64,000 nucleotides of DNA from an uncultured beta proteobacterium (GTDB lineage Bacteria > Pseudomonadota > Gammaproteobacteria > Burkholderiales > Burkholderiaceae_C), in contig CAILZB010000112.1 in assembly GCA_903838565.1 (NCBI GenBank), positions 97,098 through 161,097 on the forward strand. The letters are read 5' to 3'. The notes beneath the pieces are model-generated. The model ran no database searches. It worked only from the letters and a program-made list of their open reading frames with translations, and was not told the DNA's origin. Numbering within the stretch: position 1 is the stretch's first letter; every line of letters starts with the position of its first letter. Position numbers and translations under genes: made by a program. This document shows, in pieces, positions 1-64,000 of the stretch.

Positions 1-598
1 TCTGTTCGACCGCGAGGCGGTGTTCATCGAACAACAGCTGATCCCGCTGCGGCGCGACTTTCCCGAGCTCAAGATCGTGTTCGAGCACATCACGACGAAA
101 GAGGCGGCGCAGTACGTCGCCGAGGCGGACCGCTTCGTCGCTGCCACCGTCACTGCACACCACCTGCTGTTCAACCGCAATGCGCTGTTCACCGGCGGCA
201 TTCGTCCCCATTACTACTGCCTGCCGGTGCTCAAGCGCGAGATCCATCGCCTGGCGCTGGTGCAGGCCGTGAGCAGCGGCTCGCCCAAGTTCTTCCTGGG
301 CACCGACAGTGCGCCGCACCCCGCGCACCTGAAGGAGCACGCCAGCGGCTGCGCCGGCTGCTACACGGCGCACGCGGCGCTGGAGATGTACGCCGAGGCC
401 TTCGATGCCGCGGGCGCACTCGACAAGCTGGAGGCCTTCGCCAGCTTCAACGGCCCGGCCTTTTACGGCCTGCCGCGCAACGCCGGCAGCGTCACCCTCC
501 GACGCGAATCCTGGGTCAGCCCCGAGAGCTTCGCGTTTGGCGAGGCGCAGCTCAAGCCGCTGCGCGGCGGGGAGTCATTGCCCTGGCGCATGCTCTGA
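1..598 (+). CDS. pyrC: dihydroorotase, C-terminal ~195 aa (5' end upstream of window)
   Basis: Frame is open from the window edge. FLGTDSAPH and GCAGC motifs and the overall alignment match the E. coli-type PyrC C-terminus. Stop at 596-598. Confidence 0.85.
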
Positions 599-621
599 CG
601 TGAGCGCGGCGCCAAGCTGAC

Positions 622-1530
622 ATGGTGACACTGGTCCTGCTCAACCCACACGCCGGCGGCGGGCGCGCCGCGCGTTTGCAGCAACCGATGGCGCAGTGGC
701 TGGCGCAGCACGCCCCGGGCACGGAACTCGCCCTGCCAGACACGGTCGAGCTGGCGCGGCAGCGATTGCTGCGGCTGCCCAAAGCAAGCCGGGTGATCGT
801 GGTCGGGGGCGACGGCACCCTGAACCAGCTGCTTCCCCCGCTGCTGGAACAGGGGCACACGCTGGGCCTGGTTCCCTGCGGCAGCGGCAACGACACCGCC
901 AGGGCGCTGGGCCTGCATCGCATGCCTTGGGTTGATGCGCTGGCGCACGCCTTGCAGGGGCAGGCGCGCGCGATGGACGTGGGACAGGCACGCTTTGAGG
1001 CGAACGGCATCGCATGCTGCGTTCCCTTTCTTTCCAGCTTCACCGTGGGCTTTGATTCGTCGGTGGGTCTGCGGGCCCTGAACGGCCCGCGCTGGCTGCG
1101 CGGTTTGCCGCGCTATCTGCTGGCCACGCTGCGCGAGCTGGCGGCCTTGCGCACCTGGGAGCTGCAGGTGCAGATCGACGGCCGCACGGTGCACGAGGGC
1201 GAAGCGCTGTTTTCGTCCACGCTGAACACGCCCAGCTTTGGCAGCGGCATGCCGGCCGTGCCCCACGCCGCGATCGACGACGGGCAGTTGAACCTGCTGC
1301 TGGCCGGACGCTTCGGCCGAGCTGCGACCGCGCTGATGCTGCCGCGCCTGCTGGCGGGTTGGCACCTGGGCCATCCACGCGTGCACACCCAGGCCTTCTC
1401 GCAGCTGCGGCTGCGCTCGAACAGTCGGGTGCCGCTGGCGGCCGATGGCGAGTATCTGGGCGAGACGCAAGAACTGGAACTGCACGTACTCGCCGCGGCG
1501 CTGCCGGTGGTGCGCGGACCCCAGGGCTGA
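622..1530 (+). CDS. YegS/DAGK-family lipid kinase
   Basis: VIVVGGDGTLNQ and GLVPCGSGNDTARALG motifs of the diacylglycerol-kinase catalytic domain; 302 aa. Confidence 0.75.
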   Translation: MVTLVLLNPHAGGGRAARLQQPMAQWLAQHAPGTELALPDTVELARQRLLRLPKASRVIVVGGDGTLNQLLPPLLEQGHTLGLVPCGSGNDTARALGLHRMPWVDALAHALQGQARAMDVGQARFEANGIACCVPFLSSFTVGFDSSVGLRALNGPRWLRGLPRYLLATLRELAALRTWELQVQIDGRTVHEGEALFSSTLNTPSFGSGMPAVPHAAIDDGQLNLLLAGRFGRAATALMLPRLLAGWHLGHPRVHTQAFSQLRLRSNSRVPLAADGEYLGETQELELHVLAAALPVVRGPQG

Positions 1531-1539
1531 AGCGCAGAC

Positions 1540-4089
1540 TCAGCGGCTCTCGATGCGTGACGAGCGGCTCTGGCGACCGCTGCGGTTGAACGCTGCCACC
1601 TGAATCACGCCCTTGGCCGTGATCGGGCCGACCACCAGCGGACTGGACATGTTGGGCTCGCTGCCATCTGTCGTATAGCGCAGCGCGAAGCCGGGAAACT
1701 GCTGGTTCGCCAGCACCTTGGCGTCGACGATTTGCAGCCCGGGTGGCGCGATCCGGTACTGCACGCCGGGGAGCTGGGCATCGAGTTGCGGCAGCACGCG
1801 CCGGCCCAACTGGTTCACGAACACCGACCAGTCGGCATCGTGCAGCGCCTTTGCCTTGACTACGTCGTGCTGCTGCGTCCACGCCGGGTCCGGGGCCCAG
1901 GCGCGCTCGGCCAACGCCAGCAGGCGCGGCATCAGCAGGTAGTCCATGAGCGCGCGCGAACGCACGGTTTCGCTGAACAGCACGCCCTCCAGGCCCAGTA
2001 TCTGGCGCTGTCCGTAGTCGGTCAGACCGTCCAGCCCGGGCTTGGGCGTGGCGTCGGTGGGCGACTTGCGGGTGGAGTCAAAGGGGATGAAGTCGAACAC
2101 CGTGTCCAGCTCGGTATAGGCGGCCCAGTTCACGCCCGGCTCGTCCGGGTTCTTGTTGTACGCCATGTCGAAATACAGGTTCGTGGCCGGCGCCAGGATC
2201 GCCTGGTAGCCGGCATTCGCCATGCGGTAGGCGAGGTCTTCGGCGTCGTCCAGGTTGTTCCAGACATAGAGCCTGAAGTGGCTGTGCGTGAAGGTCGGAT
2301 TCGGGATCAGCTTGCTCTCGCCGCGCAGCTTGACCTTGCGTGCGCCCAGCTCCTCCCAGCCCGAAGCGAAGAGGCCGTGGCGCGTCAGCATCTGGTTCAC
2401 GCGCCCGTAAAAATAGTCCCAGACCTCGGTCGTGGAGGCGAGCTTTTCGCGCTGCATCAAGGCGCGCGTGGCCGGGGATTTTTCCCAGGCGCCGTTGGGC
2501 AACTCGTCCGCGCCGACGTGGATGGTGTTGAGCTTCACGCCTGCCTGTCTGTGCAGCGCCACCACCTGATCCAGCACGCGCTGGATGAAGACGTAGGTCG
2601 AGGGCAGACCCGGATTCATCACGTGGTCGGTGTAGAGCTGGGGCGAGCGGTAAATCGACTTGTCCTCCAGGTCATTCAGCAGGTACTGGGCCGCGTCCTT
2701 GCGAGCGGCTTTTTGCAGCTCGAGGTATCGGCTTTCCATGGACTTGACGGCGGCGCGTGCATGGCCCGGCATCTCGATTTCAGGGATGACTTCGATGTGC
2801 AGCGCGGCCGCGTATTTCAGGATCTCGATGTAGTCGGCAGCGGTGTAGTAGCCGCTGCCGTAGGCGTCGCTCACGTCCGGGCCGGAGCCGTAGGCGGGCT
2901 GCAGAAACTCGTGACCCTCCAGCGTGTGGCCGCGCCGCGCACCCACCTGCGTGAGTTCGGGCAGGCCGGGAATTTCCAGACGCCAGCCTTCGTCGTCGGT
3001 CAGATGGAAGTGGAACTTGTTGAGCTTGTAGCGCGCCATCAAGTCCAGCAAGCGCAGCACCGTGGCCTTGGGCTGAAAGTTGCGCGCCACGTCGAGCTGC
3101 ACGCCGCGGTAGCCAAAGCGCGGCGCGTCGCTGACGTGCAGCGCCGCCAACGTCAGGCCCTGCTGCGGCGTCGCTTGCAAAGGCAGCAATTGGCGCAGCG
3201 AGCGCAGTCCCAGCGCGACTCCGGCGGCTGAATTGCCGTTGAGCGTAATGCCTGTGGCCGGATCGATGCTCAGCTCATAGGCTTCGCTCGAGCTCTGCCC
3301 GGCGATGGAGGCGATGGCCAGATGCACACCTGGCGCCGTGCCGCCTGTTTTTGCTGAAGCGAAGTAGGGTTTGAGCAGGGCCGTCGCGTGCGCCACTTCC
3401 GCTTTCAGATCCACGGAGCCGACCACGCGCGGCATCGCCGTCCAGTGCAATTCGCCAGCACGCCGTTCGAACTTTTTCGGCGTCGGGAACACCGGTGGCA
3501 AGGCCTCCTCGGCCACGTCGGCGATGCTGGAATTGCGCTTGAACTGCTCCTGCGCCGTGATGATGGGCATAGGGTCGCTGGCGCCGTGGTCCCACTGCTC
3601 GGCGCGGGCGAAGGGTGCAAGGGCGTAGTCGGAAATCGCGCGTCCCACGCTGGGTGTGTCGTCAAAAACGATGTAGGGTCCTGTGGGTCCCTTGGCGGTC
3701 TTGACCATGATCTCCGGATGGAAGAACGACAAGCGCGTGCTCTGCCCCTTTGCCAGGTCCGAGGCCCCTGAGATGGGGCGGAAGCGGTACCAGGTGCCGC
3801 TCACGCGCTCCATCACGAACGGTCCCTCCACCTCCTTGAGATCCACTCCCGCCACGCAGTTGAAGTAGATGGCCCAGCCCTGCGCTGGCAGGGCTTTGTC
3901 GGCGGTGTTGGTCAGCGTGAACGACGACCAGGACCGGCCACCGGGGTTGTCGGGCGTGAACACGTTGCGCTGCACTTCCCAGCGAAGTTGCAGTGGTGCA
4001 GCTGGCGCGGCACCGGCCAGGAGCGACGCGCCCAGCAGCAGCGTGACCAGCACCATCCAGAGGGCCTTGCCCCAGCGCTGCATTGGCAT
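1540..4089 (-). CDS. GH20 beta-N-acetylhexosaminidase (chitobiase), secreted
   Basis: HFHLTDDEGWRLEIPGLPELT catalytic region of GH20. Signal peptide MPMQRWGKALWMVLVTLLLGASLLAGAAPA. Start chosen at the ATG at 4089 preceded by AAGGGA; the track ORF extends to 4206. Confidence 0.85.
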   Translation of the reverse strand: MPMQRWGKALWMVLVTLLLGASLLAGAAPAAPLQLRWEVQRNVFTPDNPGGRSWSSFTLTNTADKALPAQGWAIYFNCVAGVDLKEVEGPFVMERVSGTWYRFRPISGASDLAKGQSTRLSFFHPEIMVKTAKGPTGPYIVFDDTPSVGRAISDYALAPFARAEQWDHGASDPMPIITAQEQFKRNSSIADVAEEALPPVFPTPKKFERRAGELHWTAMPRVVGSVDLKAEVAHATALLKPYFASAKTGGTAPGVHLAIASIAGQSSSEAYELSIDPATGITLNGNSAAGVALGLRSLRQLLPLQATPQQGLTLAALHVSDAPRFGYRGVQLDVARNFQPKATVLRLLDLMARYKLNKFHFHLTDDEGWRLEIPGLPELTQVGARRGHTLEGHEFLQPAYGSGPDVSDAYGSGYYTAADYIEILKYAAALHIEVIPEIEMPGHARAAVKSMESRYLELQKAARKDAAQYLLNDLEDKSIYRSPQLYTDHVMNPGLPSTYVFIQRVLDQVVALHRQAGVKLNTIHVGADELPNGAWEKSPATRALMQREKLASTTEVWDYFYGRVNQMLTRHGLFASGWEELGARKVKLRGESKLIPNPTFTHSHFRLYVWNNLDDAEDLAYRMANAGYQAILAPATNLYFDMAYNKNPDEPGVNWAAYTELDTVFDFIPFDSTRKSPTDATPKPGLDGLTDYGQRQILGLEGVLFSETVRSRALMDYLLMPRLLALAERAWAPDPAWTQQHDVVKAKALHDADWSVFVNQLGRRVLPQLDAQLPGVQYRIAPPGLQIVDAKVLANQQFPGFALRYTTDGSEPNMSSPLVVGPITAKGVIQVAAFNRSGRQSRSSRIESR

Positions 4090-4144
4090 GACGATTCCCT
4101 TCATCTGGTGAGGACAGAGCTCGCGCAGTCTGCCGCGCAATGAC

Positions 4145-6166
4145 TCAGGATTTCCCGAACTTGAACAACACGGTCTTGCCCGCTTCCACCGCGCCACTGG
4201 CCACATGGGTCAGCGCGCCAAACTCATCGGCATTGGACAGCACCACCGGGCTGATGGTCGAGACCGCGTTCGCCGCGAGGTAATCGAGGTCGAGTTCCAG
4301 CACCGGGTCGCCCGCCTTCACGTCGGCGCCGGCCTGGGCCAAACGCGTGAAGCCTTTGCCTGCGAGCTTGACGGTCTCGATGCCGATGTGCACGATGATT
4401 TCGGCACCCGAGTCGGTCACCATGGCGAAGGCATGGTTGGTATTGAAGATGCTCACCAGCTTGCCGGCGCAGGGGGCAACCACCAGTTTGCCGGTGGGGC
4501 GAATGGCCACGCCCTCGCCCACGGCCTTGCTCGCAAAGGCCGCGTCGGGAACGTTTTCCAGCGCCACGACTTCGCCGCTCACGGGCGCCAGCATCACGGT
4601 CTCGTTCGGTGAGGCGGCGACAGCGTCTGGCGCGACAGCAGCAACGGGAGCGGCTGGAACCGGCGCAACTGCAGCAGCTTGTGGCGCTGCAGCGGAGCCG
4701 CCCAGTTGCTGGCGCAGCGAGTCGGCGATGAGCTCGGCCTTGGGGCCCACGACGATCTGCACGTTCTGCTGATTGAGCTTGATGACGCCACTGGCGCCCA
4801 GGCTTTTCGCCGCAGCCGCGTTGACCTGGTCCGCGTCCTTCACGGTGAGGCGAAGCCGCGTGATGCAGGCGTCCACGTTCACCACGTTGGCGGCGCCGCC
4901 GATGACGCCGATGTAGGCGCGGGCGAGTTCGGCCGTGCTGCCCGGCACCGAGGGCACGGCGGCGTCCACCGCCCCGACTTCGTCGTCTTCACGCCCCGGG
5001 GTTTTGAGATTGAGCGCCGTGATCGCGGTGCGAAAAGCAAAGTAGTAGACGCCGAAGAACACGGCGCCCTGGACGATCAGCATGGCCCAGTGATTGGCGA
5101 GCGGGTTGCGCGACGACAGCACCATGTCGACCATGCCGGCGCTGAAACCGAAGCCCGAGATCCAGTGCATGCTGGCTGCGATATAGACCGAGAGCCCCGC
5201 CAGGAAAGCGTGCAGCACGTACAGCAGCGGCGCCACGAACATGAAGGAGAACTCCAGCGGCTCGGTCACACCGGTGAAGAACGAGGCGAAGCCGGCGGCG
5301 ATCATGATGGACGCCACGCGCGCCTTGTTCTCCGGTTTGGCCGTGTGGTAGATCGCCAATGCCGCGCCCGGCAGGCCGAACATCATGATCGGGAAGAAGC
5401 CGGCCTGGTACATGCCGGTCACACCCAGCACGGCCTTGCCCTCGGCCAGCGATTTCGCGCCGCCGAGGAAGTTGGGGATGTCGTTGATGCCGGCCACATC
5501 GAACCAGAACACCGAGTTCAGCGCGTGGTGCAGACCGATGGGGATCAGCAAGCGGTTGAAGAAAGCGTAGATGCCTGCGCCCGCCGGACCCATGTCCTTG
5601 ATGCTCAGGCCGAAGGCCACGAGTCCGTTATAGATCACGGGCCACACGGCCATCAAGGCAAAGGCCACGACGATCATGACGAAGGAGGTAACGATGGGCA
5701 CGAGCCGGCGCCCGCTGAAGAACGCCAGCGCCTTGTGCAGCTCCACCTGGCTGAAGCGGTTGTACAACTCGGCTGCGATGACGCCGGTCAGGATGCCGAC
5801 AAACTGGTTGTGGATCTTGCCAAAGGCCTTGGGCACCTGATCCAGCGGGATGTCCTGAATCTGCGACACCGCGCCCGGCGACAGCAGGCTGGTCAGCACG
5901 TAGTAGCCCACCAGGCCCGCAAGCGCCGCCGCGCCGTCCTTGTCCTTGGACATGCCGTAGGCCACGCCCACCGCGAACAGGATCGACATGTTGTCGATGA
6001 TGGCCGCGCCGGCCTTGATCAGCAGCGCTGCCGCCGCGCTGCCCGAGCCCCAGCCCGTGGGGTCGATCCAGTAGCCTATGCCCATCATGATGGCGGCGGC
6101 CGGCAGCGTGGCCACGGGCACCATCAGTGCGCGGCCAATTTTTTGCAGATAACCCAAGATATTCAC
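4145..6166 (-). CDS. nagE: PTS N-acetylglucosamine-specific EIICBA
   Basis: Multi-TM EIIC; EIIB motif NVDACITRLRL; C-terminal EIIA-Glc domain (HIGIETVKLAGKGF). GTG start at 6166 with GGAGA Shine-Dalgarno. Confidence 0.85.
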   Translation of the reverse strand: MNILGYLQKIGRALMVPVATLPAAAIMMGIGYWIDPTGWGSGSAAAALLIKAGAAIIDNMSILFAVGVAYGMSKDKDGAAALAGLVGYYVLTSLLSPGAVSQIQDIPLDQVPKAFGKIHNQFVGILTGVIAAELYNRFSQVELHKALAFFSGRRLVPIVTSFVMIVVAFALMAVWPVIYNGLVAFGLSIKDMGPAGAGIYAFFNRLLIPIGLHHALNSVFWFDVAGINDIPNFLGGAKSLAEGKAVLGVTGMYQAGFFPIMMFGLPGAALAIYHTAKPENKARVASIMIAAGFASFFTGVTEPLEFSFMFVAPLLYVLHAFLAGLSVYIAASMHWISGFGFSAGMVDMVLSSRNPLANHWAMLIVQGAVFFGVYYFAFRTAITALNLKTPGREDDEVGAVDAAVPSVPGSTAELARAYIGVIGGAANVVNVDACITRLRLTVKDADQVNAAAAKSLGASGVIKLNQQNVQIVVGPKAELIADSLRQQLGGSAAAPQAAAVAPVPAAPVAAVAPDAVAASPNETVMLAPVSGEVVALENVPDAAFASKAVGEGVAIRPTGKLVVAPCAGKLVSIFNTNHAFAMVTDSGAEIIVHIGIETVKLAGKGFTRLAQAGADVKAGDPVLELDLDYLAANAVSTISPVVLSNADEFGALTHVASGAVEAGKTVLFKFGKS

Positions 6167-6201
6167 GGTTCGTCTCCAGTTTCAAATTCTTCGCCAGCGC
6201 G

Positions 6202-8271
<2,070 letters not shown>

Positions 8272-8275
8272 GTTG

Positions 8276-9391
8276 CTATAGCTTGATGTAGATGCGCTTC
8301 TTGTCCAGGCCGTAGCCCACAAGCCAGCACGCGAGCATGAACGCCAGCGCAAAGACGAAGGAGCCCGGCTTGTCCCCGGCCCACCACTGGAATCCGTGAT
8401 TGAACAGCCAGTCGAACAGCGCCAGATCGCCCACATGGGTGATCCAGAAAATGGTCTGTATCACCTCGCTCAGCAGGTAGATGAAGAGCGTGTTGCGGCC
8501 GAACACCTCGAAGAAATAGGTCCAGCCGCGCAGCTTCTGCAAGTCGATGATGTACACCAGACAGGCCAACACAAACAGATCGATGCCGATGGTGCACAGC
8601 ACGTAGGAGCTGGTCCAGAGCTTCTTGTTCAGGGGAAACACGCTGCTCCACAGCAGCGCCACGACGATGAGGGCCGCGCCCACCAGCGTGAGCTTGGCGA
8701 TGGTCTCGCTGCTGGCGCCTTTCTCGCGTACCAGGCGCGCGGCGAAATAGCCGGCCAGCACGTTCACAATCGCGGGCAGGGTGCCAAGAATTCCCTCCGG
8801 GTCGAAGGCGATGCCTTCGCCGTGGTACATGTGGGCGTCGCCCAGCACCAGCTTGTCCAGCTTGAGCGCGGCGTTGCCGGTGAGCGTGTAGTCACCGAAC
8901 GAATACATGATCCACCAGTAGCCCAGCAAGGCCACGACGCTGAAAACGACGGCGCCGCGCGCCCGTCCGTAATGCAGGATCAGCGACGCGAGGCCATAGG
9001 CCAGCGCGATGCGCTGCAACACGCCCAGGATGCGCGTCTTCTCCAGTGGCAGCAGCGCCAGATGACCGGCCTTGTCGAATTCAAAGAACGGGAACCAGTA
9101 CAGCAGATAGCCGCACAGGAAGATCAGCGCGGTGCGCGTGAAGATCTTGCGCAGCACCGCGGCGTCTCCCATGCCCTGGTATTTTTCCAGCGTGAAGGCC
9201 AGCGCCGTTCCGACCACGAACAGGAAGCTGGGGAACACCAGATCGGTCAGCGTCAGTCCATGCCACACCGCGTGCAGCAGCGGCGCGTAGGACTTCTCCT
9301 CGCTGATCGACATGTTGACGACGATCATCAGCGTGAGCGTGAGCCCGCGCATCACGTCGATCGACTGGGAGCGCTGCGGCAGCGTGCTCAT
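8276..9391 (-). CDS. NagX-like DUF1624/DUF5009 polytopic membrane protein (HGSNAT-like putative acyltransferase)
   Basis: About 10 TM helices; N-terminal RSQSIDVMRGLTL motif typical of DUF1624. Sits in the nag operon. Start codon overlaps the upstream stop (ATGA). Confidence 0.6.
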   Translation of the reverse strand: MSTLPQRSQSIDVMRGLTLTLMIVVNMSISEEKSYAPLLHAVWHGLTLTDLVFPSFLFVVGTALAFTLEKYQGMGDAAVLRKIFTRTALIFLCGYLLYWFPFFEFDKAGHLALLPLEKTRILGVLQRIALAYGLASLILHYGRARGAVVFSVVALLGYWWIMYSFGDYTLTGNAALKLDKLVLGDAHMYHGEGIAFDPEGILGTLPAIVNVLAGYFAARLVREKGASSETIAKLTLVGAALIVVALLWSSVFPLNKKLWTSSYVLCTIGIDLFVLACLVYIIDLQKLRGWTYFFEVFGRNTLFIYLLSEVIQTIFWITHVGDLALFDWLFNHGFQWWAGDKPGSFVFALAFMLACWLVGYGLDKKRIYIKL

Positions 9392-10116
9392 TTCGCCTTG
9401 AGGGCCGCGGCGATTGCCTTGTGTCCCGTGGACGCAGAAGCTATGGCTTTATCCACCAGCGCGATCATGACCTTGTAGCCGGCTTCATTCGGGTGCACGC
9501 CGTCTTCGGAGTAGGCCTTCTTCAGACCGGGGCGTTCGTCCACCATGGCCGCGTAATAGTCCACATAGATCAGATGCTGGCGCTTGGCATAGTCCTGCAG
9601 CAGCTGGTTCAGCGCGGCGATCTGCGGTGCGGGCCGTGCCGCTTCGTTCCAGTAGAAACCGGCCGCCGGCAATACCGAGCACAGCACCACCTTGATGCCG
9701 TTCGCCTTTGCCAGATCGACCATGGAGGCGATGTTGTCGACGATCATTTCATTCGTCGAGGTGCCGGTGTTGCCGGCGATGTCGTTCGTGCCCGCCAGGA
9801 TCACCACCACCTTCGGCTTGAGCGCAATCACGTCGGCGCGAAAGCGCAGCAGCATCTGGGGCGAAGTCTGGCCGCTGATGCCGCGGTTGATCGTGGTCTT
9901 GTTCCAGTAGGACTTGGTCCAGAACTCGGTGATCGAGTCGCCCATGAAGACCACGCGCTGCTCGCCTTTCGCGGGCAAGCCATCCTTGGCATTGGCGCTG
10001 CGGTAGGCCGCCAGATTGGGCCAGTCCATCTTCGCGTCGTCGGCCTCGGTGGCGAGGGCCTGTGCCATGCAAAGGCCAGCAAGCATCACGACAGCCCAGG
10101 CTTTTAGTGTTTTCAT
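9388..10116 (-). CDS. secreted SGNH/GDSL-family hydrolase (esterase/deacetylase)
   Basis: GDSIT block I, GTND block, D-x-x-H at the C-terminus. Signal peptide MKTLKAWAVVMLAGLCMAQA. Start chosen at 10116; Shine-Dalgarno is weak. Confidence 0.7.
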   Translation of the reverse strand: MKTLKAWAVVMLAGLCMAQALATEADDAKMDWPNLAAYRSANAKDGLPAKGEQRVVFMGDSITEFWTKSYWNKTTINRGISGQTSPQMLLRFRADVIALKPKVVVILAGTNDIAGNTGTSTNEMIVDNIASMVDLAKANGIKVVLCSVLPAAGFYWNEAARPAPQIAALNQLLQDYAKRQHLIYVDYYAAMVDERPGLKKAYSEDGVHPNEAGYKVMIALVDKAIASASTGHKAIAAALKAK

Positions 10117-10176
10117 AGCGATCCAAATAGGAGAAGTCCCCGCCGTGCGCACACAACGGGGACCCCAGTTTCGAAA

Positions 10177-12846
10177 TTACATCTTGTAGCTCAACCCCAG
10201 CAGCATCTGGCGACCATACTGGTGGAACTCCTTCTGCGCGACGATTCCATCGACCGTCTGCGTTGTCACGTAAGGCGTTTCGAACATGTTGTTGACCTGG
10301 AACAGGACGCCCAGACCTTTGAGCTGTCCCGACTGCATTTCATAGCCGATCTGGAAATCGGTGATCCGCTCGGGACGGATCGTATCCACGACGTATTTAA
10401 AGGCATTGTGTCGCGTCGCGTCGAAACCGGAACGGTAGCGCTGCGCAATGCGCGCCTGGAAACCATTCTTCTCGTAGTAGGCCGTCATTCCCCAAACATC
10501 CCCGGACAAACCGTCGAGTGAGGTATTGGTTGCAGCGCCGGTGGCGTCGGTTCCCGGCAGATTGCTGGAAGTCTTTGAGTAGCTGCCCAGCAGACCAAAC
10601 CCATCGAGTGACTTGCTGATCATCTCTGCGCCCAGCGATCCGCTCAGTTCCAGTCCTCGAACGAATCCGCCGCTGGTGTTTGTCGGGGTCGTCATCGTCC
10701 CCATATTGCTGGAGGGCACGATCGCTGATGGATTGGTGAAGTTGGAGAAATCGTACTGGACGTCCTTCGTGATGATGCCGCTCGTGATCTGCTTATAGAA
10801 ACCAGCAACTGCGGCATATGTACTCTTGCCGTAATATCTTTCCAGCGACAGGTCAAAGGCATTGGCGCGCCACGGTTTGAGTTCCGGATTGCCGCCACCG
10901 CCGTACCACTGGTGGTCGGTCGAACTAACGGACGCCGTCGTTCCTGCTCGCATGTCTGCCAGACTGGGGCGCGCCACTTGCTTGGCAATACCCAGGCGCA
11001 TCAAGGTGTCCTTGCCAAGATCGCCGATCAAATTGAGACTGGGCAAAACGTCGGTGTAGCTTGTGCCACCCGTCGTCGGGGTCAGATTACCATTGTTGTC
11101 GTCATACAACCCTGAGGCCTTCTGCTTGGCATTCACGATCTGAACCCCGGCGTTGCCACGGAAGGGAATCTTCGCTTCGAAATCCAGATTGAACTTGGCG
11201 AACGCGGTGGTCACCTTTTCGTCCACACCCCAGTTCCATTTCGGACTCTTGGGATCTGATGGGCTGGCGGAGTAGGCGCCGCTGTTGAATGCGTCCATGA
11301 CGTTGAAACTCACCATGCTGGGAACGCCAACAAAACCCATGTTGACTGGAGCCCTCAGAATGCCCGCAGGTATGGGAGCACACACGCCCACATTGCAATC
11401 GGTGGTGTTGTTCAGGTTGTAATTTGTTCCGACGTCATTCAGAGACTTGCTGCGCTCGGCATACAGCAGGCCGGTATCCACGCCGCTGATCGGGCCCCAA
11501 TCGAGCTCACGCCGGCCTGACAGGCGCAAGGACTTCATTTCGTCGTTGACATCTACCACGGAGCCATATCCGCCGCCGCCCCACCATGCTGAGCTCAATT
11601 GAAAGTTCGCCGCGTTGCCGAAATTGAAAGGCGACCCGATGTTGCCAAAGCTTGTAAAGTTGGAGGGAAAACTCACGTTCATCGTGGTTGGCGTTGGGCT
11701 GGTTGCATAGGCCTCGCCGATGAACTCATGACGTTTCGCGTTCGAATAGCTCACGTCCGTGGATGCAGTCCACTTATCGATTTTGGTCTCGGTATTCCAA
11801 CCGATCGCATTCACCTTGTCGTCGCGGTTGTCCTGTCGTTGGGTCACGAAAGGCGTGATATTAGCAATGGTGCCCCCGCCATTCGAGTTTGCCAGCGCCG
11901 TCCAGTTCGGAGTCGTTCCATTGGACCAGTCATTCCAATAGGCCACGAGTTCCCGGCCATTCATGCGTTGCTTGAATTGCGAGGAGAAGATGTCTACTTG
12001 GCTGTGGAAGTTCTTGTTGGGCTTGTATTCGATCACGGCCATGAAACCATCACGGGTTGCCTGTGTCGATGCCACACCCGTCTCCAGACCGTCGAAGGCA
12101 TGGGTCGAACCCGGAAGGCCGTCCACTGTGCCGCAACAATTGGTGAGATAGTCTCCAGTCCCGTAGTCCCAGGGGTTCATGTACTTCTTCAAAGTGGGGC
12201 TATCCAAGTGGGCAAAGCCCAATGCCACGCCAATCGTGCGGTCGGCAAACTGGTCAATATAGGATGCACTGAGGCGGGCACCGCTGGCACTATTGCCGGG
12301 AATGATCTCGCCGAGCGAGTTCTTTTCCATGCGCGCATTCAGATTCACTTGGCGATCCTTGAAGTCGAGCGGTCGCACCGTTTGCAGGTTCACAGTGCCC
12401 GAGAGACCTTGGGTGCCGAGGGATGCGTCAGGCGTCTTGTAAACCGTTGCCGAGTTCACCAGTTCCGACGGAAATTGATCGTATTCAAACGAGCGGTCGT
12501 CACCCGTGCTCACCATCTCGCGCCCATTGAGCAAGGTCACGCCGAATTTGGGGGGCATGCCGCGGATGGAAAGCACTTGCGCACGACCGTCGACGCGCTG
12601 CGCCGCAATACCCGGCAAGCGGGCAAGGGACTCGGCGATGCTGACGTCTGGCAGTTTGCCGATGTCTTCTGCCGTGATCACTTCAACGATCGAGTCGGAG
12701 TTCTTCTTGACCGCCATGGAGCTTTCAATGCTGGCGCGAATGCCCGTCACTACAACGGTATTCAGGTTCGCAGCGTCCTGGGCAAAGGCAGAGCCCATGA
12801 GAACAAGGGCCACGGCGGAGGCGATGGGTGTGCGATGGAGTTTCAT
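10177..12846 (-). CDS. TonB-dependent outer-membrane receptor
   Basis: Signal peptide; plug domain (TVVVTG..DIGKLPDVSIAESL); large beta-barrel ending in an aromatic-rich C-terminus. ATG at 12846. Confidence 0.85.
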   Translation of the reverse strand: MKLHRTPIASAVALVLMGSAFAQDAANLNTVVVTGIRASIESSMAVKKNSDSIVEVITAEDIGKLPDVSIAESLARLPGIAAQRVDGRAQVLSIRGMPPKFGVTLLNGREMVSTGDDRSFEYDQFPSELVNSATVYKTPDASLGTQGLSGTVNLQTVRPLDFKDRQVNLNARMEKNSLGEIIPGNSASGARLSASYIDQFADRTIGVALGFAHLDSPTLKKYMNPWDYGTGDYLTNCCGTVDGLPGSTHAFDGLETGVASTQATRDGFMAVIEYKPNKNFHSQVDIFSSQFKQRMNGRELVAYWNDWSNGTTPNWTALANSNGGGTIANITPFVTQRQDNRDDKVNAIGWNTETKIDKWTASTDVSYSNAKRHEFIGEAYATSPTPTTMNVSFPSNFTSFGNIGSPFNFGNAANFQLSSAWWGGGGYGSVVDVNDEMKSLRLSGRRELDWGPISGVDTGLLYAERSKSLNDVGTNYNLNNTTDCNVGVCAPIPAGILRAPVNMGFVGVPSMVSFNVMDAFNSGAYSASPSDPKSPKWNWGVDEKVTTAFAKFNLDFEAKIPFRGNAGVQIVNAKQKASGLYDDNNGNLTPTTGGTSYTDVLPSLNLIGDLGKDTLMRLGIAKQVARPSLADMRAGTTASVSSTDHQWYGGGGNPELKPWRANAFDLSLERYYGKSTYAAVAGFYKQITSGIITKDVQYDFSNFTNPSAIVPSSNMGTMTTPTNTSGGFVRGLELSGSLGAEMISKSLDGFGLLGSYSKTSSNLPGTDATGAATNTSLDGLSGDVWGMTAYYEKNGFQARIAQRYRSGFDATRHNAFKYVVDTIRPERITDFQIGYEMQSGQLKGLGVLFQVNNMFETPYVTTQTVDGIVAQKEFHQYGRQMLLGLSYKM

Positions 12847-12897
12847 ATTTCCCTTTTCAAAAATATCAAAGTGGGCCCAAAAGTGAATGCAGCCCGG

Positions 12898-13024
12898 GAT
12901 TACCAACAAAACCTTCCCCTGAAGCCATGCCAATGAAGTCAGGGGAGCAAGACATTATCAAAACGATACGCATCAGTTGCGTACCACTTTACTGATTTTA
13001 AGATGCCACTATGCTACCAATTGG
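12898..13024. promoter_or_regulatory. candidate NagQ operator region: three TACCA (TGGTA on the other strand) repeats plus a CCAATTGG palindrome upstream of the TonB-dependent receptor operon
   Basis: Repeats at 12899-12905, 12981-12986 and 13014-13019; CCAATTGG at 13017-13024; AT-rich 277 bp intergenic. Confidence 0.3.
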
Positions 13025-13123
13025 AATCGATTACAAGACAGTTTCAGTCAAATATGGTCCGGACTTACCCTAGGAATACTTTGCCCAACTTGGGCGCGCA
13101 ACTTCGACTGGAGTCATGCAGCC

Positions 13124-14170
13124 TTAGTTTGTCCGCGTCACCTTGGCCAGATGGCGTGGTTTATCCGGGTTCATGCCGCGGGCTCGCGCCAGGGCTTCAA
13201 CCATGGGGTAGAAGCTCTGGATCACCGAGATCGGATCGAGCTCGATCGAATCCGCGTCGGTCACGGGCAGGTTCGCGCCGGGCGTGCCCAGCGGTGCGGC
13301 CAACAAGACCTGGGCGCCGCGTCCGCGCATTTCTTCGGCCAGGGCCAGCAGACCGGCCTGCGCCGGGCCGCGCGGCGCAAACACCAGCAGCGGATAGCCC
13401 TCGTCGATCAGCGCCATCGGGCCGTGCTTGACTTCGGCACCGGAGAAAGCCTCGGCCTGGATGCCGCAGGTCTCCTTGAACTTGAGCGCAGCCTCCATCG
13501 CCACCGGCAGGCCAGTGCCGCGGCCGATGACAAACAAGCGGTCCACCTTGCGCAGCACGTCCACCGCCACCGACCAGTCGGCGTTGGCGGCGCGCGACAG
13601 CGTTCCGGGCAAAGCCGACAGGGCGGCGTGCAGCGCCAGGTCCTGCTGCCAGGCGGCCACGACGCGCGCTCCGGCCACCAACTGGGTGATGAAGCTCTTG
13701 GTTGCCGCCACGCTGGTCTCGGCGCCGGCGTGCAGCGGAAAGACCCACTGCGACGCCTGTGCCAGTGGCGAATTCGGGTCGTTCACAAAGGCCGCGGTGC
13801 AAGCGCCACCCTGGGTGAAGTAGCGCATCGGCGCCACCAGATCGGGGCTTTGCCCGGACTGTGAAAACGCCATCGAGACCAGGCCCTTGCACTGGATGTG
13901 CGACTGGTACAGCGTCACCAGCGACATCGGCAGCGAAGTCACCAGGCGCCCGAGCCGCGCCATGATGAGGTAGGCCATGAAGTGGGCCGCGTGATCCGAG
14001 CTGCCCCGCGCGACGGTCAGGAGCGAGCCCGGATTGCGCTCGCGCAGGAAGGCGCCGAAGTCGTTGTATTCCCGGTCGTTGTGGGCCAGTTGTGTGGCCA
14101 CCGCAGCACTCGCTTCGCGCGCCTCAATCAGCATTTGTGTGTTCAACCGAACTCCCTTCAATCCAGACAT
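13124..14170 (-). CDS. nagB: SIS-domain glucosamine-6-phosphate deaminase (NagB-II type)
   Basis: Two SIS domains with a GlmS-like C-terminal tail (KVTRTN). Start is ambiguous: 14170 or the internal ATG at 14134. Confidence 0.8.
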   Translation of the reverse strand: MSGLKGVRLNTQMLIEAREASAAVATQLAHNDREYNDFGAFLRERNPGSLLTVARGSSDHAAHFMAYLIMARLGRLVTSLPMSLVTLYQSHIQCKGLVSMAFSQSGQSPDLVAPMRYFTQGGACTAAFVNDPNSPLAQASQWVFPLHAGAETSVAATKSFITQLVAGARVVAAWQQDLALHAALSALPGTLSRAANADWSVAVDVLRKVDRLFVIGRGTGLPVAMEAALKFKETCGIQAEAFSGAEVKHGPMALIDEGYPLLVFAPRGPAQAGLLALAEEMRGRGAQVLLAAPLGTPGANLPVTDADSIELDPISVIQSFYPMVEALARARGMNPDKPRHLAKVTRTN

Positions 14171-15254
14171 CCGTCAGTTGCAAATCGCGGTCCAGCAGCA
14201 CGGCATCGCCCCAGGCGCCCACGCTCAAGCGCCCTCTGTCGGTAGCGCCAAGGTAGTCGGCGGCATGCGTCGATACGCGACGCGACGCGTCGCTCAAGCT
14301 CAGGCCCACGGTGCCGACCAAGTTGCGCAGCGCCTGGTCCATGGTGAGCGTGGAGCCGGCCAGCGTCCCATCGGCCAGGCGCACACCTCCCATGCATTTG
14401 GTGACGCTGTGGCGCCCCAGCCGGTACTCGCCGTCGGGCATGCCGGCGGCGGCGGTGGAGTCGGTCACGCAGTACAGGCCAGGTATGGCGCGCAGCGCGA
14501 CCCGAATGGCGCCGGGATGCACGTGGATCAGGTCGGGAATGATTTCGGCATAAGCCGCGTGCGCCAGCGCGGCGCCGACCATTCCGGGCGTGCGGTGGTG
14601 CAGTCCGGTCATGGCATTGAACAGATGCGTGAAGCTGCCCGCGCCTTTTTCCAGGGCCTGCTTTCCGTCCTCATAGCTGCCCGACGAGTGGCCGATCTGC
14701 ACCCTGAAGCCGGCGGCGCACAACGCTTCGATAACATCCATGTTGCCTGGCACTTCGGGCGCAAGCGTGATCAGGCGGATCGGGAACAGGTCGTGCCAGC
14801 GCTGCAATTCGCTCGCCACCATGGGGCGTGTGAAGTCGGGTTGGGCGCCGAGTTTTTCCTGGCTGATGTAGGGGCCTTCGAGGTGCACGCCCAGCACCCG
14901 GGCGCCGGCTGCGCTGCGCTGCGGACCCACGGCGTGCATGGCGGCGAAGGCCTGGTCCAGATCGGCCATGGGTGCGGTCATGGTGGTGGCGAGCATGGCC
15001 GTCGTGCCGTGGCGGGCGTGCAGTTGCGCCACCCGCGCCAGCGCGTCGCCACCCTCCATGATGTCGTGGCCACCGCCACCGTGCACGTGCAGATCGACGA
15101 ATCCGGGGAGCACGATAGCCTCAGGGCGGTCGCGCACGTCGCGCTCGTCCACGAGTTCGCCCTGTATACGCGCGATGCGGCCGTCGGCGCCGAACTCCAT
15201 CACCCCGCGCACGAATCCTTGAGGCGTGAGGATGTGGCCATCGATCTGCTTCAT
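14124..15254 (-). CDS. nagA: N-acetylglucosamine-6-phosphate deacetylase
   Basis: Amidohydrolase motifs LPGFVDLHVHGGGG and HLFNAM; 376 aa. Confidence 0.9.
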   Translation of the reverse strand: MKQIDGHILTPQGFVRGVMEFGADGRIARIQGELVDERDVRDRPEAIVLPGFVDLHVHGGGGHDIMEGGDALARVAQLHARHGTTAMLATTMTAPMADLDQAFAAMHAVGPQRSAAGARVLGVHLEGPYISQEKLGAQPDFTRPMVASELQRWHDLFPIRLITLAPEVPGNMDVIEALCAAGFRVQIGHSSGSYEDGKQALEKGAGSFTHLFNAMTGLHHRTPGMVGAALAHAAYAEIIPDLIHVHPGAIRVALRAIPGLYCVTDSTAAAGMPDGEYRLGRHSVTKCMGGVRLADGTLAGSTLTMDQALRNLVGTVGLSLSDASRRVSTHAADYLGATDRGRLSVGAWGDAVLLDRDLQLTDVWIEGSSVEHTNAD

Positions 15255-15994
15255 CCGTCGCGCCTCATCTCGGCGACGAAGTCGTAATAGTCGCTGCGGC
15301 AGTAGGAATGCGTGAGTTCCACCGCCTGGCCCGTCGGGCCATAGCCGACACGGGTGATGAACAGCACTGCCTGCCGGTCCGGTATGCCCAGTTGCTCTGC
15401 CAGCCGCGGCTGGGCGTTGAGCGCGCGGATATGCTGCAGCGCGCGCACGGGCGCCTGCTGGCTGCGCGCCAGGTACTCGTAGAGCGAACCCTCCACCTCC
15501 TGCGGACGGGGCAACACGTGCTGGGGCAGGACGCTCACTTCCAGCGCCATCACGACGTCGTCGCCCAAGCGCAGGCGCTCCAGGCGCGCCACTTTTTCGC
15601 CGGACGACAGGCCCAGGCTCATCTGCTCGTCGATCTTGGCGAGCACGATGGTGCGATGCAGCCAGCGCGACGACGGCGTGTAGCCGCGGCGGCGCAGTTC
15701 TTCGGAGAAGCTGCTCAGGTGCGACAGCGGCTGCTCGAAGCGCGGGGCGATGTAGTTGCCGGAACCGCGACGGCGGATGATCAGCCCCTGCTCGACCAGC
15801 TGGTCAATGGCAGAGCGCGCAGTGACGCGAGACAGGTTCAGCGTCTCGGCCAGCAAGCGCTCCGAAGGCAGTGCCTCGTCGGGCTTGTAGCGCCCGTCCC
15901 GGATGCTCTGGCCCAGCTTGCGCGAAAGTTGCATGTACAGCGGTGAGCTGTCGCGCGGATCGGGTTTGAATTCAAAGACATCGCCTTGGCTCAT
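15251..15994 (-). CDS. nagQ: GntR/HutC-family transcriptional regulator (NagQ-type)
   Basis: N-terminal winged HTH (SERLLAETLNLSRVTARSAIDQL) plus a UTRA effector domain. ATGA overlap with nagA. Start at the ATG at 15994. Confidence 0.85.
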   Translation of the reverse strand: MSQGDVFEFKPDPRDSSPLYMQLSRKLGQSIRDGRYKPDEALPSERLLAETLNLSRVTARSAIDQLVEQGLIIRRRGSGNYIAPRFEQPLSHLSSFSEELRRRGYTPSSRWLHRTIVLAKIDEQMSLGLSSGEKVARLERLRLGDDVVMALEVSVLPQHVLPRPQEVEGSLYEYLARSQQAPVRALQHIRALNAQPRLAEQLGIPDRQAVLFITRVGYGPTGQAVELTHSYCRSDYYDFVAEMRRDG

Positions 15995-16067
15995 ACGCTC
16001 TTTCAACAGAAGTGGGTTGTGGCCGCAGCCGCCCGGCAGCACGCCGGATGGCGCCGCGAGTATAGCG

Positions 16068-16104
16068 GACCAATTAAATACCAGTGACAGGGTTTTCCAG
16101 ACCA
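16068..16104. promoter_or_regulatory. candidate NagQ autoregulatory operator (AATACCA, ACCAAT, ACCAGT repeats)
   Basis: AATACCA at 16077-16083 is the complement of TGGTATT. Located in the nagQ 5' region. Confidence 0.3.
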
Positions 16105-16189
16105 GTAGCCAAGCCCGGCCGGCCGGCCATGGAAGTCGCCCTCACCCCATCCCTCTCCCGCCACTGCGGGCGAGGGAGAAAAGCCGCAT

Positions 16190-16666
16190 TCAGCGAAGCG
16201 GCAGCTGCGTTGTGTTCTTGACTTCTTCCATCACCGGGTAGGTGCGGGTCTCGCGCACGCCGGGGAGCTGCCACAGCACGGTGCCGGCAAAGTCGCGGTA
16301 GGCGCCCATGTCGGCGATGCGGGTTTTGAGCAGGTAGTCAAAGCCGCCGGCGACCATGTGGCACTCCATGATTTCCGCTCGCACCTGCACCGCCGCCTTG
16401 AATTCCTCGAACACGTTGGGCGTGGTCCGGTCCAGCAGCACTTCCACGAACACCATCATCCCCGAGCCCAGCTTGAGCGGGTTCAGCCGCGCCTCGTAAC
16501 CCAGGATGTAGCCGTCCTTGGTGAGGCGCTGCACCCGCGCCAGCACCGCCGTGGGCGAGAGGCTCACAGCCTCGGCCAGCTTCAGGTTGGAGATGCGTCC
16601 ATCCTGCTGCAGGCAGCCCAGAATCTTCAGGTCGATGCGATCGAGCTCATTCAGGTGTTCGCTCAT
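16190..16666 (-). CDS. Lrp/AsnC-family transcriptional regulator
   Basis: HTH_AsnC N-terminus and RAM domain; 158 aa. Confidence 0.85.
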   Translation of the reverse strand: MSEHLNELDRIDLKILGCLQQDGRISNLKLAEAVSLSPTAVLARVQRLTKDGYILGYEARLNPLKLGSGMMVFVEVLLDRTTPNVFEEFKAAVQVRAEIMECHMVAGGFDYLLKTRIADMGAYRDFAGTVLWQLPGVRETRTYPVMEEVKNTTQLPLR

Positions 16667-17088
16667 GACAGTCGATAGGTTTCGAGGTGGATGCTGGTCT
16701 CGGTGCTGCTGATGCCGCGGATCAGTCGAATGCGCTCCAGCACCTTGGACAACTCCGCCAGATTGGCCGCGCGCAGTTCGGCCAGCAGGTCCCAGCGGCC
16801 GTTGGTGTCGTGCAGCGTCGCCACGCCGGGCTCTCCCAGCAGGCTGGAGATGACCGCACGGGTCTCGTTGCCTTCGACCGCGACGCTCATCCAGGCGCTG
16901 ATTTCGGAAGCCTGGGCTTCGGGGCGCAGTTTGACCGTGTAACCCACGATGATGCCGGCGTCTTCAAGTTTGGTGACCCGATTGCTGATGGTGCCGCGCG
17001 ACACGCCCAGTTTCGCCGCCAAGGTGGCCACGCTGGTGCGCGCGTCCTTGCGCAGCAGCGACAACAATTGCTGATCCGTGGTGTCCAT
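16663..17088 (-). CDS. Lrp/AsnC-family transcriptional regulator (second gene of a tandem pair)
   Basis: HTH_AsnC plus RAM domain. ATGA overlap with the downstream Lrp gene. ATG at 17088. Confidence 0.85.
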   Translation of the reverse strand: MDTTDQQLLSLLRKDARTSVATLAAKLGVSRGTISNRVTKLEDAGIIVGYTVKLRPEAQASEISAWMSVAVEGNETRAVISSLLGEPGVATLHDTNGRWDLLAELRAANLAELSKVLERIRLIRGISSTETSIHLETYRLS

Positions 17089-17098
17089 CCACACATTG

Positions 17099-17124
17099 TG
17101 GCATTTTTCCCTGACTAAATGCCA
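17099..17124. promoter_or_regulatory. inverted repeat TGGCATTT-N10-AAATGCCA in the divergent lrp/ocd promoter region
   Basis: 8-bp arms; further TGTGGCA/TGCCACA half-sites nearby; AT-rich 124-bp intergenic. Confidence 0.3.
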
Positions 17125-17212
17125 ATATTTTGACGAAAAGCTAGCAGTATTAGTGATTTACATTGCCACAACAAGCTGGGAGACTGAGTCCAACTTATCC
17201 AGGAGCAGCCCC

Positions 17213-18325
17213 ATGAAACCCACCCCACTGGCCCAGACCCAATTCCTCAGCGCACAGGATGTCGCCACCCTCGTGACCCGGGTGGGCGCTGCGGCGACAC
17301 TCTCCCGCATGGCCGACTACATCCGCGAGGACTTTCTGCGCTGGCAGGATTTCGACAAGTGCGCCCGTGTGGCCAGCCACTCGGCGGGCGGCGTGATCGA
17401 ACTCATGCCCATCTCCGACGCCAAGACCTACGCCTTCAAGTACGTCAACGGCCACCCCAAGAACACCCAGGTCGGCCTGCCCACGGTGATGGCGTTTGGC
17501 GTGCTGGCCGATGTGGCCACGGGCGTGCCCGAGCTGCTGAGCGAGCTCACGCTCACCACGGCGCTGCGCACCGCCGCGATGTCGGCCGTGGCCGCACGCG
17601 CGCTGGCGCGCCCGAACAGCAAGATTCTGGCGCTGATCGGCAACGGCGCGCAAAGCGAGTTTCAGGCGCTGGCGTTTCATCACCTGCTGGGCATCGAGGA
17701 AGTCCGTCTCTTCGATACCGATCCGGCCGCCACCGAAAAGCTCCTGTCCAACCTGGCGCACACGGCGCTGCGCTTGATTCCCTGCAACAGCGTGGCCCAG
17801 GCCGTGCGCGGAGCTGATATCGTCACGACTGTGACCGCAGACAAAACCAACGCCACCATCCTGACCCCGGATCTGATCGAACCGGGCATGCACATCAATG
17901 GCGTGGGCGGCGACTGCCCCGGCAAGACCGAGCTGCACGCCGACGTGCTGCGCGGCGCCTCGGTGTTCGTCGAGTACGAGCCGCAAACGCGCATCGAGGG
18001 CGACCTGCAGCATCTGCCGGCTGATTTTGCGGTGACCGAACTGTGGCAAGTGCTCCGAGGCCAGGCCACGGGACGCACGCATGACGCACAAGTCACGCTG
18101 TTCGATTCGGTCGGCTTCGCCCTGGAAGACTATTCGGCCCTGCGCTTCATGCGCGACGCCGCTCAGGAGCTGGGCATAGGGCAACTGGTGTCGCTGATCC
18201 CCGAACTGGCGAATCCCAAGGACCTGTTCTGCCTGATTCGCCCGAGCGCCAAACCGGTGCTGCGTAGCGCACACACGGCGGCGCAGGCCCTGGCTGATCT
18301 GCAAGAGTTGGCGCTGGCAGCATGA
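17213..18325 (+). CDS. ocd: ornithine cyclodeaminase (mu-crystallin family)
   Basis: OCD/mu-crystallin Rossmann region (ILALIGNGAQSEFQ). AGGAG Shine-Dalgarno 7 nt upstream of the ATG at 17213. Confidence 0.85.
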   Translation: MKPTPLAQTQFLSAQDVATLVTRVGAAATLSRMADYIREDFLRWQDFDKCARVASHSAGGVIELMPISDAKTYAFKYVNGHPKNTQVGLPTVMAFGVLADVATGVPELLSELTLTTALRTAAMSAVAARALARPNSKILALIGNGAQSEFQALAFHHLLGIEEVRLFDTDPAATEKLLSNLAHTALRLIPCNSVAQAVRGADIVTTVTADKTNATILTPDLIEPGMHINGVGGDCPGKTELHADVLRGASVFVEYEPQTRIEGDLQHLPADFAVTELWQVLRGQATGRTHDAQVTLFDSVGFALEDYSALRFMRDAAQELGIGQLVSLIPELANPKDLFCLIRPSAKPVLRSAHTAAQALADLQELALAA

Positions 18326-18412
18326 GCGCCACGGCTGCGACCTCGCACGTGAGCCGAGGCATGAACGTAAAAGAACTGACTTTGATGACTCAGAGCACTC
18401 AGCGGGTGAAGC

Positions 18413-19336
18413 ATGAAAGTTAGCCTGATCGGCGTTCCCACCGACATCGGTGCCGGCAGCTTGGGCGCGCGCATGGGTCCCGAAGCGCTGCGCGTGGCGG
18501 GGATTGCCGGCGCCATCGCGCAATTCGGCCTGGACGTGAAGGACTGCGGCAACCTGGCCGGCCCCGCCAACCCCTGGCAGGACGCCGTCAACGGCTACCG
18601 CCACCTCCCCGAGGTGGTGCAGTGGAACCAGTTGGTGCACGAGGCGACCTACGCCGAGCTCAAGGACGGGCGCCTTCCCATCATGCTCGGCGGCGACCAT
18701 TGCCTGAGCATCGGCTCCATCAGCGCGGTCGCGCGCTACTGCCGCGAGGTCGGCAAGAAGCTGCGCGTGCTCTGGTTCGATGCGCACGCGGATTTCAACA
18801 CCGCCACGCTCACGCCCAGCGGCAACATCCACGGCATGCCGGTGGCCTGTCTGTGCGGCCACGGCCCGCAAGAGCTGATCGAGATCGGCGGCCACGTGCC
18901 GGCGCTGCGCCCGAAGGAGATTCGCCAGATCGGCATCCGCAGCGTGGACGCGGGCGAGAAGCGCCTGGTGCACGACGTGGGCATCGAGGTGTTCGACATG
19001 CGCTACATCGACGAGATGGGCATGCGTCATGGCATGGAGCTTGCGTTGGCTTTGGTCGATGCCAACACCCATTTGCACGTCAGCCTTGACGTTGACTTCC
19101 TCGACCCGTCGATCGCGCCCGGCGTGGGCACCACGGTGCGCGGCGGCCCCAGCTACCGCGAGGCGCAACTGTGCATGGAAATGATTGCCGACACCGGGCG
19201 CCTGGCCTCGCTCGATCTGGTCGAACTCAATCCGGCGCTGGATCTGCGCAACCAGACCGCCGAACTGGCGGTGGACCTGATCGAGAGCCTGTTTGGCAAG
19301 AGCACGCTGATGCGCAAAGCCGGCGCATCGCTCTGA
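18413..19336 (+). CDS. rocF: arginase
   Basis: GGDHCLSIG, DAHADFNT and SLDVDFLDP metal-binding motifs of the ureohydrolase family. Confidence 0.9.
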   Translation: MKVSLIGVPTDIGAGSLGARMGPEALRVAGIAGAIAQFGLDVKDCGNLAGPANPWQDAVNGYRHLPEVVQWNQLVHEATYAELKDGRLPIMLGGDHCLSIGSISAVARYCREVGKKLRVLWFDAHADFNTATLTPSGNIHGMPVACLCGHGPQELIEIGGHVPALRPKEIRQIGIRSVDAGEKRLVHDVGIEVFDMRYIDEMGMRHGMELALALVDANTHLHVSLDVDFLDPSIAPGVGTTVRGGPSYREAQLCMEMIADTGRLASLDLVELNPALDLRNQTAELAVDLIESLFGKSTLMRKAGASL

Positions 19337-19354
19337 GCGGGGACAATACCCGCC

Positions 19355-20302
19355 ATGTCACGTATCAGCGCCAACCTCCTCCTGCTCGTCGTCGCCCTCA
19401 TCTGGGGCTCCGCCTTTGTGCCTCAGATCCACGGCATGAGCAACGTGGGGCCGATGACGTTCACCGCGGTGCGCTTTCTGATCGGCTCGCTGGTCGTGGC
19501 GCCGCTGATGCTGCTCGAGTGGCGCCGCCTGCAACGCGAGGCCAAACCGCTGCGGCGTGTCGATGGGCTCAAGATTGCCGGCCTGGGCAGCCTGCTGGTG
19601 CTGGGTGCGACGATGCAGCAGATCGGACTGATCAGCACCAGCGCTACCAACGCCGGCTTCCTGACGGCGCTTTACGTGCCGCTGGTGCCGATGCTGGGCT
19701 GGCTGCTGTGGCGCCAGCTGCCGCACTGGACGGTGTGGCTGGGCGCGCTGGCCTCCTTCGTCGGCGCCTACCTGCTTTCGGGCGCGAACACGCATGCCAT
19801 CGTGAGCGGCGACCTGTGGGTCATCGCTTCGGCCATTCCGTGGGCGATACACGTGCTGCTGATCGGCCGCGTGGCGGACCGCATGTCGGCGCCCTTCTTG
19901 GTCGCGGGCGGCCAGTTCGCGGTGTGCGGCCTGCTGGCCCTGGCGTGGACGCTGGCCTTCGAACCGGTGACCTGGTCGGGCCTGCAGGCAGCGGCTTGGC
20001 CACTGGTGTACACAGGGGTCTTTTCCGTGGGCGTGGCGTTCACGGCGCAGGTAGTGGCACAGCGTTACGCCCACGCCGCCGACGCCGCCATCGTGCTGTC
20101 TTCGGAGACGCTGTTCTCGGCGATGTTTGGTTATCTGTTGATGGGCGACCGCCTCGACAGCACCGGCCTGGCCGGCTGCGGACTGATCTTTGCCAGCATG
20201 ATGGCCGTGCAATTGCTGCCCATGCTGTATGGACAACCGGCCGTCGTCACGGTGCATCCGCACGGCTACCCGCTCGAGCCGGGGACTGCGCATGAAGCAT
20301 GA
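19355..20302 (+). CDS. DMT-superfamily (EamA) transporter
   Basis: 10 TM helices; duplicated EamA domains. Confidence 0.8.
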   Translation: MSRISANLLLLVVALIWGSAFVPQIHGMSNVGPMTFTAVRFLIGSLVVAPLMLLEWRRLQREAKPLRRVDGLKIAGLGSLLVLGATMQQIGLISTSATNAGFLTALYVPLVPMLGWLLWRQLPHWTVWLGALASFVGAYLLSGANTHAIVSGDLWVIASAIPWAIHVLLIGRVADRMSAPFLVAGGQFAVCGLLALAWTLAFEPVTWSGLQAAAWPLVYTGVFSVGVAFTAQVVAQRYAHAADAAIVLSSETLFSAMFGYLLMGDRLDSTGLAGCGLIFASMMAVQLLPMLYGQPAVVTVHPHGYPLEPGTAHEA

Positions 20303-20383
20303 GCACGGCCTGACACTGCGCAAAGTCGTTGTGCGCGCGACACAAAGCAAGGGAAAACCATGAGGCAACGGGCGCAACTTCAT

Positions 20384-20397
20384 CTTGTATATACAAG
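20384..20397. promoter_or_regulatory. perfect 14-bp palindrome CTTGTATATACAAG in an AT-rich intergenic region
   Basis: Exact dyad symmetry; candidate operator. Confidence 0.35.
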
Positions 20398-20521
20398 CAT
20401 GGAAAGTTAAACTTTGGTCGGTGTTTTTTTCCATGCGCAGGCCCGAGGTACGGGTTCGGCGCATGGAAGGTAGTCGGTGAAGTGGGGGGCGCTGTTCAAG
20501 GGGCCCCAAAGCAAAGCGAAT

Positions 20522-20553
20522 GGGTTGCAAATATTTTGCAACCCGATTTTTTT
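20522..20553 (+). terminator. terminator/attenuator-like hairpin (GGGTTGCAAA-TAT-TTTGCAACCC) followed by a T7 tract, in the leader immediately upstream of the ABC-operon Shine-Dalgarno
   Basis: Perfect 10-bp arms at 20522-20544 and T tract at 20547-20553; Shine-Dalgarno GGAG at 20561; ATG at 20570. Confidence 0.35.
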
Positions 20554-20569
20554 ATCAACAGGAGATGTA

Positions 20570-21340
20570 ATGCGATTTTTTACAAAGCTCTTCGGAGCGG
20601 TGTCGTGCATAGCGATGCTCATGTCGGGAAATGTTCAGGCACGTGACTGGAAGACGATCAAGGACGCGGGCACGATCGTGGTCGCCACCGAAGGTCAGTA
20701 CTACCCCTTCAACTACTTTGAAGGCCCCAAGCTGACCGGCTTTGAAGTCGAGTTGGCCGAAGCCATCGTGAAGCAGATGGGCCTCAAGCTCGACTGGCGC
20801 GTGGTCTCGTTCGACGCACAACTGGCATCGATCCGCCAGGACCGCTTCGACTTCGCCATCGCCTCGCACGGCTACACCGAAGAGCGCGCCAAGGCGGTCG
20901 ATTTCGCGAACCCGCATTACTGCTCGGGCGCTCAGATCGTCTCCATGCCCGGTGGCCCGCTGACGGTCGCTGCACTCAAGGGCAAGTCGGTTGGCGTGCA
21001 GACCGCCACCACCTATTACGACGCTGCCAAGAAGATCGAAGGCATCGGCGAAATCAAGACCTACAAGGACGAGGCTGCCAACTTTGCCGCGCTCAAGGCC
21101 AAGAAGTATGACGCCTGGATTTCCGACAAGTACCTGGTGAAGGCCACGCTGGAAAAGAACCCTGGCACCGGCGCCATCCCCGGCGAAATGGTGTTCGTCG
21201 AGCGCATCTCGATGATCACGCGCAAGAACAACAAGGAGCTGATGGACCAGATGAACCAGGCTCTGGCTGCGGTCATGAAGGACGGGACCTACAAGGCCCT
21301 GTCGACCAAGTACTTCCAGACTGACATCTCCTGCCACTAA
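20570..21340 (+). CDS. polar amino-acid ABC transporter substrate-binding protein (family 3)
   Basis: Signal peptide and SBP_bac_3 fold. AGGAG Shine-Dalgarno before the ATG at 20570. Confidence 0.8.
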   Translation: MRFFTKLFGAVSCIAMLMSGNVQARDWKTIKDAGTIVVATEGQYYPFNYFEGPKLTGFEVELAEAIVKQMGLKLDWRVVSFDAQLASIRQDRFDFAIASHGYTEERAKAVDFANPHYCSGAQIVSMPGGPLTVAALKGKSVGVQTATTYYDAAKKIEGIGEIKTYKDEAANFAALKAKKYDAWISDKYLVKATLEKNPGTGAIPGEMVFVERISMITRKNNKELMDQMNQALAAVMKDGTYKALSTKYFQTDISCH

Positions 21341-21352
21341 AGGTTTGCAGCC

Positions 21353-22111
21353 ATGAACTGGAGCAAGGAAAACCCCGGCTACGCCATGTTCGCGTCCATG
21401 ATTGGACTGCTGCTGGTGCTATGGGGAATGGCGCTGCCATTGTCCATGGCGCCGGCACCGATCGGACCGGCGGCGCAGGAGTTCACCGAAGGCGCACGCA
21501 TGACGGTGCTGCTGACGCTGATTTCCGGCCTCTCGGGCATGGTGATCGGCGTGGTGGCGGGCCTGGGCAAGCTGTCTTCGTTCCTGCCGTTTCGCTGGTT
21601 GTGCGACTTCTACGTGTGGCTGATCCGCGGCACGCCGTTGCTGCTGCAGATCCTGTTCGTGTGGCTGGCCTCACCTCAGTTGCTGCCGGACTCGATGCAG
21701 CCTTCGGACTTTGCCTGTGCCGCGATCGCCCTGGCGATCAACATCGGCGCGTACAACACCGAATGCGTTCGCGCCGGCATCCTGGCCGTACCGCATGGCC
21801 AGATCGAGGCGGCCAAGGCGCTGGGTCTGTCACCTTTCCAGACCTTCATGGACATCATCTTTCCGCAGAGCATGCGGGTGGCCCTGCCGGCACTGGCGAA
21901 CAACCTGGCCTCGCTGGTCAAGGACTCGTCGCTGGCCTACGCCATCAGCGTGGTGGAACTGACCATGATCGGCTATCGGGTGCAGGCCTCCAGCTACCAG
22001 CCGATTCCGGTGTTTTTGACCACGGCAAGCATCTACCTGATCCTGACGACAGCGTTCACATCGCTCACGTCGGCGTTGGAGACGCGGCTTGACGTCGGCA
22101 GAAAGCGCTAG
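21353..22111 (+). CDS. amino-acid ABC transporter permease
   Basis: His/Glu/Gln/Arg/opine-family permease with the EAA loop motif. Confidence 0.8.
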   Translation: MNWSKENPGYAMFASMIGLLLVLWGMALPLSMAPAPIGPAAQEFTEGARMTVLLTLISGLSGMVIGVVAGLGKLSSFLPFRWLCDFYVWLIRGTPLLLQILFVWLASPQLLPDSMQPSDFACAAIALAINIGAYNTECVRAGILAVPHGQIEAAKALGLSPFQTFMDIIFPQSMRVALPALANNLASLVKDSSLAYAISVVELTMIGYRVQASSYQPIPVFLTTASIYLILTTAFTSLTSALETRLDVGRKR

Positions 22112-22120
22112 GTGAACGCC

Positions 22121-22876
22121 ATGACGACACAAACCACACTCAAGCCCATCATCGAGGCACGCGGCGTGGACAAGCACTTCGGTGAATTCCGCGCCTTGAA
22201 GGGAGCCACGGCAACCTTCTACGAAGGCCAGGTGACGGCCATCATCGGGCCTTCCGGCTCGGGCAAGTCCACTTTTTTGCGGACCCTGAACCGACTGGAA
22301 GCGCACGACGGCGGCAGCATACGCATCGACGGCATCGAGCTCAACGACGACCTGAAGAACCTGGACGCCATCCGGCGCGAGGTCGGCATGGTGTTCCAGA
22401 ACTTCAACCTGTTCTCGCACCTGACCATTCTGAAGAACGTCGCGCTGGCACCGATGCGCGTGCGCAAGATGCCCAAGGCCGAAGCCGAAGCCAAGGCGCT
22501 GGCGCTGCTGGAACGCGTGGGCCTGAAGGATCAGGCGCACAAGTACCCGGTGCAGCTCTCAGGCGGACAACAGCAACGCGTGGCGATCGCCCGTGCGCTG
22601 GCCATGGACCCCAAGGTGCTGCTGTTCGACGAGCCCACTTCGGCGCTCGATCCGGAAATGGTGAACGAAGTCCTGGCGGTGATGCGTGAACTGGCGCACA
22701 CCGGAATCACGATGCTGGTGGTCACGCACGAAATGGGCTTTGCCCGCGAAGTGGCGGACCGTCTCATCTTCTTCGACCTGGGCGTGATCCTGGAAGACAG
22801 CACACCGAAAGAGTTCTTCGCGAATCCGGCGCACCCCCGCGCCAAGGCGTTCTTGTCGCAGGTGCGAACCGGTTAG
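22121..22876 (+). CDS. amino-acid ABC transporter ATP-binding protein
   Basis: Walker [10 protein letters not shown], signature [15 protein letters not shown], Walker [12 protein letters not shown]. Confidence 0.85.
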
Positions 22877-22930
22877 CAAGCGCCGCCACTCATCCGTTTT
22901 TGAAATTAAAGATAAACACAAGGAAAAATC

Positions 22931-24214
22931 ATGCAAGTCAAGAAAATCGTTTTGGCCCTTTTGGCCACCGGCCTGAGCGCAGGCTTTCTCACCAGCGCCC
23001 ATGCTGCTGACGCGGACCGCATCAAGGCACTGGAAGACCAGCTGCAAGCGCTGCAGAAGTCCATCGCCGAGCTCAAGGCCGCCACACCGACCAAGAAGGA
23101 AGTGTCCGACCTGACCGACCAGGTCACGCTGCAAGGCAAGGAAGCCGTGGTGCTGGGTGACATGCCCGCCTCCATCCGCATGCCCGGCAGCGAAACCTCG
23201 CTGCGCGTCTACGGTTACGCTGAAGCCAACATGATCAAGGACATTAAGGGCACGGCTGCAGGCGACAAGTTCACCTATCTGCAAGTGCAGCCACTGAACG
23301 GCACCGGCGCCGATGAGGGCAAGCTGGCCATGACGGCGCAGACCTCGCGCTTCGGTTTCGAAACCTCCACCCCCACGGCGCTGGGCGCACTGCACACCCA
23401 GGTTGAAATGGATTTCTACTCCACCGACCGCCTGCGCCTGCGCCATGCCTACGGCGAATACGCCGGCTGGCTGGTCGGCAAGACCTGGTCGACCTTCATG
23501 GATCTGGATGACGGCCCGGAAACCGTGGACTTCAACGGCCCCATCGGCATGCCGTTCTCGCGCCCGGTGCAGGTTCGCTACACCTACGCGCTGCCCACCG
23601 GCGAAACCTTCAAGGCCGCGCTGGAAGCCCCGTCCGACGGCGCACACCGCCCGAACCTGGTGCTGACTGCAGCCAAATCGTTTGACGATGGCGGCATCAA
23701 CGCGCGCCTGATCTCGCAAGAACAGCGCGGGGCTGACCCAGCCGGAAAATTCGTCACCAAAAGCGGAGTTGGCTTTGGCTTCGGCGGCTCCTACAAGCTC
23801 ACCGGCGACCTGACCGCGATGGGCCAGTGGGCCAAGGTCGACGGCGACGCCGACAACGCGCTGATGATGGGCGCGAACTACCCCGACACATCGACCGGTG
23901 CCATGCTGCTGGACAAGTCCACCGGCTACGTGCTGGGTCTGACCAATGTGTTCAACTCGCAGTGGCGCGCCACCCTGGCCTACGGCCATGTGCAGTCGCA
24001 GCACAGCGCCAGCAGCGCCTACGGCATTGCCTCCGCTGGCGTTGACGGCAGCAACAACAAGACGCTGTCGCAGCTGCACCTGAACTTCTACTACACCCCG
24101 ATCAAGAACGTTGATCTGGGTGCCGAGTACATCATGGGCAAACGCACGACTTACACCGGCGAAGTCGGTGATCTGAGCCGCGTGAACCTGCAAGCACGCT
24201 ACAGCTTCAACTGA
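22931..24214 (+). CDS. outer-membrane porin with N-terminal coiled coil (DcaP-like)
   Basis: Signal peptide; heptad coiled coil (IKALEDQLQALQKSIAELKA); beta-barrel ending in ARYSFN. Confidence 0.55.
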   Translation: MQVKKIVLALLATGLSAGFLTSAHAADADRIKALEDQLQALQKSIAELKAATPTKKEVSDLTDQVTLQGKEAVVLGDMPASIRMPGSETSLRVYGYAEANMIKDIKGTAAGDKFTYLQVQPLNGTGADEGKLAMTAQTSRFGFETSTPTALGALHTQVEMDFYSTDRLRLRHAYGEYAGWLVGKTWSTFMDLDDGPETVDFNGPIGMPFSRPVQVRYTYALPTGETFKAALEAPSDGAHRPNLVLTAAKSFDDGGINARLISQEQRGADPAGKFVTKSGVGFGFGGSYKLTGDLTAMGQWAKVDGDADNALMMGANYPDTSTGAMLLDKSTGYVLGLTNVFNSQWRATLAYGHVQSQHSASSAYGIASAGVDGSNNKTLSQLHLNFYYTPIKNVDLGAEYIMGKRTTYTGEVGDLSRVNLQARYSFN

Positions 24215-24222
24215 TAGACCCG

Positions 24223-24289
24223 GGTCTGCGTCCATTCCGATGGACGCAGACCGCTTGGGGATGGCTGGCCCGATGCAGCCATCCCCAAG
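24223..24289 (+). terminator. two tandem perfect GC-rich hairpins (12-bp and 14-bp stems) downstream of the porin gene
   Basis: GGTCTGCGTCCA...TGGACGCAGACC and CTTGGGGATGGCTG...CAGCCATCCCCAAG; no U tract. Confidence 0.4.
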
Positions 24290-24322
24290 CGGGACCGGGG
24301 CCAGAGCCCATAATGCGGCGAC

Positions 24323-25708
24323 ATGACAGACAGTCACCGCACCGAGGCTGAGCGCCTTTTCCATCAAGGTCTTGGACAGCTCAGCGCCAACGACCTGGAT
24401 AGCGCCGAAAACTCATTTCGCCGCGCACTTGACCTCTCCCCCGATTTCTTCGAAGCCTGGGCCAACCTGGCCTTCGCTCTCGATCAAAAGCAGGAACTTG
24501 CGCAGGCCGAAGCCTGCTACCGTCGCGCGCTCTCCATCGCCTCGAGAAGTTCGCACACGCATCTGAATCTGGGCACGCTGCTGGCGGCTCAGGATCGCTC
24601 CGGCGAGGCTGAAGACTGCTACCGCGAGGCCATTGCCTGCAGCCCCGAATCGGCCGCGGCCTGGTCCAACCTGGGCGTGCTCTGCATCGGCCTGAAGCGC
24701 GAGACCGAAGCCGAGGAGCTGCTGCGCAAGGCGCTGGCGCTGGACCCAACCTTTGCCAAGGCGCAGTTCAATCTGGCCTATCTCCAGCTGCGCCAGGGCC
24801 GCTTCGAAGAAGGCTGGCAAAGCCTGGAGGCGCGCGACTGGTACCGCGGCCTGGAAAACCACTTCGAATGCCCGCGCTGGCGCGGCGAATCACTCTCCGG
24901 CAAATCCCTGCTCATAGGCTACGAAGCCGGGCACGGCGACGTGATCCAGTTCTGCCGCTACGCCACGCTGCTCAAGGACCAGGGCACCGCGCGGATCACG
25001 CTGCTGTGTCATCCCGCGCTCAAGACGCTGCTGGCGACGCTGGCCGGGGTCGATCAGGTGCTGGCCTTCGACCAGGACGTTCCCCGATCAGGCTGGGACT
25101 ATTGGACACCGCTGCTGAGCCTTCCCTACCATTGCCAGACCCGCGCCGACTCCATCCCCGCCGCCATTCCCTACCTTCATGCCAGCGCCGACCGGATGGC
25201 GAAATGGGGCGCGCGGCTGCCCCTGGGCAAGCCCAGGGTGGGTCTGGTCTGGAAGGGCAATCCGAAATTTGACAACGACGCGGATCGCTCGATCGCGCGT
25301 CTGGACCTGCTGGCGCCCCTGGGCGCCGTGCCCGGGCTGAACTTCATCAGCCTGCAAAAGGGCGCGGGGGAAGACGAGGCACGTCAGCCGCCTCTTGGCC
25401 TGGCGCTGCTGCACCTGGGAACGGACTTGGAGGATTTTGCCGACGCTGCGGCGATCGTCGCGCAACTCGATCTGCTGATCTCGGTCGACACCGCCATGGC
25501 GCATCTGGCCGGCGCGCTGGGCACGCCCTGCTGGTTGCTGCTGCCCGATCACATGGCCGACTGGCGCTGGCAAAGCGAACGCAACGATTCGCCCTGGTAT
25601 CCCGGCCGCATGCGGCTGTTTCGCCAAACCCGCCGGGGCGACTGGTCTGGCGCGATCAAATCACTGAAGCAGGCGCTCACCTCGTGGGCAAACCAGGCAC
25701 ACGCCTGA
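24323..25708 (+). CDS. TPR-repeat protein with C-terminal glycosyltransferase-9-like domain
   Basis: Four or more TPR units at the N-terminus; the C-terminal half resembles heptosyltransferase/GT9-like proteins. Confidence 0.55.
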   Translation: MTDSHRTEAERLFHQGLGQLSANDLDSAENSFRRALDLSPDFFEAWANLAFALDQKQELAQAEACYRRALSIASRSSHTHLNLGTLLAAQDRSGEAEDCYREAIACSPESAAAWSNLGVLCIGLKRETEAEELLRKALALDPTFAKAQFNLAYLQLRQGRFEEGWQSLEARDWYRGLENHFECPRWRGESLSGKSLLIGYEAGHGDVIQFCRYATLLKDQGTARITLLCHPALKTLLATLAGVDQVLAFDQDVPRSGWDYWTPLLSLPYHCQTRADSIPAAIPYLHASADRMAKWGARLPLGKPRVGLVWKGNPKFDNDADRSIARLDLLAPLGAVPGLNFISLQKGAGEDEARQPPLGLALLHLGTDLEDFADAAAIVAQLDLLISVDTAMAHLAGALGTPCWLLLPDHMADWRWQSERNDSPWYPGRMRLFRQTRRGDWSGAIKSLKQALTSWANQAHA

Positions 25709-25722
25709 ACCGCGGGTCGGCC

Positions 25723-26454
25723 TCAGTGGCGCCCACCCCGATAGCCACCGTCGCGGTGTCCGCCGCCCCAGAAGCCATAGCCCAGCGACAAGCCGATCAG
25801 CGGGAAGTAGGGCTGGTAATACGGTTGGTAGTACGGCTGGTAATAGGGCGCGGCGTAGTAGCCGGAATAGGTGTTCGCCGGTGCCACGACGACGTTGGAA
25901 GCTTGCTGCACGTACACGGTCTGCACCCCCGGGTCGGTGCTCACGGCGGCAGGCGCTTGCGCGTAGGTCGTGGCCGGCGTCTGCGCGCTGGCGCCCACGG
26001 GTGAGACCTGCAGGCGGATGCTGGGACCGGGATCGTTGGGCATCTGCACCGTGTACTGCTTGCCGGCGAATTCATACACCACGTTGTACGCGACCGTGGC
26101 GTTTTCGTAAAAGGTCTGGACCTGACAACGCTGCACATTCTGCAGTTGCGTGCCACCGGAACCCTCGACGTTGTTGCCGATCACGGCGCCCGCGATCGTG
26201 CCGAACAGGGTCGCGGCCGCCTGGCCCGCGCCGCGGCCCAGCGCATTGCCCGCCGCGCCGCCCGCGATCGCACCCATCACGGCGCCCGCGCCCGACTTGG
26301 GCTGCTGCACCGCCATCTGCTCCACGGCGCAGACCTGGCGTGGCGTGCCGACCTGCTGCACGATGGGCGTGGAAGAAATCACGCGCCCGACTTCCTGAGC
26401 CAGGCACAGTCCTGACGAAATCATGGCGCTCACCAAGAGCAGTTGTTTTTTCAT
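25723..26454 (-). CDS. glycine-zipper 2TM (Rick_17kDa_Anti-like) lipoprotein with a YYQP repeat tail
   Basis: Signal peptide/lipobox; G-x-x-x-G zipper region; C-terminal YYQPYYQPYYQPY repeat. Confidence 0.55.
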   Translation of the reverse strand: MKKQLLLVSAMISSGLCLAQEVGRVISSTPIVQQVGTPRQVCAVEQMAVQQPKSGAGAVMGAIAGGAAGNALGRGAGQAAATLFGTIAGAVIGNNVEGSGGTQLQNVQRCQVQTFYENATVAYNVVYEFAGKQYTVQMPNDPGPSIRLQVSPVGASAQTPATTYAQAPAAVSTDPGVQTVYVQQASNVVVAPANTYSGYYAAPYYQPYYQPYYQPYFPLIGLSLGYGFWGGGHRDGGYRGGRH

Positions 26455-26572
26455 GGGCCTCATCCTTGAAGAGATTGGACAGAAGTGAATCATCCCTGTT
26501 TGTTCATTCCCTTGTGAGGAAGTTCAGTGAATCCAGGGTAAAGACCGGCAAATCTGTCGATGAGGCGCGAGC

Positions 26573-26926
26573 TTAAACCACGAAGTTGACGTTGTTGCCT
26601 GAAGTCGCCGTTGGCGCAGCCGGCGCGGGCAAGTTGCTGGCCGTGCCGCTGTGGTGGTGTCCCGAGCGCAGCGCCGAAAACGCCTGTTGCGCTGCTCCCA
26701 GGTCGCCATTTTGCAGGGCCTGGCCGAGTTGCGCGAGTGGACTGTTTGGGTTGCTGCTGGCGCTGGAGGATCCGCTGCCGGTGAGGGACGCGTAGGCAGC
26801 CTTGGCTCCCGTCAGGTCATTGGTCTTCAACGCCTGCGCCAGCGCCTGGAAGTCTTGCTGGCGTTGTTGCCAGGCGGCGGCGCCAGACTGGCTGGTGCCG
26901 GCGGTGGACGAAACTCGCATTCCCAT
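26573..26926 (-). CDS. small His-rich internally repeated protein, paralog A (hypothetical)
   Basis: AAWQQRQQ motif, two copies of an F-x-x-L-x-x-AL-x-x-x-DL-x-GA-x-x-AF-x-x-L unit, HHHSG tail. AAGGAG Shine-Dalgarno before the ATG at 26926. Confidence 0.5.
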   Translation of the reverse strand: MGMRVSSTAGTSQSGAAAWQQRQQDFQALAQALKTNDLTGAKAAYASLTGSGSSSASSNPNSPLAQLGQALQNGDLGAAQQAFSALRSGHHHSGTASNLPAPAAPTATSGNNVNFVV

Positions 26927-27216
26927 GTTGCTCTCCTTGCCGGGCTGGCCCTTGACCAAACGCTGGCAGGGTCGCCGCACCGCATGGAATTCTTATCGGC
27001 GGCCATTGCGGGGGGCTGTATCGCCTTTACCTTCGCACAAGGTAAAGCTTTGTGAATTTGCGTGAAGCTGAGTGTCTTAAAGCAGCACCAGGGTGAATAA
27101 CGGGGCATTGGTCGCCTTTTTCGACAGATGGGTGCAGCCGCAATCACTGACGATTCAACTCACCTGGGGGCTTGGTCACGATTCTCTCAGGTTCATTATT
27201 TTCAAGGAGCAGGATC

Positions 27217-27585
27217 ATGGGCATGAGCATTCAAGGCGTGAGCGCAACGGGATCGAATCAAAGCGTGGGCGCCGCGGCCTGGCAACAACGCCAGCAAAGC
27301 TTCAAGGACCTGACTGCCGCGTTGCAGTCGGGCGACCTGTCGGGGGCGCAAAAGGCGTTTTCTACGCTGACCGGTGGCACTGTGACAGTCAACGCCAGCA
27401 GCCCCTTGGCCAAGGTGGGTCAGGCGCTGCAGAACGGCGACCTCGCAGGTGCGCAAACTGCCATGCAGCAGGTCCAGGCGAGCCGCGCCGGACACCACCA
27501 TCATCACGCTGCGACGCCGCAGACTGCGACTGCCGCGCCAACCTCGTCCGGCTCGGTGGGGTCGTTGTTGAACACGACGGCATAA
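27217..27585 (+). CDS. small His-rich internally repeated protein, paralog B (hypothetical)
   Basis: About 55% identical to paralog A with the same motif order; HHHHH tract. AAGGAG Shine-Dalgarno before the ATG at 27217. Confidence 0.5.
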   Translation: MGMSIQGVSATGSNQSVGAAAWQQRQQSFKDLTAALQSGDLSGAQKAFSTLTGGTVTVNASSPLAKVGQALQNGDLAGAQTAMQQVQASRAGHHHHHAATPQTATAAPTSSGSVGSLLNTTA

Positions 27586-27591
27586 AGAAAC

Positions 27592-28569
27592 ATGGCCCTT
27601 CGTCGCGCCTTCCTCGCCGCCAGCGGTACCGCTCTGCTGGGTCTGATGCTGCCGCCAGACGTGCTGGCGCAAAGCTTTCCGACCAAGCCGCTGCACTTCA
27701 TCGTTCCGCTCGCGCCCGGTGGGTCGGCGGACATGCTGGCGCGGCTGGTGGGTCAGCACCTGAGCCAGCGCCTGGGTCAAGCCGTGATCGTGGAGATGCG
27801 GCCAGGCGGCGGTACGGTGGTTGGCACGTCGCAGGTGGCCAGGGCGGCGGCCGACGGCTACACGCTTTTATTTGCCTCCAACAGCTTGGTGATCAACGCC
27901 AAGCTGCGCACCAACCTGCCCTACGACGGCATCAAGGCCTTCGAACCGGTGGCCTTGATGGCGAGTTCGCCGCAGGTGCTGGCCGTCAACGCGGCCAGTC
28001 CCTATCGCAGCTTCAAACAATGGCTCGCTGCCGCTCGCGCTCAGCCGGGAACGGTGTCGCTGGCGTCACTGGGGCCCGACACCACGCAACACATGGCCTC
28101 GGAATGGCTGCAGCACACGACCGGCACGCAGCTCATTTATGCGCCTTTCAACGGCGGCGCGCTGGCCGTGAACGCGGTGTTGGGTGGCCACGTCGACACG
28201 GTGCTGGGCAACCTGGCCGAGATGTCGCCCCACATCGAAGCGGGACGGCTGCGAGCGCTGGCAGTGACGACACGCGAGCGCTTGAGCGCGCTGCAGCAAG
28301 TGCCCACTATCGCCGAGTCGGGCTACCCCGGGTTCGAGGCCATAGCCTGGTTCGGCGTGGCTGTGCCTGCGGGGACGCCGCAGGAGGTGATCCAGGTGTT
28401 GGCCGAGGGCGTGAAATCGGCCATGAGCGATCCTGAAATCCGCAGGCAGTTGCTGGCGTTCAGCCTGCAGCCGGACTTTCTTGGCCCGGCCGAGTTCGCT
28501 GGACACGTCGCGCAGCAATATCAGCACTACGCGCACATCATCGACGACGCACACATCCAGGTGATGTAG
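27592..28569 (+). CDS. Bug-family (TctC-like) tripartite tricarboxylate transporter substrate-binding protein
   Basis: Signal peptide; PLAPGGSADMLAR Bug signature. Confidence 0.85.
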   Translation: MALRRAFLAASGTALLGLMLPPDVLAQSFPTKPLHFIVPLAPGGSADMLARLVGQHLSQRLGQAVIVEMRPGGGTVVGTSQVARAAADGYTLLFASNSLVINAKLRTNLPYDGIKAFEPVALMASSPQVLAVNAASPYRSFKQWLAAARAQPGTVSLASLGPDTTQHMASEWLQHTTGTQLIYAPFNGGALAVNAVLGGHVDTVLGNLAEMSPHIEAGRLRALAVTTRERLSALQQVPTIAESGYPGFEAIAWFGVAVPAGTPQEVIQVLAEGVKSAMSDPEIRRQLLAFSLQPDFLGPAEFAGHVAQQYQHYAHIIDDAHIQVM

Positions 28570-28584
28570 GCCCGAAGCCGATCC

Positions 28585-29889
28585 ATGGCGCACTTGCTGA
28601 TCATCGAACTGCCCGGTGGCAACGACACCGACATCGCTCAAGCCGCGATTTCGCGCGGCGACGACTTCACGTTCCTGTCGGCGCAACTCGGGCATTACCG
28701 GCGCCAGCCTCAGGTGCAGGCCATCCTTGATCAGGCCTATGCGCAGATCGAGGTGCCCGGTTTTGACTACCCGCAGGTGGAGCACGCCGTGCTGGAACTG
28801 CACGCGCACTTTCCCCTGGACGCCGTGCTGTGCCTGCTGGATATCCGCCTGATCGATGCCGCGCGCCTGGCGCAACGCCTGGATCTGCGCCACGTCAGTC
28901 CGTCGACGGCGGTGCTGTTGCGCGACAAGTTCAAGGTGCGTCAGCGTCTGGCCGAGCGCGGTTTGACGCAGCCGGAGTTTGCGCTGGCGCAATCCAATGA
29001 TGAACTCAGGCAGGCCGTGGCGCGCCTGGGCCTGCCCGTGCTGATCAAGCCCTCAGACGGCTATGGCTCGCAAAACGTCGTCCTGCTGCGCCATGACGAA
29101 GACCTCGAGCCCTGGATCACACCACTCGACGACATGCTGCCCAGCCGCACCGACTACGGCCTGGGCGTCAGAGCCAACGACCGACTGCTGGTCGAGCGCT
29201 ACATGGAAGGCGCCGTGATCGGCTGCGACACGCTGAGCGTGAATGGCGAACATCGGATGCTGGGCGTGAACGAAAAACTGTTCTTCAATCCTCCTTCTTT
29301 TGCCATCCAGGGCGGTTGTTTCCAGCCGAACGCACCCGCTTTCGAAAGCATCCAGCGCTATGTCTTTGCGTGTCTGGATGCGGTCGGTTTCGACTGGGGC
29401 GCAACCCACACCGAGCTCATGCTCACCGCCGATGGTCCGCGCCTGATCGAGATCAATCCACGACTGGTGGGGGCCAAGATTGCGCGGCTTGTTGGCTACG
29501 CGCTGAACCATTCGATCCACTCCGACCTGATCACCACGCATTTGGGCAAGCATGCCGCTTTCCACGCCGGGCCTGCTGCGGCTCACGTGGCGGTGACGCG
29601 CTGGATCGTGGCCGAGCAACCGGGTGTGCTGGAGCGCATCGACCTGCCAGACTGGCGCGACGACCGCATCCGCTGTGTGGAAATATTGAAGCAGCCTGGC
29701 GACACGCTGCGGCCGCCGTTCGAGAATGCTGACCGCATCGGCTACGTCATGGTGTGCGCACCCACCCGTGACGAAGCCGAGACGCTGGCGCAGCGTTTTG
29801 TGGCCGCAACACAGGTGGGGCTGAAGCCCGCCGTGGACGATCAAGGCGTTGCCATGCGCTCCCAGAGCATGGCGCGAAAGGCGTCGTAG
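28585..29889 (+). CDS. ATP-grasp domain protein (carboxylate-amine ligase-like)
   Basis: Pre-ATP-grasp plus ATP-grasp fold (LIKPSDGYGSQNV and LIEINPRL motifs). Confidence 0.7.
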   Translation: MAHLLIIELPGGNDTDIAQAAISRGDDFTFLSAQLGHYRRQPQVQAILDQAYAQIEVPGFDYPQVEHAVLELHAHFPLDAVLCLLDIRLIDAARLAQRLDLRHVSPSTAVLLRDKFKVRQRLAERGLTQPEFALAQSNDELRQAVARLGLPVLIKPSDGYGSQNVVLLRHDEDLEPWITPLDDMLPSRTDYGLGVRANDRLLVERYMEGAVIGCDTLSVNGEHRMLGVNEKLFFNPPSFAIQGGCFQPNAPAFESIQRYVFACLDAVGFDWGATHTELMLTADGPRLIEINPRLVGAKIARLVGYALNHSIHSDLITTHLGKHAAFHAGPAAAHVAVTRWIVAEQPGVLERIDLPDWRDDRIRCVEILKQPGDTLRPPFENADRIGYVMVCAPTRDEAETLAQRFVAATQVGLKPAVDDQGVAMRSQSMARKAS

Positions 29890-30977
29890 GCCTTTTGCAT
29901 CACGGCCGGCTTGTAGGGAAAGAGCGCGACATCGTCGGTCGAATGCACCCAGGCGCGGCTGTCCACCTCGAACAGCAGCAGGCGTCCAGCGCTCGTCTGC
30001 GCGCAATCGAGCACCGCGTAATCCAGGCCCAGTCGCCGCGAAATTTCCCGCAAAGACGCACCGTGGCGCAGACCGAAATCCTGCTCGAAATTCACCATCG
30101 CCGCAGCCTCCTCGGTGCGTTTGCTTTCGCTGAGTTCCATGCCCGCCGACAGGTAGTGAACCATCCAGTCCCCGGAAATCGCCAGGTGGCAGATGAAGGG
30201 CTCGCCATCAATCAGCACGATGCGCAGCTTGCGGAAAAGTCCATCGTCGTCCCGGTAGTCCACATAGTCGGCAACGAAATAGTCCGTGCCGGCGTGGCGT
30301 TCGACAAAGGCATCCAAAGCGGCCTGGGTGTCGATCTTCTCCAGGCCGGTTCCGCCTTGGGTATCGACCGGTCGGATCGTCAGCGGGAAGCGCGGGTTGC
30401 GGATCTGCTCGCGCGAGAGTCTTTGCGTTCTGGCCATGACCAGGCCGGGAATGTCGCGCAGCCGTTGGTAGGCGATGTCTCGCGCGCAGTTCCCAATGGC
30501 GCTCGCCGGGTTCAGCACCGGTCGCGGCCAGTCGGCCAGCAGGGTCTGCGCCTGCGCCAGCAGCGGACGGTTCTTGTCGGACTCGCCGATGGCCAGCATC
30601 ACCAGGTCGTGCTCGGGAATCCCCTCTGGCAGCGCCTGGTCGGGCAGCAGGTACAGCAGATCGAGCTGGACATCGCCGTGCTCAATCAGAAACTCCAGCG
30701 GCGTGTTGTCCAGCAGGTCGCCGGGCGCCATCAGCGCCAGCAGGCGAATGGCGGGCTGCTCGGGCCCTTCCAGGCGATACAGACGCCGCAGCTTCAAGGC
30801 ACGCGCCTGCATCTCGAGCGCGAACTCGCGCTGCCCCATGGCCAGCAGCACATAGAACATCTGCATGCACAGGTGCGCCAGGTCCGGGTTCTCGTGGGTC
30901 TGGGTGATGAACGCCGGCAGCGCCTGGGCGGGCATGCGCACCAGCTTGAGAAGACCCGCAATTGGCTGCAAATCCAT
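29841..30977 (-). CDS. hypothetical protein with RimK-like ATP-grasp C-terminal domain and an unknown N-terminal domain
   Basis: C-terminal pattern resembles RimK/GSH-synthetase ATP-binding domain (RIVLIDGEPF, LLLFEVD). 3' end overlaps the convergent ATP-grasp gene by 49 bp. Confidence 0.5.
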   Translation of the reverse strand: MDLQPIAGLLKLVRMPAQALPAFITQTHENPDLAHLCMQMFYVLLAMGQREFALEMQARALKLRRLYRLEGPEQPAIRLLALMAPGDLLDNTPLEFLIEHGDVQLDLLYLLPDQALPEGIPEHDLVMLAIGESDKNRPLLAQAQTLLADWPRPVLNPASAIGNCARDIAYQRLRDIPGLVMARTQRLSREQIRNPRFPLTIRPVDTQGGTGLEKIDTQAALDAFVERHAGTDYFVADYVDYRDDDGLFRKLRIVLIDGEPFICHLAISGDWMVHYLSAGMELSESKRTEEAAAMVNFEQDFGLRHGASLREISRRLGLDYAVLDCAQTSAGRLLLFEVDSRAWVHSTDDVALFPYKPAVMQKAYDAFRAMLWERMATP

Positions 30978-31112
30978 GTCGGGTATCTACTGATAGTTGA
31001 TGGAAATCTGACCACTATAGTCGCACACAGTGTGCACCTTGCATCCGACTCATTCCCGCCGTATTGACGCGACGCGCTGCCCTTGCGGCAGCCCCATCCA
31101 GGAGACCACCCC

Positions 31113-32129
31113 ATGAAGAAACGCCAACTGCTGCAGGCCCTCGCCAGCCTGCCGCTCGCATCCCTGCCCTTTGCACCCGCCTGGGCACAAGGCACGACGC
31201 TGAAAATTTCGCACCAATTCCCCGGTGGCACGCTCACCGAAGGTGATTTTCGCGACCGCCTGGTGCGCCGCTTCGCGGCCGAAGTGGAAAAGCGCAGCAA
31301 GGGCGCGCTGAAGTTCGAGATCTATCCGGGCTCGTCGCTGATGAAGACGAATTCGCAGTTCGCCGCGATGCGCAAGGGCGCGCTGGACCTGGCGCTGATT
31401 CCGCTGTCCTACGCCGGCGGCGAAATTCCCGAGGTCAACATCGGTCTCATGCCTGGCCTGGTGGTGTCGTACGAACAGGCCACCAGCTGGAAGACCAAGC
31501 CCGTGGGCGCGGAGCTCAATCGCCTGCTGCTGGACAAGGGCATCGTGCTCATCAGCTGGATCTGGCAGGCGGGTGGCGTGGCCTCGCGCAGCAAGCCGGT
31601 GGTGGAGCCGGAAGATGCCAAGGGCATGAAGATCCGCGGCGGCTCGCGCGAGATGGACATGATCCTGAAAGAGGCGGGCGCGGCGGTCGTCACCATGCCT
31701 TCGAACGAAATCTATGCGGCGATGCAGACCGGCGCCATGGATGCGGCCATGACCTCGTCCACGTCGTTCATTTCGTTCCGGCTGGAAGAGGTGGCCAAGG
31801 CTTTGACCACGGGGCGCACCGGTGCCTACTGGTTCATGTTCGAGCCCTTGATGATGTCCAAGGCGATCTTCGACAAGCTGCCCAAGGAGCAGCAATCAAC
31901 GATCATGGCGGTGGGCGCCGAGATGGAAAAATTCGCCCTTGAAGCAGCCAAGAAGGACGACGTCGATGTGGCGGCGATCTACCAAAAGGCCGGCGCCAAG
32001 GTGGTGGACTTGTCTCCTGCAACCATCAAGAAGTGGCAGGCGATTGCACGCGCCACGGCCTGGAAAGACTACGGTGCCCGCAATGAAGGCTGCGCCAAAC
32101 TGCTGGCGCTGGCGGAGCAGACCTTGTGA
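31113..32129 (+). CDS. dctP: TRAP transporter substrate-binding protein DctP
   Basis: Signal peptide and DctP-family fold. GGAG Shine-Dalgarno before the ATG at 31113. Confidence 0.85.
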   Translation: MKKRQLLQALASLPLASLPFAPAWAQGTTLKISHQFPGGTLTEGDFRDRLVRRFAAEVEKRSKGALKFEIYPGSSLMKTNSQFAAMRKGALDLALIPLSYAGGEIPEVNIGLMPGLVVSYEQATSWKTKPVGAELNRLLLDKGIVLISWIWQAGGVASRSKPVVEPEDAKGMKIRGGSREMDMILKEAGAAVVTMPSNEIYAAMQTGAMDAAMTSSTSFISFRLEEVAKALTTGRTGAYWFMFEPLMMSKAIFDKLPKEQQSTIMAVGAEMEKFALEAAKKDDVDVAAIYQKAGAKVVDLSPATIKKWQAIARATAWKDYGARNEGCAKLLALAEQTL

Positions 32130-32695
32130 GCCATGGCTTCGAGCTTGAATCGGCCACGGCAACCGGTCCGCTGCACCCCAGGAATGCAACGCTGGCGCTG
32201 CTGACCCGCGGCCTGGACTGGATCAACCGGCAGGTGCTGCGCGCCTCCATGCTGGCGCTGGTGCTGACCGCGGCGGTGCTGACCTATTCCGTGCTGACGC
32301 GCTACTTCCTCAAGATCGGCACCGACTGGCAGGACGAGGCCTCGGTCTTCATGCTGGTGGGCGCCATGTTCATGTGCACGGCCTATGTGCAGTCGCTGCG
32401 CGGCCACATCGGCATCGAGGCCCTGGCCACGCTCTTGCCCGACTCGGTGAACCGGGCGCGGCTGCTGCTGGTGGACATCGTCTCCACGCTGTTCTGCAGC
32501 TTCTTCTCGTGGAAGTCCTGGACCCTGTTTTACGAAGCCTGGTCGCAGGGTCAAACCACGTCCAGCAGCTTTGCGCCGCCGCTGTGGATTCCCTACAGCC
32601 TGATGGCCGTGGGCATGAGCCTGCTGACACTGCAGCTGCTGCTGCAGACCGCCACCAAACTCACCGGTGGCGCAGTGGCAGGAGCGCGCACATGA
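32126..32695 (+). CDS. dctQ: TRAP transporter small permease DctQ
   Basis: 4-TM DctQ; GTG start overlapping the dctP stop. Confidence 0.8.
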   Translation: MSHGFELESATATGPLHPRNATLALLTRGLDWINRQVLRASMLALVLTAAVLTYSVLTRYFLKIGTDWQDEASVFMLVGAMFMCTAYVQSLRGHIGIEALATLLPDSVNRARLLLVDIVSTLFCSFFSWKSWTLFYEAWSQGQTTSSSFAPPLWIPYSLMAVGMSLLTLQLLLQTATKLTGGAVAGART

Positions 32696-34041
32696 GCGAA
32701 CTCGCGGTCGGTCTGAGTTATGGCGCCGCCACGCTGCTGGTGATGTTCACCGGCATGCCGATCGCCTTTGCGCTGGGCACCGTGGCCGTCACCTTCATGT
32801 ACTTCTTCATGCCGGCCTCTTCGCTGGACATGGTGACGCAAAATGTCTACGAGGAGATGGCGTCGATCACCTTGCTGTCGATCCCGCTGTTCATCATGAA
32901 GGGCGCGGCCATCGGCAAGTCGCGCGCCGGTCAGGACCTGTACTCCGCGATCCACGCCTGGCTGCACAAGGTGCCGGGCGGGCTGGGCATCGCCAACGTG
33001 TTTGCCTGCGCGCTGTTTGCGGCGATGGCCGGCTCGTCGCCCGCCACCTGCTCGGCCATCGGCTCGGCCGGTATTCCGGAAATGCGCCGGCGCGGCTACT
33101 CACCCGGCTTTGCCGCCGGCATCATCGCCGCCGGCGGCACACTGGGCATCCTGCTGCCGCCCTCGATCGTGATGATTTTGTACGCGGTGGCGGCCGAGCA
33201 ATCGCTGGGGCGATTGTTCCTGGCCGGCATCGGCCCCGGGCTGCTGCTGGTGGCGCTGTTCTCCGGCTACGCCGTGCTGCGCGCGCGCACAGAGTACCGG
33301 GCCGCGCTGGCGCTGTACGAGCAGGGCGGAGCCAAGTCGGCCTACCTGGAGCGGGAGCATTTCACGCTGGCGCAGAAGGTGGAGATGCTGCCGCGCGTGC
33401 TGCCCTTCGTGCTGCTGCTGATCGGCGTCATGGTGGCGCTGTACGGCGGCTACGCCACGCCCTCCGAGACGGCAGGTCTGGGCGGACTGATGGCGCTGGG
33501 CCTGATCGCCGTCATCTACGGCCTGTGGCGGCCCCGCGACGTGGCGCCGATGCTGGCGTCCACACTGCGCGAATCCACCATGCTGATGCTCATCATCGGC
33601 ATGTCGCTGCTGTACAGCTACGTCATGAGCTCGCTGCACATCAGCCAAGGCGCGGCGCAGTGGATCGTGGACATGCACTTGTCGCGCTGGCTGCTGCTGG
33701 GGGTGATCTTGCTGATGGTGATCGTGCTGGGATTCTTCCTGCCGCCGGTGTCCATCATCCTGATGACCGCACCCATCATCCTGCCGCCGCTCAGAGCGGC
33801 GGGCTTCGACCTGGTGTGGTTTGGCGTGGTGATGACGATCGTGATGGAGATGGGCCTGATCCACCCGCCCGTGGGCCTGAACATCTTCGTCATCAAGAGC
33901 ATCGCCCCCGACATCCCGCTGAGCGAGGTGATCTGGGGCGTGCTGCCCTTCGTGGCGCTGATGTTCCTGGCGGTGTTCCTGATGTGCGTGTTCCCGGGGA
34001 TTGCCGTGGGCCTGCCGAACCTGGTGATGGGAGCGAAGTAG
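32692..34041 (+). CDS. dctM: TRAP transporter large permease DctM
   Basis: 12-TM DctM family. ATG at 32692 with a GGAG Shine-Dalgarno; ATGA overlap with dctQ. Confidence 0.9.
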   Translation: MSELAVGLSYGAATLLVMFTGMPIAFALGTVAVTFMYFFMPASSLDMVTQNVYEEMASITLLSIPLFIMKGAAIGKSRAGQDLYSAIHAWLHKVPGGLGIANVFACALFAAMAGSSPATCSAIGSAGIPEMRRRGYSPGFAAGIIAAGGTLGILLPPSIVMILYAVAAEQSLGRLFLAGIGPGLLLVALFSGYAVLRARTEYRAALALYEQGGAKSAYLEREHFTLAQKVEMLPRVLPFVLLLIGVMVALYGGYATPSETAGLGGLMALGLIAVIYGLWRPRDVAPMLASTLRESTMLMLIIGMSLLYSYVMSSLHISQGAAQWIVDMHLSRWLLLGVILLMVIVLGFFLPPVSIILMTAPIILPPLRAAGFDLVWFGVVMTIVMEMGLIHPPVGLNIFVIKSIAPDIPLSEVIWGVLPFVALMFLAVFLMCVFPGIAVGLPNLVMGAK

Positions 34042-34052
34042 CCAAGGGATTT

Positions 34053-34127
34053 GTCGGGTTACGCCCTGCGGGGCTAACCCGACCTGAAAATGGGCCCGTA
34101 GGTCGGGTTAGCGCAGCGTAACCCGAC
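34053..34127. repeat. REP-like double-hairpin element (GTCGGGTTA-loop-TAACCCGAC twice)
   Basis: Two 9-bp-arm hairpins with loops cgccctgcggggc and gcgcagcg; a near-identical copy lies at 42517-42587. Confidence 0.7.
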
Positions 34128-34199
34128 ACAAAGACCGCACAGTGGTCTAATCGAGTCCATTCGCCACGCCGGCGCGCATCCATCCATCCCCACGACCGC

Positions 34200-34490
34200 A
34201 TGAAAGACCACTACGCCGCCCTTGGGCTGAACAGCGCTGCGACGCTGGCCGACATCAAGAAGGCGTTTCGCCAGCAGGCCTCGCTGCACCACCCCGACCG
34301 CAACGCCGCGGCCGACGCGGCCGCGCGCTTTCGCGCGGTGCAGGAGGCGTACGAGGTGCTGTCGGATGAAGCGAAGCGCCAGGCCTACGATGACAACCGC
34401 CGCCGCAACCTGCTCGACAGCCCGATCGACACGGCGCGCGACCTCTGGCAGAACTATTTCAACCAAGTCATGGCAAGAACCTCGCCGTAA
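34200..34490 (+). CDS. stand-alone J-domain (DnaJ N-terminal domain) protein
   Basis: Only 96 aa; HPD motif (LHHPDRN); helix II/III pattern; no G/F, zinc-finger or C-terminal domain. Confidence 0.8.
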   Translation: MKDHYAALGLNSAATLADIKKAFRQQASLHHPDRNAAADAAARFRAVQEAYEVLSDEAKRQAYDDNRRRNLLDSPIDTARDLWQNYFNQVMARTSP

Positions 34491-34503
34491 AGCACCCGAC
34501 CCT

Positions 34504-35079
34504 ATGAGCATCTCTCCCTTCTTTCTCCAGCTTCGTTCGTCCTACCAGTCCGAAATGGACGACCTGAGCTTTGACTCCGAGGGCCGCGACGTGCTGCGCC
34601 AGCGCCTGACCGAGAAACGCCAGCAGCTTGGGTTTTTGCTGCAGATGATGGAACTCAGCCCGGAGATGGTGGCGGTGATCTTCCACCAGGGATTCCAGTT
34701 CAAGAAGCCTTCGGTGCTGGAGCATCTGCTGGCGCAGGAGCCGGAGGAGTTTCCCGAATGGGAGAGCCTGGCCGACGCCGTGCAATTGACCCCCTGGTCG
34801 CAGGAACTGGCCCAGCAGATCCTGAAGGAGCCCATGGGAGGCTGGTTCATGACCGTGGCCGCGGGTCTGGAGTACATGTATTCCCGACCGAACGCTGCCG
34901 CGACCGTGGTGCACGAGGAAGAGGACGACCAGGACGAAGAGGTCGAGGAAGGCTTGAGCGACGACGACGTGGGACGCAGCGTGCTCGACAGCGACGCCGA
35001 TGCAGCCAGCGGCGCGCGCGAACGCGAAGAGGCCGGCGCCGACTGGATGGCCGAGCAGGGTTTTGACCGCAAAGAATGA
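34504..35079 (+). CDS. hypothetical protein with polyacidic C-terminal tail
   Basis: Strong GC3 codon bias; 13 nt after the J-domain gene; EEEDDQDEEVEEGLSDDD tail; no recognisable domain. Confidence 0.5.
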   Translation: MSISPFFLQLRSSYQSEMDDLSFDSEGRDVLRQRLTEKRQQLGFLLQMMELSPEMVAVIFHQGFQFKKPSVLEHLLAQEPEEFPEWESLADAVQLTPWSQELAQQILKEPMGGWFMTVAAGLEYMYSRPNAAATVVHEEEDDQDEEVEEGLSDDDVGRSVLDSDADAASGAREREEAGADWMAEQGFDRKE

Positions 35080-35843
35080 TGGAACCGGACCGACGCATGA
35101 ACCACCTGGCCCTGATAGAAAAGACCCAAAGCCTGATCGCCGCCGGCGACATCGTGGGCGCCGAGTCGGCGCTGGTGGAACTGGCCGATGCCGAGGGCGA
35201 TCGCGCGCTGATGGTGGTGCTGGACCAGTTGCCGCCCAAGGACATCCTGGCCGTGATCCGCGAGTACGACAGCTCCAAGGATTCGGTCATCAACCTGTTG
35301 ATCACGCCGCAGCAGTTCGCGCGCGCCGTGGTGATCGAGAAGCAGTACAAGGACCTGAGCTGCACGCACCTGCGCGGCATGGTCAACTCCATCGTGTTTC
35401 GCGAAGACGCCAACACGGTGGAGTTCCTCAACGCCATCGGTGACCTCGAAGGCGGCAGCGAGGCGCTGGCCGACTATTTCTCCGAGAAGTGGAGCCGCGT
35501 CGAAGCCTTCGCCCGCACCGGAACCTTCGACCCCATGGAGGACGACGGCAAGATGATGACCGAGTCGGCGCTGCTGGCCTCGGCCTACGCCAGGCCGCGC
35601 GTCGAGCTGGACGAGGTGGCGGACCAGGACTGGATGCAACTGGCCTGGCTGCTGCGCCACGAGTGCCCGGACCTCTTCATCGAAATGCTGATCGTGCTGC
35701 GCGCCAAGGCCCGCGCCCACGACCAGGCGGCCGAGGAGGAAGAGGAGGGCGAGGAGGACGACGGCAAGGTCGAGACCTCGGCCACGGACCGCGGCAAGGC
35801 CACTCCGGCAGCGCGCGAGTCGGACGAAGAATCCGCGATCTGA
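35076..35843 (+). CDS. hypothetical protein with polyacidic C-terminal tail
   Basis: ATGA overlap with the previous gene; AAEEEEEGEEDDG tail; no recognisable domain. Confidence 0.5.
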   Translation: MMEPDRRMNHLALIEKTQSLIAAGDIVGAESALVELADAEGDRALMVVLDQLPPKDILAVIREYDSSKDSVINLLITPQQFARAVVIEKQYKDLSCTHLRGMVNSIVFREDANTVEFLNAIGDLEGGSEALADYFSEKWSRVEAFARTGTFDPMEDDGKMMTESALLASAYARPRVELDEVADQDWMQLAWLLRHECPDLFIEMLIVLRAKARAHDQAAEEEEEGEEDDGKVETSATDRGKATPAARESDEESAI

Positions 35844-35863
35844 GCGCGCAGCCTTTGCAAGAT

Positions 35864-37075
35864 ATGACAGCGCGCGCAGCCACCCGTTCCGGCATCTCCC
35901 TATTCGACGCCCGGCCCTTCTTCGAGAAGGCGCTGCACTACGGCGTGCAGCACGGCATCATCGACCAGGCCAAGCTCGATGCGATCTGCCAGGACGCGCC
36001 CAAGGGCATGGTGCAGATTGCGCGCTACTTTGGCACAGAGTTCTTGCGCCCGGAACTGGAAAAGGCCAAGGACCGCATGGTGAATCTGGTCAGCCTGTAC
36101 CTGGAACACAGCAGCGGCGGCGACTTGAGAATCGCCGCCGAGTCACTGCGCGACCACAGCTTTCTGTCGCGCTCCAAGGGCGGCTCGGACATGCTGAAAC
36201 AACTGATCGCGATGCCGCAGCACAGCCACTTCGGCATGCACGAACGCGCGGCTTTTAGCGACGAGCAGATCCCGCTGCTGGCCAAGTGGTCGCTGCGCAG
36301 CTACGCCGACTACCGGACAGAATTGGCGCAACGCAGCCAGGTGGCGCAGGTGGTGGACGCCGCGCTGTGGCTGGCGCACGCGCTGGGCATGGAGGCGGAG
36401 GAACTGGAAGAAGCCGATGCCGACGCCGAGGCCGTGGTGCGTACGGCGCTGCTTGCTCTTGCGGCCAAGCGCAGCGAGATGCCCGACTGGGTGGCGTTGG
36501 AAAAGCTGCTCGCGGCGCTGCGCAAGAAAGGCACGGCGGTGGAGATTGCTGTGCCGAAGAAACTGCCAGAACATCTGCAAGCGGCGGTGCTGGCCGTGCG
36601 CGAATCGGTGCAGGCGGACCTGGAGAAGCTGCTGGACCCGGCGCAGAACCTGCGCCGGCTGCTGCGCCAGACCCCCGCCTTCATGGGCCGCTACTTCTGG
36701 CGCGAAGACGCACTGAACGAAGTCGACCAGCATGAACGCGCCACCTCCAAGGCCTGGGACAAGGCCACGGGTGGTCACGACGACGAAGGCTCGCTGCTCA
36801 CGCTGCTGTTGTGCCTGGCGGCGGGCAGCACGGCCAAGACGCTGCTCACCGAAAAGGGCGCTGCGGCGCTGATCCGCAAGATCAGAAAATCCGGATTGAA
36901 GCCGGAGCTGGCGCAGCAATTCGTTCTCGAGCAGGCGCCGGTGCAGCACCAGGGGAACTACCTGCGGCTGTGGAAGAGCTTTCTGGAAGAGGCCCTGCCC
37001 ACGCTGCAAAGCGACGCCGACTACGCGCTGCACGACGCGCTGGCGTTGCTGCGGCGCGAGTGCAACGTCGAGTAA
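35864..37075 (+). CDS. hypothetical all-alpha protein (~403 aa)
   Basis: Strong GC3 bias; 20 nt after the previous gene; no recognisable domain. Confidence 0.5.
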   Translation: MTARAATRSGISLFDARPFFEKALHYGVQHGIIDQAKLDAICQDAPKGMVQIARYFGTEFLRPELEKAKDRMVNLVSLYLEHSSGGDLRIAAESLRDHSFLSRSKGGSDMLKQLIAMPQHSHFGMHERAAFSDEQIPLLAKWSLRSYADYRTELAQRSQVAQVVDAALWLAHALGMEAEELEEADADAEAVVRTALLALAAKRSEMPDWVALEKLLAALRKKGTAVEIAVPKKLPEHLQAAVLAVRESVQADLEKLLDPAQNLRRLLRQTPAFMGRYFWREDALNEVDQHERATSKAWDKATGGHDDEGSLLTLLLCLAAGSTAKTLLTEKGAAALIRKIRKSGLKPELAQQFVLEQAPVQHQGNYLRLWKSFLEEALPTLQSDADYALHDALALLRRECNVE

Positions 37076-37145
37076 AGGCATAGGGGCGCCGCCTTCTGTT
37101 CAGCCCAGACCCATCACCTGTTTGCCGGTTTTTTCGGGAGCGATC

Positions 37146-37559
37146 ATGGCCACCAAAGAAGAAGTCACAGCGTTCATTGCGGCCGAGTTTCCGCAGACCC
37201 AATGCAGGATCCAGCAGGTCGGCCAGCGTGGTGCCACGGTGACGCACGAGGTCGGCCCCGCTGAACTGCGCCCGGGAGGAACGGTCTCCGGCCCCGTGCT
37301 CATGGCGGTGGCCGATGTCGCGCTTTACGTTGCCATCCTCGGCGAAATCGGCATCGTTCCGCTGACGGTGACCACGAGTCTGACCATCAATTTCCTGCGC
37401 AAACCGGCCGCGGACAAGCGCATCGTGGCGGTCTGCAAGCTGATGAAGGTGGGTCGCTCGCTGGCGGTGGGCGAGGTGTCGCTGTATTCGGAAGGCTCAG
37501 ACGAACCGGTGGCGCACGTGGTCGGAACCTACTCCATTCCGGCGCGCCGCGAACCCTGA
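37146..37559 (+). CDS. PaaI/YbgC-type hotdog-fold thioesterase
   Basis: 138 aa; hotdog 4HBT pattern (GTVSGPVLMAVADVALYVA). GGGAG Shine-Dalgarno before the ATG at 37146. Confidence 0.7.
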   Translation: MATKEEVTAFIAAEFPQTQCRIQQVGQRGATVTHEVGPAELRPGGTVSGPVLMAVADVALYVAILGEIGIVPLTVTTSLTINFLRKPAADKRIVAVCKLMKVGRSLAVGEVSLYSEGSDEPVAHVVGTYSIPARREP

Positions 37560-37562
37560 CCC

Positions 37563-37582
37563 GGCGGCTGCGCGCAGCCGCC
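37563..37582. terminator. perfect 20-bp GC palindrome GGCGGCTGCGCGCAGCCGCC downstream of the thioesterase gene
   Basis: Exact dyad 4 nt after the stop; no U tract. Confidence 0.3.
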
Positions 37583-37803
37583 AGACAGCGCAAGCGGTGC
37601 TGCGCAAGGCAGGCCCGCGTTTTGATACGATACTGACAATCCAGTCGGTGAAATCGTCAACGACGACGCGCCATTCCAGAGCGTTGCCGGGTTTTCGAGC
37701 TATCCAAAGACTGTGTGATTGAGCCGGGACCTCGGGTGCGCACGTGACCCTTGGCAAGCCGGCTGTGGAGTTCGAAGACCATCTTGATCAAGGAAGCATC
37801 TGT

Positions 37804-39852
37804 ATGGAATACCTCGTCGGAAATTGGGGCGCAGTGGTCGTGTGCGCTGTCGTGCTGGCTGCGGCCGTGTTCTGGAGAAAAGTGTTGTGGCTGTTTGGCG
37901 TCATCATCGTGCCCGACGACAGCATCGGCACCGTGACCAAGAAGTTCGTCATCTTCGGTGCCAACAGCAAGCTGCCCAACGGCCAGATCGTGGCGCTCCA
38001 GGGAGAGGCCGGATACCAGGCGGACAGTCTGGCGCCGGGGCTGCACATGGGACTGTGGCCCTGGCAGTACGCCATCGACCTGATCCCCTTTGAGGTCGTT
38101 CCGCAGGGCAAGGTGGGCGTGGTCCAGGCCTGCGACGGCAAGCCCCTGCCCAGCGGACGCGTGATCGCACGCGACGTGGACTGCGACTACTTTCAGGATG
38201 CGCGTGCCTTCTTGCAGGGTGGCGGCGAGCGCGGGCCGCAGATGAAAGTGATTCCGCCCGGGACTTACCGCATCAACCCCTTGCTGTTCACCGTCGCACT
38301 GGCCGACGCCACGGAAATTCCACAGGGGAAATTGGGCGTGGTGGAGGCGCACGACGGCAACCCCCTTCCCATCGGACGCGTCATCGCCAAGGGCATCGAC
38401 TGCGACTCCTACCAGAACGCCAAGGCGTTTCTGGACGGCGGCGGCGAGCGCGGTCCTCAGGTGAAGCTCATGCCGCCGGGCAACTATCGCATCAACCCGG
38501 TGCTGTTCGATGTGCGTCTGGTGGATGTGGTCGATATCCCCGAGAACAAGATCGGCATCGTGACCGTGAAGGAAGGTGCGCCGCTGCCCACCGGTGAAAT
38601 CGCCGGTGGCGAAGTCGCCGGGCACAACATGTTCCAGGACCCGGACAAATTCATCGCCAACGGCGGCTTCAAGGGCCTGCAGGAACAGGTGCTGCTGGCG
38701 GGTCGCTACTTCCTGAACCCGCGCTTCGTGACCGTGGAAATCGTTGAGATGACGACGGTGCCGATCGCCAACGTGGGCGTCGTCATTTCCTATGTGGGCA
38801 AGGAAGGCAAGGACGTGACGGGCGAGACCTTCAAGCACGGCAACCTCGTCTCCAAGGGCGAAAAGGGCGTGTGCGTCGATCCGCTGGATCCGGGCAAGTA
38901 CCCGATCAACCCGAACACGCACAAGGTGGTGAACGTGCCGACCGCGAACGTGGTGCTGAACTGGGCCGACGACAAGAGCGAGGCGCACAAGCTCGACGCG
39001 AATCTGTCCACCATCACGGTGCGCTCGGCCGACGGCTTCAAGTTCAATCTGGACGTGTCTCAGATCATCCACATCCCGCGCAACGACGCGCCCAAGGTGA
39101 TCGCCCGCTTTGGCGACATGAGCGCGCTCGTGACCCAGGTGCTGGAGCCGACCATCGGCAACTATTTCCGCAATGCGGCGCAGGGCAGCGACATCATCGA
39201 CTTCCTGAAGAACCGCTCCGTGCGCCAGGAGGAGGCGCGCAGTTCCATCTCGGCTGCCTTGCAGGAGTACAACGTGGGCGCGGTGGACACCTTGATCGGC
39301 GACATCGTGCCGCCGGAAGCGCTGATGCGCACACTGACCGATCGCAAGATCGCCGAGCAGGAACGCGTCACCTACGAAACCCAGCGCCAGGCCCAGGGTG
39401 TGCGCCAGGAACTGGAGCAGGCTACGGCGCTGGCGGCGACCCAGGCCCGCGTCGTCGACGCCGAGCGCAAGGTCACGATTGCCGCATTCGAGGCGAATGC
39501 CGCGGTGAAATTTGCCGAAGGCAACGCCAAGAGCAAGACCATCAACGCCGAAGCCGACGCCACCGTGCTGCGCACCGTCGGCGAGGCCGAAGGCGCCAAG
39601 ATCCTGGCCGTGGGTGGCGCCGAAGCCGAGGTCATCAAGCAAAAAGTCGGCTCGATGGAGGCCGGGAACTTTGCCGTGGTGCAGGTCGCCGAGGCTCTGG
39701 CCAAGGGTGGCATCAAGATCGTTCCCGATATCGTCGCGGGCGGCGGCTCCGACGGCTTGGGCGGTGGTCTCACGACAGTGCTGCTGGGCAATCTGATCCA
39801 CCAGGACTACAGCAGGCGCAAGGGATCGGGTGCTGAAAACAGCGGCGCGTAG
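37804..39852 (+). CDS. flotillin/SPFH-family membrane protein (YqiK-like) with an N-terminal array of ~73-aa repeats
   Basis: N-terminal TM helix; three to five tandem repeats (G-hydrophobic-V, G-x-PLP-x-G, PG-x-Y-x-INP) preceding the SPFH core; long coiled-coil flotillin tail rich in A/E/Q/R. Confidence 0.8.
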   Translation: MEYLVGNWGAVVVCAVVLAAAVFWRKVLWLFGVIIVPDDSIGTVTKKFVIFGANSKLPNGQIVALQGEAGYQADSLAPGLHMGLWPWQYAIDLIPFEVVPQGKVGVVQACDGKPLPSGRVIARDVDCDYFQDARAFLQGGGERGPQMKVIPPGTYRINPLLFTVALADATEIPQGKLGVVEAHDGNPLPIGRVIAKGIDCDSYQNAKAFLDGGGERGPQVKLMPPGNYRINPVLFDVRLVDVVDIPENKIGIVTVKEGAPLPTGEIAGGEVAGHNMFQDPDKFIANGGFKGLQEQVLLAGRYFLNPRFVTVEIVEMTTVPIANVGVVISYVGKEGKDVTGETFKHGNLVSKGEKGVCVDPLDPGKYPINPNTHKVVNVPTANVVLNWADDKSEAHKLDANLSTITVRSADGFKFNLDVSQIIHIPRNDAPKVIARFGDMSALVTQVLEPTIGNYFRNAAQGSDIIDFLKNRSVRQEEARSSISAALQEYNVGAVDTLIGDIVPPEALMRTLTDRKIAEQERVTYETQRQAQGVRQELEQATALAATQARVVDAERKVTIAAFEANAAVKFAEGNAKSKTINAEADATVLRTVGEAEGAKILAVGGAEAEVIKQKVGSMEAGNFAVVQVAEALAKGGIKIVPDIVAGGGSDGLGGGLTTVLLGNLIHQDYSRRKGSGAENSGA

Positions 39853-40038
39853 CTGCGTGATGGACGGGTGCGCCGGCGAATGATGTCTTGGGTCCTGGCG
39901 AGAACTCGCCCTTCGTGGACCAAGCCGGAAACTTTGGCGCGGCGCCCAGGGGACGATGGTCAGCCGGTCGCGTTGGCCGACTCTGATGCAGCATCAGACG
40001 TCATTCACATTCCGGCCGGGAATGATTCCAACGGGCTG

Positions 40039-40310
40039 GAAGCTGAAGTCCAAATTTCCAGACAGCAGTCACTCAAAGTCGCTCTAAAGCTGACGGTCAA
40101 CGAAGAGAAGACCCGCATCTGCAAGGTGCCGCAAGGTAGTTTCGATTTCTTGGGTTACACGTTTGGTGGGCTGTACTCGCCAAAGACACGCAAAACCCGG
40201 ATCGGGATGCGCCCGTCCAAGAGGAGCATCGCGCGCATGGTCGAAAAGGCCCATGCGTTGACCGTCCGCATAACGTGTTGGCAAGAGACCACGGAGGTGG
40301 GCCTTTTTTG
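40039..40310 (+). pseudogene. remnant of a group II intron reverse transcriptase/maturase (RT domain 7 and X-domain fragment)
   Basis: LKLTVNEEKTRI, FDFLGYTF and RPSKRSIARMVEKAHALT match the end of the RT domain and the start of the maturase X domain. No upstream RT motifs and a truncated C-terminus. Followed by low-GC DNA. Confidence 0.5.
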
Positions 40311-40400
40311 CATGCGGGGCCATTCAATTGAAGGTGATTACGTCACAATCCCCCCTGCGAAGATATAGTTTTGACATTTATTACTTTTTTTGGAATGACC

Positions 40401-40862
40401 ATGAAGAGAATCGCCAGTGCTGTGTTGACATGCGTCTTGTTCGCGGGGTGTGCCTCGGTGAAGATGGAAAGCAAGGACGCGTCTGATAAGTTGAAGCAAT
40501 TTGCGCCGCCCCCGACAGGCAATGCGGGGCTGTATACCTTTCGGGACAGTTCGTTTGGAGCTGCATTGAAGAAAGACATTTTTGTGGACGGGAAGTGCGT
40601 GGGGGAATCTGCACCCAACGTATTTTTTTATACCGAAGTGGCCGGGGGCCAAGAGCATGAGATCACAACGGAGTCTGAGTTCTCACCCAATGCTCTGAAG
40701 TTGATGGTGGAGGCCGGGAAAAACTACTTCGTCAGGCAGTACATCAAAATGGGCCTCATTATCGGCGGTGCCAACCTGGAGGTCGTTCCCGAGGACCAGG
40801 GCAAACTCGCTGTGACAAAGCTTGAACTGGCGGCCGGCGGCAAGTGCAGTAAGCCGCAGTAA
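40401..40862 (+). CDS. small lipoprotein (DUF2846-like) in a low-GC islet
   Basis: Signal peptide with lipobox LFAGC. About 45% GC versus ~67% for the flanks. Confidence 0.55.
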   Translation: MKRIASAVLTCVLFAGCASVKMESKDASDKLKQFAPPPTGNAGLYTFRDSSFGAALKKDIFVDGKCVGESAPNVFFYTEVAGGQEHEITTESEFSPNALKLMVEAGKNYFVRQYIKMGLIIGGANLEVVPEDQGKLAVTKLELAAGGKCSKPQ

Positions 40863-41191
40863 ATATACGTCCGTCGGCACTGCACTCGGTCCAGGTCATT
40901 GCCTGCGAATGTCAAACCTGCTTTGGCGTATTTAGGCGGTCGCAGAATTCGGATGACAAAGTACGCTGAGCCTCCGCTGAGGCGTAGCGCCCATCCCTTG
41001 GGGAGCGACACCTAGGAGGTCCGGTGACGCGTTGGCTGTTTGGTCTGGTTTCGCTGCGTACTTGACTCCCGACTGCCCCGCGTGAATGACCGGATCCAGT
41101 CTGAACGCACCCCAAAACAGCTGGCGCGCATGTTGACCCTCCGATGGATTCCAGTTGGAGGTCCCACGCCAACCGCCGACAGGCAGCGCCT

Positions 41192-42013
41192 TCAGCCCCG
41201 CCGCGGCATACCCAGGATGGCGCGCGCCTCGTCGGGCGTCGCCACCGGCCGATCGAGTTCGGCGGCGATGCGCACGATGCGTTGCACCAGCTGCGCGTTG
41301 CTGGTGGCGAGTTCGCCCCTGCGGTAATAGACGTTGTCCTCAAATCCGACGCGCACGTGTCCGCCCAGCAGCATGGCGAGCGTGGCCAGCGGCAGCTGGG
41401 CCGCGCCTATGCCGGCCACGGTCCAGGTGGATGCGGGAGGCAATTGCGACTGCAGGTACATCAGCGCCTGATGCGTTCCCGCCATGCCGCCGGGGATGCC
41501 CAGCACGAAGTCGAAGTGCTGAGGTCCCTGCAGCAAGCCGGACTTGAGCCAGCGCTGCACGGTGGTAAGCATGCCGGTGTCGAAGATCTCCAGTTCGATC
41601 TTCACGCCCTGCTGCTGCATGGCGCGCGCGAAGGTCTCCATGTCGGCCGGCAGGTTTTCGAACAGGCCGTCGCCGAAGTTCACCGAGCCCATGGAGAGCG
41701 TGGCCATCTCGGGTGCGAGCGTCACCGGCGCCAGGCGCTCCGCCGCCGTCATGCCGACCGCGCCGCCCGTGGAGACCTGCACGATCACGTCGCAGCGTGC
41801 GCGCACGGCGGCGATGATGGCTCGATACGTCTCCCTGTCCTGCGTCGGGGTTCCCTCGGCATGGCGGGCGTGCACGTGCACGATGGATGCGCCGGCCTGG
41901 CAGCAGGCTTCGGCCGCGATCGCGATTTCCTCGGGCGTGATCGGCAAGGCCGGTTGCTGCTCGCGCGTGACCTCGGCCCCGTTCAGCGCCGCCGTGATGA
42001 TGAGTTTTTCCAT
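41192..42013 (-). CDS. kce: 3-keto-5-aminohexanoate cleavage enzyme (BKACE/DUF849 family)
   Basis: TIM-barrel BKACE motifs (IITAALNG, HVHARH). Sits in the kam cluster. ATG at 42013. Confidence 0.8.
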   Translation of the reverse strand: MEKLIITAALNGAEVTREQQPALPITPEEIAIAAEACCQAGASIVHVHARHAEGTPTQDRETYRAIIAAVRARCDVIVQVSTGGAVGMTAAERLAPVTLAPEMATLSMGSVNFGDGLFENLPADMETFARAMQQQGVKIELEIFDTGMLTTVQRWLKSGLLQGPQHFDFVLGIPGGMAGTHQALMYLQSQLPPASTWTVAGIGAAQLPLATLAMLLGGHVRVGFEDNVYYRRGELATSNAQLVQRIVRIAAELDRPVATPDEARAILGMPRRG

Positions 42014-42024
42014 GATGGGTCCGT

Positions 42025-42432
42025 TCAGCGCGCGACGCGCTGGAAGGCGGCAGGAACGACGCAGGTGCCCGACGCCTTGCACACGACGACCGGCTCGGCC
42101 AGCACGTCGGCGGCCGAAGGCTGTCCGGGAACCGCGACCGAGGCGATCACCTTGCGCGCGACGAACTCCATCTTGCGCGAGGTCTTGCCCATGGACACGA
42201 TGCGGCCCGTGGCTTCGATGTAGTCGCCGGCAAACACCGGCGCCAGGAATTCGATGTTGTCGTAGGCGACGAACAGGCCTTCGTCGCCGTCGCTCCTGAT
42301 CAGCAATTCGGTGGCGACATCGCCAAACAGGTGCAGCATCTTCGCGCCGTCGACCAGGCCGCCGCCGTAGTGGGCGTCGTGCGCGCTCATGCGCAAACGG
42401 ATGAGACTGCTGATTTCGGTAGGTGTGGTCAT
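42025..42432 (-). CDS. kal: 3-aminobutyryl-CoA ammonia-lyase (hotdog fold)
   Basis: About 135-aa hotdog protein between kamE and kce. AGGAGA Shine-Dalgarno. Confidence 0.6.
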
Positions 42433-42516
42433 GATGGTTCTCCTGAGTCGTTGGCTTGATCCAGCGGCTGCCGCGGAACCGGCTTTGCCGGGCCGCTGGC
42501 AGCGCCCCCTTCAGCC

Positions 42517-42587
42517 GTAGGTCGGGTTAGCGAAGCGTAACCCGACATGAGGCCGTCGTCGGGTTACGCCCTGCGGGCTAACCCGAC
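42517..42587. repeat. REP-like double-hairpin element (second copy) inside the kamE-kal intergenic region
   Basis: GTCGGGTTA-gcgaagcg-TAACCCGAC and GTCGGGTTA-cgccctgcgggc-TAACCCGAC; hairpin order swapped relative to the copy at 34053. Confidence 0.7.
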
Positions 42588-42644
42588 CTACGCCCGTGGT
42601 GCTTGTCGATTTCCGCGTCGCAGACAGCTCGCATTGACGCATGG

Positions 42645-43400
42645 CTATTTGGCGCTTCGTTGAATCCACTCGTGGATGGCGAAGGATGCCACGTCTTCGG
42701 CGTAGGTCTGGGTGCCAAAGCCCGCGTCGTAGCCCAGCTCCTTGGCGAGCTCGTGGCTGATGCGCGGGCCGCCGACGATCAGGATCACCTGGTCGCGCAG
42801 TCCTTCGGCTTCGAGCAGGTCGGACAGCTTGGTGAGGTTGTCCAGGTGGATGTTCTTTTGCGTCACCACCTGCGACACCAGGATCACGTCGGCGCGCTCC
42901 TCGATCGCACGGCTCACCAGGTCCTCGGAGTCCACCTGCGCGCCCAGGTTGATGGCGCGAATGGAGTGGTAGCTCTCCAGGCCCTTGTGGCCGTTGAAGC
43001 CCTTCATGTTCATGATGGCGTCGATGCCCACGGTGTGGGCGTCGGTCTCGATCGTCGCGCCGATGACGACCATGCGCCGCCCCATCTTCGCGTCGATGAG
43101 CGCGTTCACGCCATCCTTGTCGAGCACTTCGAATTCGGGCTTGGCGACCTGCAGGCTGGCCAGATCGACCTGGTGCTTGCACTGCCCATAGACCACGTAA
43201 AAGCTGAATCCCTGACCCATGTCCTCGGCGTGCGCCACGGCCGGCTCGTCCAGACCCATCATCGCGGCCAGGCGCTTGGCGCCTTCCTTGGAGGTTTCAT
43301 CCAGCGCCACCGGCAGCGTGAACGAGACTTGCACGCGGCCGTCGTTCAGCGTGTCGCCGTAGGGCTTGACCCATTGTTCGGGCAGTTTCAATTCGGACAT
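42645..43400 (-). CDS. kamE: lysine 5,6-aminomutase beta subunit (B12-binding)
   Basis: B12-binding DxHxxG motif (ETDAHTVGID). ATG at 43400 one nt after the kamD stop. Confidence 0.85.
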   Translation of the reverse strand: MSELKLPEQWVKPYGDTLNDGRVQVSFTLPVALDETSKEGAKRLAAMMGLDEPAVAHAEDMGQGFSFYVVYGQCKHQVDLASLQVAKPEFEVLDKDGVNALIDAKMGRRMVVIGATIETDAHTVGIDAIMNMKGFNGHKGLESYHSIRAINLGAQVDSEDLVSRAIEERADVILVSQVVTQKNIHLDNLTKLSDLLEAEGLRDQVILIVGGPRISHELAKELGYDAGFGTQTYAEDVASFAIHEWIQRSAK

Positions 43401-43401
43401 C

Positions 43402-44943
43402 TCAAGCTCCAAGCATTAACGAGGGGAAAGGGTTGTAGTAGTCGGCAGATTTTCGGATCACGCCGTCCAGTCCCTTGCCGCCGGTGGGCGTGCGCGAGAT
43501 CTCGGCGAACATGCCCTTGCCGATGGCCGAGGGCAGCCCGATCTGCTCGATGTCGGCGAGCATGGCTTCGGTCTGCGCCAGCACTTCCTGCGCCCGCTGC
43601 TCGATCTGGCCGCCGCTCTTGAACTCGATTTCGCTGTGCAGGTCCTTCATGGTGTTGAACACGTATTGGGCATTCTGGATCGCCAGGAACCGGTCCTGGA
43701 TGAAGGGTGTGTGGATGGCCTCGGTCATCATGCCCAGCAGGTGGATGTTCTGCTGCGTCACGGTGCTCACCATGTTGAAGAGCGCGTCCTGGATGTGGCC
43801 CTTGAAGATGTTGCCGGTCATGTGCTTGGTCGGCGGCATGTACTTGAGCGTCGCGTCGGGGAACACCTGTCTTACCAGCTGCGCATGCGCCAGTTCCCAC
43901 AGAAAACCGTTCTCCATCTTGGGGTCGATCTCGAAGGCGTGACCCAGCCCCATCTGCGCAGGCGTCAGGCCCGAGAGCACGGCAAACTGCTCGTTGATCA
44001 ACTGGGACGCCAGCACCGTGTGCGCGGCCTCATAGGCGTCGGCCGTCGTGAGGTAGTTGTCCTCGCCGGTGTTGATGATGATGCCGGCAAAAGCGTTGAC
44101 CATGCGCGAGAAGAACTGGTCGATGAAGGTGCGCTGCATGTTGATGTCGCGAAAGATGATGCCGTACATCGAATCGTTGAGCATCATGTCCAGGCGTTCC
44201 ATCGCGCCCATCGCGGCGATCTCGGGCATGCACAGGCCCGAGCAGTAGTTGGTCAGGCGGATGTAGCGGCCGACCTTGGCACCGACCTCGTCCAGCGCAG
44301 CGCGCATCAGGCGGAAGTTTTCCTGCGTCGCATAGGTGCCGCCGAAGCCCTCGGTGGTGGCACCGAAGGGCACGTAGTCCAGCAGGCTCTGGCCGGTGGA
44401 GCGGATCACGGCGATGATGTCTGCCCCCTGTTCGGCGGCGGCGCGCGCCTGCACGACGTCTTCATGGATGTTGCCGGTGGCGACGATCAGGTAGAGCCAG
44501 GGCGCCCGTCCCTCGCCCAGCGTGGCGATGCGCTCGCTGCGGGTGGCGCGCTGAGCCGCGATCTGCTCGCAGCTCTTGCTGGCAAGGGCCTGCGCCGCCG
44601 CACGGGCCGCCGCGCCGTCCTTCGGGGCAGCCAACGTCAGCGTTCCTGCAGCGACCGCTTCAGCCACCTGCTGCGCACTTAAGCCACGCTCTTGCATCGC
44701 GGCCAGAACCGCGGTCGCAGCGCCGTGCTGCAGCAGCTGCTGTTCCTGCAGATGCGTCACCACCCGATTCGGCAGCGGCACGAAGTTCTCGTCCACGCCG
44801 TCGATGCCGAGCAGGCGCAGCGTGGCACGCTCTACGGTGGTGGTGGTGAAGACGCTCATGTCGTCAAACACGCGCCGCGCAATGCGCCGGGCGGACTCGC
44901 GTGCGCGCTCGATTTGGGATTGATCCAGTTGCAGTTGGGGCAT
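43402..44943 (-). CDS. kamD: lysine 5,6-aminomutase alpha subunit
   Basis: 513 aa; similar to KamD/OraE TIM-barrel large subunit. Confidence 0.85.
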   Translation of the reverse strand: MPQLQLDQSQIERARESARRIARRVFDDMSVFTTTTVERATLRLLGIDGVDENFVPLPNRVVTHLQEQQLLQHGAATAVLAAMQERGLSAQQVAEAVAAGTLTLAAPKDGAAARAAAQALASKSCEQIAAQRATRSERIATLGEGRAPWLYLIVATGNIHEDVVQARAAAEQGADIIAVIRSTGQSLLDYVPFGATTEGFGGTYATQENFRLMRAALDEVGAKVGRYIRLTNYCSGLCMPEIAAMGAMERLDMMLNDSMYGIIFRDINMQRTFIDQFFSRMVNAFAGIIINTGEDNYLTTADAYEAAHTVLASQLINEQFAVLSGLTPAQMGLGHAFEIDPKMENGFLWELAHAQLVRQVFPDATLKYMPPTKHMTGNIFKGHIQDALFNMVSTVTQQNIHLLGMMTEAIHTPFIQDRFLAIQNAQYVFNTMKDLHSEIEFKSGGQIEQRAQEVLAQTEAMLADIEQIGLPSAIGKGMFAEISRTPTGGKGLDGVIRKSADYYNPFPSLMLGA

Positions 44944-45992
44944 CAGATTTCTTTCTTTTCAAACAGGACGTCGCTCACGTCATAGCCGGGAAAAGCCGCA
45001 CGCGCGGCGGCCAAAAATTCTTCTGCATCGAAGCTGCCGCCCATCGGAGAAAACGGGTTCAGCGTGATGCCGCTCACATGGATGCCGCGCCAGGCCAGCA
45101 CGCTGGCGCCCAGTTTGCGAAACGCCTGGAGTTCCGTGGCTTCGACAAACACCCGCGTGCCGTCGGCCACCACCACCTTGAGCTGCGGCTGCCTTCTGGC
45201 CAGCGCGCACAGCGCGTGCCAGAGCCTGCGCCCGACCGCGCCGCTGAGCGCCACCGTCGCCACATCGGAGTCGATGAAGCGCAGCAGCGTCTCACCGGCA
45301 TTCAGCGTGGCGATCTGCCCCTGGAACAGGACCTCGCCACGACCGTTCCAAAGGCCTACGCCGCCCAGCGTGAAAACGGCCTCGCACTGAATCCGGTTCG
45401 CTTCATCGGCTTGGGCGATGCCCAGGATGGCGAGGCGGTCGCGCGTCTTGCGCAGCACATCGGCCATGCCACCTCCCAGAGCGGCGCCGGTGGCCAGCAC
45501 CACGCCGTCGGCGATCGCGGGCGAGGCGTGCTGGCTGCGGCCCAGCGCGCCGTCCAGCAGCACCCGCTCAGCGCCGCATTGCTGCAGGCTGGCGATGACC
45601 TTGATCTGGTCGCTGCCGCGCGACGCGCCGGCGATTTCCATCTCGCCATACTCCAGCACCTTGACCACGACGATCTCGCCCATGGCGCTGGCGATGTCGG
45701 TGGAGGCTATCAGCTTGACCCTCACCTTGGCGCGCTGCAGCGTGGCGCGCGCGGTGGCGACCAGCGTTCCGGGCCAGACCAGCACCGGTGGCTTGGGCAC
45801 CAGAAAGACCTGATCCTGGTCTTCACCATCGCGCCCGATGGAGCTCACGCCGATCTGCACATCAGACGCCGCGGCTTGCGCCAGCAGATGGTTCAGCGCC
45901 ACGGTCTTGCCGGTGTTCTTGCTCATGCCCATGACGGCCAGCGTCTTGAACGCGCTGTCTTGGACACTGCGCCAAAGCGCGCTGGAGCTCAT
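44943..45992 (-). CDS. aminomutase-associated accessory protein (hypothetical; weak P-loop-like GMSKNTGKT)
   Basis: Located between kdd and kamD with a 1-nt overlap with kamD. Start chosen at the ATG at 45992, 17 nt after the kdd stop. Confidence 0.45.
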   Translation of the reverse strand: MSSSALWRSVQDSAFKTLAVMGMSKNTGKTVALNHLLAQAAASDVQIGVSSIGRDGEDQDQVFLVPKPPVLVWPGTLVATARATLQRAKVRVKLIASTDIASAMGEIVVVKVLEYGEMEIAGASRGSDQIKVIASLQQCGAERVLLDGALGRSQHASPAIADGVVLATGAALGGGMADVLRKTRDRLAILGIAQADEANRIQCEAVFTLGGVGLWNGRGEVLFQGQIATLNAGETLLRFIDSDVATVALSGAVGRRLWHALCALARRQPQLKVVVADGTRVFVEATELQAFRKLGASVLAWRGIHVSGITLNPFSPMGGSFDAEEFLAAARAAFPGYDVSDVLFEKKEI

Positions 45993-46008
45993 GGCCGGAC
46001 GCAGCCTT

Positions 46009-47046
46009 TCAGACGTAGAGTTCTTGAAACAGTCGGCGCAGCGGTGCGCTCTCGCGCAGCAGGTCCAGCGCGTGCTGTGCGTGCCCGACTGCGTAGCCGT
46101 TGCCCACAATCATCTCCACGTCCTTGCCCGCGCCCTCGGCGCCCAGCGCGGCGGCGGTGAAGCTCGTCGCCATGGAAAAGAAGTAGATCTTGCCGTGCTC
46201 GCGCGTGGCCAGGATGCTGCCCATCTCGGTGTTCTTGATGTTGACGCAGTTGATCACCACATCGGCCAGGCGCCCCTGCGTGACGTCGGACACGGCCTGC
46301 ATCAGCGCGAGCGCGTCGGTCGCATCCACCTGCAGCGCGTGGTCAGACCAGCCCAGCTCCTTCATTCGCCGGCAGTCTTTCTCGAACGGCGACACACCGA
46401 TGACGCAGCCGCTGATGCCGGCGCGCTTGCGCGCCTCGTACATGCACAGCGTTCCCGACTTTCCGCCGCCGCCGATCACCACCACGGTGTCGCCCTTTTG
46501 CACCAGGCGCGCGGTCTGCGCAGGCGCACCGGCCACATCCAGAATGGCCAGCGCCAGCTTCTCGGGAATGTCTTCCGGCAGCTTGGCGTAGAGGCCGGTC
46601 TCGAACAATATGGCCTGCCCGCGGATCTCGATCTGGTCCTGCTGCAGGTGGATCTTCACGACCTCATCGATGCGCAGCGGCGTGAGCGAGAGCGACACCA
46701 GCGTGGCAATCTTGTCGCCCACCTTGAGGTCGATCTTGCCGGCGATCGCCGGACCGATCTCGCGCACGGTGCCGATCAGCATGCCGCCCGAACCGGTGAC
46801 CGGGTTGTGCATCTTGCCACGCTGTTGCACGATGCCGCGTACGATGCTCTCCACCAGCCCCAGGTCGCCCTTGGCCTCCTGCTTGATCTGGGTGAAGCTG
46901 GCGGCATCGATGTTCAGCGCCGACACATCGATCAGGATCTCGTTGTCGAAGATCGCCATCGCGTTGTCGATCTTCCAGGCGCCCTGCGGCAGCACGCCCA
47001 GCGGTTCGAGCACGCGGTGCGTGCCGTAGGGGGATCCTTTTTTCAT
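46009..47046 (-). CDS. kdd: L-erythro-3,5-diaminohexanoate dehydrogenase
   Basis: Rossmann GGGGKSG motif; ~345 aa; cluster context. ATG at 47046. Confidence 0.8.
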   Translation of the reverse strand: MKKGSPYGTHRVLEPLGVLPQGAWKIDNAMAIFDNEILIDVSALNIDAASFTQIKQEAKGDLGLVESIVRGIVQQRGKMHNPVTGSGGMLIGTVREIGPAIAGKIDLKVGDKIATLVSLSLTPLRIDEVVKIHLQQDQIEIRGQAILFETGLYAKLPEDIPEKLALAILDVAGAPAQTARLVQKGDTVVVIGGGGKSGTLCMYEARKRAGISGCVIGVSPFEKDCRRMKELGWSDHALQVDATDALALMQAVSDVTQGRLADVVINCVNIKNTEMGSILATREHGKIYFFSMATSFTAAALGAEGAGKDVEMIVGNGYAVGHAQHALDLLRESAPLRRLFQELYV

Positions 47047-47057
47047 GCGTACCCTGT

Positions 47058-48239
47058 TCAGTTGCTTTGTGTTGGCAGGCTGTAGTCCTGGCCCAGGCCG
47101 GGCATCTCGACCGTCATGCCCTTGTAATTGCGGCACTTGATGGTGGTGCCGCTGCCGTCGAGCAGCGCTTCTTCGCGCACATAGCTGGGGATGATAGGCA
47201 ATTTGCCCAGGCCGCCCATGCCGTCGACGATGAAGGTCGGCACCGCGGGGCCGCTGATCCAGCCGCGCAGGCCTTCATACAGCTCGAGCATGCGGCGGTG
47301 CGGCACGATGAAATGGTGCGCGCCTTCGACCATGTCGGTGGAATAGACGTAGTAGGGACGCACGCCCATCTCGACGGATTGCAGGAACAGTTCGCGCATG
47401 ACTTCCACGTCGTCGTTCACGCCTTTGAGGCACACGGTCTGCAGGCCCATCATGATGCCGGCTTTCTGGATCAGCTTGACGCGCTCGCGCAGCAGCGGCG
47501 TGATTTCCTTGGGGTGGTCGATGTGGATGTTGACCATCTGCACGCGGTGCTTTTCCAGCACGGCGCACAGCTCGGGCGTGACGCGCGTGGGCATCTGCAC
47601 CACCATGCGCGAGCCGATGCGCAGGAAGCGCACGTGCGGCGCGCGGCGACGGATCTCGCCCAGGATGTAGTCCAGGCGCTCGTCGGTGAAGGTGAAGGGA
47701 TCGCCGCCGGAGAGCAGCACGTCCTGGATCTGGGTATTGCCGGCGATGTAGTCGATCGACGCCTCGATCTGGTCTTTCGCAACCGCGCCGTCGGGCTGGG
47801 ACACCATGCGCTTGCGCGTGCAGAAGCGGCACAGCGTGGCGCAGGTATTGCTCACCAGAAACAGCACGCGCCGGGGATAGCGGTGCACGACGCTGGTGCC
47901 CGGGATGGTGTCGCCCTCCTCGCCCAGCTGATCGAGCGAGGTCTTGAAGCCGGGTTGGGTCTCTTCATGGTGCGAGGGCAGGTACTGCTTGCGGATCGGG
48001 CAGTTCGGATCGTCCCGGTCCATGAGCTTGACCATGTAGGGCGTGACGGCGATGGCGAACTTGTCGTACACCGTGTCGTTCACGTTCTCGATGTTGCTCA
48101 GCAGGCCGTCGAGCTCGGAGTGGTGCGTGTAGCGGCGCGCAAACTGCTTTTGCCAGGATTCCGATGCGGGATCATAGGCGTCCAGCTCGGCGCGCGTGAG
48201 CAGTTTGCGGGCGGGGTTGAAGTCGACTTTTTGCAGCAT
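47058..48239 (-). CDS. kamA: lysine 2,3-aminomutase (radical SAM)
   Basis: CATLCRFCTRK radical-SAM cysteine motif; KamA-family C-terminus. GGAGAAA Shine-Dalgarno before the ATG at 48239. Confidence 0.9.
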   Translation of the reverse strand: MLQKVDFNPARKLLTRAELDAYDPASESWQKQFARRYTHHSELDGLLSNIENVNDTVYDKFAIAVTPYMVKLMDRDDPNCPIRKQYLPSHHEETQPGFKTSLDQLGEEGDTIPGTSVVHRYPRRVLFLVSNTCATLCRFCTRKRMVSQPDGAVAKDQIEASIDYIAGNTQIQDVLLSGGDPFTFTDERLDYILGEIRRRAPHVRFLRIGSRMVVQMPTRVTPELCAVLEKHRVQMVNIHIDHPKEITPLLRERVKLIQKAGIMMGLQTVCLKGVNDDVEVMRELFLQSVEMGVRPYYVYSTDMVEGAHHFIVPHRRMLELYEGLRGWISGPAVPTFIVDGMGGLGKLPIIPSYVREEALLDGSGTTIKCRNYKGMTVEMPGLGQDYSLPTQSN

Positions 48240-48409
48240 GGGGTTTCTCCGGCGGGTGTTCGTTGTGGGTGTCACCGGGCGCTGCCACGGCGAGGGGGAA
48301 ACCCAAGTCTAGGGACGGGTGCTGCCAGACGAAAGTGGCAAAGTGACTGAAGTGCCGTGCAAATTTCAGTCACAATGCTCGCCATTGATCCACATTGACT
48401 GAAACACCC

Positions 48410-48853
48410 ATGTCTGCCTCCCTGGATACCCTGGACCGCCAGCTGATCGAGCTGCTCAAGGTCAACGCGCGCCTGCCGATGGTGAAGCTGGCCAAGGCGC
48501 TGGGCTGCGCGCGCAGCACGGTGCAGCTGCGCCTCAAGTCGCTGGAGGATGGGGGCGTCATCACCGGCTACACCGTGGGCGTGGCGGTGACCCGATCCGC
48601 GGCCAGCATCCGGGCCATGGTGCTGATTTCGACCGAGTCCAAGAACGAAGCCGAGGTGGTGCGCTCCCTCTCCAAGCGGCACGAGATCACCAAGCTGTAT
48701 TCGGTCAGCGGGCGCTACGACCTGTGCGCCATGCTCTCGACCGAATCGACGCACGAACTCGACGTCGTGATCAACAAGATCTGCGCGGTCAAGGGCGTCG
48801 TCGACACCTTCTCTACCATCCTGCTGTCGACCAAGCTGGAGCGGCCCGAATAG
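48410..48853 (+). CDS. Lrp/AsnC-family regulator divergent from kamA
   Basis: HTH_AsnC plus RAM domain. ATG at 48410. Confidence 0.85.
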   Translation: MSASLDTLDRQLIELLKVNARLPMVKLAKALGCARSTVQLRLKSLEDGGVITGYTVGVAVTRSAASIRAMVLISTESKNEAEVVRSLSKRHEITKLYSVSGRYDLCAMLSTESTHELDVVINKICAVKGVVDTFSTILLSTKLERPE

Positions 48854-49012
48854 GCCATGCACAAGCCGATCCAGGCTGTCGGAAAGACCGCCTTACCGGG
48901 TCCACAGGGCGCTGCCGCCATTGTTCGTACCGTCCTTGTTGGCCGCCGCAATGCACGAGCTTGTGTGGTCCGCGACGACACGGCACAATCTCCCGCAAGG
49001 GAGACCGTTTGA

Positions 49013-49561
49013 ATGGCGGAGCTGACAAGATTGCTGGGCGCAGCGCAGCAGGGAGATGTTGAAGCGGCAGGAAAGGCGTTCAGCCTCCTTTACGAGGACC
49101 TGCGCCGCTTGGCCAGGTCGCGTCTGCACCGGCATCAGAGCATGACGCTGCTGAACACGACCGCACTGGTGCACGAGTCATACCTCAAGCTGGTGGGTAA
49201 CGAGTCGGCGCCCGCGGGAGACCGCAACCATTTCTTCGCGTATGCAGCCACGGTGATGCGATCCGTGATTGTCGACTTCGCTCGGGCGCGGCTGGCGCAA
49301 AGTCGCGGCGCAGGAGCGGAACATCTGGTTCTGGACACCGCACTGTCGGAGCACCTCAGCGCGCCCGAAAGCGACGTCTTGCGAGTGCACGAGGCTCTGG
49401 ACGTTCTGGCTCAGGTCGACAAGTCGCTGGCGCAGATCGTTGAGATGCGCTATTTCGGGGGTCTGTCCGAACTCGAGATCGCTCAGGTGCTGGGAATCTC
49501 GGAGCGTACCGTGCGGCGCAACTGGGAAAAGGCCCGCCTGCTGCTGGCCGCGGCGCTATGA
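49013..49561 (+). CDS. ECF-type sigma-70 factor of the Ser/Thr-kinase-associated subgroup (ECF43/TIGR02999-like)
   Basis: Conserved sigma region 2 and 4 (LSELEIAQVLGISERTVRR HTH); N-terminus typical of the kinase-linked ECF group; a Ser/Thr kinase lies immediately downstream. Confidence 0.8.
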   Translation: MAELTRLLGAAQQGDVEAAGKAFSLLYEDLRRLARSRLHRHQSMTLLNTTALVHESYLKLVGNESAPAGDRNHFFAYAATVMRSVIVDFARARLAQSRGAGAEHLVLDTALSEHLSAPESDVLRVHEALDVLAQVDKSLAQIVEMRYFGGLSELEIAQVLGISERTVRRNWEKARLLLAAAL

Positions 49562-49586
49562 GTAGCGCGCTTGATGGTGTGAATAA

Positions 49587-52067
49587 ATGAAGCTGGACGT
49601 GGACACCCTGCGGCGCCTTGCGCCACTGCTGGACACCGCCATCGATCTGGACGAGACTGAGCGCGAATCCTGGCTTGCCGGCCTGCATGGCGACGAAGCC
49701 TTGCTTGCACCGCTGCTGCGCGACCTGTTGAATCGCAAGGCGATTCAATCCGACATGGATGCACTGGAGCGCGGCGCCAGTTTCACGGGTCTTGAAGGCG
49801 GCAACCTGGACGAAGAGGCTCGACACCAGGCCGGCGAGACGGTGGGCCCCTACCGGCTCCTGCGTGAACTCGGCCGCGGCGGCATGGGCTCAGTCTGGTT
49901 GGCGACACGGGTCGACGGCGCGCTCAAGCGCGAGATCGCACTCAAGCTACCGCACACCCATATGGCGCGGCGCCAGCTGGCGGAGCGCTTTGCCAAGGAA
50001 CGCGACATCCTGGCCAGTCTGGTCCACGCAAATATTGCCCGGCTCTATGACGCAGGCATTTCTTCTGACGGGCAACCCTATCTGGCCCTCGAATACGTCG
50101 AAGGCCAGTCACTGACAGCTTGGTGCGATGCGCGTCAACTCACTGTCAAGGGCCGAGTCGAGCTGTTCCGCCAGGTGCTGGCTGCGGTTCAGTACGCCCA
50201 CAGCCAGCAGGTGATTCACCGGGACCTCAAGCCCAACAACATCTTGGTGACGCCTCAAGGCGAGGTCCGGTTACTCGACTTTGGCATCGCCAAGATGATG
50301 GACGAACAAGGGCAGGCCCACGAAACCGAACTGACCCAGGCCGCTGGTCGCGCGCTGAGCGTGCAGTACGCGTCGCCTGAACAGATACTGGGTCAGCCGG
50401 TGATGGCCACGAGCGACGTCTACTCCCTCGGGGTTGTGCTGTATGAGCTCCTGACCGGATCTTTTCCCTATTTCAAACGGCGCGACACGCGGACCGTGAT
50501 CGAGGATGGCATTCTCAGCGTCGAGGCGACACGGCCCAGCCTGATCGTCAGCGCGCCCGAGATGGCGGCGCGGCGCGGCACAGACCCGAACAAACTCAGC
50601 AGCCTATTCAAAGGTGATATGGAAAGCCTGCTGCAAAAAGCGCTGAAGAAGAATCCGGCCGAACGCTATGCGACGGTCCAAGACATGGCGATGGATCTGG
50701 ATCTCTACCTGCAGGGCAAGCCGGTGCGGGCCAAGCCAGATTCCAACTGGTATCTGGGGCTCAATTTCTTCCGCCGAAACCGAGTCGCCGCGACTGCAAT
50801 CATGGCCCTGATGATGCTCGGTGGCATTGCGCAACGAGATTGGCTGGGCGCGATATTGACGCCGCCTCAACCTCGCGCTGAGCCACCCGCTCTGTCGATG
50901 CTGATGACGCGCTTCACGGCGTTGGACAACGACGCCGGCTCGATCCAGTTGGCTGAACAACTGCCGCGCGAATTGACGATGGGTTTGACCGCTTGCTGCC
51001 GCGACCAGAAGGTTGTGCGAAGCGATCTGCTTGACGGTTCAGGTGGCGCTGTGCGCGGGAACGTGCGCTATCGCGTCGAGGGCGATGTGCAGTCGACCCC
51101 AAGTGGCGCGGGCGTGAATCTGAGGCTGATCGAACTGTCCAGCGCAAGTCAGGTCTGGGCCACACGTTTTGATCTTCCGCCACTTGACGGTTCGTTTGAA
51201 GCCAAGCGCAAGTTGCGCCGGCTCACGGGCTTGCTTGGCCACGCGCTCGATCGGTCCGAAAGGCGTCGGGTGCTGGCACTGCCGCTGGACAAGCTGACCG
51301 CGATGGAACTGGTGCTGCGCGGCAAGGCGGTCTGGGAAGAGTCGGCGTCGCTCAAGAACACTCTCGCGGCGCAGGAGTTGTATGCGGCCGCACTGCGCCT
51401 TGACCCGAACCTTGTACCCGCATTGGTGGAAAATACCATGAACTGGGATGCGATGATGGATGTCGATCCCAGGGCTGACAGGGCGCACGCCGTCCGTGAA
51501 ATGGACAAGTTGTCGGCGCGCGCGGTCGCACTTGATCCTGCAGACGCCTGGGCATGGGACGCGCGTGCGACCGCACTGATGGACGAGAAGCACTGGGATG
51601 CAGCGGTCGCGGCAGTCGACAAGGTGATCGCGATCGACCCCTTGTGGCAACGCCCTTATGGGTTCAAGGCGACACTGAAGAACCTGACGGGGCGGCCGGC
51701 AGAAGCTTTGCCGCTGGTGGACTACGCGGTGTCGATTGATCCAGAAAACGCGGGCTGGCCGCTGCGGGTGGCCTGCCAGGCTCACATGCTCTTGGGGCAG
51801 TACGAGAAGGCCATCGCGAATTGCGAAAAGGCGGCAGGATCGGAACCGACGGACTGGTGGACCGCCATGATTCTCGCGGCATCCTACGCCCAACTCGGCG
51901 AGATGAAGAAAGCCGTCGCCGCCAAAGATCTGGTGCTGCGCTCGGTCCCCGAATACAGCATCGCGCGCCTGCAGGCAACCATGGTTTCCGACGTGCCGGC
52001 TTACCTGAAGATGGCTGAGACAACCTGGTATGCGGGGCTGCGCAAGGCAGGACTTCCCGAGAAATAG
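49587..52067 (+). CDS. Ser/Thr protein kinase with TM segment and C-terminal periplasmic TPR-like domain
   Basis: Hanks kinase motifs GRGGMGSVW, HRDLKPNN, DFG and SPE; one TM helix; TPR-like C-terminus; 826 aa. Confidence 0.85.
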   Translation: MKLDVDTLRRLAPLLDTAIDLDETERESWLAGLHGDEALLAPLLRDLLNRKAIQSDMDALERGASFTGLEGGNLDEEARHQAGETVGPYRLLRELGRGGMGSVWLATRVDGALKREIALKLPHTHMARRQLAERFAKERDILASLVHANIARLYDAGISSDGQPYLALEYVEGQSLTAWCDARQLTVKGRVELFRQVLAAVQYAHSQQVIHRDLKPNNILVTPQGEVRLLDFGIAKMMDEQGQAHETELTQAAGRALSVQYASPEQILGQPVMATSDVYSLGVVLYELLTGSFPYFKRRDTRTVIEDGILSVEATRPSLIVSAPEMAARRGTDPNKLSSLFKGDMESLLQKALKKNPAERYATVQDMAMDLDLYLQGKPVRAKPDSNWYLGLNFFRRNRVAATAIMALMMLGGIAQRDWLGAILTPPQPRAEPPALSMLMTRFTALDNDAGSIQLAEQLPRELTMGLTACCRDQKVVRSDLLDGSGGAVRGNVRYRVEGDVQSTPSGAGVNLRLIELSSASQVWATRFDLPPLDGSFEAKRKLRRLTGLLGHALDRSERRRVLALPLDKLTAMELVLRGKAVWEESASLKNTLAAQELYAAALRLDPNLVPALVENTMNWDAMMDVDPRADRAHAVREMDKLSARAVALDPADAWAWDARATALMDEKHWDAAVAAVDKVIAIDPLWQRPYGFKATLKNLTGRPAEALPLVDYAVSIDPENAGWPLRVACQAHMLLGQYEKAIANCEKAAGSEPTDWWTAMILAASYAQLGEMKKAVAAKDLVLRSVPEYSIARLQATMVSDVPAYLKMAETTWYAGLRKAGLPEK

Positions 52068-52107
52068 GAGACGGCGCGATCTGACTTCTGAAAGCAGCTG
52101 GCTCCGT

Positions 52108-52155
52108 CCAGCCCGCAAGCAGCGCCGCATTCCCACCCGCCGCCATGGTGCTGCT
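52108..52155 (-). pseudogene. 48-bp fragment homologous to the putA 3' end (tail AAGGNAALLAG; stop codon changed to Trp)
   Basis: About 87% identical to 55602-55649; translation preserves the PutA C-terminal peptide. Confidence 0.6.
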
Positions 52156-52273
52156 CTCGACCGAATCGACGCACGAACTCGACGTAGTCATCAACAAGAT
52201 CTGCGCGGTCAAGGGCGTGGTCGATACCTTCTCGACCATCCTGCTGTCGACCAAGCTGGAGCGGCCGGAGTAA
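52154..52273 (+). pseudogene. 120-bp duplicate of the 3' end of the lrp gene at 48410-48853
   Basis: 8 mismatches versus 48734-48853, all synonymous; ends with its own stop; an ATG is created at the junction with the putA-like fragment. Confidence 0.7.
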
Positions 52274-52276
52274 GCG

Positions 52277-53845
52277 TCAATCGCCTGCGGGGAGGAACGA
52301 CTCGGGACTTGAGTTCTGCTGCCGGGCTGCGTCAATGATGGGGTCGAATATTCCGCTCCGCAACAGCTTCATCACCGCCGCCACGACCGCAGGATCGAAC
52401 TGCGTTCCGGCACCCCGTTCCACCTCGGCCGCAGCGTCCTGCACGCTCCATGGCTCCTTGTACGGGCGACGGCTGATCAAGGCGTCGAACACGTCAATCA
52501 CGCTGACGATGCGGGTGGCCAGCGCGAATTCGCGCGATGGGCGTCCTTCCGGGTAGCCGGTGCCGTCCCAGCGCTCGTGGTGGTGGGTCGCGATGTCGCA
52601 GGCGGTCGCGAGGTAGGCGTCGTTGTCCAGAATGCTCTTGCCAATGCCGGTATGCGTGCGCACGATGGCGTACTCGGCTTCGTCGAGCCTGCCGGGCTTG
52701 CGCAGGATCGCGTCGGGTATGCCGATCTTTCCCACGTCGTGCAGGCGGCTGGCACGTCCCACGTGGGCAGCCTCTTCCTCCGACAGACCCATCTCGATGG
52801 CGACGAGCCGCGTGTAGCGGTCGATGCGATTGATGTGGCTGCCGGTGGCGCTGTCCTTGAACTCGGCGATGCGCGCCAGCATGTCGATCATGTGGTCGTA
52901 GGAGCGCGTCAGGTCCACGTGCAGGCGCAGGTTTTCCAGCGCGTTCGAGCACTGCTGGGCCATCATCGAGATCAGCGCCCGGTCGGAGGCGTCAAGGTCG
53001 TGCGTGGGCTCGATGTAGACGAAGCCGATGGGCTTGTTCTGGACCTTGAGCGGCACCACGTAGGCATCCTTGCGCAGCATGTCCGGCGCCTGCCCCGTCA
53101 ATATCGCCTGTGTGCACTGAGCGCGGATCCGCTCGAACCCCTCCTTGTTGTCCAGCCTGCCGGACGCGGCCTGCAGGGTGGCTTCGCGCTCGTCGAAGGT
53201 GGCGATGACGCCGTCGTTGGTGGCGATGAAACTTGAATCCGAGAGGTTGCACAGACCCACGATCTGCGTCAGGACGCCCTGAAAGAACTGGTTGAGCGAG
53301 CGGTTGCTGATGCGGTAGATGTCGGGTGCCGCCGCCAGCACGTGCTGCAAGCCCACGCGGTTCAAGTCGATGGAGCGCAGGTCGCGGTAGGACTTGATGG
53401 CCGAGCGCACCGCGGTGTAGAGGTGCGTTGCCGTGAGTTCGGTTTTGTCCTTGTAGTCGTCGATGTCGTAGTGGTCGATGACAAAGCGCTCGGGGGCAAT
53501 GCCCGGCTGGCCGGTGCGGATGATCAGCCGCACCATGGCGTTGCCCAGGTCCTTGCGGATGTACTCGACCAGACGCAGGCCGGCGTCGTCGGTCTCCATC
53601 ACCACATCCACCAGGGCCACGGCAATGTCCTTGTGCCTGGAAAACATTTCGCGCGCCTCGAGGAAAGACGAGGCCTCGATGATCTCGAGATCGCGATCGG
53701 CGAAGCGAAAACCCTTCAGACTCATGCGCGTGAGGGCCAGCATGTCGGGTTCGTCGTCGACCACCAGCAATTTCCAGGTGTGACGCGGCACCGTGCCAGC
53801 GGCAGCGGCTTGCGGTGGATCGTTGCGCGTGCGTATCAGCTTCAT
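52277..53845 (-). CDS. response regulator with HD-GYP phosphodiesterase domain
   Basis: REC domain (LLVVDDEP), central GAF-like/DUF3369 region, HD-GYP domain (HHERWDGTGYP). Confidence 0.85.
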   Translation of the reverse strand: MKLIRTRNDPPQAAAAGTVPRHTWKLLVVDDEPDMLALTRMSLKGFRFADRDLEIIEASSFLEAREMFSRHKDIAVALVDVVMETDDAGLRLVEYIRKDLGNAMVRLIIRTGQPGIAPERFVIDHYDIDDYKDKTELTATHLYTAVRSAIKSYRDLRSIDLNRVGLQHVLAAAPDIYRISNRSLNQFFQGVLTQIVGLCNLSDSSFIATNDGVIATFDEREATLQAASGRLDNKEGFERIRAQCTQAILTGQAPDMLRKDAYVVPLKVQNKPIGFVYIEPTHDLDASDRALISMMAQQCSNALENLRLHVDLTRSYDHMIDMLARIAEFKDSATGSHINRIDRYTRLVAIEMGLSEEEAAHVGRASRLHDVGKIGIPDAILRKPGRLDEAEYAIVRTHTGIGKSILDNDAYLATACDIATHHHERWDGTGYPEGRPSREFALATRIVSVIDVFDALISRRPYKEPWSVQDAAAEVERGAGTQFDPAVVAAVMKLLRSGIFDPIIDAARQQNSSPESFLPAGD

Positions 53846-55458
53846 GCCTGGGTCCTCTCAATGTCTGCGGCCAGGTGGGCGGGAAACCGGATCACAAAGC
53901 GGCATCCTGCGCCGGGTTGGCTGCGGCACAGGATCGTTCCGCCGAGCTGGGCGGTGACGATGTTGTAGCAGATGTACAGGCCCAGCCCGGAGCCGCCCTC
54001 GCTTCGTCTTGTGGTGTAGAAAGGCTCGAATATGCGGGCCAGTTGGTCGGCCTCCATGCCCTTGCCGGTGTCGCTGAAGGTCAACAGCACCTCGTTGCGA
54101 ACCAGCTCGACCCGGATGTCAATCTTGCCCATGCGCCGGCCTTCGTCAAACGCGTGCTGAACCGCGTTCATCACCAGATTGGTCAGCAGTTGCTGCACGA
54201 CGCCGGGCATGCCGTCCAGGCGCAAAGCGTCAGCGCAGTGCACGCTCACCTCGATCGGCAGCCTCTTCAGGGTGCCGGCCAGCGCAAACAGCACGTCCTG
54301 GATGAGTTCGTTCATGTCGAAGGCGCGAATCTGTTCGGACGTCTGATCGGTCGAAGTCCGCTTGAAGCTCTGCACCAATTTTGCAGCGCGGCTCAGGTTG
54401 GCCAGCGCCATGGCGCCGCCCTGGTGCAGCGCCCCGATCTCGGCGCGCAACGCCTCCTCGCTCACCTCTTCCTGGCCCAGCATCGTGTCGATGCGTGCCA
54501 GCGACTCTTCGTTGTGCGAGACGGCTCCCACGGCGACACCGATCGGGGTGTTGATTTCGTGCGCGAAGCCCACGACCATGCGTCCCAGCGAAGCCATCTT
54601 CTCGCTTTGCACCAGTTCGCCGCGGGTGGTCTCGAGTTCGCGGATATTGCGCGCCAGATCGAGCCAGCGCTTGCGCAGCAACTCCAGCAGCAACCATCCC
54701 AGCGCGGCCGTCACGGCAAAGACCGCTGCATACGTGAGCTGCGCCTTGCGGATGCCGGGGGCGGTGGCGGCGACGATCGGTTCGTACAGCTGCGACACAC
54801 TGATGCCGCCGCGCACGTCGCCGATGCGATAGCCCTGACTGGCGTGGCAGCTCATGCACGGCTTTTCCACCAGCAGCGGCGCCATGTAGCGCAAGTGGTC
54901 GCCGTGATCCGTGGGCTCGATGCTGAGCACTTCGTTGGCGCCGGCTTCAAACGCCTTGAGCGACTGCGTCTCCCAGGCATCGGCGGCGTTCTCGGGGCGG
55001 ATCGGGCGCAGACTGGTCAGTCGAAACACGGCCCCCGTGTCCGACTCCGCCATCTCGGCGATGAGCCGCGTCATGTATGCAGGGTTGACCAGCGTCAGCT
55101 TTTGACCGTCGGTGGTGGTGACGTCGCGCCGCTCCAGTGGCAGATACGGATTGGGTTGGGTTCGCTCGCTCACCGGCACATAAATTCCGCCGTGGCTTGC
55201 GTTCCAGCTGCGCGTGAGCACCACCATCCGGAACATATTGCGCGCGCCCTCGGCGGCGATCTGGATGCTCTGCGACCGAATATCGGCCAACTGCCCCGAA
55301 AGCAGCACACCGGCGCCCGCAGCCCAGAATGCCAGCAGCAGCAGCCACCAGCGGCGCAGTCGGAACGGCGCCGGAACGATGGAGCTGAAGGCAGGCGGAT
55401 CGATGGGCATGGGCAGGGGCCAGTTCGGCAAGGCTGAGCCCACTGTAACGTCAACCAA
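53842..55458 (-). CDS. sensor histidine kinase with DUF3365-like periplasmic domain containing a CxxCH motif
   Basis: Two TM helices; CMSCH motif; HisKA (FAHEINTP) and HATPase_c (GSGLGL). ATGA overlap with the response-regulator gene. Alternative start at 55410. Confidence 0.8.
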   Translation of the reverse strand: MVDVTVGSALPNWPLPMPIDPPAFSSIVPAPFRLRRWWLLLLAFWAAGAGVLLSGQLADIRSQSIQIAAEGARNMFRMVVLTRSWNASHGGIYVPVSERTQPNPYLPLERRDVTTTDGQKLTLVNPAYMTRLIAEMAESDTGAVFRLTSLRPIRPENAADAWETQSLKAFEAGANEVLSIEPTDHGDHLRYMAPLLVEKPCMSCHASQGYRIGDVRGGISVSQLYEPIVAATAPGIRKAQLTYAAVFAVTAALGWLLLELLRKRWLDLARNIRELETTRGELVQSEKMASLGRMVVGFAHEINTPIGVAVGAVSHNEESLARIDTMLGQEEVSEEALRAEIGALHQGGAMALANLSRAAKLVQSFKRTSTDQTSEQIRAFDMNELIQDVLFALAGTLKRLPIEVSVHCADALRLDGMPGVVQQLLTNLVMNAVQHAFDEGRRMGKIDIRVELVRNEVLLTFSDTGKGMEADQLARIFEPFYTTRRSEGGSGLGLYICYNIVTAQLGGTILCRSQPGAGCRFVIRFPAHLAADIERTQA

Positions 55459-55601
55459 GCCAGGACAACATCAGGTCAAGACCTGAGGCAGCGCCATGAA
55501 ACACCTGACATGTCCACCCCTGGCCGTCCCTGGGTGCCGCCGTTTACCGGGCTGAAGGTGGATGCCCCGAGGGGCGTTCTCCATTCGGGTCGCTCAGGCC
55601 C

Positions 55602-58600
55602 TCAGCCCGCCAGCAGCGCCGCATTCCCGCCCGCGGCCGTGGTGTTGACGGTGAGGGTCTGCTCGGCGCAGAAGCGGTACAGGTAGTGCGGGCCACCGGC
55701 CTTGGGGCCGGTGCCGCTCAGGCCTTCGCCGCCAAAGGGCTGCACGCCCACGACGGCACCGATCTGGTTGCGGTTGATGTAGACGTTGCCGATGTGCGAG
55801 GCCCGCGCCAGCGCCTGTGCCCGTGAATCGATGCGGGTCTGGATGCCCAGCGTCAGGCCGAAACCGAGCGCGTTGATCTGCTCGATCACCGCCAGGGGGT
55901 CGCCGCTCCAGCGCACGATGTGCAGCACCGGGCCGAAGATTTCCTGCTTCATGTCGGCGACGCGGGCCACTTCAAAGGCTTGGGGCGCAACCAGGTTGGC
56001 GATCGATGCCTGCGGCGTCGCTGCGCCGGACAGCAGCGGCCTGGCTTCACGCTGCAGCCGCAGCAGTTCCCGCTGGATGCCGTCGAAGGCTTCCCTGTCG
56101 ATCACCGGACCCACGTCGGTCGCCAGATCGGAGGAATCGCCTGTGACCAGCTCCTTGGCCGCGCCCTGGATCATGGCGATCACGTGGTCGGCGATCTCCG
56201 CGTGCACGCACAGCAGGCGCAGCGCCGAGCAGCGCTGGCCCGCGCTGCGAAACGCCGACTGCACCACGGCGTCGCTCACCTGCTCGGGCAGGGCCGTGCT
56301 GTCCACCAGCATGGCGTTGATGCCGCCGGTCTCGGCGATCAGCGGCACGATGGCGCCATCCTTGGCGGCCAGCGCGCGCTGGATGATCTTGGCCACCGGC
56401 GTGGAGCCGGTGAACACCACGCCAGCCACGCCGCTTGCGGCCACGAGCGCGGCGCCGACCGTCTCCCCCGGTCCGTGCAGCAGCTGCAGTGCACCGATGG
56501 GCACGCCGGCCGCATGCAGCAATTTGACAGCCTCCAGCGCCACGGCGGGCGTCTGCTCTGCCGGCTTGGCCAGCACGGTGTTGCCCGTGGCCAGCGCGGC
56601 TGCGACCTGGCCCATGAAGATCGCGAGCGGGAAGTTCCACGGGCTGATGCAGACCCAGGGGCCGCGCGCAGTCAGGCGCAACTCATTGTTCTCGCCGGTC
56701 GGCCCGGGCATGTCGATCGGCGCCATCACGCGCTCGGCCTCGTTCGCGTAGTAGCGCAGGAAGTCCACCGCCTCGCGCACTTCGGACACGGCGTCGCCCC
56801 AGGTCTTGAAGGCTTCCTTCACCAACAGAGCGCAGAACTTCGGCAGCTCGGCTTCCAGCGCGTCGGCGCCTCGGCGCAGCGCGGCGGCGCGCTCGCTCAC
56901 TTCCGTCTTGCTCCACTTTCTATAGCTGGCCTGGCTCGTGGTCAACGCAGTCTCGATCAACCCCAGATCGAACACGGGCACGGCCGGCAACTGAAGCGAC
57001 TGCAAGGCCGCCAGCAGCGGCTCACGCATCGTGGCAACGGTCAGGTCCAGGCCCGCGCTGTTCTTGCGCGAGGGGCCAAAGAGTGCCAAAGGCAGCGGCA
57101 GCGAGGAGTCGGGCTCGAGCCGCAGCGGCGAGATCAGCAGCTCGTTCATGCTCACCGATTCGTCCGCCAGCTGGTGCACGAAGGACGAGTTGGCGCCGTT
57201 CTCCAGCAGACGCCGAACAAGGTAGGCCAGCAGGTCCTTGTGCGCGCCCACCGGCGCGTAAACGCGGCAGGCGATCAGCGGGTTCTTCAACACCTCACGG
57301 TACACGCCCTCGGCCATGCCGTGCAGGCGCTGCAACTCAAACGGTGCCGCAGTCCGGGCGCCCATCTGCACGATGGCGGCGATGGTGACGGCGTTGTGCG
57401 TGGCGAACTGCGGGTAGATCGCGTCGGGCGCATCCAGCAAAGCGGCGGCGCAAGCCAGGTAGGCGATGTCGGTGTGGTGCTTGTGCGTGAACACCGGATA
57501 GAACGGCAGGCCCATCTCCTGCGCACGCTTGATCTCGGCGTCCCAGTACGCGCCCTTGACCAGGCGGCACATCAATCGGATCTGGTACTTGCGCGCTATT
57601 CCCGTCACGTGTTCGATCAGCTCCAGCGCGCGCGTTTGATAACTCTGCATCGCGAGGCCGAAACCCGTCCACCGGGGAAAGTGTTGTGCCACCAGAGCGG
57701 CCAGTGCTTCGAACACCTCCAGCGACAGTTCCAGCCGGTCCACTTCCTCGGCGTCGATGGTGAGGTTGATGTTGGCTCTTGCCGAGCGCTCGCACAGGCC
57801 CCACACGCGCGGCAGCAATTCGGCCATGACGCGCGCCTGCTGCGCGTCCTCATAGCGCGGATGCAGCGCGCTGAGCTTGATCGAGATGCCGTCGTTCTGT
57901 TCGCAGGGCAGCGTGCTGCTGGCCTGGGCCGCGATGGCCTGAATCGCGTATTCGTAGCTCGCCAGATGCTGCAGCGCATCCGCGTCGGTGCGTGCGCCCT
58001 CGCCCAGCATGTCGTAGCTGTATCGGAGCCCCCACGCTTGGCGCTGCGCGTCCTGCGCAGCCCCCCGAGGGGGCTGTTCCGACTTGGGGCGGCCCGGCGC
58101 CGGAACGCGCAGGTTCTTCAGCTTGCGCTGCGCCGAAGCAGCCTCGTTCATGGCCTCGGCAATGGTCTGGCCCAGCACGAACTGGCGACCCAGCAACTGC
58201 ACCGCGCGCAGCGTCGCCGCCACCACCGACCTGGCGCCGAGCTTGGCAAAGATGCCGCTGGGCGCCTCGCCGTCGGGCAGGAACTTCTTGCTCAGCGCAA
58301 TCGCGGTGCTCGAGAGCCGCACCAGGGTCTTGTCGCCCGCACTCTCAAAATCGGCGCGGCCAAGCTGGTCGGCCGTGAGTGCGATCGCGGTCTCGGCGTC
58401 GGGAACGCGCAGCAGCGCTTCAGCCAGACGCATCAGTGCCAGGCCTTCAGCGCTGGAGATGGGGTATTCCTTGAGCAGGCTCTCCATCGCCCAAAAAGGC
58501 GGCGGATTCTGGCGCACGGCCAGCACCCAGGGCGTGGCCACCTTGGCCGCTGCGGCCCAGTCCAGCGATTGCGCCAGAGCGGCGAGGTGCCGGGAAACGA

Positions 58601-58649
58601 TTTCGGCTTCGGGGCGGTAGGAAATGGGCAGACGCATGGCGGACTCCAA
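55602..58649 (-). CDS. putA: bifunctional proline dehydrogenase / P5C dehydrogenase PutA (1015 aa, no RHH DNA-binding domain)
   Basis: PRODH TIM barrel plus ALDH domain with catalytic Cys; full length. Confidence 0.9.
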   Translation of the reverse strand: MESAMRLPISYRPEAEIVSRHLAALAQSLDWAAAAKVATPWVLAVRQNPPPFWAMESLLKEYPISSAEGLALMRLAEALLRVPDAETAIALTADQLGRADFESAGDKTLVRLSSTAIALSKKFLPDGEAPSGIFAKLGARSVVAATLRAVQLLGRQFVLGQTIAEAMNEAASAQRKLKNLRVPAPGRPKSEQPPRGAAQDAQRQAWGLRYSYDMLGEGARTDADALQHLASYEYAIQAIAAQASSTLPCEQNDGISIKLSALHPRYEDAQQARVMAELLPRVWGLCERSARANINLTIDAEEVDRLELSLEVFEALAALVAQHFPRWTGFGLAMQSYQTRALELIEHVTGIARKYQIRLMCRLVKGAYWDAEIKRAQEMGLPFYPVFTHKHHTDIAYLACAAALLDAPDAIYPQFATHNAVTIAAIVQMGARTAAPFELQRLHGMAEGVYREVLKNPLIACRVYAPVGAHKDLLAYLVRRLLENGANSSFVHQLADESVSMNELLISPLRLEPDSSLPLPLALFGPSRKNSAGLDLTVATMREPLLAALQSLQLPAVPVFDLGLIETALTTSQASYRKWSKTEVSERAAALRRGADALEAELPKFCALLVKEAFKTWGDAVSEVREAVDFLRYYANEAERVMAPIDMPGPTGENNELRLTARGPWVCISPWNFPLAIFMGQVAAALATGNTVLAKPAEQTPAVALEAVKLLHAAGVPIGALQLLHGPGETVGAALVAASGVAGVVFTGSTPVAKIIQRALAAKDGAIVPLIAETGGINAMLVDSTALPEQVSDAVVQSAFRSAGQRCSALRLLCVHAEIADHVIAMIQGAAKELVTGDSSDLATDVGPVIDREAFDGIQRELLRLQREARPLLSGAATPQASIANLVAPQAFEVARVADMKQEIFGPVLHIVRWSGDPLAVIEQINALGFGLTLGIQTRIDSRAQALARASHIGNVYINRNQIGAVVGVQPFGGEGLSGTGPKAGGPHYLYRFCAEQTLTVNTTAAGGNAALLAG

Positions 58650-58773
58650 TGGATATATATTTCTATGATCTTCGATTGATTGATGAATTAATCACCAATT
58701 AACCAACAATAAATAGATTTATATGCTCAAAGAGCGGCCGATCCGCGTCGGCCATCGCCACCCCGATCGGGCG

Positions 58774-59127
58774 TTAAAGCCGGCGGATGGGCCGGTTCGT
58801 TTTCAGCGCCACGGCGCCTGCGGAGATGCCATTGACCACATTCACATAGCCCTGCTGCTGCATGAATTGCATCGCCTGCCCGGAGCGCGCGCCCGACTGG
58901 CAGTACAGAACAATCTGCTTTGACTTGTCCGCAGCGAGCTCTGCGTAGCCCTGCACAAACCGGTCCAGCGGCAGGTTCACGGCGCCGTCCACATGACCGG
59001 ACGCAAATTCACCGGGTCCGCGCACGTCGATGATGAGCGCATCTGCGTCCCATGCCGGCGTCTCCAAATTCGGCGCCGCAGACAATAAATTATTCAACCA
59101 GTTCACGTTGTCCTTTCTGGAGCCCAA
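58774..59127 (-). CDS. single-domain rhodanese (sulfurtransferase)
   Basis: Active-site loop CQSGARS; 117 aa. Confidence 0.8.
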   Translation of the reverse strand: MGSRKDNVNWLNNLLSAAPNLETPAWDADALIIDVRGPGEFASGHVDGAVNLPLDRFVQGYAELAADKSKQIVLYCQSGARSGQAMQFMQQQGYVNVVNGISAGAVALKTNRPIRRL

Positions 59128-59138
59128 CCCGCGATGGG

Positions 59139-60509
59139 TCAGCGCTGCAATTGTGCATTCAAGGGCGCAAGACGGGATTCGTCGAGTTGCCCGGCGAGCG
59201 CCTCGAGCCGCAACTGGCTCAGCATCACGTCGACCCGCGCCTGCAGCAGGGCGAGTTCGGCACTGCTCGCGTCATTTTCGGCGTTGAGCAGATCCAGCGT
59301 GGTTCGGTCTCCCACCTGGCGCCCCAGCCGCGTGGCGTCCAGCCGCGAGCGAGTCGCCTGGAGTGACCCGGCCAATGCGCTGATGCGCGCGGTACCGGTG
59401 CGCAAGCCCAGCCACGCGGCCTGCGTCTGCTGGCTGATCTGCTGGCGCGTGCGCTCGACCTCGGCCTGTGCCTTGTCCTCCAGGCGCAGGGCTTCGTCCT
59501 GGCGCGCACTGCGATAGCCGCCGGTGTAGAGCGGAATCGTCAACTGCACGCCGATCATCTGCTGGTGCTGTCCATTGCTCGCGGCACCAAAGTCACCGTT
59601 GCCACTGAGCCGCTGCTGGCCCGCCTGGGCCACCAGATCGAGCGTGGCGCCGCCCGCAGCGCTGAACTTGCGCGCCTCCTCGTGCGCCGCCTGGGACTTG
59701 GCCATCTGCATGCGCAGCAAGGGGTTCTGGCCCAGCGCCAGCGCCTGCCAATGGGGCAACGGCGCCAGGTTGTCGGTGTCCACCGACGCTTCGGCCGACA
59801 GCGGCTGCAGCTTGGGCGAGACCAGGCCGGTGGCGTCGTCCAGCGCCGTCTGCGCGATCTGCAACTCACTCTGCGCTCCCAGCCACTGCGAGCGCAACGC
59901 CTGCGAGCGCGCTGACGCTTCGTGCGTGTCGGTGATGGGCGTGTCGCCCAGCGCAAACCGGTCCTTCGCCTCCACCAGCGCCTTGTCCACCGCCTGGCTT
60001 TGCTGTTGCAGCAGATCGACCCGACGCTGCGCCAGCAGCACGTCAAAGTAGCGCTGCGCCGTGTGCAGCATCAGATCCTGATGCGACGACTGCCACTCGA
60101 GCTCGGCCGCGTCTGCGGCGATTTCAAGCTGGCGCGACTGGGCCGAGCGCTCACGGTTGATCAGCGGCTGGCGCGCACTCAAGCTGAGGCTGGTGGAGGT
60201 GCCGTGGTTGACGGAGGTGTTGAAGCCCACGCCATTGGACTGGCCCAGGCCCTGCGCCGAGAAGTTCGCACCCGTCGTCTCCGAATGGGAATTCATCGCG
60301 CCCACGCCGCCCTCGATCTGCACCATGGGACGCCACAGCGCCGAAGACTGCTCGCGCCGCGCGACGCCGGCCTGGCGCGCCGCCTGCGAGATCGCGACCT
60401 CGGGGTCGTGCGCACTGGCGGCCTGCCAGACCTCCAGCAGATCGGTGGCGCCAGCCGACAGCGCGACCAACGCCAAGATGGCGACAGAAATGGCTTTGAG
60501 TTTCATCAT
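59139..60509 (-). CDS. TolC-family outer-membrane efflux protein
   Basis: Signal peptide; duplicated OEP domains. Start at the ATG at 60509. Confidence 0.8.
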   Translation of the reverse strand: MMKLKAISVAILALVALSAGATDLLEVWQAASAHDPEVAISQAARQAGVARREQSSALWRPMVQIEGGVGAMNSHSETTGANFSAQGLGQSNGVGFNTSVNHGTSTSLSLSARQPLINRERSAQSRQLEIAADAAELEWQSSHQDLMLHTAQRYFDVLLAQRRVDLLQQQSQAVDKALVEAKDRFALGDTPITDTHEASARSQALRSQWLGAQSELQIAQTALDDATGLVSPKLQPLSAEASVDTDNLAPLPHWQALALGQNPLLRMQMAKSQAAHEEARKFSAAGGATLDLVAQAGQQRLSGNGDFGAASNGQHQQMIGVQLTIPLYTGGYRSARQDEALRLEDKAQAEVERTRQQISQQTQAAWLGLRTGTARISALAGSLQATRSRLDATRLGRQVGDRTTLDLLNAENDASSAELALLQARVDVMLSQLRLEALAGQLDESRLAPLNAQLQR

Positions 60510-60579
60510 AAGACGCCGGATTAAGGTGAAAGAACGAACTTTCATGGTGCTGGGGCGCCTTGCGCCCCAGGCATGAAAG

Positions 60580-60789
60580 TTAGCAGCCCGGCTCGAAACC
60601 CAGTTTGCGCAGGATGTTTTCCATCAGGCACCAGCGGGTAAGCGCGCTTTGCAGCAGGTTGGCGCCGACAAAGGCGGTGAAGGCGAGCCACCACTGACTC
60701 ACGAAGACCGGGCTGCCGGGGATGCCCAGGGCCAGGGACAGCAGGATGAAGCTGCCAGCGATGAGACGAACGAGTTGCCAGGATTTCAT
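60580..60789 (-). CDS. DUF2892 (YgaP-like) small membrane protein
   Basis: 69 aa with two TM helices; this family is commonly associated with rhodanese. Confidence 0.55.
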   Translation of the reverse strand: MKSWQLVRLIAGSFILLSLALGIPGSPVFVSQWWLAFTAFVGANLLQSALTRWCLMENILRKLGFEPGC

Positions 60790-60828
60790 GGGATTTTCCT
60801 TGTTGAAGTGAATGAAAGGGTTGAAGAA

Positions 60829-63800
60829 TCAGGCCGCCTTGGGCTGCCCCAGCGTGCCGCGGTAGGCCACGTAGTACAGCGTCGGGATCACGACCAGGGT
60901 GAGCACGGTGGAGACGAAGATGCCGAAGATCAGCGAGATCGCCAGGCCGTTGAAGATCGGGTCGTCCAGGATGAAGAAGGCGCCCAGCATCGCGGCCAAA
61001 CCCGTCAAGACGATGGGCTGGGCCCGCGTCACGGCCGAGTGCACGATGGCACGCTTGAAGTCCACACCTTCGCGCAGCTGCAGGTTGATGAAGTCCACCA
61101 GCAGGATGGAATTGCGCACGATGATGCCGGCCAGCGCGATCATGCCGATCATGCTGGTGGCGGTGTACTGCGCGCCCAGCAGCGCGTGGCCCGGCATCAC
61201 GCCGATGATGGTCAGCGGGATCGGCGCCATGATGATGAGCGGCGTCAGATACGAGCCGAACTGCGCCACCACCAGCAGATAGATCAGGATCAGTCCCACG
61301 CCGTAGGCAGCACCCATGTCGCGGAAGGTCTCATAGGTGATCTGGGATTCGCCGTCCCATTTCAGAGCGTACTCGCGGTACGTGTCTTCGGGCTGATGGA
61401 TGAAGTATTCGACCAGCGTGCCACCGCCCGGTGTGGCAATCTTCGCCAATTCGCTGCGCATGGAGAACACGCCGTACAGCGGACTGTCGAGTTTGCCCGC
61501 CATGTCGGCGACGACGAAGTTCACCGGCAGCAGGTCCTTGTGATAAACGGGCTGCTCGCGCACGGAGTCACTCACTGTCACCAGCTCGCGGATCGGCACC
61601 AGCTTGCCCGCGGCGCTGCGCACGCTCAAGGCCAGCAAGGCATTCAGATCGCCGTGACGTTCCGGCGGCAACTGCAGCACGGCCGCAGCCGGGTACTTGC
61701 TCTCGTCGTGCAGGTAGGCCGTGGCCTCGCCAGCCAATCCGGCGCGCAGCGTGGTCACGATCGCCTGCTGCGGCACGCCCAACATGGCGGCCTTCTGACG
61801 ATCCACCAGCAGCAGCTTCTTGGGCGCGGCGGCGATGCTGCTGTCGTCCACGTCCACCACATCGGGTGTCTTCTCGAACACCGTGCGCACCGCCTTGGCC
61901 ACCTGGAGACGTCCTTCGGCTTCAGGCCCGTAGATCTCGGCCACGATGGGCGAGAGTACGGGCGGGCCCGGCGGCACTTCGACGATCTTCACATTGGCGC
62001 CAAAGCGCTTACCGATCTTTTGCAACTCGGGCCGCACCCGCGCCGCAATGGCGTGGCTTTGTGCCTTACGCGCGTGCTTGTCCACCAGGTTCACTTGCAG
62101 GTCGCCCACGTCGCCGCCGGCGCGCAGGTAGTACTGGCGCACCAGGCCGTTGAAGTTGATGGGCGCGGCGGTGCCGGCGTAGGCCTGGTAGTCGGTGACC
62201 TCGGGCACGGTGGCGAGATAGGCGCCGAGCTCGTGCAAGACGGCGGCGGTCTGTTCCACCGGCGTGCCGGCCGGCATGTCGACGATGACCTGGAACTCCG
62301 ACTTGTTGTCAAAGGGCAGCATCTTGAGCATCACCAGCCCGGTGGCGGGCAGGACCAGCGAAATCGCGATCAGCACGGCAATGCCCAGGCCCAGCAAGCG
62401 GCGGTTTTTCGTGCCGGTTTTCTCGTCCAGCAGTGGCTTGAACAGGCGCTCGAACACCGGTCCGAGCTTGCCCGCCAGGCCGTGGCCTGCGGCGTGCACG
62501 GCGACATCGCGCTCGCCGTCGGTTCCATCTTTTCCATGAGCGGCAGAAGACTTCATCCACAGGCGCGCCAGCCAGGGCGTGACGATGAAGGCGATGGCCA
62601 GCGACAGCAACATGCCCATACTGGCATTGATCGGGATCGGACTCATGTACGGGCCCATCAGACCCGACACAAAGGCCATGGGCAGGAGCGCGGCGATCAC
62701 CGTGAAGGTGGCCAGGATGGTGGGGCCGCCCACCTCATCCACGGCGCCGGGAATGATCTGTGCCAGGGTTCGATGCGGATGGTGCTGCTGGTGCCGGTGG
62801 ATGTTTTCCACCACCACGATGGCGTCGTCCACCAGGATGCCGATGGAGAAGATCAGCGCAAACAGCGACACGCGGTTCAGCGTGAAGCCCCAGGCCCAGG
62901 ACGCGAACAGCGTCACGGTGAGCGTCAGGATCACGGCGCTGCCGACGATCGCGGCCTCGCGCTTGCCTAAAGCGATGAACACCAGCGCCACCACCGAGGC
63001 GGTGGCGAACAGCAGTTTGGTGATGAGCTTTTGCGCCTTGTCGTTGGCGGTGGCGCCGTAGTTGCGCGTCTCCGCCACCTGCACATTGGCCGGGATGACG
63101 GTGTTGCGCAGCACCTCGACGCGGCGCATCACGGCATTGGCCACCGAGATCGCGTTCTCGCCGGCCTTCTTCGTGATCGACAGGGTGACGGCCGGATACT
63201 CTGCGCCCGCAGCGCCATCGGTGCCGGCCACGCCGTGCCAGACGTAGCGGCTGGGCGGCATGGCGCCGTCGCGCACGTTGGCCACGTCGCGCAGGAACAC
63301 GGGCCGGGCGTTGTGCACGGCCACCACCAGGTCGCCGACTTCACTGGCCTGACTCAGGAACGGACCGGACTCGATCGCCACGGAGCGGTTGCCGGCGATG
63401 AGTTCGCCCACGGGCAGCCCCAGGTTGGCCGACTGCAGGGCCTGGCGCAGATCGGCTACGGTAACGCCCGAGCCCGCCATGCGCGCGGGGTCGATCTCCA
63501 CCATCACGGCGCGCCCGGGACCGCCAGTGGTGCTGACCTCGCGCGTGCCGGGGACGCGCTTGAGCTCGGCCTCCAGGCTGTGCGCGACGCGCTCCAGATC
63601 GAAGGCGCCGACTGCGGCGCTCTTGTCAAAGAGCGTGAGCGTGACGATGGGGACGTCGTCGATGCCCTTGGGTTTGATGATGGGTGCGAGCACGCCCAGG
63701 TCCTTGGGCAGCCAGTCGGCGTTCGAGTTCACGGTGTCGTACAGGCGCACCAGCGCCTCGGTGCGCGCCACGCCCACCTTGAACTGCACCGTGATGATGG

Positions 63801-64000
63801 CAAGTCCCGGGTTGGATACCGACATCACGTGCTCGATGCCCGAGATCTGCGCCAGCACCTGCTCGGCCGGGCCGGCCACCATCGGCTCCACGTCGCGCGC
63901 CGAGGCGCCGGGGAACGGGATCAGCACGTTGGCCAGGGTGACATTGATCTGCGGCTCCTCCTCGCGTGGCGTCACCATCACGGCGAAGAAACCCAGCAGC
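60829..64000 (-). CDS. RND efflux permease (CusA/CzcA-like), 5' end beyond the window
   Basis: Frame open to the window edge; upstream codons encode the typical RND N-terminal TM1; 12-TM RND architecture. Confidence 0.85.
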   Translation of the reverse strand, partial: LLGFFAVMVTPREEEPQINVTLANVLIPFPGASARDVEPMVAGPAEQVLAQISGIEHVMSVSNPGLAIITVQFKVGVARTEALVRLYDTVNSNADWLPKDLGVLAPIIKPKGIDDVPIVTLTLFDKSAAVGAFDLERVAHSLEAELKRVPGTREVSTTGGPGRAVMVEIDPARMAGSGVTVADLRQALQSANLGLPVGELIAGNRSVAIESGPFLSQASEVGDLVVAVHNARPVFLRDVANVRDGAMPPSRYVWHGVAGTDGAAGAEYPAVTLSITKKAGENAISVANAVMRRVEVLRNTVIPANVQVAETRNYGATANDKAQKLITKLLFATASVVALVFIALGKREAAIVGSAVILTLTVTLFASWAWGFTLNRVSLFALIFSIGILVDDAIVVVENIHRHQQHHPHRTLAQIIPGAVDEVGGPTILATFTVIAALLPMAFVSGLMGPYMSPIPINASMGMLLSLAIAFIVTPWLARLWMKSSAAHGKDGTDGERDVAVHAAGHGLAGKLGPVFERLFKPLLDEKTGTKNRRLLGLGIAVLIAISLVLPATGLVMLKMLPFDNKSEFQVIVDMPAGTPVEQTAAVLHELGAYLATVPEVTDYQAYAGTAAPINFNGLVRQYYLRAGGDVGDLQVNLVDKHARKAQSHAIAARVRPELQKIGKRFGANVKIVEVPPGPPVLSPIVAEIYGPEAEGRLQVAKAVRTVFEKTPDVVDVDDSSIAAAPKKLLLVDRQKAAMLGVPQQAIVTTLRAGLAGEATAYLHDESKYPAAAVLQLPPERHGDLNALLALSVRSAAGKLVPIRELVTVSDSVREQPVYHKDLLPVNFVVADMAGKLDSPLYGVFSMRSELAKIATPGGGTLVEYFIHQPEDTYREYALKWDGESQITYETFRDMGAAYGVGLILIYLLVVAQFGSYLTPLIIMAPIPLTIIGVMPGHALLGAQYTATSMIGMIALAGIIVRNSILLVDFINLQLREGVDFKRAIVHSAVTRAQPIVLTGLAAMLGAFFILDDPIFNGLAISLIFGIFVSTVLTLVVIPTLYYVAYRGTLGQPKAA

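Follow-up and report, generated by a model that had tools for sequence, protein, structure and literature searches.

Two small, divergently transcribed paralogous genes, designated A and B, belong to a large protein family that has no description in curated libraries, and B-type genes occupy the first position in an operon in which an L-amino-acid-ligase-type ATP-grasp enzyme is the constant member. Both lie in a 64,000-nucleotide stretch of contig CAILZB010000112.1 from an uncultured beta proteobacterium, referred to here as the window. Because B heads this conserved ligase operon, A and B are more likely to be pathway helpers than dedicated metal-storage proteins. The family that the pair marks is very large and is often found in Betaproteobacteria and Acidobacteriota from lakes and peat. 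Its proteobacterial genes mark an equally undescribed operon, in which an L-amino acid ligase is joined with toxoflavin-type enzymes, the presumed builders of toxoflavin's N-N-bonded triazine ring. The operon product, once defined, could uncover a new class of metabolite made by uncultured bacteria that are abundant in fresh water, and the role of the small, predicted helical protein at the operon head could reveal a new type of helper or scaffold for ATP-grasp ligases.

Gene pair A and B

Other pipelines returned gene calls and lengths identical to those in Table 1. BLASTP of the exact sequences aligned A and B over 86 aa with 53% identity (E 5e-25), which confirmed the small divergent paralogues put at about 55% identity in a first-pass annotation of this DNA; no alignment was obtained across the C-terminal thirds. 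dN/dS relative to the orthologues in loci L001 and L004 was 0.18-0.26 for A and 0.09-0.10 for B. As the gene calls and the paralogy hold and dN/dS lies at 0.09-0.26, A and B are real genes under purifying selection. For some Pfam, NCBIfam and family searches, A was entered with GDLAGAQQAF in place of the true GDLGAAQQAF. The paralogy BLASTP and the AlphaFold model used the exact A sequence.

Most of what the first-pass annotation described was borne out. The separation of about 290 bp is an intergenic distance of 290 bp, and the near-identical leaders were found as AAGGAG 7 nt ahead of ATGGG(A/C)ATG at both genes. AAWQQRQQ is present in each protein, as are the His runs (HHH in A, HHHHH in B), and neither has an N-terminal hydrophobic stretch, in agreement with the reported lack of an obvious signal peptide. 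The interpretation as a whole stood in part: divergent paralogues, an internal repeat, no signal peptide and an unrecognised family were upheld, and the suggested metal-storage and phasin roles were not.

Table 1. Features of the gene pair, the ligase operon and the intervening region (positions in the window).
Feature	Position	Strand	Basis or remark
Gene A, divergent monocistronic paralogue	26573..26926	-	ORF, 117 aa plus stop, MGMRVSS...NVNFVV
Gene B, first cistron of ligase operon	27217..27585	+	ORF, 122 aa plus stop, MGMSIQG...LLNTTA
Shine-Dalgarno AAGGAG, gene A	26933..26938	-	Read from sequence; GGAG kept in upstream alignment
Shine-Dalgarno AAGGAG, gene B	27204..27209	+	Read from sequence; GGAG kept in upstream alignment
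A: HHH, residues 90-92	26651-26659	-	
A: C-terminal motif TSGNNVNFVV	26576-26605	-	
B: HHHHH, residues 93-97	27493-27507	+	
B: C-terminal motif SVGSLLNTTA	27553-27582	+	
TctC/Bug-family periplasmic solute-binding protein, second cistron	27592..28569	+	Pfam TctC, E 2.6e-69
L-amino-acid-ligase-type ATP-grasp enzyme	28585..29889	+	Pfam LAL_C2 plus ATP-grasp_4/3
Divergent control region, 290 bp	26927..27216	.	Several blocks conserved across loci (alignments upstream of A-type and B-type genes)
Perfect 9-nt inverted repeat CTTTACCTT-N5-AAGGTAAAG	27025..27047	.	Arms at 27025-27033 and 27039-27047
Tandem pentamers TTCAC-N5-TTCAC-N5-TTTAC, toward A	27042..27067	-	About 115-140 nt upstream of A start codon

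Ligase operon and its neighbours

The order of the operon in the window is B-TctC-ligase. Gaps between cistrons are tiny or overlapping: the TctC gene begins 6 nt past the B stop codon, and in L168 stop and start codons overlap. TctC occupies the same position in L001, L004, L013, L016, L020, L054 and many metagenome loci. With an ATP-grasp core (ATP-grasp_4, 49 bits), an LAL_C2 domain (60.6 bits, cut-off 29.4) and similarity to solved L-amino acid ligases in the PDB (E 1e-21 and 3e-18), the operon partner is a predicted L-amino acid ligase.

In every proteobacterial locus with enough sequence, a family gene preceded the ligase on the same strand. The reciprocal search from the ligase found a family gene at 45 of 80 ligase loci; the other 35 were mostly contigs ending on the upstream side, plus a lower-identity ligase clade. 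This clade, at 53-58% identity (L128-130, L143, L153-155), has no nearby family gene, so the ligase does not strictly need the family protein, at least in cis. Linkage to the ligase was observed in Betaproteobacteria, Methylobacter and a Fibrobacteria-labelled MAG. Recurrent neighbours were the ligase, TctC, FMN reductase, ToxC/ToxD-like proteins, RibA and MFS proteins. Complete divergent A/B-type pairs numbered 22, and no conserved gene was present downstream of the A-type gene in 21 orthologous loci.

Operons of relatives encode more: proteins resembling ToxC and ToxD, an FMN reductase and, behind the ligase in at least 8 loci, GTP cyclohydrolase II; some also have an MFS exporter. The FGE-like protein of L168 matched the solved ToxD structure 7spq (E 1.3e-97). 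Compared with a toxoflavin-type cluster of Azospirillum, the WD40 protein was 50% identical and the FGE/ToxD-like protein 55% identical, each over its full length. This full-length homology to ToxD and to the tox-cluster WD40 protein points to a ToxC/ToxD-type pair in the related loci. The ToxD-like protein is named by NCBI as a SUMF1/EgtB/PvdO family nonheme iron enzyme.

The gene content of this long form suggests a cryptic pathway related to toxoflavin-type chemistry. Like the toxoflavin operon, the long form has close homologues of ToxC (WD40), ToxD (FGE-like) and ToxB (GTP cyclohydrolase II). It differs in having neither the ToxA methyltransferase nor the ToxE deaminase, and in adding the ATP-grasp ligase, the FMN reductase and the small family protein. 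The operon in the window departs further, as it carries no ToxC-like, ToxD-like, FMN reductase or GTP cyclohydrolase II gene, so its pathway may differ from that of the long form.

Protein family and conserved termini

A single-sequence search returned 226 matches, and 886 representatives were retained at 50% identity. A profile search extended the family to at least 3,731 clusters. The 354 genome loci were mostly from Betaproteobacteria and Acidobacteriota. No Pfam or NCBIfam model reaches its cut-off on the family, which the first-pass annotation had likewise not recognised. Full-text literature searches gave nothing on either the motif or the gene combination.

The conserved feature of the family is its N- and C-terminal motifs rather than the His run. 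Across member groups, the N-terminal MGMRI peptide is retained in 68-100% and the C-terminal G-x-G-S-L-L-N-x-T-A-type tail in 82-95%. A His run (at least 3 His) is present in 68% of 302 family members and absent from 32%. It is carried by 16 of 32 operon-leading orthologues and missing from the other 16, and among the divergent partners it is present in 4 of 21 and missing in 17. The operon-leading orthologues end in Ala in 30 of 32 cases and carry the C-terminal motif in 27 of 32. Both termini also stay conserved over repeat numbers of 2 up to more than 20. The majority of the family, in Acidobacteriota and other phyla, retains the terminal motifs despite having no ligase nearby; the family must therefore have a more general activity, which this operon has recruited. 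None of the 53 operon-linked and divergent-partner proteins contains Cys, and just 23 of the 302 family members do.

By inspection, family sequences carry little charge and abound in Ser, Thr, Ala, Gly and Gln. Repeated strand-like EIVLNLG/EQITINL segments, similar to the C-terminal motif, were noted in acidobacterial members. Acidobacterial neighbours encoding a BON-domain protein, a TIM-barrel isomerase and YbjQ were treated as synteny, not linkage, because they are confined to one closely related clade and lie 1-4 kb away. A response-regulator neighbour was discarded, its cluster being a mixture of receiver domains at varying distances.

Helical repeats and predicted fold

BLAST recovered an internal repeat in B (ALQSGDLSGAQKAF versus ALQNGDLAGAQTAM, 10 of 14 identical, E 7e-6). 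BLAST of A against itself did not recover one; A has the same two hairpins as B in the family alignment and in the models. The internal two-fold repeat proposed in the first-pass annotation is therefore seen by BLAST in B, and in A by the family alignment and models only. AlphaFold placed helices at residues 14-34, 38-51, 63-73 and 76-91 of A and at residues 16-38, 41-51, 63-73 and 76-92 of B. In B, pLDDT was 84-91 in the core and below 50 at residues 3-15 and 94-122. The predicted core of both proteins comprises four helices from two ALQxGDLxxAQxAF hairpins, with predicted disordered ends on either side. In the family alignment, the invariant residues of the folded core are the Leu, Ala, Gly, Asp and Gln of the hairpin turns, and the core has no conserved set of Cys, His, Asp or Glu ligands.

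No sequence relative was found among solved structures (best E-value 0.058). Weak, sub-threshold Pfam matches to hairpin families (MPH2, cytochrome b562, CATASP, TPR) were obtained in most members scanned. No match to generic helical-hairpin or four-helix proteins (PsbQ/Psb31/MPH2, cytochromes b562 and c', HPt, TPR-like, designed repeats) reached its cut-off, and unlike these the A/B family has conserved termini of its own. The HPt domain (PF01627, cut-off 24.6 bits) was rejected at 14 bits for B, with no His inside the predicted helices; A and B differ from HPt proteins and cytochromes in having no helix-borne HPt His, no in-register haem ligands and no export signal. CATASP (PF20271, a caspase-associated small defence protein, cut-off 29 bits) was rejected as well: B scored 16.9 bits, PADLOC gave no match and the Pfam-scanned neighbours included no protease. 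A defence idea had been prompted by the weak CATASP matches together with the WD40/FGE domains. PADLOC matched no defence system in A, B or the window neighbours.

Proposed role and alternatives

We tentatively favour a reading of A and B as non-enzymatic helper or adaptor proteins of a cryptic small-molecule pathway, in which metal binding is optional. Each would be a small, probably cytoplasmic, non-enzymatic protein made up of the N-terminal MGMRI... peptide, a bundle of about 75 residues formed by two TPR-like helix-turn-helix repeats, and a flexible tail. The tail would comprise an optional His run, a Ser/Thr/Pro/Ala linker and the short conserved C-terminal motif. B would be translated strongly as the first cistron of the ATP-grasp ligase operon, and A would be co-regulated with it as a monocistronic gene from the common conserved control region. 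The helical repeats and short terminal motifs would bind the ligase or its partners, and the His run would add metal binding to those members that carry one. For A and B, we infer the ligase contact, the helper role, the metal binding and the cytoplasmic location. The action proposed is modelled on MbtH-like proteins, which aid adenylating enzymes. The likeness goes no further than analogy: a non-enzymatic protein of small size is encoded alongside an enzyme that forms amide bonds, and a genome often has several paralogues of it. MbtH-like proteins differ from A and B in fold and sequence, the A/B partner is an ATP-grasp enzyme of another superfamily, and the A/B interaction is a proposal. Against the helper reading stand the ligase clade that lacks a nearby family gene, the many family members that lack a nearby ligase and the absence of the Tox-like genes from the window operon; nor are L-amino acid ligases known to have helper proteins.

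The metal chaperone or storage role put forward in the first-pass annotation would have the His run on the flexible tail capture Ni, Zn, Cu, Co or Fe and either hand it on or buffer it. The run of at least 3 His sits at a fixed place straight after the last helix in members from several phyla, the long operons encode the ToxD-like protein of a family named for nonheme iron, and in single loci the pair adjoins a cation-diffusion facilitator (L163) or lies near Nramp (L166). This reading is weakened because its sole basis, the His run, is not among the features conserved in the family, being dispensable in half of the closest orthologues and missing from most divergent partners. Nor does the run track the ToxD-like gene, as several His-less orthologues head ToxD-containing operons. 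The folded core offers no conserved ligand residues, metal transporters adjoin the pair in single loci only, and the conserved neighbours include neither metal transporters nor metalloenzyme maturation genes. His-rich tails serve metal capture in UreE, HypB, SlyD and CooJ. Up to an E-value of 10, Pfam and NCBIfam showed no family of this type, and A and B have no sequence relationship to UreE, HypB, SlyD, CooJ, Hpn or SmbP and no hydrogenase, urease or CODH context. A primary metal role is accordingly unlikely, metal binding by the A and B tails as a secondary property is plausible, and simple metal buffers would be a finding of modest interest. A distinctly less probable reading makes the conserved C-terminus, usually ending in Ala, a carboxylate substrate to which the ligase appends an amino acid, the product then being tailored and released. 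Such scaffold logic has precedents in LysW/LysX, RimK with ribosomal protein S6, C-terminally extended scaffold peptides (pearlins) and peptide-derived cofactors. Here a carboxylate-amine ligase has as its neighbour a small protein in which the linker is flexible and the extreme C-terminus conserved, and the first three of these precedents likewise combine such a ligase with a small protein of conserved C-terminus; the frequency of the terminal Ala and of the motif in operon-leading orthologues is in keeping with this, and tailoring-type enzymes and MFS exporters occur within the same operons. It is opposed by the persistence of the motif in members that have no ligase nearby, by ligase homologues that occur without a family gene, by the lack of a conserved protease in the operon and by the similarity of the ligase to free-amino-acid ligases (LAL_C2), in which it departs from carrier and scaffold systems. 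The C-terminus is Ala or Val, not Glu, and there is no zinc-ribbon domain; a LysW-type carrier was rejected, as the EDWGE-type acidic tail and zinc ribbon are absent and A and B end in ...NFVV and ...NTTA and contain no Cys. It is improbable that B, and perhaps A, is a ribosomally made scaffold or precursor whose tail is extended by the ligase, with the ToxC-like oxidase, ToxD-like enzyme and flavin reductase of the long operons then carrying out the tailoring. If true, freshwater and soil bacteria would have a protein-templated small molecule or cofactor of a new class.

The conservation of both termini around a widely varying number of repeats would also suit an exported or self-assembling structural protein, flagellin-like or a type I secretion substrate, in which the termini are secretion or strand-pairing signals and the helical repeats the body. 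The near-absence of Cys, the low charge, the Ser, Thr, Ala, Gly and Gln content and the acidobacterial strand-like repeats that echo the C-terminal motif point the same way, and in L160 the pair adjoins a TPR-glycosyltransferase and a type I secretion ABC/adaptor pair. That secretion context, seen in L160/L161, did not recur in 160 other loci, there is no signal peptide, and the head of a cytoplasmic enzyme operon is an odd site for a secreted structural protein, all of which makes this reading decidedly unlikely. YjfB_motility (PF14070) proteins resemble A and B in being small, in an N-terminal M-x-I-x-A-L-S and in a C-terminal G-x-x-I-D/N-x-x-hydrophobic ending, and the C-terminal motif scored near the 98th-99th percentile of background ORFs with a YjfB-derived matrix. 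The N-terminal matrix score was at background level in proteobacterial members, including A and B, only the C-terminal motif rising above it. Profile comparison gave no YjfB relationship (hhalign probability 0.07%), and hmmscan matched PF14070 in none of 139 plus 6 members. It is improbable, too, that A and B form an unstable regulatory pair that acts on the operon through binding to a partner, the non-polar C-terminal tail serving as a protease tag and the A-type protein standing in for the usual divergent regulator. The divergent monocistronic A-type position is conserved in the 22 loci, the conserved control region is common to both genes, and the C-terminus ends in small non-polar residues, which might suit ClpXP and Tsp preferences for a degron. 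A and B have no DNA-binding motif and few basic residues, however, and no known regulator family was matched in Pfam or NCBIfam. Least probable, and barely credible, is a phasin-like granule coat, as the first-pass annotation had suggested, or a cytochrome-b562-like haem protein. The helical fold is compatible with both. For the latter there are weak Cytochrom_B562 matches in 96 of 139 members, stopping at the position of the haem-ligating His, and a Met near the N-terminus. These matches (PF07361, best E-value 1.3e-4 among the 139 members) scored 18-21 bits, for instance 18.3 for B and 20.9 for P0115, under the gathering cut-off of 30; the predicted helices, at 11-23 residues, fall well short of b562 helices in length, some members lack the His run, and no export signal places the protein in the periplasm. 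No phasin model was matched at E up to 10, and no PHA gene was present among the neighbours scanned.

Shared divergent control region

Both dyads listed in the first-pass annotation were located: the perfect 9-nt inverted repeat of Table 1, and CACAA-N9-TTGTG, which overlaps it. Both belong to a more extensive control element that is conserved. No sigma-70 consensus promoter, terminator or Rfam match was found in the control region. A structured 5' leader of B was considered and rejected; the hairpins visible by eye were thermodynamically ordinary (z mostly -2 to +1), RNAalifold gave no consensus structure for the leader and Rfam no match. The TTTAC...GTAAAG arrangement recurs in L001, L018, L086, L100, L105 and L115. 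TTYAC-N5/6-TTYAC was present in 10 of the 22 divergent intergenic regions, where shuffled sequence or random segments of the same loci would lead one to expect 0.1-0.3. The tandem TTCAC/TTTAC pentamers, which overlap the dyad of the first-pass annotation, are a candidate regulator-binding site, and the TTYAC tandem repeats point toward the A-type gene in all cases.

Verification of the divergent gene pair

Genes A and B were found where the first-pass annotation had placed them, and independent gene calls on public assemblies yielded the same two products. The start codons are separated by 290 bp, as annotated. BLASTP with the exact sequences aligned the first 86 residues at 53% identity (E 5e-25), in agreement with the paralogy noted at about 55%; the C-terminal thirds did not align. 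The similar leaders (AAGGAG 7 nt ahead of ATGGG(A/C)ATG in both genes), the common AAWQQRQQ motif, the His runs (HHH in A, HHHHH in B) and the intergenic dyad, a perfect 9-nt inverted repeat, were likewise confirmed. The internal two-fold repeat claimed for both proteins was recovered by BLAST in B (10/14 identical, E 7e-6) but not in A, where it is visible in the family alignment and the model. Comparison with orthologues from two related loci gave dN/dS of 0.09-0.26, and A and B are therefore protein-coding genes under purifying selection. The A/B pair is a real, conserved feature.

Positions of the features. Coordinates are those of the window unless preceded by the handle of a related genome or metagenome locus (L).
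Feature	Position	Strand	Remark
Gene A	26573-26926	-	117 aa
Gene B	27217-27585	+	122 aa
Inverted-repeat dyad	27025-27033 / 27039-27047		9-nt arms
Tandem pentamers	27042-67		read towards A; overlap dyad
A-type 5' leader	26940-27000	-	DNA-conserved
TPR protein	24323-25708	+	two genes from A
Glycine-zipper lipoprotein	25723-26493	-	downstream of A
Protein convergent with ligase	29841-30977	-	378 aa
Long operon	L168:9001-13980		
Long operon	L010:7881-12964		
Haem-motif protein	L010:13047-14492	+	482 aa
Long acidobacterial member	L034:7677-8570		
Secretion neighbourhood	L160:7364-14691		one MAG

Operon linkage to an L-amino acid ligase

The principal new finding is the genomic context. In the window, a TctC/Bug solute-binding protein gene begins 6 nt past B and is followed by an ATP-grasp enzyme with LAL_C2, a domain of L-amino acid ligases. 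No terminator was predicted within B-TctC-ligase. All proteobacterial loci with sufficient sequence have an orthologous ligase (50-81% identity) downstream of the family gene and on its strand. In the reciprocal metagenome search, started from the ligase, 45 of 80 loci had the family gene, the remainder being mostly contigs that end early on the upstream side. The exception was a lower-identity ligase clade (53-58%) from low-GC genomes, which has no family gene (L128-L130, L143, L153-L155). Between family gene and ligase, TctC, FMN reductase, a ~570-aa WD40 protein and a ~340-aa FGE-sulfatase-like protein occur in varied combinations, and an MFS transporter often follows. The linkage of the A/B subfamily to the ligase operon is tight and ancient.

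Two or three separate family-plus-ligase modules were seen within single MAGs (L001 and L004; L002 and L003; L006, L011 and L022). In L128-130, the ligase of the clade lacking the family gene adjoins GTP cyclohydrolase II.

Long operons with toxoflavin-type genes

The FGE-like protein matched the solved ToxD of toxoflavin biosynthesis (E 1e-97). In Azospirillum thermophilum, neighbouring genes of a toxoflavin-type cluster encode counterparts of the FGE-like and WD40 proteins, with full-length identities of 55% and 50%, respectively; a methyltransferase, GTP cyclohydrolase II and RibD are encoded there too, and a Yersinia plasmid bears a cluster of similar type. In at least 8 loci, the gene immediately after the ligase is that for GTP cyclohydrolase II. 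A preprint proposes ToxC as an oxidase acting in N-N bond formation (bioRxiv 10.1101/2025.05.27.656397). Given their Tox-like genes, the long operons seem to encode a cryptic pathway with toxoflavin-related chemistry, an as yet undescribed relative of toxoflavin biosynthesis, with the ligase, a flavin reductase and the small family protein as additions. The window operon, in contrast, is a short form comprising B-TctC-ligase only, without Tox-like genes.

The conserved set comprised the family gene, ToxC-like WD40, FMN reductase, ToxD-like protein, L-amino acid ligase and often GTP cyclohydrolase II. Besides the two tabulated loci, it was present in L014, L015, L019, L023 and many of L081-L150; hosts were uncultured Betaproteobacteria, Methylobacter and one Fibrobacteria-labelled MAG. 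The haem-motif protein of L010 begins with a signal-like stretch and contains one CIACH motif; neither Pfam nor NCBIfam gave a match. Its homologues (L017, L087, L103, L119, L148) recur within ~4 kb of the ligase. It may resemble the fused cytochrome-porins (Cyc2 type).

Family size, signature and predicted fold

Pfam and NCBIfam scans returned zero models at cut-off, in keeping with the initial impression of an unrecognised family. Among 139 members scanned against Pfam, recurrent matches were sub-threshold only, to the hairpin families MPH2, cytochrome b562, CATASP and TPR. No sequence-related solved structure was found, and every membership test run against known families was failed. A single-sequence search gave 226 matches; the family comprises 886 representatives at 50% identity and, by profile search, at least 3,731 clusters. 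GTDB species genomes contained 354 loci, most of them in betaproteobacterial and acidobacterial MAGs; the others are scattered over Gamma-, Alpha- and Deltaproteobacteria, Verrucomicrobia and further groups. Names, if a source gives any, are 'hypothetical protein', with a few automated labels (soluble cytochrome b562, BamD/ComL family, FadR-family regulator).

Repeat number varies from 2 to >20 per member. Despite this, members retain at the N-terminus a short peptide, either MGMRI... or MSISALSS..., and at the C-terminus a hydrophobic-[N/D/S]-x-x-Ala/Val ending with Gly before it. The termini are the family signature, and the counts below indicate that the His run is common yet dispensable.

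Occurrence of terminal features among family proteins.
Feature	Family proteins (302)	Operon-leading (32)	Divergent partners (21)
N-terminal motif	68%	32/32	21/21
C-terminal motif	82%	27/32	20/21
His run >=3	68%	16/32	4/21

A likeness of the termini to those of YjfB (PF14070) was checked against real YjfB sequences and was not confirmed. Long acidobacterial members (L021-L079 loci; protein P0176) carry an extra Ser/Thr/Gly-rich region, in which repeated strand-like segments (EIVLNLG/EQITINL/QIILNLF) echo the C-terminal motif.

AlphaFold models built on family alignments predicted the same architecture for both proteins: ~15 disordered N-terminal residues, four helices (14-34, 38-51, 63-73 and 76-91 in A; 16-38, 41-51, 63-73 and 76-92 in B) and, starting at the His run, a tail that is disordered as far as the C-terminus. 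The helical blocks had pLDDT of ~78-91, and the loop between the hairpins scored lower. The helices form two helix-turn-helix copies, with ALQxGDLxxAQxAF as the turn. Invariant Leu, Ala, Gly, Asp and Gln positions of the family alignment lie in these turns and are structural rather than a metal site. The fold, as modelled, is ordinary.

Divergent pairs and their shared control region

The divergent arrangement was conserved in 22 complete pairs. Two orthologous groups were told apart by their tails, G-x-G-S-L-L-N-x-T-A in operon-leading (B-type) and T-x-G-N-x-V-N-x-Y/V-V/A in divergent (A-type) proteins. No conserved gene was found downstream of the divergent partner, which is thus effectively monocistronic. 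The intergenic regions have conserved blocks in common. The clearest comprises pentamers, TTCAC-N5-TTCAC-N5-TTTAC, then GTAAAG, reading towards the A-type gene; TTYAC-N5/6-TTYAC occurred in 10/22 regions against 0.1-0.3 expected. Winged-helix response regulators typically bind direct repeats spaced 10-11 bp. The pentamer spacing of 10-11 bp would fit a candidate site of this kind.

A structured leader of B was considered and rejected, its hairpin being statistically ordinary. The A-type 5' leader (CGATAA..CATGCG.TGC..CGA...TGCCA..GTTTGG) is DNA-conserved in the window and in the L001 and L004 intergenic regions, although its frame relative to the ORF varies between loci, which points to a non-coding element, acting as RNA or DNA. 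Some public annotations (proteins P0068 and P0076) translate it as an N-terminal extension.

Proposed role

The family protein is best regarded as a small helical accessory protein, of unproven function, in a biosynthetic operon; family and operon are both undescribed. Linkage to the ligase operon, a helical-repeat fold of the protein-contact kind and conserved short peptides at its flexible ends led us to favour, tentatively, a non-enzymatic helper or adaptor. B and A would serve the ligase pathway, A as a co-regulated partner of B, and the His run might add optional metal binding. Against this, a ligase clade exists without the family protein, and most members from other phyla have no ligase nearby.

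A metal chaperone, as suggested by the first-pass annotation, or a metal buffer is unlikely, since the His run is poorly conserved and recurrent metal genes are absent from the neighbourhoods; His-rich metallochaperones share only the tail type. A scaffold with its C-terminus as ligase substrate seems improbable, because the tail motif persists where the ligase is absent. An exported or self-assembling protein with the termini as signals is equally improbable, secretion genes not being recurrent nearby. That A and B form an unstable regulatory pair is very doubtful. A phasin or b562-like haem protein is barely credible; PsbQ, b562 and HPt-like bundles share only the fold class.

Other neighbouring genes

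The 378-aa protein convergent with the ligase overlaps the ligase 3' end by 49 nt and was without match in Pfam, NCBIfam and PDB. Homologues sharing 32-80% identity with it occur in the vicinity of family loci L002, L004, L020, L087, L141 and L146. In L160, the neighbours of a divergent family pair are a peroxiredoxin, a TPR-GT41 glycosyltransferase and the ABC transporter and adaptor of a type I secretion system; this neighbourhood was not seen in other loci. The glycine-zipper (Rick_17kDa_Anti) lipoprotein ends in a YYQPYYQPYYQPYF repeat. The TPR protein has a weak glycosyltransferase-9-like C-terminal region, and a 35%-identical homologue is found near the family gene of L055.

What the first reader, a model, noticed from the sequence alone, without database searches (positions are those of the whole stretch)
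34200..37075. Compact operon of a J-domain-only protein plus three uncharacterised proteins (two with polyacidic tails), a candidate novel chaperone-linked system
A 96-aa stand-alone J domain with an intact HPD motif is followed at 13 nt, -4 nt and 20 nt spacings by three genes with strong coding signal but no recognisable domains. Two of them end in long Glu/Asp tracts. No Hsp70 partner is encoded locally. Stand-alone J proteins usually recruit DnaK to a specific client or site. Downstream lie a hotdog thioesterase and a flotillin. This is the block in the window I could least explain, and it may be an undescribed DnaK-recruiting module, possibly for membrane-microdomain or protein-quality control.
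Basis: partly seen in the sequence, partly recalled or inferred. Interest (0 to 1): 0.7.

Follow-up and report, generated by a model that had tools for sequence, protein, structure and literature searches.

The report
Known atcJABC cold-adaptation chaperone operon
The four genes are a copy, from a freshwater Comamonadaceae bacterium, of the published atcJABC operon, in which a small J-domain protein brings the DnaK chaperone to a protein that binds RNA polymerase so that cells can grow in the cold; it is real but not new.

Summary
There are four co-oriented, tightly packed genes at 34200-37075. The first encodes a 96-aa J-domain protein with an intact HPD motif.

The block is not an undescribed system. 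It is an orthologue of the atcJABC "adaptation to cold" operon of Shewanella oneidensis (Maillot 2019; Boussouar 2026 preprint, which lists Rhodoferax among its 294 genomes).

- **Sequence matches.** Genes 1, 2 and 4, and relatives of gene 3, give the cognate NCBIfam Atc model (AtcJ, AtcA, AtcB, AtcC) as their only or only specific match, in the published order.
- **AtcJ.** It has H31-P32-D33 and the AtcC-binding PX7W motif (P75...W83).
- **AtcB.** It has the two Asp residues, 23 apart (D35/D58), that are required for RNA polymerase binding in the published systems.
- **AtcA.** It has the described acidic disordered C-terminal region.
- **AtcC.** It is of the long type.
- **Synteny.** J-A-B-C order is kept in 80 of 80 Comamonadaceae species loci, and in Actimicrobium, Thiobacillus and distant metagenomic loci. 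The thioesterase and the SPFH protein are neighbours in 0 of 80.

The DnaK-recruitment idea is right. The novelty claim and the membrane-microdomain link are not supported. All matches fall below NCBIfam's narrow equivalog cut-offs, and public records call these proteins hypothetical. Interest is low.

The parts
34200..34490 (+). atcJ: 96-aa (10.9 kDa) class-C J-domain protein, a J domain plus a short C-terminal extension
   Evidence: Pfam DnaJ E 3e-22, residues 3-64. NCBIfam AtcJ model NF050028 aligned end to end (1-87 against 1-93/93), E 3e-14, 53 bits, below the 150-bit cut-off. Orthologues were found in 78 of the 80 loci, the other two being cut by a contig end.
34290..34298 (+). HPD motif (H31-P32-D33), the DnaK-contacting tripeptide
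   Evidence: Read directly from the sequence. Conserved in 77/77 Comamonadaceae AtcJ. It has the same residue number as the published H31Q loss-of-function variant (bioRxiv 10.64898/2026.09.07.749886).
34422..34448 (+). PX7W motif (P75-IDTARDL-W83) in the C-terminal extension, the published AtcC-binding determinant
   Evidence: Read directly from the sequence. Present in 77/77 Comamonadaceae AtcJ, at position 75 in 62 of them. Trp83 is the residue number mutated (W83R) in Collimonas arenae AtcJ.
34504..35079 (+). atcA: 191 aa, 21.7 kDa, pI 4.2; globular N-terminal part plus an acidic C-terminal region
   Evidence: The window protein has no family hit of its own. The consensus of 79 orthologues hits NCBIfam AtcA NF047888 at E 4.9e-6 (25-166 against 27-168/178). 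The Actimicrobium orthologue is 39% identical over the full length (BLASTP 5e-39) and hits AtcA at E 1.5e-6.
34912..35076 (+). AtcA acidic (Asp/Glu-rich) C-terminal region ending in the conserved motif ADWMAEQGFDRKE
   Evidence: Asp+Glu fraction is 0.38 in the last 60 residues. The terminal motif is conserved in Comamonadaceae, Actimicrobium and Thiobacillus. The preprint describes a C-terminal Asp/Glu-rich disordered region for AtcA.
35097..35843 (+). atcB: 248 aa, 27.4 kDa, pI 4.35; the most conserved gene; presumed RNA-polymerase-binding component (the longest ORF starts at 35076)
   Evidence: 2711 homologues at E<=1e-3, all those with a source name shown in the list called 'hypothetical'. 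190 representatives at 50% clustering. 35 of 109 relatives that are 40-51% identical to it hit NCBIfam AtcB NF047889 at E<=0.01, best 7.7e-5; the only other family hit was NepR, by 6 members. The AF2 model is all-helical, pLDDT 77, pTM 0.68.
35199..35201 (+). AtcB Asp35, first of the two conserved Asp
   Evidence: Invariant in 81/81 Comamonadaceae and in 109/109 wider relatives. At least 90% conserved in 34 diverse representatives. The 23-residue spacing to D58 equals that of the published pairs D37/D60, D28/D51 and D33/D56.
35268..35270 (+). AtcB Asp58, second conserved Asp (context REYDSS)
   Evidence: Same conservation as Asp35.
35751..35840 (+). AtcB low-confidence acidic tail ending in the invariant EESAI-COOH
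   Evidence: pLDDT is below 50 for residues 219-245. EESAI is present in 81/81. 32 of 34 diverse representatives end in a related tail such as ESAL, ESAI, DSAL or NSAL.
35864..37075 (+). atcC: 403 aa, 44.8 kDa, long-type AtcC; presumed adaptor that binds the AtcJ tail and AtcB
   Evidence: NCBIfam AtcC NF047890 is the only hit: E 0.004, residues 16-200 against model 10-197/297, in register. The Actimicrobium orthologue (36.5% identical, BLASTP 8e-75) hits at E 1.5e-4. Precomputed Pfam DUF8235. The N-terminal motifs RPFFEKAL and VNLVSLYLE are kept even in the most distant loci.

Best explanation
Window 34200-37075 is an orthologue of the atcJABC operon in an uncultured freshwater Comamonadaceae (Rhodoferax/Polaromonas-like).

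By homology with the characterised systems of Shewanella oneidensis, Collimonas arenae and Janthinobacterium sp. B9-8, it most likely works as follows:
1. AtcJ binds and stimulates the housekeeping DnaK, which is encoded elsewhere, through H31-P32-D33.
2. AtcJ docks on AtcC through its C-terminal PX7W peptide.
3. AtcC binds AtcB.
4. AtcB binds RNA polymerase through Asp35/Asp58. In the published systems the contact is a positively charged helix of the beta-prime subunit.
5. DnaK, brought by AtcJ-AtcC, limits the build-up of the inhibitory AtcB-RNA polymerase complex.

The net effect in Shewanella is to allow growth at low temperature. AtcA is an accessory acidic protein that was dispensable there.

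Shown here: gene order, motifs, homology and synteny. Inferred from the literature: every protein-protein contact and the cold phenotype. The thioesterase and the SPFH protein downstream are chance neighbours.
For: 1. **Cognate NCBIfam matches in the published order.** J hits AtcJ over its full length (E 3e-14). The gene 2 family hits AtcA (4.9e-6 for the consensus; 1.5e-6 for the Actimicrobium orthologue). The gene 3 family hits AtcB (35/109 members, best 7.7e-5; 5/34, best 8.5e-5). Gene 4 hits AtcC (0.004, in register; 1.5e-4). For genes 2 to 4 these are essentially the only hits among 18,950 models.
2. **Published determinants are present at the published positions.** H31 of HPD; PX7W with W83, as in C. 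arenae; two Asp 23 residues apart.
3. **Sizes match.** 10.9/21.7/27.4/44.8 kDa against 20/29/34 kDa for Shewanella AtcA/B/C, with AtcC reported to be longer in other species. AtcA has an acidic disordered C-terminal region, as described.
4. **Gene order is conserved.** J-A-B-C is kept in 80/80 Comamonadaceae species loci, in Actimicrobium and Thiobacillus, and in a distant metagenomic locus.
5. **Conservation ranking matches the preprint.** AtcB > AtcJ > AtcC > AtcA, the same ranking as in the preprint's congruence statistics.
6. **Taxonomy and ecology fit.** The preprint names Rhodoferax among Atc-bearing genera and reports enrichment in aquatic and psychrophilic Beta- and Gammaproteobacteria. 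The closest relatives here are Rhodoferax, Polaromonas and Limnohabitans.
Against: - All four proteins score far below NCBIfam's curated equivalog cut-offs: 53 against 150 bits for AtcJ, no hit against 200 and 440 for AtcA and AtcB, 16.7 against 370 for AtcC.
- The window's own AtcA and AtcB give no NCBIfam hit at all. Those links go through relatives or a consensus.
- The AtcJ model scores lower than generic DnaJ models (53 against 79 bits), so that hit is driven by the J domain.
- I could not obtain a Shewanella or Collimonas Atc sequence for a direct alignment.
- None of the interactions, the RNA polymerase binding or the cold phenotype has been tested in any Comamonadaceae. The preprint shows that some AtcB proteins do not bind E. 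coli RNA polymerase.
- The physiological mechanism and the regulated genes are still unknown even in Shewanella.
Confidence: 0.9

Rival explanations
1. One reading: an undescribed DnaK-recruiting module that works with the downstream hotdog thioesterase and flotillin-like SPFH protein in membrane-microdomain or envelope protein quality control.
For: The thioesterase starts only 70 nt after atcC on the same strand, with no convincing terminator between them. The SPFH gene follows on the same strand. The preprint notes that some atc operons carry additional genes. Membrane fluidity is a classical cold-adaptation target.
Against: The thioesterase, the SPFH protein, DUF2846 and the upstream DctPQM genes are absent from the neighbourhood in 80/80 other Comamonadaceae species loci. 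No flanking cluster is shared by more than 10 of 70 loci. The Actimicrobium and Thiobacillus flanks are different again. The four genes match the Atc models, and the experimentally found target of that system is RNA polymerase.
Confidence: 0.03
2. A toxin/antidote-type or anti-phage module: AtcB is a growth-arresting inhibitor of RNA polymerase, held in check by AtcC, AtcJ and DnaK, comparable to toxin-antitoxin-chaperone systems, and the cold phenotype is secondary.
For: Overproduced AtcB is toxic, and the toxicity is relieved by AtcC+AtcJ+DnaK. The genomic flanks of the operon differ between lineages.
Against: There are no PADLOC hits for any of the six proteins. The preprint reports vertical inheritance congruent with the species tree. 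AtcB is 74-87% identical across Comamonadaceae genera, unlike fast-evolving defence genes. No mobile-element genes flank the operon here. AtcB toxicity was seen only on overproduction.
Confidence: 0.03
3. A convergent or paralogous four-gene J-protein operon that resembles Atc in layout but has a different client and function in Betaproteobacteria.
For: Every NCBIfam score is below the curated equivalog cut-off. AtcC is about 100 residues longer than in Shewanella, and only its N-terminal half aligns.
Against: The cognate weak hits occur for all four genes in the right order. The functional residues (H31, W83, Asp pair) are conserved. The Collimonas and Janthinobacterium sp. B9-8 betaproteobacterial systems, which have long AtcC, were shown experimentally to behave like the Shewanella one. 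Rhodoferax is listed by the authors.
Confidence: 0.04

Closest known systems
AtcJ-AtcA-AtcB-AtcC of Shewanella oneidensis MR-1 (SO_1850, SO_1849, SO_1848, SO_1846; Maillot et al. 2019, PMC6715715)
   Same: Gene order is the same. AtcJ is a short J-domain protein with HPD (H31) and a roughly 21-aa tail carrying PX7W. AtcA is about 20 kDa and acidic. AtcB is 27-29 kDa with two Asp 23 residues apart. There is a small gap between atcJ and atcA: 13 nt here, against 8-24 bp in 74/80 gammaproteobacterial genomes. No Hsp70 gene lies in the operon.
   Different: Sequences are too diverged to pass NCBIfam's equivalog cut-offs. AtcC is 403 aa against 298 aa, and only the N-terminal ~200 residues align. 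Trp is at position 83 rather than 89, and the Asp pair is at 35/58 rather than 37/60. The host is a betaproteobacterium.
Atc system of Collimonas arenae Cal35, a betaproteobacterial system characterised in bioRxiv 10.64898/2026.09.07.749886
   Same: The PX7W motif is intact with Trp at residue 83, AtcC is of the long type, and the host is in the Burkholderiales. In that system AtcJ-AtcC binding, AtcB binding to RNA polymerase through the Asp pair, and DnaK-dependent relief of toxicity were all shown.
   Different: The family differs (Oxalobacteraceae against Comamonadaceae). The Asp pair is numbered D28/D51 there and D35/D58 here. I could not retrieve its sequence for direct alignment. The nearest Oxalobacteraceae operon I obtained (Actimicrobium, L090) is 57/39/45/37% identical for J/A/B/C.
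HscB-IscU-HscA (a dedicated J protein encoded with its client)
   Same: It follows the same logic: a class-C J protein without a general substrate-binding domain, encoded in an operon with the specific protein it hands to an Hsp70.
   Different: HscB has its own Hsp70 (HscA) in the operon and a helical client-binding domain, and the client is an Fe-S scaffold. Here there is no local Hsp70, the adaptor (AtcC) is a separate protein, and the target is RNA polymerase. The NCBIfam HscB hit is only E 0.0037 and comes from the J domain.

Membership tests
Atc system (atcJABC) | Four co-oriented genes in the fixed order atcJ-atcA-atcB-atcC, closely spaced | tested here: met
   Gaps are 13, +17 (or -4) and 20 nt. 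The same order is found in 80/80 Comamonadaceae loci and in L086, L090 and L091.
Atc system (atcJABC) | AtcJ is a short J-domain protein (~94 aa) with a functional HPD motif | tested here: met
   96 aa; Pfam DnaJ 3e-22; H31-P32-D33; HPD in 77/77 orthologues. Function of the motif was not tested.
Atc system (atcJABC) | AtcJ C-terminal extension of about 21 aa with the PX7W motif (Trp essential for AtcC binding) | tested here: met
   P75-IDTARDL-W83; present in 77/77 orthologues. The NCBIfam AtcJ model aligns through the tail (1-87 against 1-93/93).
Atc system (atcJABC) | AtcA: about 20 kDa with a C-terminal Asp/Glu-rich disordered region, homologous to Shewanella AtcA | tested here: met
   21.7 kDa; Asp+Glu 0.38 in the last 60 residues. 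Homology is shown only indirectly: family consensus against NF047888 at E 4.9e-6, and an orthologue at 1.5e-6 that is 39% identical to the window protein. The window protein alone gives no hit.
Atc system (atcJABC) | AtcB carries two conserved Asp residues 23 apart (D37/D60 in S. oneidensis) that mediate RNA polymerase binding | tested here: met
   D35/D58. Invariant in 81/81 and 109/109, and at least 90% conserved in 34 diverse representatives. Weak NCBIfam AtcB alignments of relatives cover this N-terminal region with an offset of 1-3 residues, which places the pair within a few positions of 37/60.
Atc system (atcJABC) | AtcB is homologous in sequence to Shewanella AtcB | tested here: inconclusive
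   The window protein has no NF047889 hit. 35/109 relatives (40-51% identical to it) hit at E<=0.01, best 7.7e-5. No Shewanella sequence was available for a direct test.
Atc system (atcJABC) | AtcC: the N-terminal region is homologous, the C-terminal region and total length vary | tested here: met
   NF047890 is the only hit: E 0.004, 16-200 against 10-197/297. An orthologue hits at 1.5e-4. Precomputed Pfam DUF8235. 403 aa fits the 'longer than Shewanella' class.
Atc system (atcJABC) | Scores above NCBIfam's curated equivalog cut-offs (NF050028, NF047888, NF047889, NF047890) | tested here: not met
   53 against 150 bits; no hit against 200; no hit against 440; 16.7 against 370. These models are narrow and appear to cover close relatives of the Shewanella proteins. 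The authors' wider family, defined by BLASTP plus synteny, includes Betaproteobacteria.
Atc system (atcJABC) | Physical network AtcJ-DnaK, AtcJ-AtcC, AtcC-AtcB, AtcB-RNA polymerase, and a cold-sensitive deletion phenotype | not testable with these tools
   This needs two-hybrid, ITC or pull-down assays and genetics. A single-sequence AF2 model of AtcC was unusable (pLDDT 41).
Atc system (atcJABC) | Found in aquatic, psychrophilic or mesophilic Beta- and Gammaproteobacteria and inherited vertically | tested here: met
   The relatives are Rhodoferax, Polaromonas (including P. glacialis), Limnohabitans, Acidovorax and Curvibacter. The preprint lists Rhodoferax.
Full-length DnaJ/CbpA (class A/B J proteins) | A G/F region and C-terminal substrate-binding domains follow the J domain | tested here: not met
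   The protein ends at residue 96. The DnaJ and CbpA models align only over residues 1-69.
SPFH/flotillin-associated operon | Conserved genetic linkage of the module with the SPFH gene | tested here: not met
   The SPFH gene and the thioesterase are neighbours in 0/80 other species.
Known anti-phage defence systems (PADLOC) | A match of any component to a defence-system model | tested here: not met
   No hits at E<=0.1 for the four proteins or their two downstream neighbours.

The most novel reading that the evidence does not exclude
AtcB ends in the invariant tail -EESA[I/L]-COOH after a disordered acidic stretch. It is conserved from Comamonadaceae to the most distant family members. AtcA has a conserved W(M/L)xEQGFD end after its own acidic region. 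These may be functional docking motifs that have not been described, for example for AtcC, the DnaK substrate-binding domain, or a nucleic-acid-binding surface of RNA polymerase. If so, they would supply the missing determinant of the AtcB-AtcC or AtcB-DnaK step. I found no mention of them in the two Atc papers I could read. Two others (Weber 2023, Boussouar 2025) were not available to me.
Probability: 0.2. Interest if true: 0.4.

Novelty: already known. Interest (0 to 1): 0.15.

Why it matters
The locus adds little new biology. The system was described in 2019, and its spread in Beta- and Gammaproteobacteria, including Rhodoferax, was mapped in 2026.

Two practical points follow:
1. **Annotation gap.** More than 2,700 homologues of AtcB are known, and every one with a source name in the lists I saw is called 'hypothetical'. 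NCBIfam's four Atc models are too narrow to name the betaproteobacterial orthologues. A reader without the literature will therefore keep rediscovering this block as 'novel'. Broader subfamily models would fix that.
2. **Boundaries of the module.** The 80-species comparison shows that the unit is exactly four genes. It also confirms independently, on GTDB species representatives, the conservation ranking AtcB > AtcJ > AtcC > AtcA and the invariance of the functional residues.

Tried and rejected
1. Pfam and PADLOC on genes 2, 3 and 4 gave no significant hit: none for genes 2 and 3, and only sub-threshold Pfam hits for gene 4.
2. NCBIfam at E<=10 on the window's own AtcA and AtcB gave nothing relevant. 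The link needed a family consensus and orthologues.
3. I tried to reach Shewanella or Collimonas sequences and failed.
   - The HMMER search of 50%-identity representatives gave 190 hits, but none scored as a true NCBIfam AtcB.
With a closer alignment it returned only the 80 best loci, all Comamonadaceae.
   - A profile of the most distant representatives found only 4 proteins.
   - A profile of mid-distance representatives found Thiobacillus, Sulfuriferula, Hydrogenophilales and Actimicrobium, but not Collimonas.
4. PDB sequence searches for AtcB and AtcC found no significant relative, and for AtcJ only generic J domains.
5. The AFDB Foldseek library was unavailable.
7. The single-sequence AF2 model of AtcC had pLDDT 41 and is unusable.
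8. I looked for a conserved leader or promoter upstream of atcJ across 70 loci. No 8-mer is shared by more than 10 loci. Rfam found nothing in 33900-42700. The promoter and terminator scans were at background level.
9. The membrane/flotillin hypothesis and the defence/toxin hypothesis were considered and rejected on synteny and PADLOC evidence.


Full report
**1. Observation**

The spacings are 13, -4 and 20 nt.

Gene 1 is a J domain (Pfam DnaJ, E 3e-22, residues 3-64) with H31-P32-D33.

Gene callers on the public contigs that carry the identical gene 4, as listed, start gene 3 at 35097 (248 aa). The homologues listed are mostly 247-251 aa. The -4 overlap is therefore probably a +17 nt gap.

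Genes 2 and 3 are acidic (pI 4.2 and 4.35) and have Asp/Glu-rich C-terminal regions. Both, however, end in conserved non-acidic motifs.

No Hsp70 signature is found in any frame of the 64-kb window.

Downstream lie a 4HBT thioesterase and a 682-702-aa SPFH/Band_7 protein.

**2. Identity**

The local Pfam copy and PADLOC give no significant hit for genes 2, 3 and 4. NCBIfam gave the lead:
- Gene 1 aligns end to end with the 93-position model 'cold adaptation protein AtcJ' (E 3e-14).
- Gene 4 has a single hit, 'cold adaptation protein AtcC' (E 0.004, residues 16-200 against model positions 10-197).

These models come from the atcJABC operon of Shewanella oneidensis.
- Maillot et al. 2019 (PMC6715715) showed that AtcJ is a 94-aa J protein that stimulates DnaK. 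Its last 21 residues bind AtcC with a Kd of 7 nM, and AtcC binds AtcB. [quoted passage not shown]
- The 2026 preprint (bioRxiv 10.64898/2026.09.07.749886) adds that the AtcJ tail carries a PX7W motif whose Trp is essential. [quoted passage not shown]
- The preprint also reports the operon, always in the order J-A-B-C, in 294 genomes, mainly aquatic Beta- and Gammaproteobacteria, with Rhodoferax named among the genera.

**3. Testing the four genes against that description**

*AtcJ.*
- PX7W is present as P75-IDTARDL-W83. Trp83 has the same residue number as in the experimentally tested Collimonas arenae AtcJ (W83R).
- HPD and PX7W are each present in 77/77 Comamonadaceae orthologues.

*AtcA.*
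- The window protein alone has no hit.
- The majority consensus of 79 orthologues hits the NCBIfam AtcA model at E 4.9e-6, nearly full length and collinear.
- The Actimicrobium orthologue is 39% identical to the window protein over its full length (BLASTP 5e-39) and hits the model at E 1.5e-6.
- The size (21.7 kDa) and the acidic disordered C-terminus match the description.

*AtcB.*
- The window protein has 2711 homologues, and every one with a source name in the list shown is called hypothetical.
- A search of 1.84 billion representatives gave 190 hits.
- Five of 34 diverse representatives, and 35 of 109 further relatives (40-51% identical to the window protein), hit the NCBIfam AtcB model. 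The best values are 8.5e-5 and 7.7e-5. The only other family hit is NepR, by 6 members.
- Asp35 and Asp58 are invariant in 81/81 and 109/109 sequences and at least 90% conserved across the diverse set.
- Their 23-residue spacing equals that of D37/D60 (Shewanella), D28/D51 (Collimonas) and D33/D56 (Janthinobacterium sp. B9-8).

*AtcC.*
- Beyond the window's own hit, the Actimicrobium orthologue (36.5% identical, 8e-75) hits AtcC at E 1.5e-4.
- A precomputed Pfam DUF8235 hit is on record.
- At 403 aa it belongs to the 'longer than Shewanella' class, in which only the N-terminal region is conserved, as the preprint describes.

All scores are far below NCBIfam's equivalog cut-offs. They belong to the wider family as the authors define it.

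**4. Synteny**

A scan of one genome per species returned 80 loci. They come from Rhodoferax, Polaromonas, Limnohabitans, Acidovorax, Curvibacter, Hylemonella, Leptothrix, Aquabacterium and others.
- Every locus has J-A-B-C in that order wherever the contig allows.
- Identity to the window is 74-87% for AtcB, 64-88% for AtcJ, 54-72% for AtcC in loci that hold the whole gene, and 45-66% for AtcA. This ranking matches the preprint's congruence statistics.
- The thioesterase, the SPFH protein, DUF2846 and the upstream DctPQM genes are neighbours in 0 of 80 loci.
- Clustering of all flanking ORFs found no family shared by more than 10 of 70 loci.

The order also holds further away:
- Actimicrobium (Oxalobacteraceae) and Thiobacillus keep it, with different flanks.
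- So does a distant low-GC metagenomic locus.
- Variants exist: one locus lacks atcA and has a split atcC, and Thiobacillus AtcJ has PX7S instead of PX7W. Both kinds of variation are described in the preprint.

The module is therefore exactly these four genes. The link to the flotillin is an accident of this lineage.

**5. Mechanism**

Shown here:
- the gene order;
- the J domain and HPD;
- PX7W;
- the Asp pair;
- the acidic disordered regions;

Inferred from the characterised systems:
1. AtcJ recruits the housekeeping DnaK.
2. AtcJ docks through W83 on AtcC.
3. AtcC holds AtcB.
4. AtcB contacts a basic helix of the beta-prime subunit through D35/D58.
5. DnaK remodels or releases the AtcB-polymerase complex, which permits growth in the cold.

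The physiological targets are unknown even in Shewanella.

**6. Rivals**

- The membrane-microdomain reading is contradicted by the synteny data.
- A defence or toxin-antidote reading has no PADLOC support and conflicts with the high conservation and the reported vertical inheritance.
- A convergent look-alike operon is unlikely, given cognate hits for all four genes and conservation of the published functional residues.

**7. Verdict**

The system is already described, however, and the flotillin link is not supported. The novelty class is 'already known' and interest is low.

The residual points of interest are:
- an annotation gap: thousands of orthologues are labelled hypothetical because the NCBIfam models are narrow;
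- two conserved C-terminal motifs, AtcB -EESA[I/L] and AtcA W(M/L)xEQGFD, that I did not find discussed in the accessible papers.

Noticed in passing
window 35826-35840 (AtcB C-terminus); also L086, L087, L089, L090, L091: AtcB ends in an invariant -EESAI/-EESAL carboxy-terminus after a low-confidence acidic tail. It is found in 81/81 Comamonadaceae, and 32 of 34 diverse representatives end in a related tail (12 ESAL, 7 ESAI). It looks like a docking motif. It is not mentioned in the two Atc papers I could read.
   Followed up: partly
window 35032-35076 (AtcA C-terminus): After its acidic region, AtcA ends in the conserved motif (A/S)(D/E)W(M/L)xEQGFD. The motif is shared with Actimicrobium and Thiobacillus AtcA and is degenerate in the most distant locus L086.
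   Followed up: partly
window 34053-34083, 34102-34127, 42521-42546, 42558-42587: Two pairs of REP-like palindromes, GTCGGGTTA-(N8-13)-TAACCCGAC: 4 matches against 0 expected by chance. The first pair lies between the dctM stop and the atcJ start. It may act as a terminator or insulator separating the two transcription units.
   Followed up: partly
window 39868-40368: An ORF with an FLGYTF-type stretch, reminiscent of a group II intron or retron reverse-transcriptase remnant. It lies at the edge of a low-GC stretch (GC 0.535 over 40-41 kb). There is no Pfam hit and no Rfam hit.
   Followed up: partly
window 8276-12933: A lower-GC block (0.55-0.57) encodes a TonB-dependent receptor (Plug domain), a GDSL lipase/acylhydrolase and an Acyl_transf_3 membrane protein on the minus strand. 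It may be an acquired polysaccharide-uptake cluster.
   Followed up: no
L091 5157-5435 (Thiobacillus sp. AtcJ); L087 (metagenomic locus): These are natural variants of the system. Thiobacillus AtcJ has PX7S instead of PX7W. L087 lacks atcA, and its atcC is split into 64-aa and 285-aa ORFs. L086 atcC has in-frame stops under genetic code 11.
   Followed up: partly
Alignment A6 (relatives of window 35097-35843): Six of 109 AtcB relatives give a weak NCBIfam hit to the anti-sigma factor NepR (best E 4.5e-4). This is probably spurious, but it is curious for a protein that binds RNA polymerase.
   Followed up: no
window 29841-30977 (minus strand): A 378-aa ORF with no Pfam hit lies next to an ATP-grasp gene and upstream of the dctPQM TRAP transporter. 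It was not characterised.
   Followed up: no

What the first reader, a model, noticed from the sequence alone, without database searches (positions are those of the whole stretch)
48727..55650. Duplicated lrp and putA 3'-end fragments bracket two different signalling cassettes (tandem-duplication or integration scar)
- Fragment A: the last 120 bp of the lrp gene (48734-48853) recur at 52154-52273. There are 8 mismatches and all are synonymous.
- Fragment B: directly abutting it, 52108-52155 is about 87% identical to the last 48 bp of putA (55602-55649). It still encodes the PutA tail peptide AAGGNAALLAG, with the stop codon changed to Trp.
- Resulting layout: lrp-tail | ECF sigma + Ser/Thr kinase | putA-tail'::lrp-tail' | HD-GYP response regulator + histidine kinase | putA-tail + putA.
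- Interpretation: this is what a tandem duplication (or Campbell-type integration) of an ancestral convergent lrp/putA junction would produce, with a different two-gene signalling cassette in each copy of the spacer.
- The exclusively synonymous divergence implies the middle fragments came from intact genes, such as a homologous locus of a related strain, rather than decaying in place.
- The junction also creates a 42-codon ORF with its own ATG that could be expressed as an Lrp RAM-domain micropeptide.
Basis: seen in the sequence. Interest (0 to 1): 0.7.

Follow-up and report, generated by a model that had tools for sequence, protein, structure and literature searches.

The report
Recombination scar joining two signalling cassettes
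A 166-base patch made of the tail ends of two neighbouring genes (an Lrp-family regulator and putA) is a real but most likely non-functional scar, marking where two alternative gene cassettes that once occupied the same variable slot were spliced one after the other by recombination with DNA from a sister lineage.

Summary
The last 120 nt of lrp recur at 52154-52273 with 8 differences, all silent. The last about 46 nt of putA recur at 52108-53, with the stop codon changed to Trp. These are the only copies in the window.

The two fragments are 5'-truncated and fused body-to-body with a 2-nt overlap. Homology stops within 2 nt of each stop codon.

Sister genomes (L091, L002) share the lrp-> ... 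<-putA backbone but hold unrelated cargo between the two stop codons. The slot is therefore hypervariable, and each cassette here carries both slot borders.

lrp' differs from lrp at species level (dS 0.27, dN 0). Decay in place is unlikely (P about 0.002). A plain tandem duplication is excluded because the two cassettes share nothing.

Best reading: one illegitimate join plus one homologous exchange merged two slot alleles. The mechanism is either homology-facilitated illegitimate recombination (HFIR) or Campbell-type integration.

Contig L188 gives mechanistic support. It has another species' backbone (0 mismatches in 9,630 nt to L023) and switches, inside a 29-nt identical stretch of putA, to this window's putA-tail, HK, RR and scar block.

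The 42-codon ORF has no Shine-Dalgarno sequence, and its commonest form in the population carries an I16M change. No single-cassette allele was found.

This is a clear example of a known process.

The parts
48410..48853 (+). Intact Lrp/AsnC-family regulator (147 aa), divergent from the kamA lysine-aminomutase operon. It forms the left border of the variable slot.
   Evidence: Pfam HTH_AsnC-type plus AsnC_trans_reg. The kam operon lies to the left. No SNPs across 7 population contigs.
48732..48855 (+). lrp tail, the reference copy of the 124-nt direct repeat.
   Evidence: the repeat finder family D1; self-BLAST E = 6e-48.
49013..52067 (+). Cassette 1: ECF sigma factor (49013-49561) plus Ser/Thr kinase with TPR repeats (49587-52067).
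   Evidence: Pfam. The nearest kinase homologue outside the species is only 55% identical. No relative carries the cassette at this slot.
52068..52107 (.). 40-nt spacer between the kinase stop codon and the putA' stop position. It has no homologue in any locus fetched.
   Evidence: Contig L188 ends inside it, at the position equivalent to 52076.
52108..52153 (-). putA': the 5'-truncated last 15 codons of a putA gene, with the stop changed to TGG.
   Evidence: 89% identity to 55603-55647. Codon-level comparison with 9 other putA tails.
52142..52153 (.). Junction zone. The two repeats overlap by 2 nt (TG, 52152-52153). The 12-mer GCCATGGTGCTG is 10/12 identical to putA and 12/12 identical to lrp 48614-48625, so its origin is ambiguous.
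   Evidence: Repeat families D1, D8 and D9; 12-mer search.
52152..52275 (+). lrp': the 5'-truncated last 39 codons plus stop of an lrp orthologue from a sister lineage.
   Evidence: 8 of 120 differences, all silent. It shares the clade-specific peptide VVINKICAV. dS 0.27, dN 0. It is equidistant (8 nt) from the window's lrp and from L095's lrp.
52145..52273 (+). 42-codon chimeric ORF: MVL from antisense putA' plus 39 codons from lrp'. Most likely a gene-caller artefact on a pseudogene fragment.
   Evidence: No purine-rich Shine-Dalgarno sequence upstream. I16M and K23M variants exist in the population. No Pfam hit.
52277..55410 (-). Cassette 2: histidine kinase (53842-55410) followed by the REC-DUF3369-HD-GYP response regulator (52277-53845).
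   Evidence: Pfam. The two-gene module is conserved as a unit, but it sits at other loci in relatives.
55411..55601 (.). 191-nt spacer between the kinase start codon and the putA stop codon. It has no homologue in relatives.
55602..58637 (-). Intact putA (1011 aa), the right border of the slot. Its last 46 nt (55602-55647) are the reference copy of the second repeat.
   Evidence: Pfam Pro_dh-DNA_bdg, Pro_dh and Aldedh.
55753..55781 (.). 29-nt stretch of putA that is identical in the window, L188 and L023. This is where contig L188 switches from the L023 backbone to the window-type sequence, so it is a candidate homologous crossover (anchor) site.

Best explanation
**What it is.** The block 52108-52273 is a relic recombination junction. 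A 5'-truncated putA tail is fused, body-end to body-end, to a 5'-truncated lrp tail that came from a sister lineage.

**The slot.** In this clade, the interval between the convergent stop codons of lrp and putA is a hypervariable slot. Different species hold different cargo there.

**How the two cassettes came together.** Cassette 1 (ECF sigma + Ser/Thr kinase) and cassette 2 (histidine kinase + HD-GYP response regulator) were each once the sole occupant of such a slot, in two lineages. They were concatenated by one homologous exchange in a conserved flanking gene plus one illegitimate join at a 2-nt microhomology. Two routes fit:
- HFIR of a linear fragment.
- Single-crossover (Campbell-type) integration of a circularised slot fragment.

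The concrete HFIR version is as follows. The recipient was lrp->ECF->STK-><-putA. Incoming DNA carrying [putA 3' part, HK, RR, lrp tail] was anchored in putA. Its far end was joined 46 nt before the recipient's putA stop. The mirror-image version, anchored in lrp, is equally possible.

**Present state.** The scar itself has no function, and the 42-codon ORF is a by-product.

**Shown:** the repeats, the junction anatomy, slot variability, the selective signature of lrp', and fixation in the species.

**Inferred:** the existence of the two single-cassette alleles, which side was foreign, and whether the route was HFIR or Campbell-type.
For: 1. **Anatomy.** Both fragments lack their 5' parts and abut with a 2-nt overlap. 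Homology ends within 2 nt of each stop codon. The cassettes and spacers share no similarity.
2. **Slot variability.**
   - L091 has the same backbone (kam, lrp-> ... <-putA, rhodanese, OEP, YgaP, ACR; 86-97% amino-acid identity) but holds a HAD hydrolase plus a 79-aa ORF.
   - L002 holds LysR, cytochrome c and nitroreductase genes there.
   - Nothing between the two stop codons is conserved.
3. **lrp' evolved as a coding gene.** 7 of 7 coding differences are synonymous (S = 30.7 sites, N = 86.3). dS is 0.27, comparable to the whole-gene dS between the window's lrp and sister species (0.30-0.54). P(7/7 synonymous) is 0.002 under in-situ decay. Unique derived changes on the lrp' branch are also silent.
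4. **Relaxed constraint since the event.** There are 2 SNPs in 120 nt, one of them I>M, against 0 in the 444 nt of the real lrp.
5. **Process seen directly.** Contig L188 matches species L023 with 0 mismatches over 9,630 nt (kam, lrp*, KTSC, putA*). Within a 29-nt three-way identical stretch of putA (window 55753-55781) it switches to the window's putA tail, HK, RR, lrp', putA' and 32 nt of spacer. That stretch has 8 mismatches in 3,705 nt, 7 of them SNPs of the L088 haplotype. So the conserved putA 3' end does serve as a cross-species anchor, and a donor's gene-tail fragments travel with the cassette.
6. **Independent parallel.** In L015 a 71-nt repeat of the putA tail (70/71 identical) brackets a 1.1-kb single-gene insert with no integrase.
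7. **Literature.** HFIR and single-crossover integration are documented to give one homologous plus one illegitimate junction, or duplications of 109-950 bp (PMC3240628). HFIR has been proposed for orphan 3'-end arrays in T6SS and Rhs loci (PMC5361080).
Against: - **No single-cassette allele found.** Neither lrp->ECF->STK-><-putA nor lrp-><-RR<-HK<-putA turned up in species representatives, JGI metagenomes or contigs carrying the exact proteins.
- **No sampled donor.** No sampled lrp is closer to lrp' than the window's own lrp (8 differences each for the window and L095).
- **Relatives keep the module elsewhere.** They hold the HK-RR module at other loci, not next to lrp or putA.
- **Weak microhomology.** The 2-nt overlap is weaker than the 3-8 nt I recall as typical for HFIR.
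- **Uneven decay of the two fragments.** putA' has three disruptive changes in 46 nt, while lrp' has none fixed in 120 nt. This is odd if both became pseudogenes at the same moment. It is partly explained if the 12-mer at the junction derives from lrp.
- **Possible partial conversion.** The first 32 nt of lrp' are identical to lrp. That weakly suggests partial conversion rather than wholesale import.
- **L188 is one contig.** It is a single metagenomic contig that ends inside the scar spacer.
Confidence: 0.6

Rival explanations
1. Two-step origin in situ. A tandem duplication of [lrp tail, cassette, putA tail] first arose in one genome by illegitimate sister-strand exchange. One copy's cassette was later swapped for a different slot allele by ordinary homologous recombination, using lrp' and putA as flanks.
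For: The b|a order of the fragments (putA tail, then lrp tail) is the classic signature of a duplication junction. The first 32 nt of lrp' are identical to lrp and all 8 differences lie to the right. This fits a crossover inside lrp' (chance about 0.06-0.11 by my estimate). Allelic replacement at this slot clearly happens between species.
Against: It needs two rare events instead of one. The left homology available for the swap would be only 120 + 46 nt. No genome with a duplicated identical cassette was seen.
Confidence: 0.15
2. Ancient in-situ duplication of an empty lrp/putA junction, followed by neutral decay of the middle fragments and two independent cassette insertions, one into each spacer copy.
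For: It has the same topology as the layout observed. putA' does carry disruptive changes: T>M, N>S and stop>W.
Against: All 7 coding differences in lrp' are synonymous (P about 0.002). No empty junction exists in any relative. The spacers share no similarity. Sister species at comparable dS lack the scar.
Confidence: 0.03
3. Site-specific mobile element. Under this reading the cassettes are integrative islands or transposons, and the repeated gene tails are att sites or target-site duplications.
For: Direct repeats flank each cassette. Integrative islands often rebuild the 3' end of their target gene (general knowledge).
Against: There is no integrase, transposase or recombinase domain in or next to the slot. 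No terminal inverted repeats appear among the 25 longest pairs listed for 46000-60000. The repeats are 45 and 124 nt long and 89-94% identical, and they end at stop codons rather than at a shared core. The G+C content of the cassettes (60-66%) is similar to that of the flanks. The L015 insert also lacks any recombinase.
Confidence: 0.02
4. The scar is retained because it is functional. One possibility is that the 42-aa ORF yields a half-RAM-domain peptide that interferes with Lrp oligomers. Another is that the fragment acts as a 3'-UTR or terminator between the convergent kinase and response-regulator genes.
For: The ORF is intact in every contig seen and is called by gene finders. Its N-terminus, MVLLSTES, mimics the Lrp strand MVLISTES.
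Against: No Shine-Dalgarno sequence. The majority form carries I16M, and a K23M variant exists. SNP density is 2 in 120 nt, against about 0.2-0.3% in the neighbouring genes. No terminator-like site lies in the scar. Folding is no better than for shuffled sequence (z = -0.27 and +0.68). No Rfam match. Diversity is too low for a real dN/dS test.
Confidence: 0.05

Closest known systems
Homology-facilitated illegitimate recombination (HFIR), described in Acinetobacter, Pseudomonas stutzeri and Streptococcus pneumoniae and tested in E. coli conjugation (PMC3240628; primary papers cited in PMC5361080)
   Same: There is one homologous anchor in a conserved gene, with putA seen directly in L188. There is one illegitimate joint at a very short microhomology. 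Foreign DNA without homology is trapped in between.
   Different: This case is inferred from natural genomes, not observed experimentally. The donor is unknown. The microhomology is only 2 nt, or 10/12 if the 12-mer is counted. The trapped DNA is an alternative allele of the same slot, so the donor's other flanking gene tail (lrp') is left behind as a marker.
Campbell-type single-crossover integration of a circular molecule, giving insertion-duplication (E. coli lacZ duplications of 109-950 bp, PMC3240628)
   Same: Direct repeats of the homologous segment flank the inserted DNA: 124 nt of lrp tail, or 45 nt of putA tail. The topology is identical to what is observed.
   Different: It requires prior circularisation of a chromosomal fragment by an illegitimate join. 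No plasmid or replicon genes are present. It cannot be distinguished from HFIR with the present data.
Orphan 3'-end and immunity-gene arrays at T6SS effector-immunity and Rhs loci ('C-terminal displacement'; Kirchberger et al. 2017, PMC5361080; Jackson et al. 2009, cited there)
   Same: Successive insertions at one hot spot push the older module aside and leave orphaned 3' gene fragments as a historical record. HFIR was proposed as the mechanism.
   Different: No toxin or immunity genes are involved here. The cargo is two signal-transduction gene pairs. The retained fragments belong to housekeeping flanking genes on both sides. There are only two layers.
Replacement versus additive flexible genomic islands (a pangenome concept; from my own knowledge, not checked in a paper here)
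   Same: Conserved flanking genes bound a slot whose content differs between close relatives (window, L091, L002).
   Different: Here two 'replacement' alleles became additive, and the junction that shows how this happened is preserved.

Membership tests
HFIR product | Homologous exchange (anchor) on one side only, inside a conserved gene | tested here: inconclusive
   The donor and recipient alleles for the window's own event were not found. In contig L188, the same cassette block is joined to another species' backbone through a 29-nt identical stretch of putA. That shows the anchor step is feasible at this site.
HFIR product | Illegitimate joint at a short microhomology, with no extended similarity across it | tested here: met
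   The repeats overlap by 2 nt (TG, 52152-52153). The sequences on either side are unrelated. The junction 12-mer has an ambiguous origin.
HFIR product | The captured DNA lacks homology to the recipient | tested here: met
   Cassettes 1 and 2 and the three spacers share no similarity with each other or with the slot content of relatives.
Campbell-type single-crossover integration | Direct repeats of the recombining segment flank the inserted DNA | tested here: met
   124-nt repeats (94%) flank cassette 1 plus putA'. 45-nt repeats (89%) flank lrp' plus cassette 2.
Campbell-type single-crossover integration | A circular intermediate or replicon carrying the homologous segment | not testable with these tools
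   No plasmid or replication genes lie in the slot. A circularised chromosomal fragment would leave no other trace.
Simple tandem duplication | Two adjacent copies of the same DNA segment | tested here: not met
   Only the 124-nt and 45-nt ends are repeated. 48856-52108 and 52276-55602 have no similarity.
Integrase-mediated genomic island at a gene 3' end | An integrase or recombinase gene at one end of the island | tested here: not met
   Pfam domains of all slot and flanking genes include no integrase, recombinase or transposase.
Integrase-mediated genomic island at a gene 3' end | Short att core repeats shared between independent insertions | tested here: not met
   The repeats are gene tails that end at stop codons. 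The L015 duplication covers a different putA interval (-76 to -5) from the window's (-46 to 0).
Transposon or IS insertion | Terminal inverted repeats and a short target-site duplication | tested here: not met
   No terminal inverted repeats bracket either cassette among the 25 longest inverted-repeat pairs listed for 46000-60000. The repeats are 45-124 nt long and imperfect.
Translated small protein (Lrp RAM-domain micropeptide) | A ribosome-binding site upstream of the start codon | tested here: not met
   The 25 nt upstream of the ATG at 52145 read CAGCGCCGCATTCCCACCCGCCGCC, with no purine-rich motif.
Translated small protein (Lrp RAM-domain micropeptide) | Purifying selection on the ORF after the junction formed | tested here: inconclusive
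   There are only 2 SNPs, 1 synonymous and 1 I>M, plus a rare K>M. The I16M form is on 61 contigs against 23. The trend is towards relaxed constraint, but there is too little diversity for a test.
Orphan 3'-fragment arrays (T6SS/Rhs-type displacement) | Polymorphic toxin and immunity cargo | tested here: not met
   The cargo is ECF sigma plus kinase and HK plus HD-GYP regulator. The resemblance is in the process only.

The most novel reading that the evidence does not exclude
The strongly conserved 3' end of putA (92-94% nucleotide identity between species, against about 80% for the rest of the gene) may act as a recurrent cross-species landing pad. HFIR-type events anchored there would capture and stack unrelated cassettes without any integrase. 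The orphaned tails of flanking genes would then serve as stratigraphic markers of each capture. Three lineages hint at this: the window's scar, the 71-nt putA-tail duplication in L015, and the L023/window recombinant L188. If so, the 124-nt and 45-nt direct repeats would also allow either cassette to be lost precisely again, regenerating single-cassette alleles.
Probability: 0.2. Interest if true: 0.55.

Novelty: new member of a known kind. Interest (0 to 1): 0.38.

Why it matters
Natural, sequence-resolved examples of how bacteria add genes at a hot spot without mobile-element machinery are few. Here both border fragments survive, so the history can be read directly. Two alternative occupants of one slot were joined, and the imported piece came from a lineage at roughly species-level distance.

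Contig L188 suggests the same block is still moving between co-occurring freshwater species through a crossover in putA.

Practical points:
- Annotators should treat the 42-aa gene call as a pseudogene fragment.
- The direct repeats predict segregating single-cassette deletion variants, which can be looked for in read data.
- Nothing here changes what is known about Lrp, PutA or the signalling proteins themselves.

Tried and rejected
- **Donor or recipient alleles.** I looked in 80 lrp loci from species-representative genomes, the Lrp 90% cluster members and their contigs, 80 RR-related JGI metagenome loci, and the contexts of the exact Lrp, ECF, RR and micro-ORF proteins. No single-cassette allele turned up.
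- **Origin of the cassettes.** RR orthologues (82-76% identical) sit between ruvC/cbiX and an RND pump, or next to an ABC-F gene, never beside lrp or putA. The kinase has no homologue above 55%. Neither result identifies a donor.
- **Which half is foreign.** I compared sliding-window identity to L091 on both flanks. Both flanks are mosaic at 78-97%, so the result is uninformative.
- **Spacer homology.** None of the three slot spacers matches any relative or any other part of the window.
- **Function of the scar.** There is no Rfam match and no terminator- or promoter-like site in the scar. Folding energy is ordinary on both strands.
- **Composition.** The cassettes are 60-66% G+C and the flanks 62-70%, so there is no clear foreign signature.
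- **Junction 12-mer.** An alternative path is a crossover at the 10/12 microhomology with lrp 48614-48625, followed by an in-frame 108-nt deletion inside lrp'. I judged it less parsimonious, but it is not excluded.

Full report
**1. The observation**

The region was read directly and searched for repeats.

- **lrp repeat.** The 124-nt stretch 48732-48855 recurs at 52152-52275 with 94% identity. This is the strongest repeat in the whole 64-kb window (self-BLAST E = 6e-48).
- **putA repeat.** The stretch 52109-52153 matches 55603-55647 at 40/45 (E = 7e-9).
- **Copy number.** Neither fragment has other copies in the window.
- **lrp' differences.** In the 120 coding nt there are 8 differences, all at third codon positions: 7 synonymous plus TAG>TAA. 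The peptide LSTESTHELDVVINKICAVKGVVDTFSTILLSTKLERPE is unchanged.
- **putA' differences.** On the minus strand the fragment reads ...STMAAGGNAALLAGW, against ...NTTAAGGNAALLAG* in putA. Three differences are synonymous. The other three are T>M, N>S and stop>Trp.
- **Gene content**, confirmed by Pfam:
  - lysine 2,3-aminomutase gene kamA (47058-48275, minus strand), the first gene of a kam operon
  - AsnC/Lrp regulator (48410-48853)
  - ECF sigma factor (49013-49561)
  - Ser/Thr kinase with TPR repeats (49587-52067)
  - REC-DUF3369-HD-GYP regulator (52277-53845, minus)
  - Tll0287-like histidine kinase (53842-55410, minus)
  - PutA (55602-58637, minus)

**2. Anatomy of the junction**

Both middle fragments lack their 5' parts, and the truncated ends face each other. 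The two repeats overlap by 2 nt (TG, 52152-52153).

On the outer sides, homology stops within 2 nt of each stop codon. The sequence after the lrp stop and the sequence after the lrp' stop are unrelated. The same is true for the sequences beyond the putA and putA' stops.

The three spacers are 48854-49012, 52068-52107 and 55411-55601. They match nothing in the window or in any relative. The two cassettes share nothing with each other.

Each cassette is therefore bounded on the left by an lrp stop codon and on the right by a putA stop codon.

One ambiguity remains. The 12-mer GCCATGGTGCTG at 52142-52153 is 10/12 identical to the putA tail, but 12/12 identical to lrp 48614-48625, which encodes AMVL. 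It occurs exactly only at those two places in the window. Two of the "disruptive" putA' changes fall inside it.

**3. Not an artefact, and fixed in the species**

The exact Lrp, ECF, RR and micro-ORF proteins occur on dozens of metagenomic contigs from several projects. Every context shown has the full composite layout, apart from the single exception described in section 7.

Seven contigs align to 47000-59000 at 99.4-100% identity.

**4. What relatives show**

Eighty lrp loci from species-representative genomes were fetched and annotated by tblastn.

- **Genus-wide arrangement.** It is kamA<- lrp-> (KTSC->) putA->, co-oriented (L003, L008, L012, L015, L022, L023, L042, L043).
- **Window's clade** (Lrp at least 93% identical). 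Three lineages have putA convergent with lrp: the window, L002 and L091.
- **L091.** It shares the whole backbone on both sides: kamA 95%, Lrp 93%, PutA 87%, OEP 86%, YgaP 91%, ACR 97% amino-acid identity. Between the two stop codons it holds only a HAD hydrolase and a 79-aa ORF.
- **L002.** It holds about 7 kb there, including LysR, cytochrome c, a dehydratase-like gene and a nitroreductase.
- **No scars in sisters.** None of these relatives has tail fragments.

The interval between the lrp and putA stop codons is thus a hypervariable slot bounded by conserved genes. The window contains two slot-fillers in a row, each still carrying both borders.

**5. Where lrp' came from**

lrp' carries the peptide motif VVINKICAV, which is specific to the window's clade.

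It is 8 nt from the window's lrp, 8 from L095's lrp and 11 from L002's.

The Nei-Gojobori estimates are S = 30.7 sites, N = 86.3 sites, 7 synonymous and 0 non-synonymous differences, and dS = 0.27. Whole-gene dS between the window's lrp and sister species ranges from 0.30 (L002) to 0.54 (L001).

Suppose the fragment had been a pseudogene since a duplication in place. Then about 58% of differences should be non-synonymous. Seven of seven synonymous has P about 0.002.

Changes unique to the lrp' branch (GTC>GTA, GTG>GTC, TAG>TAA) are also silent. So most of the divergence accrued while lrp' was part of an intact gene, in a lineage about as distant as a sister species.

After the event the picture changes. 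lrp' has 2 SNPs in 120 nt among population contigs, one of them I>M. The real lrp has none in 444 nt, and neighbouring genes run at about 0.2-0.3%.

With no fixed non-synonymous change across 86 N sites, I infer that neutral divergence since the event is below roughly 3.5%.

**6. Mechanism**

A plain tandem duplication is excluded, because only the ends are repeated.

Integrase- or transposase-mediated insertion is not supported:
- no such genes are present;
- no terminal inverted repeats bracket the cassettes among the pairs listed;
- the repeats are gene tails that end at stop codons.

The layout is what one homologous exchange plus one illegitimate join produces when the incoming DNA is an alternative allele of the same slot. 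There are two equivalent routes.

- **HFIR of a linear fragment.** For example, the recipient is lrp->ECF->STK-><-putA. The incoming DNA is [putA 3' part, spacer, HK, RR, lrp tail]. The anchor lies in putA, and the far end is joined 46 nt before the recipient's putA stop.
- **Campbell-type integration.** A slot fragment is circularised by the putA'::lrp' join and then integrates by a single crossover within the 124-nt lrp tail or the 45-nt putA tail.

Both processes are documented experimentally. In E. coli conjugation, single-crossover duplications of 109-950 bp outnumbered true HFIR events (PMC3240628). HFIR has been proposed to explain orphan 3' fragments and immunity-gene arrays at T6SS and Rhs loci (PMC5361080).

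I cannot tell which cassette was resident. Identity to L091 is mosaic on both flanks.

**7. The process caught in another genome**

One contig carrying the exact RR protein has a different context: L187/L188 (ENA ERZ27313589, k141_435529, 52 kb).

- **Layout.** It reads kam operon<- lrp*-> KTSC-> putA*-> HK-> RR-> <-lrp' putA'->, then 32 nt of the spacer, then the contig ends.
- **Left part.** From its left end to a point in putA it is identical to species L023, with 0 mismatches in 9,630 nt.
- **Right part.** From that point on it is the window's sequence, with 8 mismatches in 3,705 nt. Seven of them are SNPs of the L088 haplotype.
- **Switch point.** The switch lies in a 29-nt stretch identical in all three sequences (window 55753-55781).
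- **Reference state.** The L023 genome itself has its own sequence after putA and no HK or RR.

A 29-nt shared stretch is far shorter than the assembler's final k of 141. I therefore judge an assembly chimera unlikely, though it is not excluded. This is a single contig.

If it is real, it is a very recent transfer of cassette 2 from the window's species into a species whose putA body is only about 82% identical. The transfer was anchored in the conserved putA 3' end, and the donor's orphan gene tails travelled along. That is the kind of event proposed for the origin of lrp' in the window.

A second parallel lies in L015. There, a 71-nt repeat of the putA tail (70/71 identical) brackets a 1.1-kb insert. 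The insert carries one IPTL-CTERM gene and no recombinase.

**8. The cassettes**

- **HK-RR pair.** It is a conserved two-gene module found down to about 45% identity. In relatives it lies elsewhere, either between ruvC/cbiX and an RND pump near the dcw cluster or next to an ABC-F gene.
- **Kinase of cassette 1.** Outside this species it has no homologue above 55% identity in the 5.8-billion-protein collection.
- **Composition.** G+C content does not mark either cassette as foreign.

**9. The 42-codon ORF**

- **Origin.** It is a chimera: MVL comes from antisense putA' and 39 codons come from lrp'.
- **Translation signal.** There is no purine-rich Shine-Dalgarno motif in the 25 nt upstream.
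- **Population variants.** The window form is on 23 contigs, an I16M form on 61 and an I16M+K23M form on one.
- **Other signals.** There is no Pfam or Rfam match, no terminator-like site and no unusual folding.

It is best treated as a gene-caller product on a pseudogene fragment. Function is not excluded, because population diversity is too low for a selection test.

**10. Weaknesses**

- Neither single-cassette allele nor a donor closer to lrp' than the window's own lrp was found.
- The microhomology is only 2 nt.
- putA' looks more decayed than lrp'. This is partly explained if the junction 12-mer derives from lrp.
- The first 32 nt of lrp' are identical to lrp. That leaves room for a two-step history: duplication in place, then allelic replacement with a crossover inside lrp'.

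**11. Verdict**

The refined reading is a merger of two slot alleles by one illegitimate and one homologous exchange.

It is a clear natural example of a known process, with a probable live instance in L188. It is not a new kind of element. The scar and its ORF are most likely inert.

Noticed in passing
L188 1-13335 (= L187); switch point L188 9631-9656 = window 55753-55781: This contig is identical to species L023 over 9,630 nt (kam operon, lrp*, KTSC, putA body). It then becomes the window species' putA tail, HK, RR and scar (8 mismatches in 3,705 nt) and ends 8 nt short of the kinase stop codon. It is probably a very recent inter-species recombinant anchored in putA. It is a single contig, so an assembly chimera is not excluded.
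   Followed up: partly
L015 14528-14598 and 15706-15776: A 71-nt direct repeat of the putA 3' tail (70/71 identical) brackets a 1.1-kb insert. The insert carries one IPTL-CTERM/HpiC1-like gene (14646-15398, minus strand) and no recombinase. This is an independent case of a putA-tail duplication next to an inserted gene.
   Followed up: partly
window 47097-47967 (kamA) and 56670-58518 (putA): SNPs between population contigs are clustered. There are 19 in 870 nt of kamA (L081, L083, L084). There are about 40 in 1.9 kb of putA (the window and L082 against L081, L084, L088 and L090). Almost all are synonymous. They look like imported recombination tracts of about 2% divergence in an otherwise 99.9% identical population.
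   Followed up: no
L003, L008, L012, L015, L022, L023, L042, L043 versus window, L002, L091: Across the genus, putA follows lrp on the same strand, often with a small KTSC gene between them. In the window's clade the putA-rhodanese-OEP-YgaP-ACR block is inverted relative to lrp. The slot studied here therefore arose through an older rearrangement.
   Followed up: partly
window 40000-48275 (and L081 2783-9830): A complete lysine-fermentation-type gene set lies divergent from the Lrp-family regulator in a freshwater betaproteobacterium. It includes kamA, a KDD-like dehydrogenase, the beta-lysine 5,6-aminomutase subunits, BKACE and a thioesterase. This 'lrp' is probably the kam operon's regulator rather than global Lrp.
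   Followed up: no
window 34053-34128 and 42515-42592: Two 33-nt repeats (97% identical) and a 77-nt imperfect palindrome. They look like REP-type intergenic elements. Similar palindromic repeats occur in many of the related loci.
   Followed up: no
window 38099-38289 and 38318-38508: An internal tandem repeat with a 219-nt period (74% identity over 191 nt) lies inside a long ORF (37657-39801 or 37744-39852).
   Followed up: no
window 49587-52067: The Ser/Thr kinase with TPR repeats of cassette 1 has no homologue above 55% identity outside this species in the 5.8-billion-protein collection. The neighbouring HD-GYP regulator has many homologues at 76-82%. The two cassettes therefore have very different phylogenetic depths.
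   Followed up: partly
window 51664-52335 (minus strand): A 223-codon open frame runs antisense to the kinase 3' end and is in frame with putA' once its stop became TGG. It is most likely a high-G+C artefact rather than a gene.
   Followed up: no
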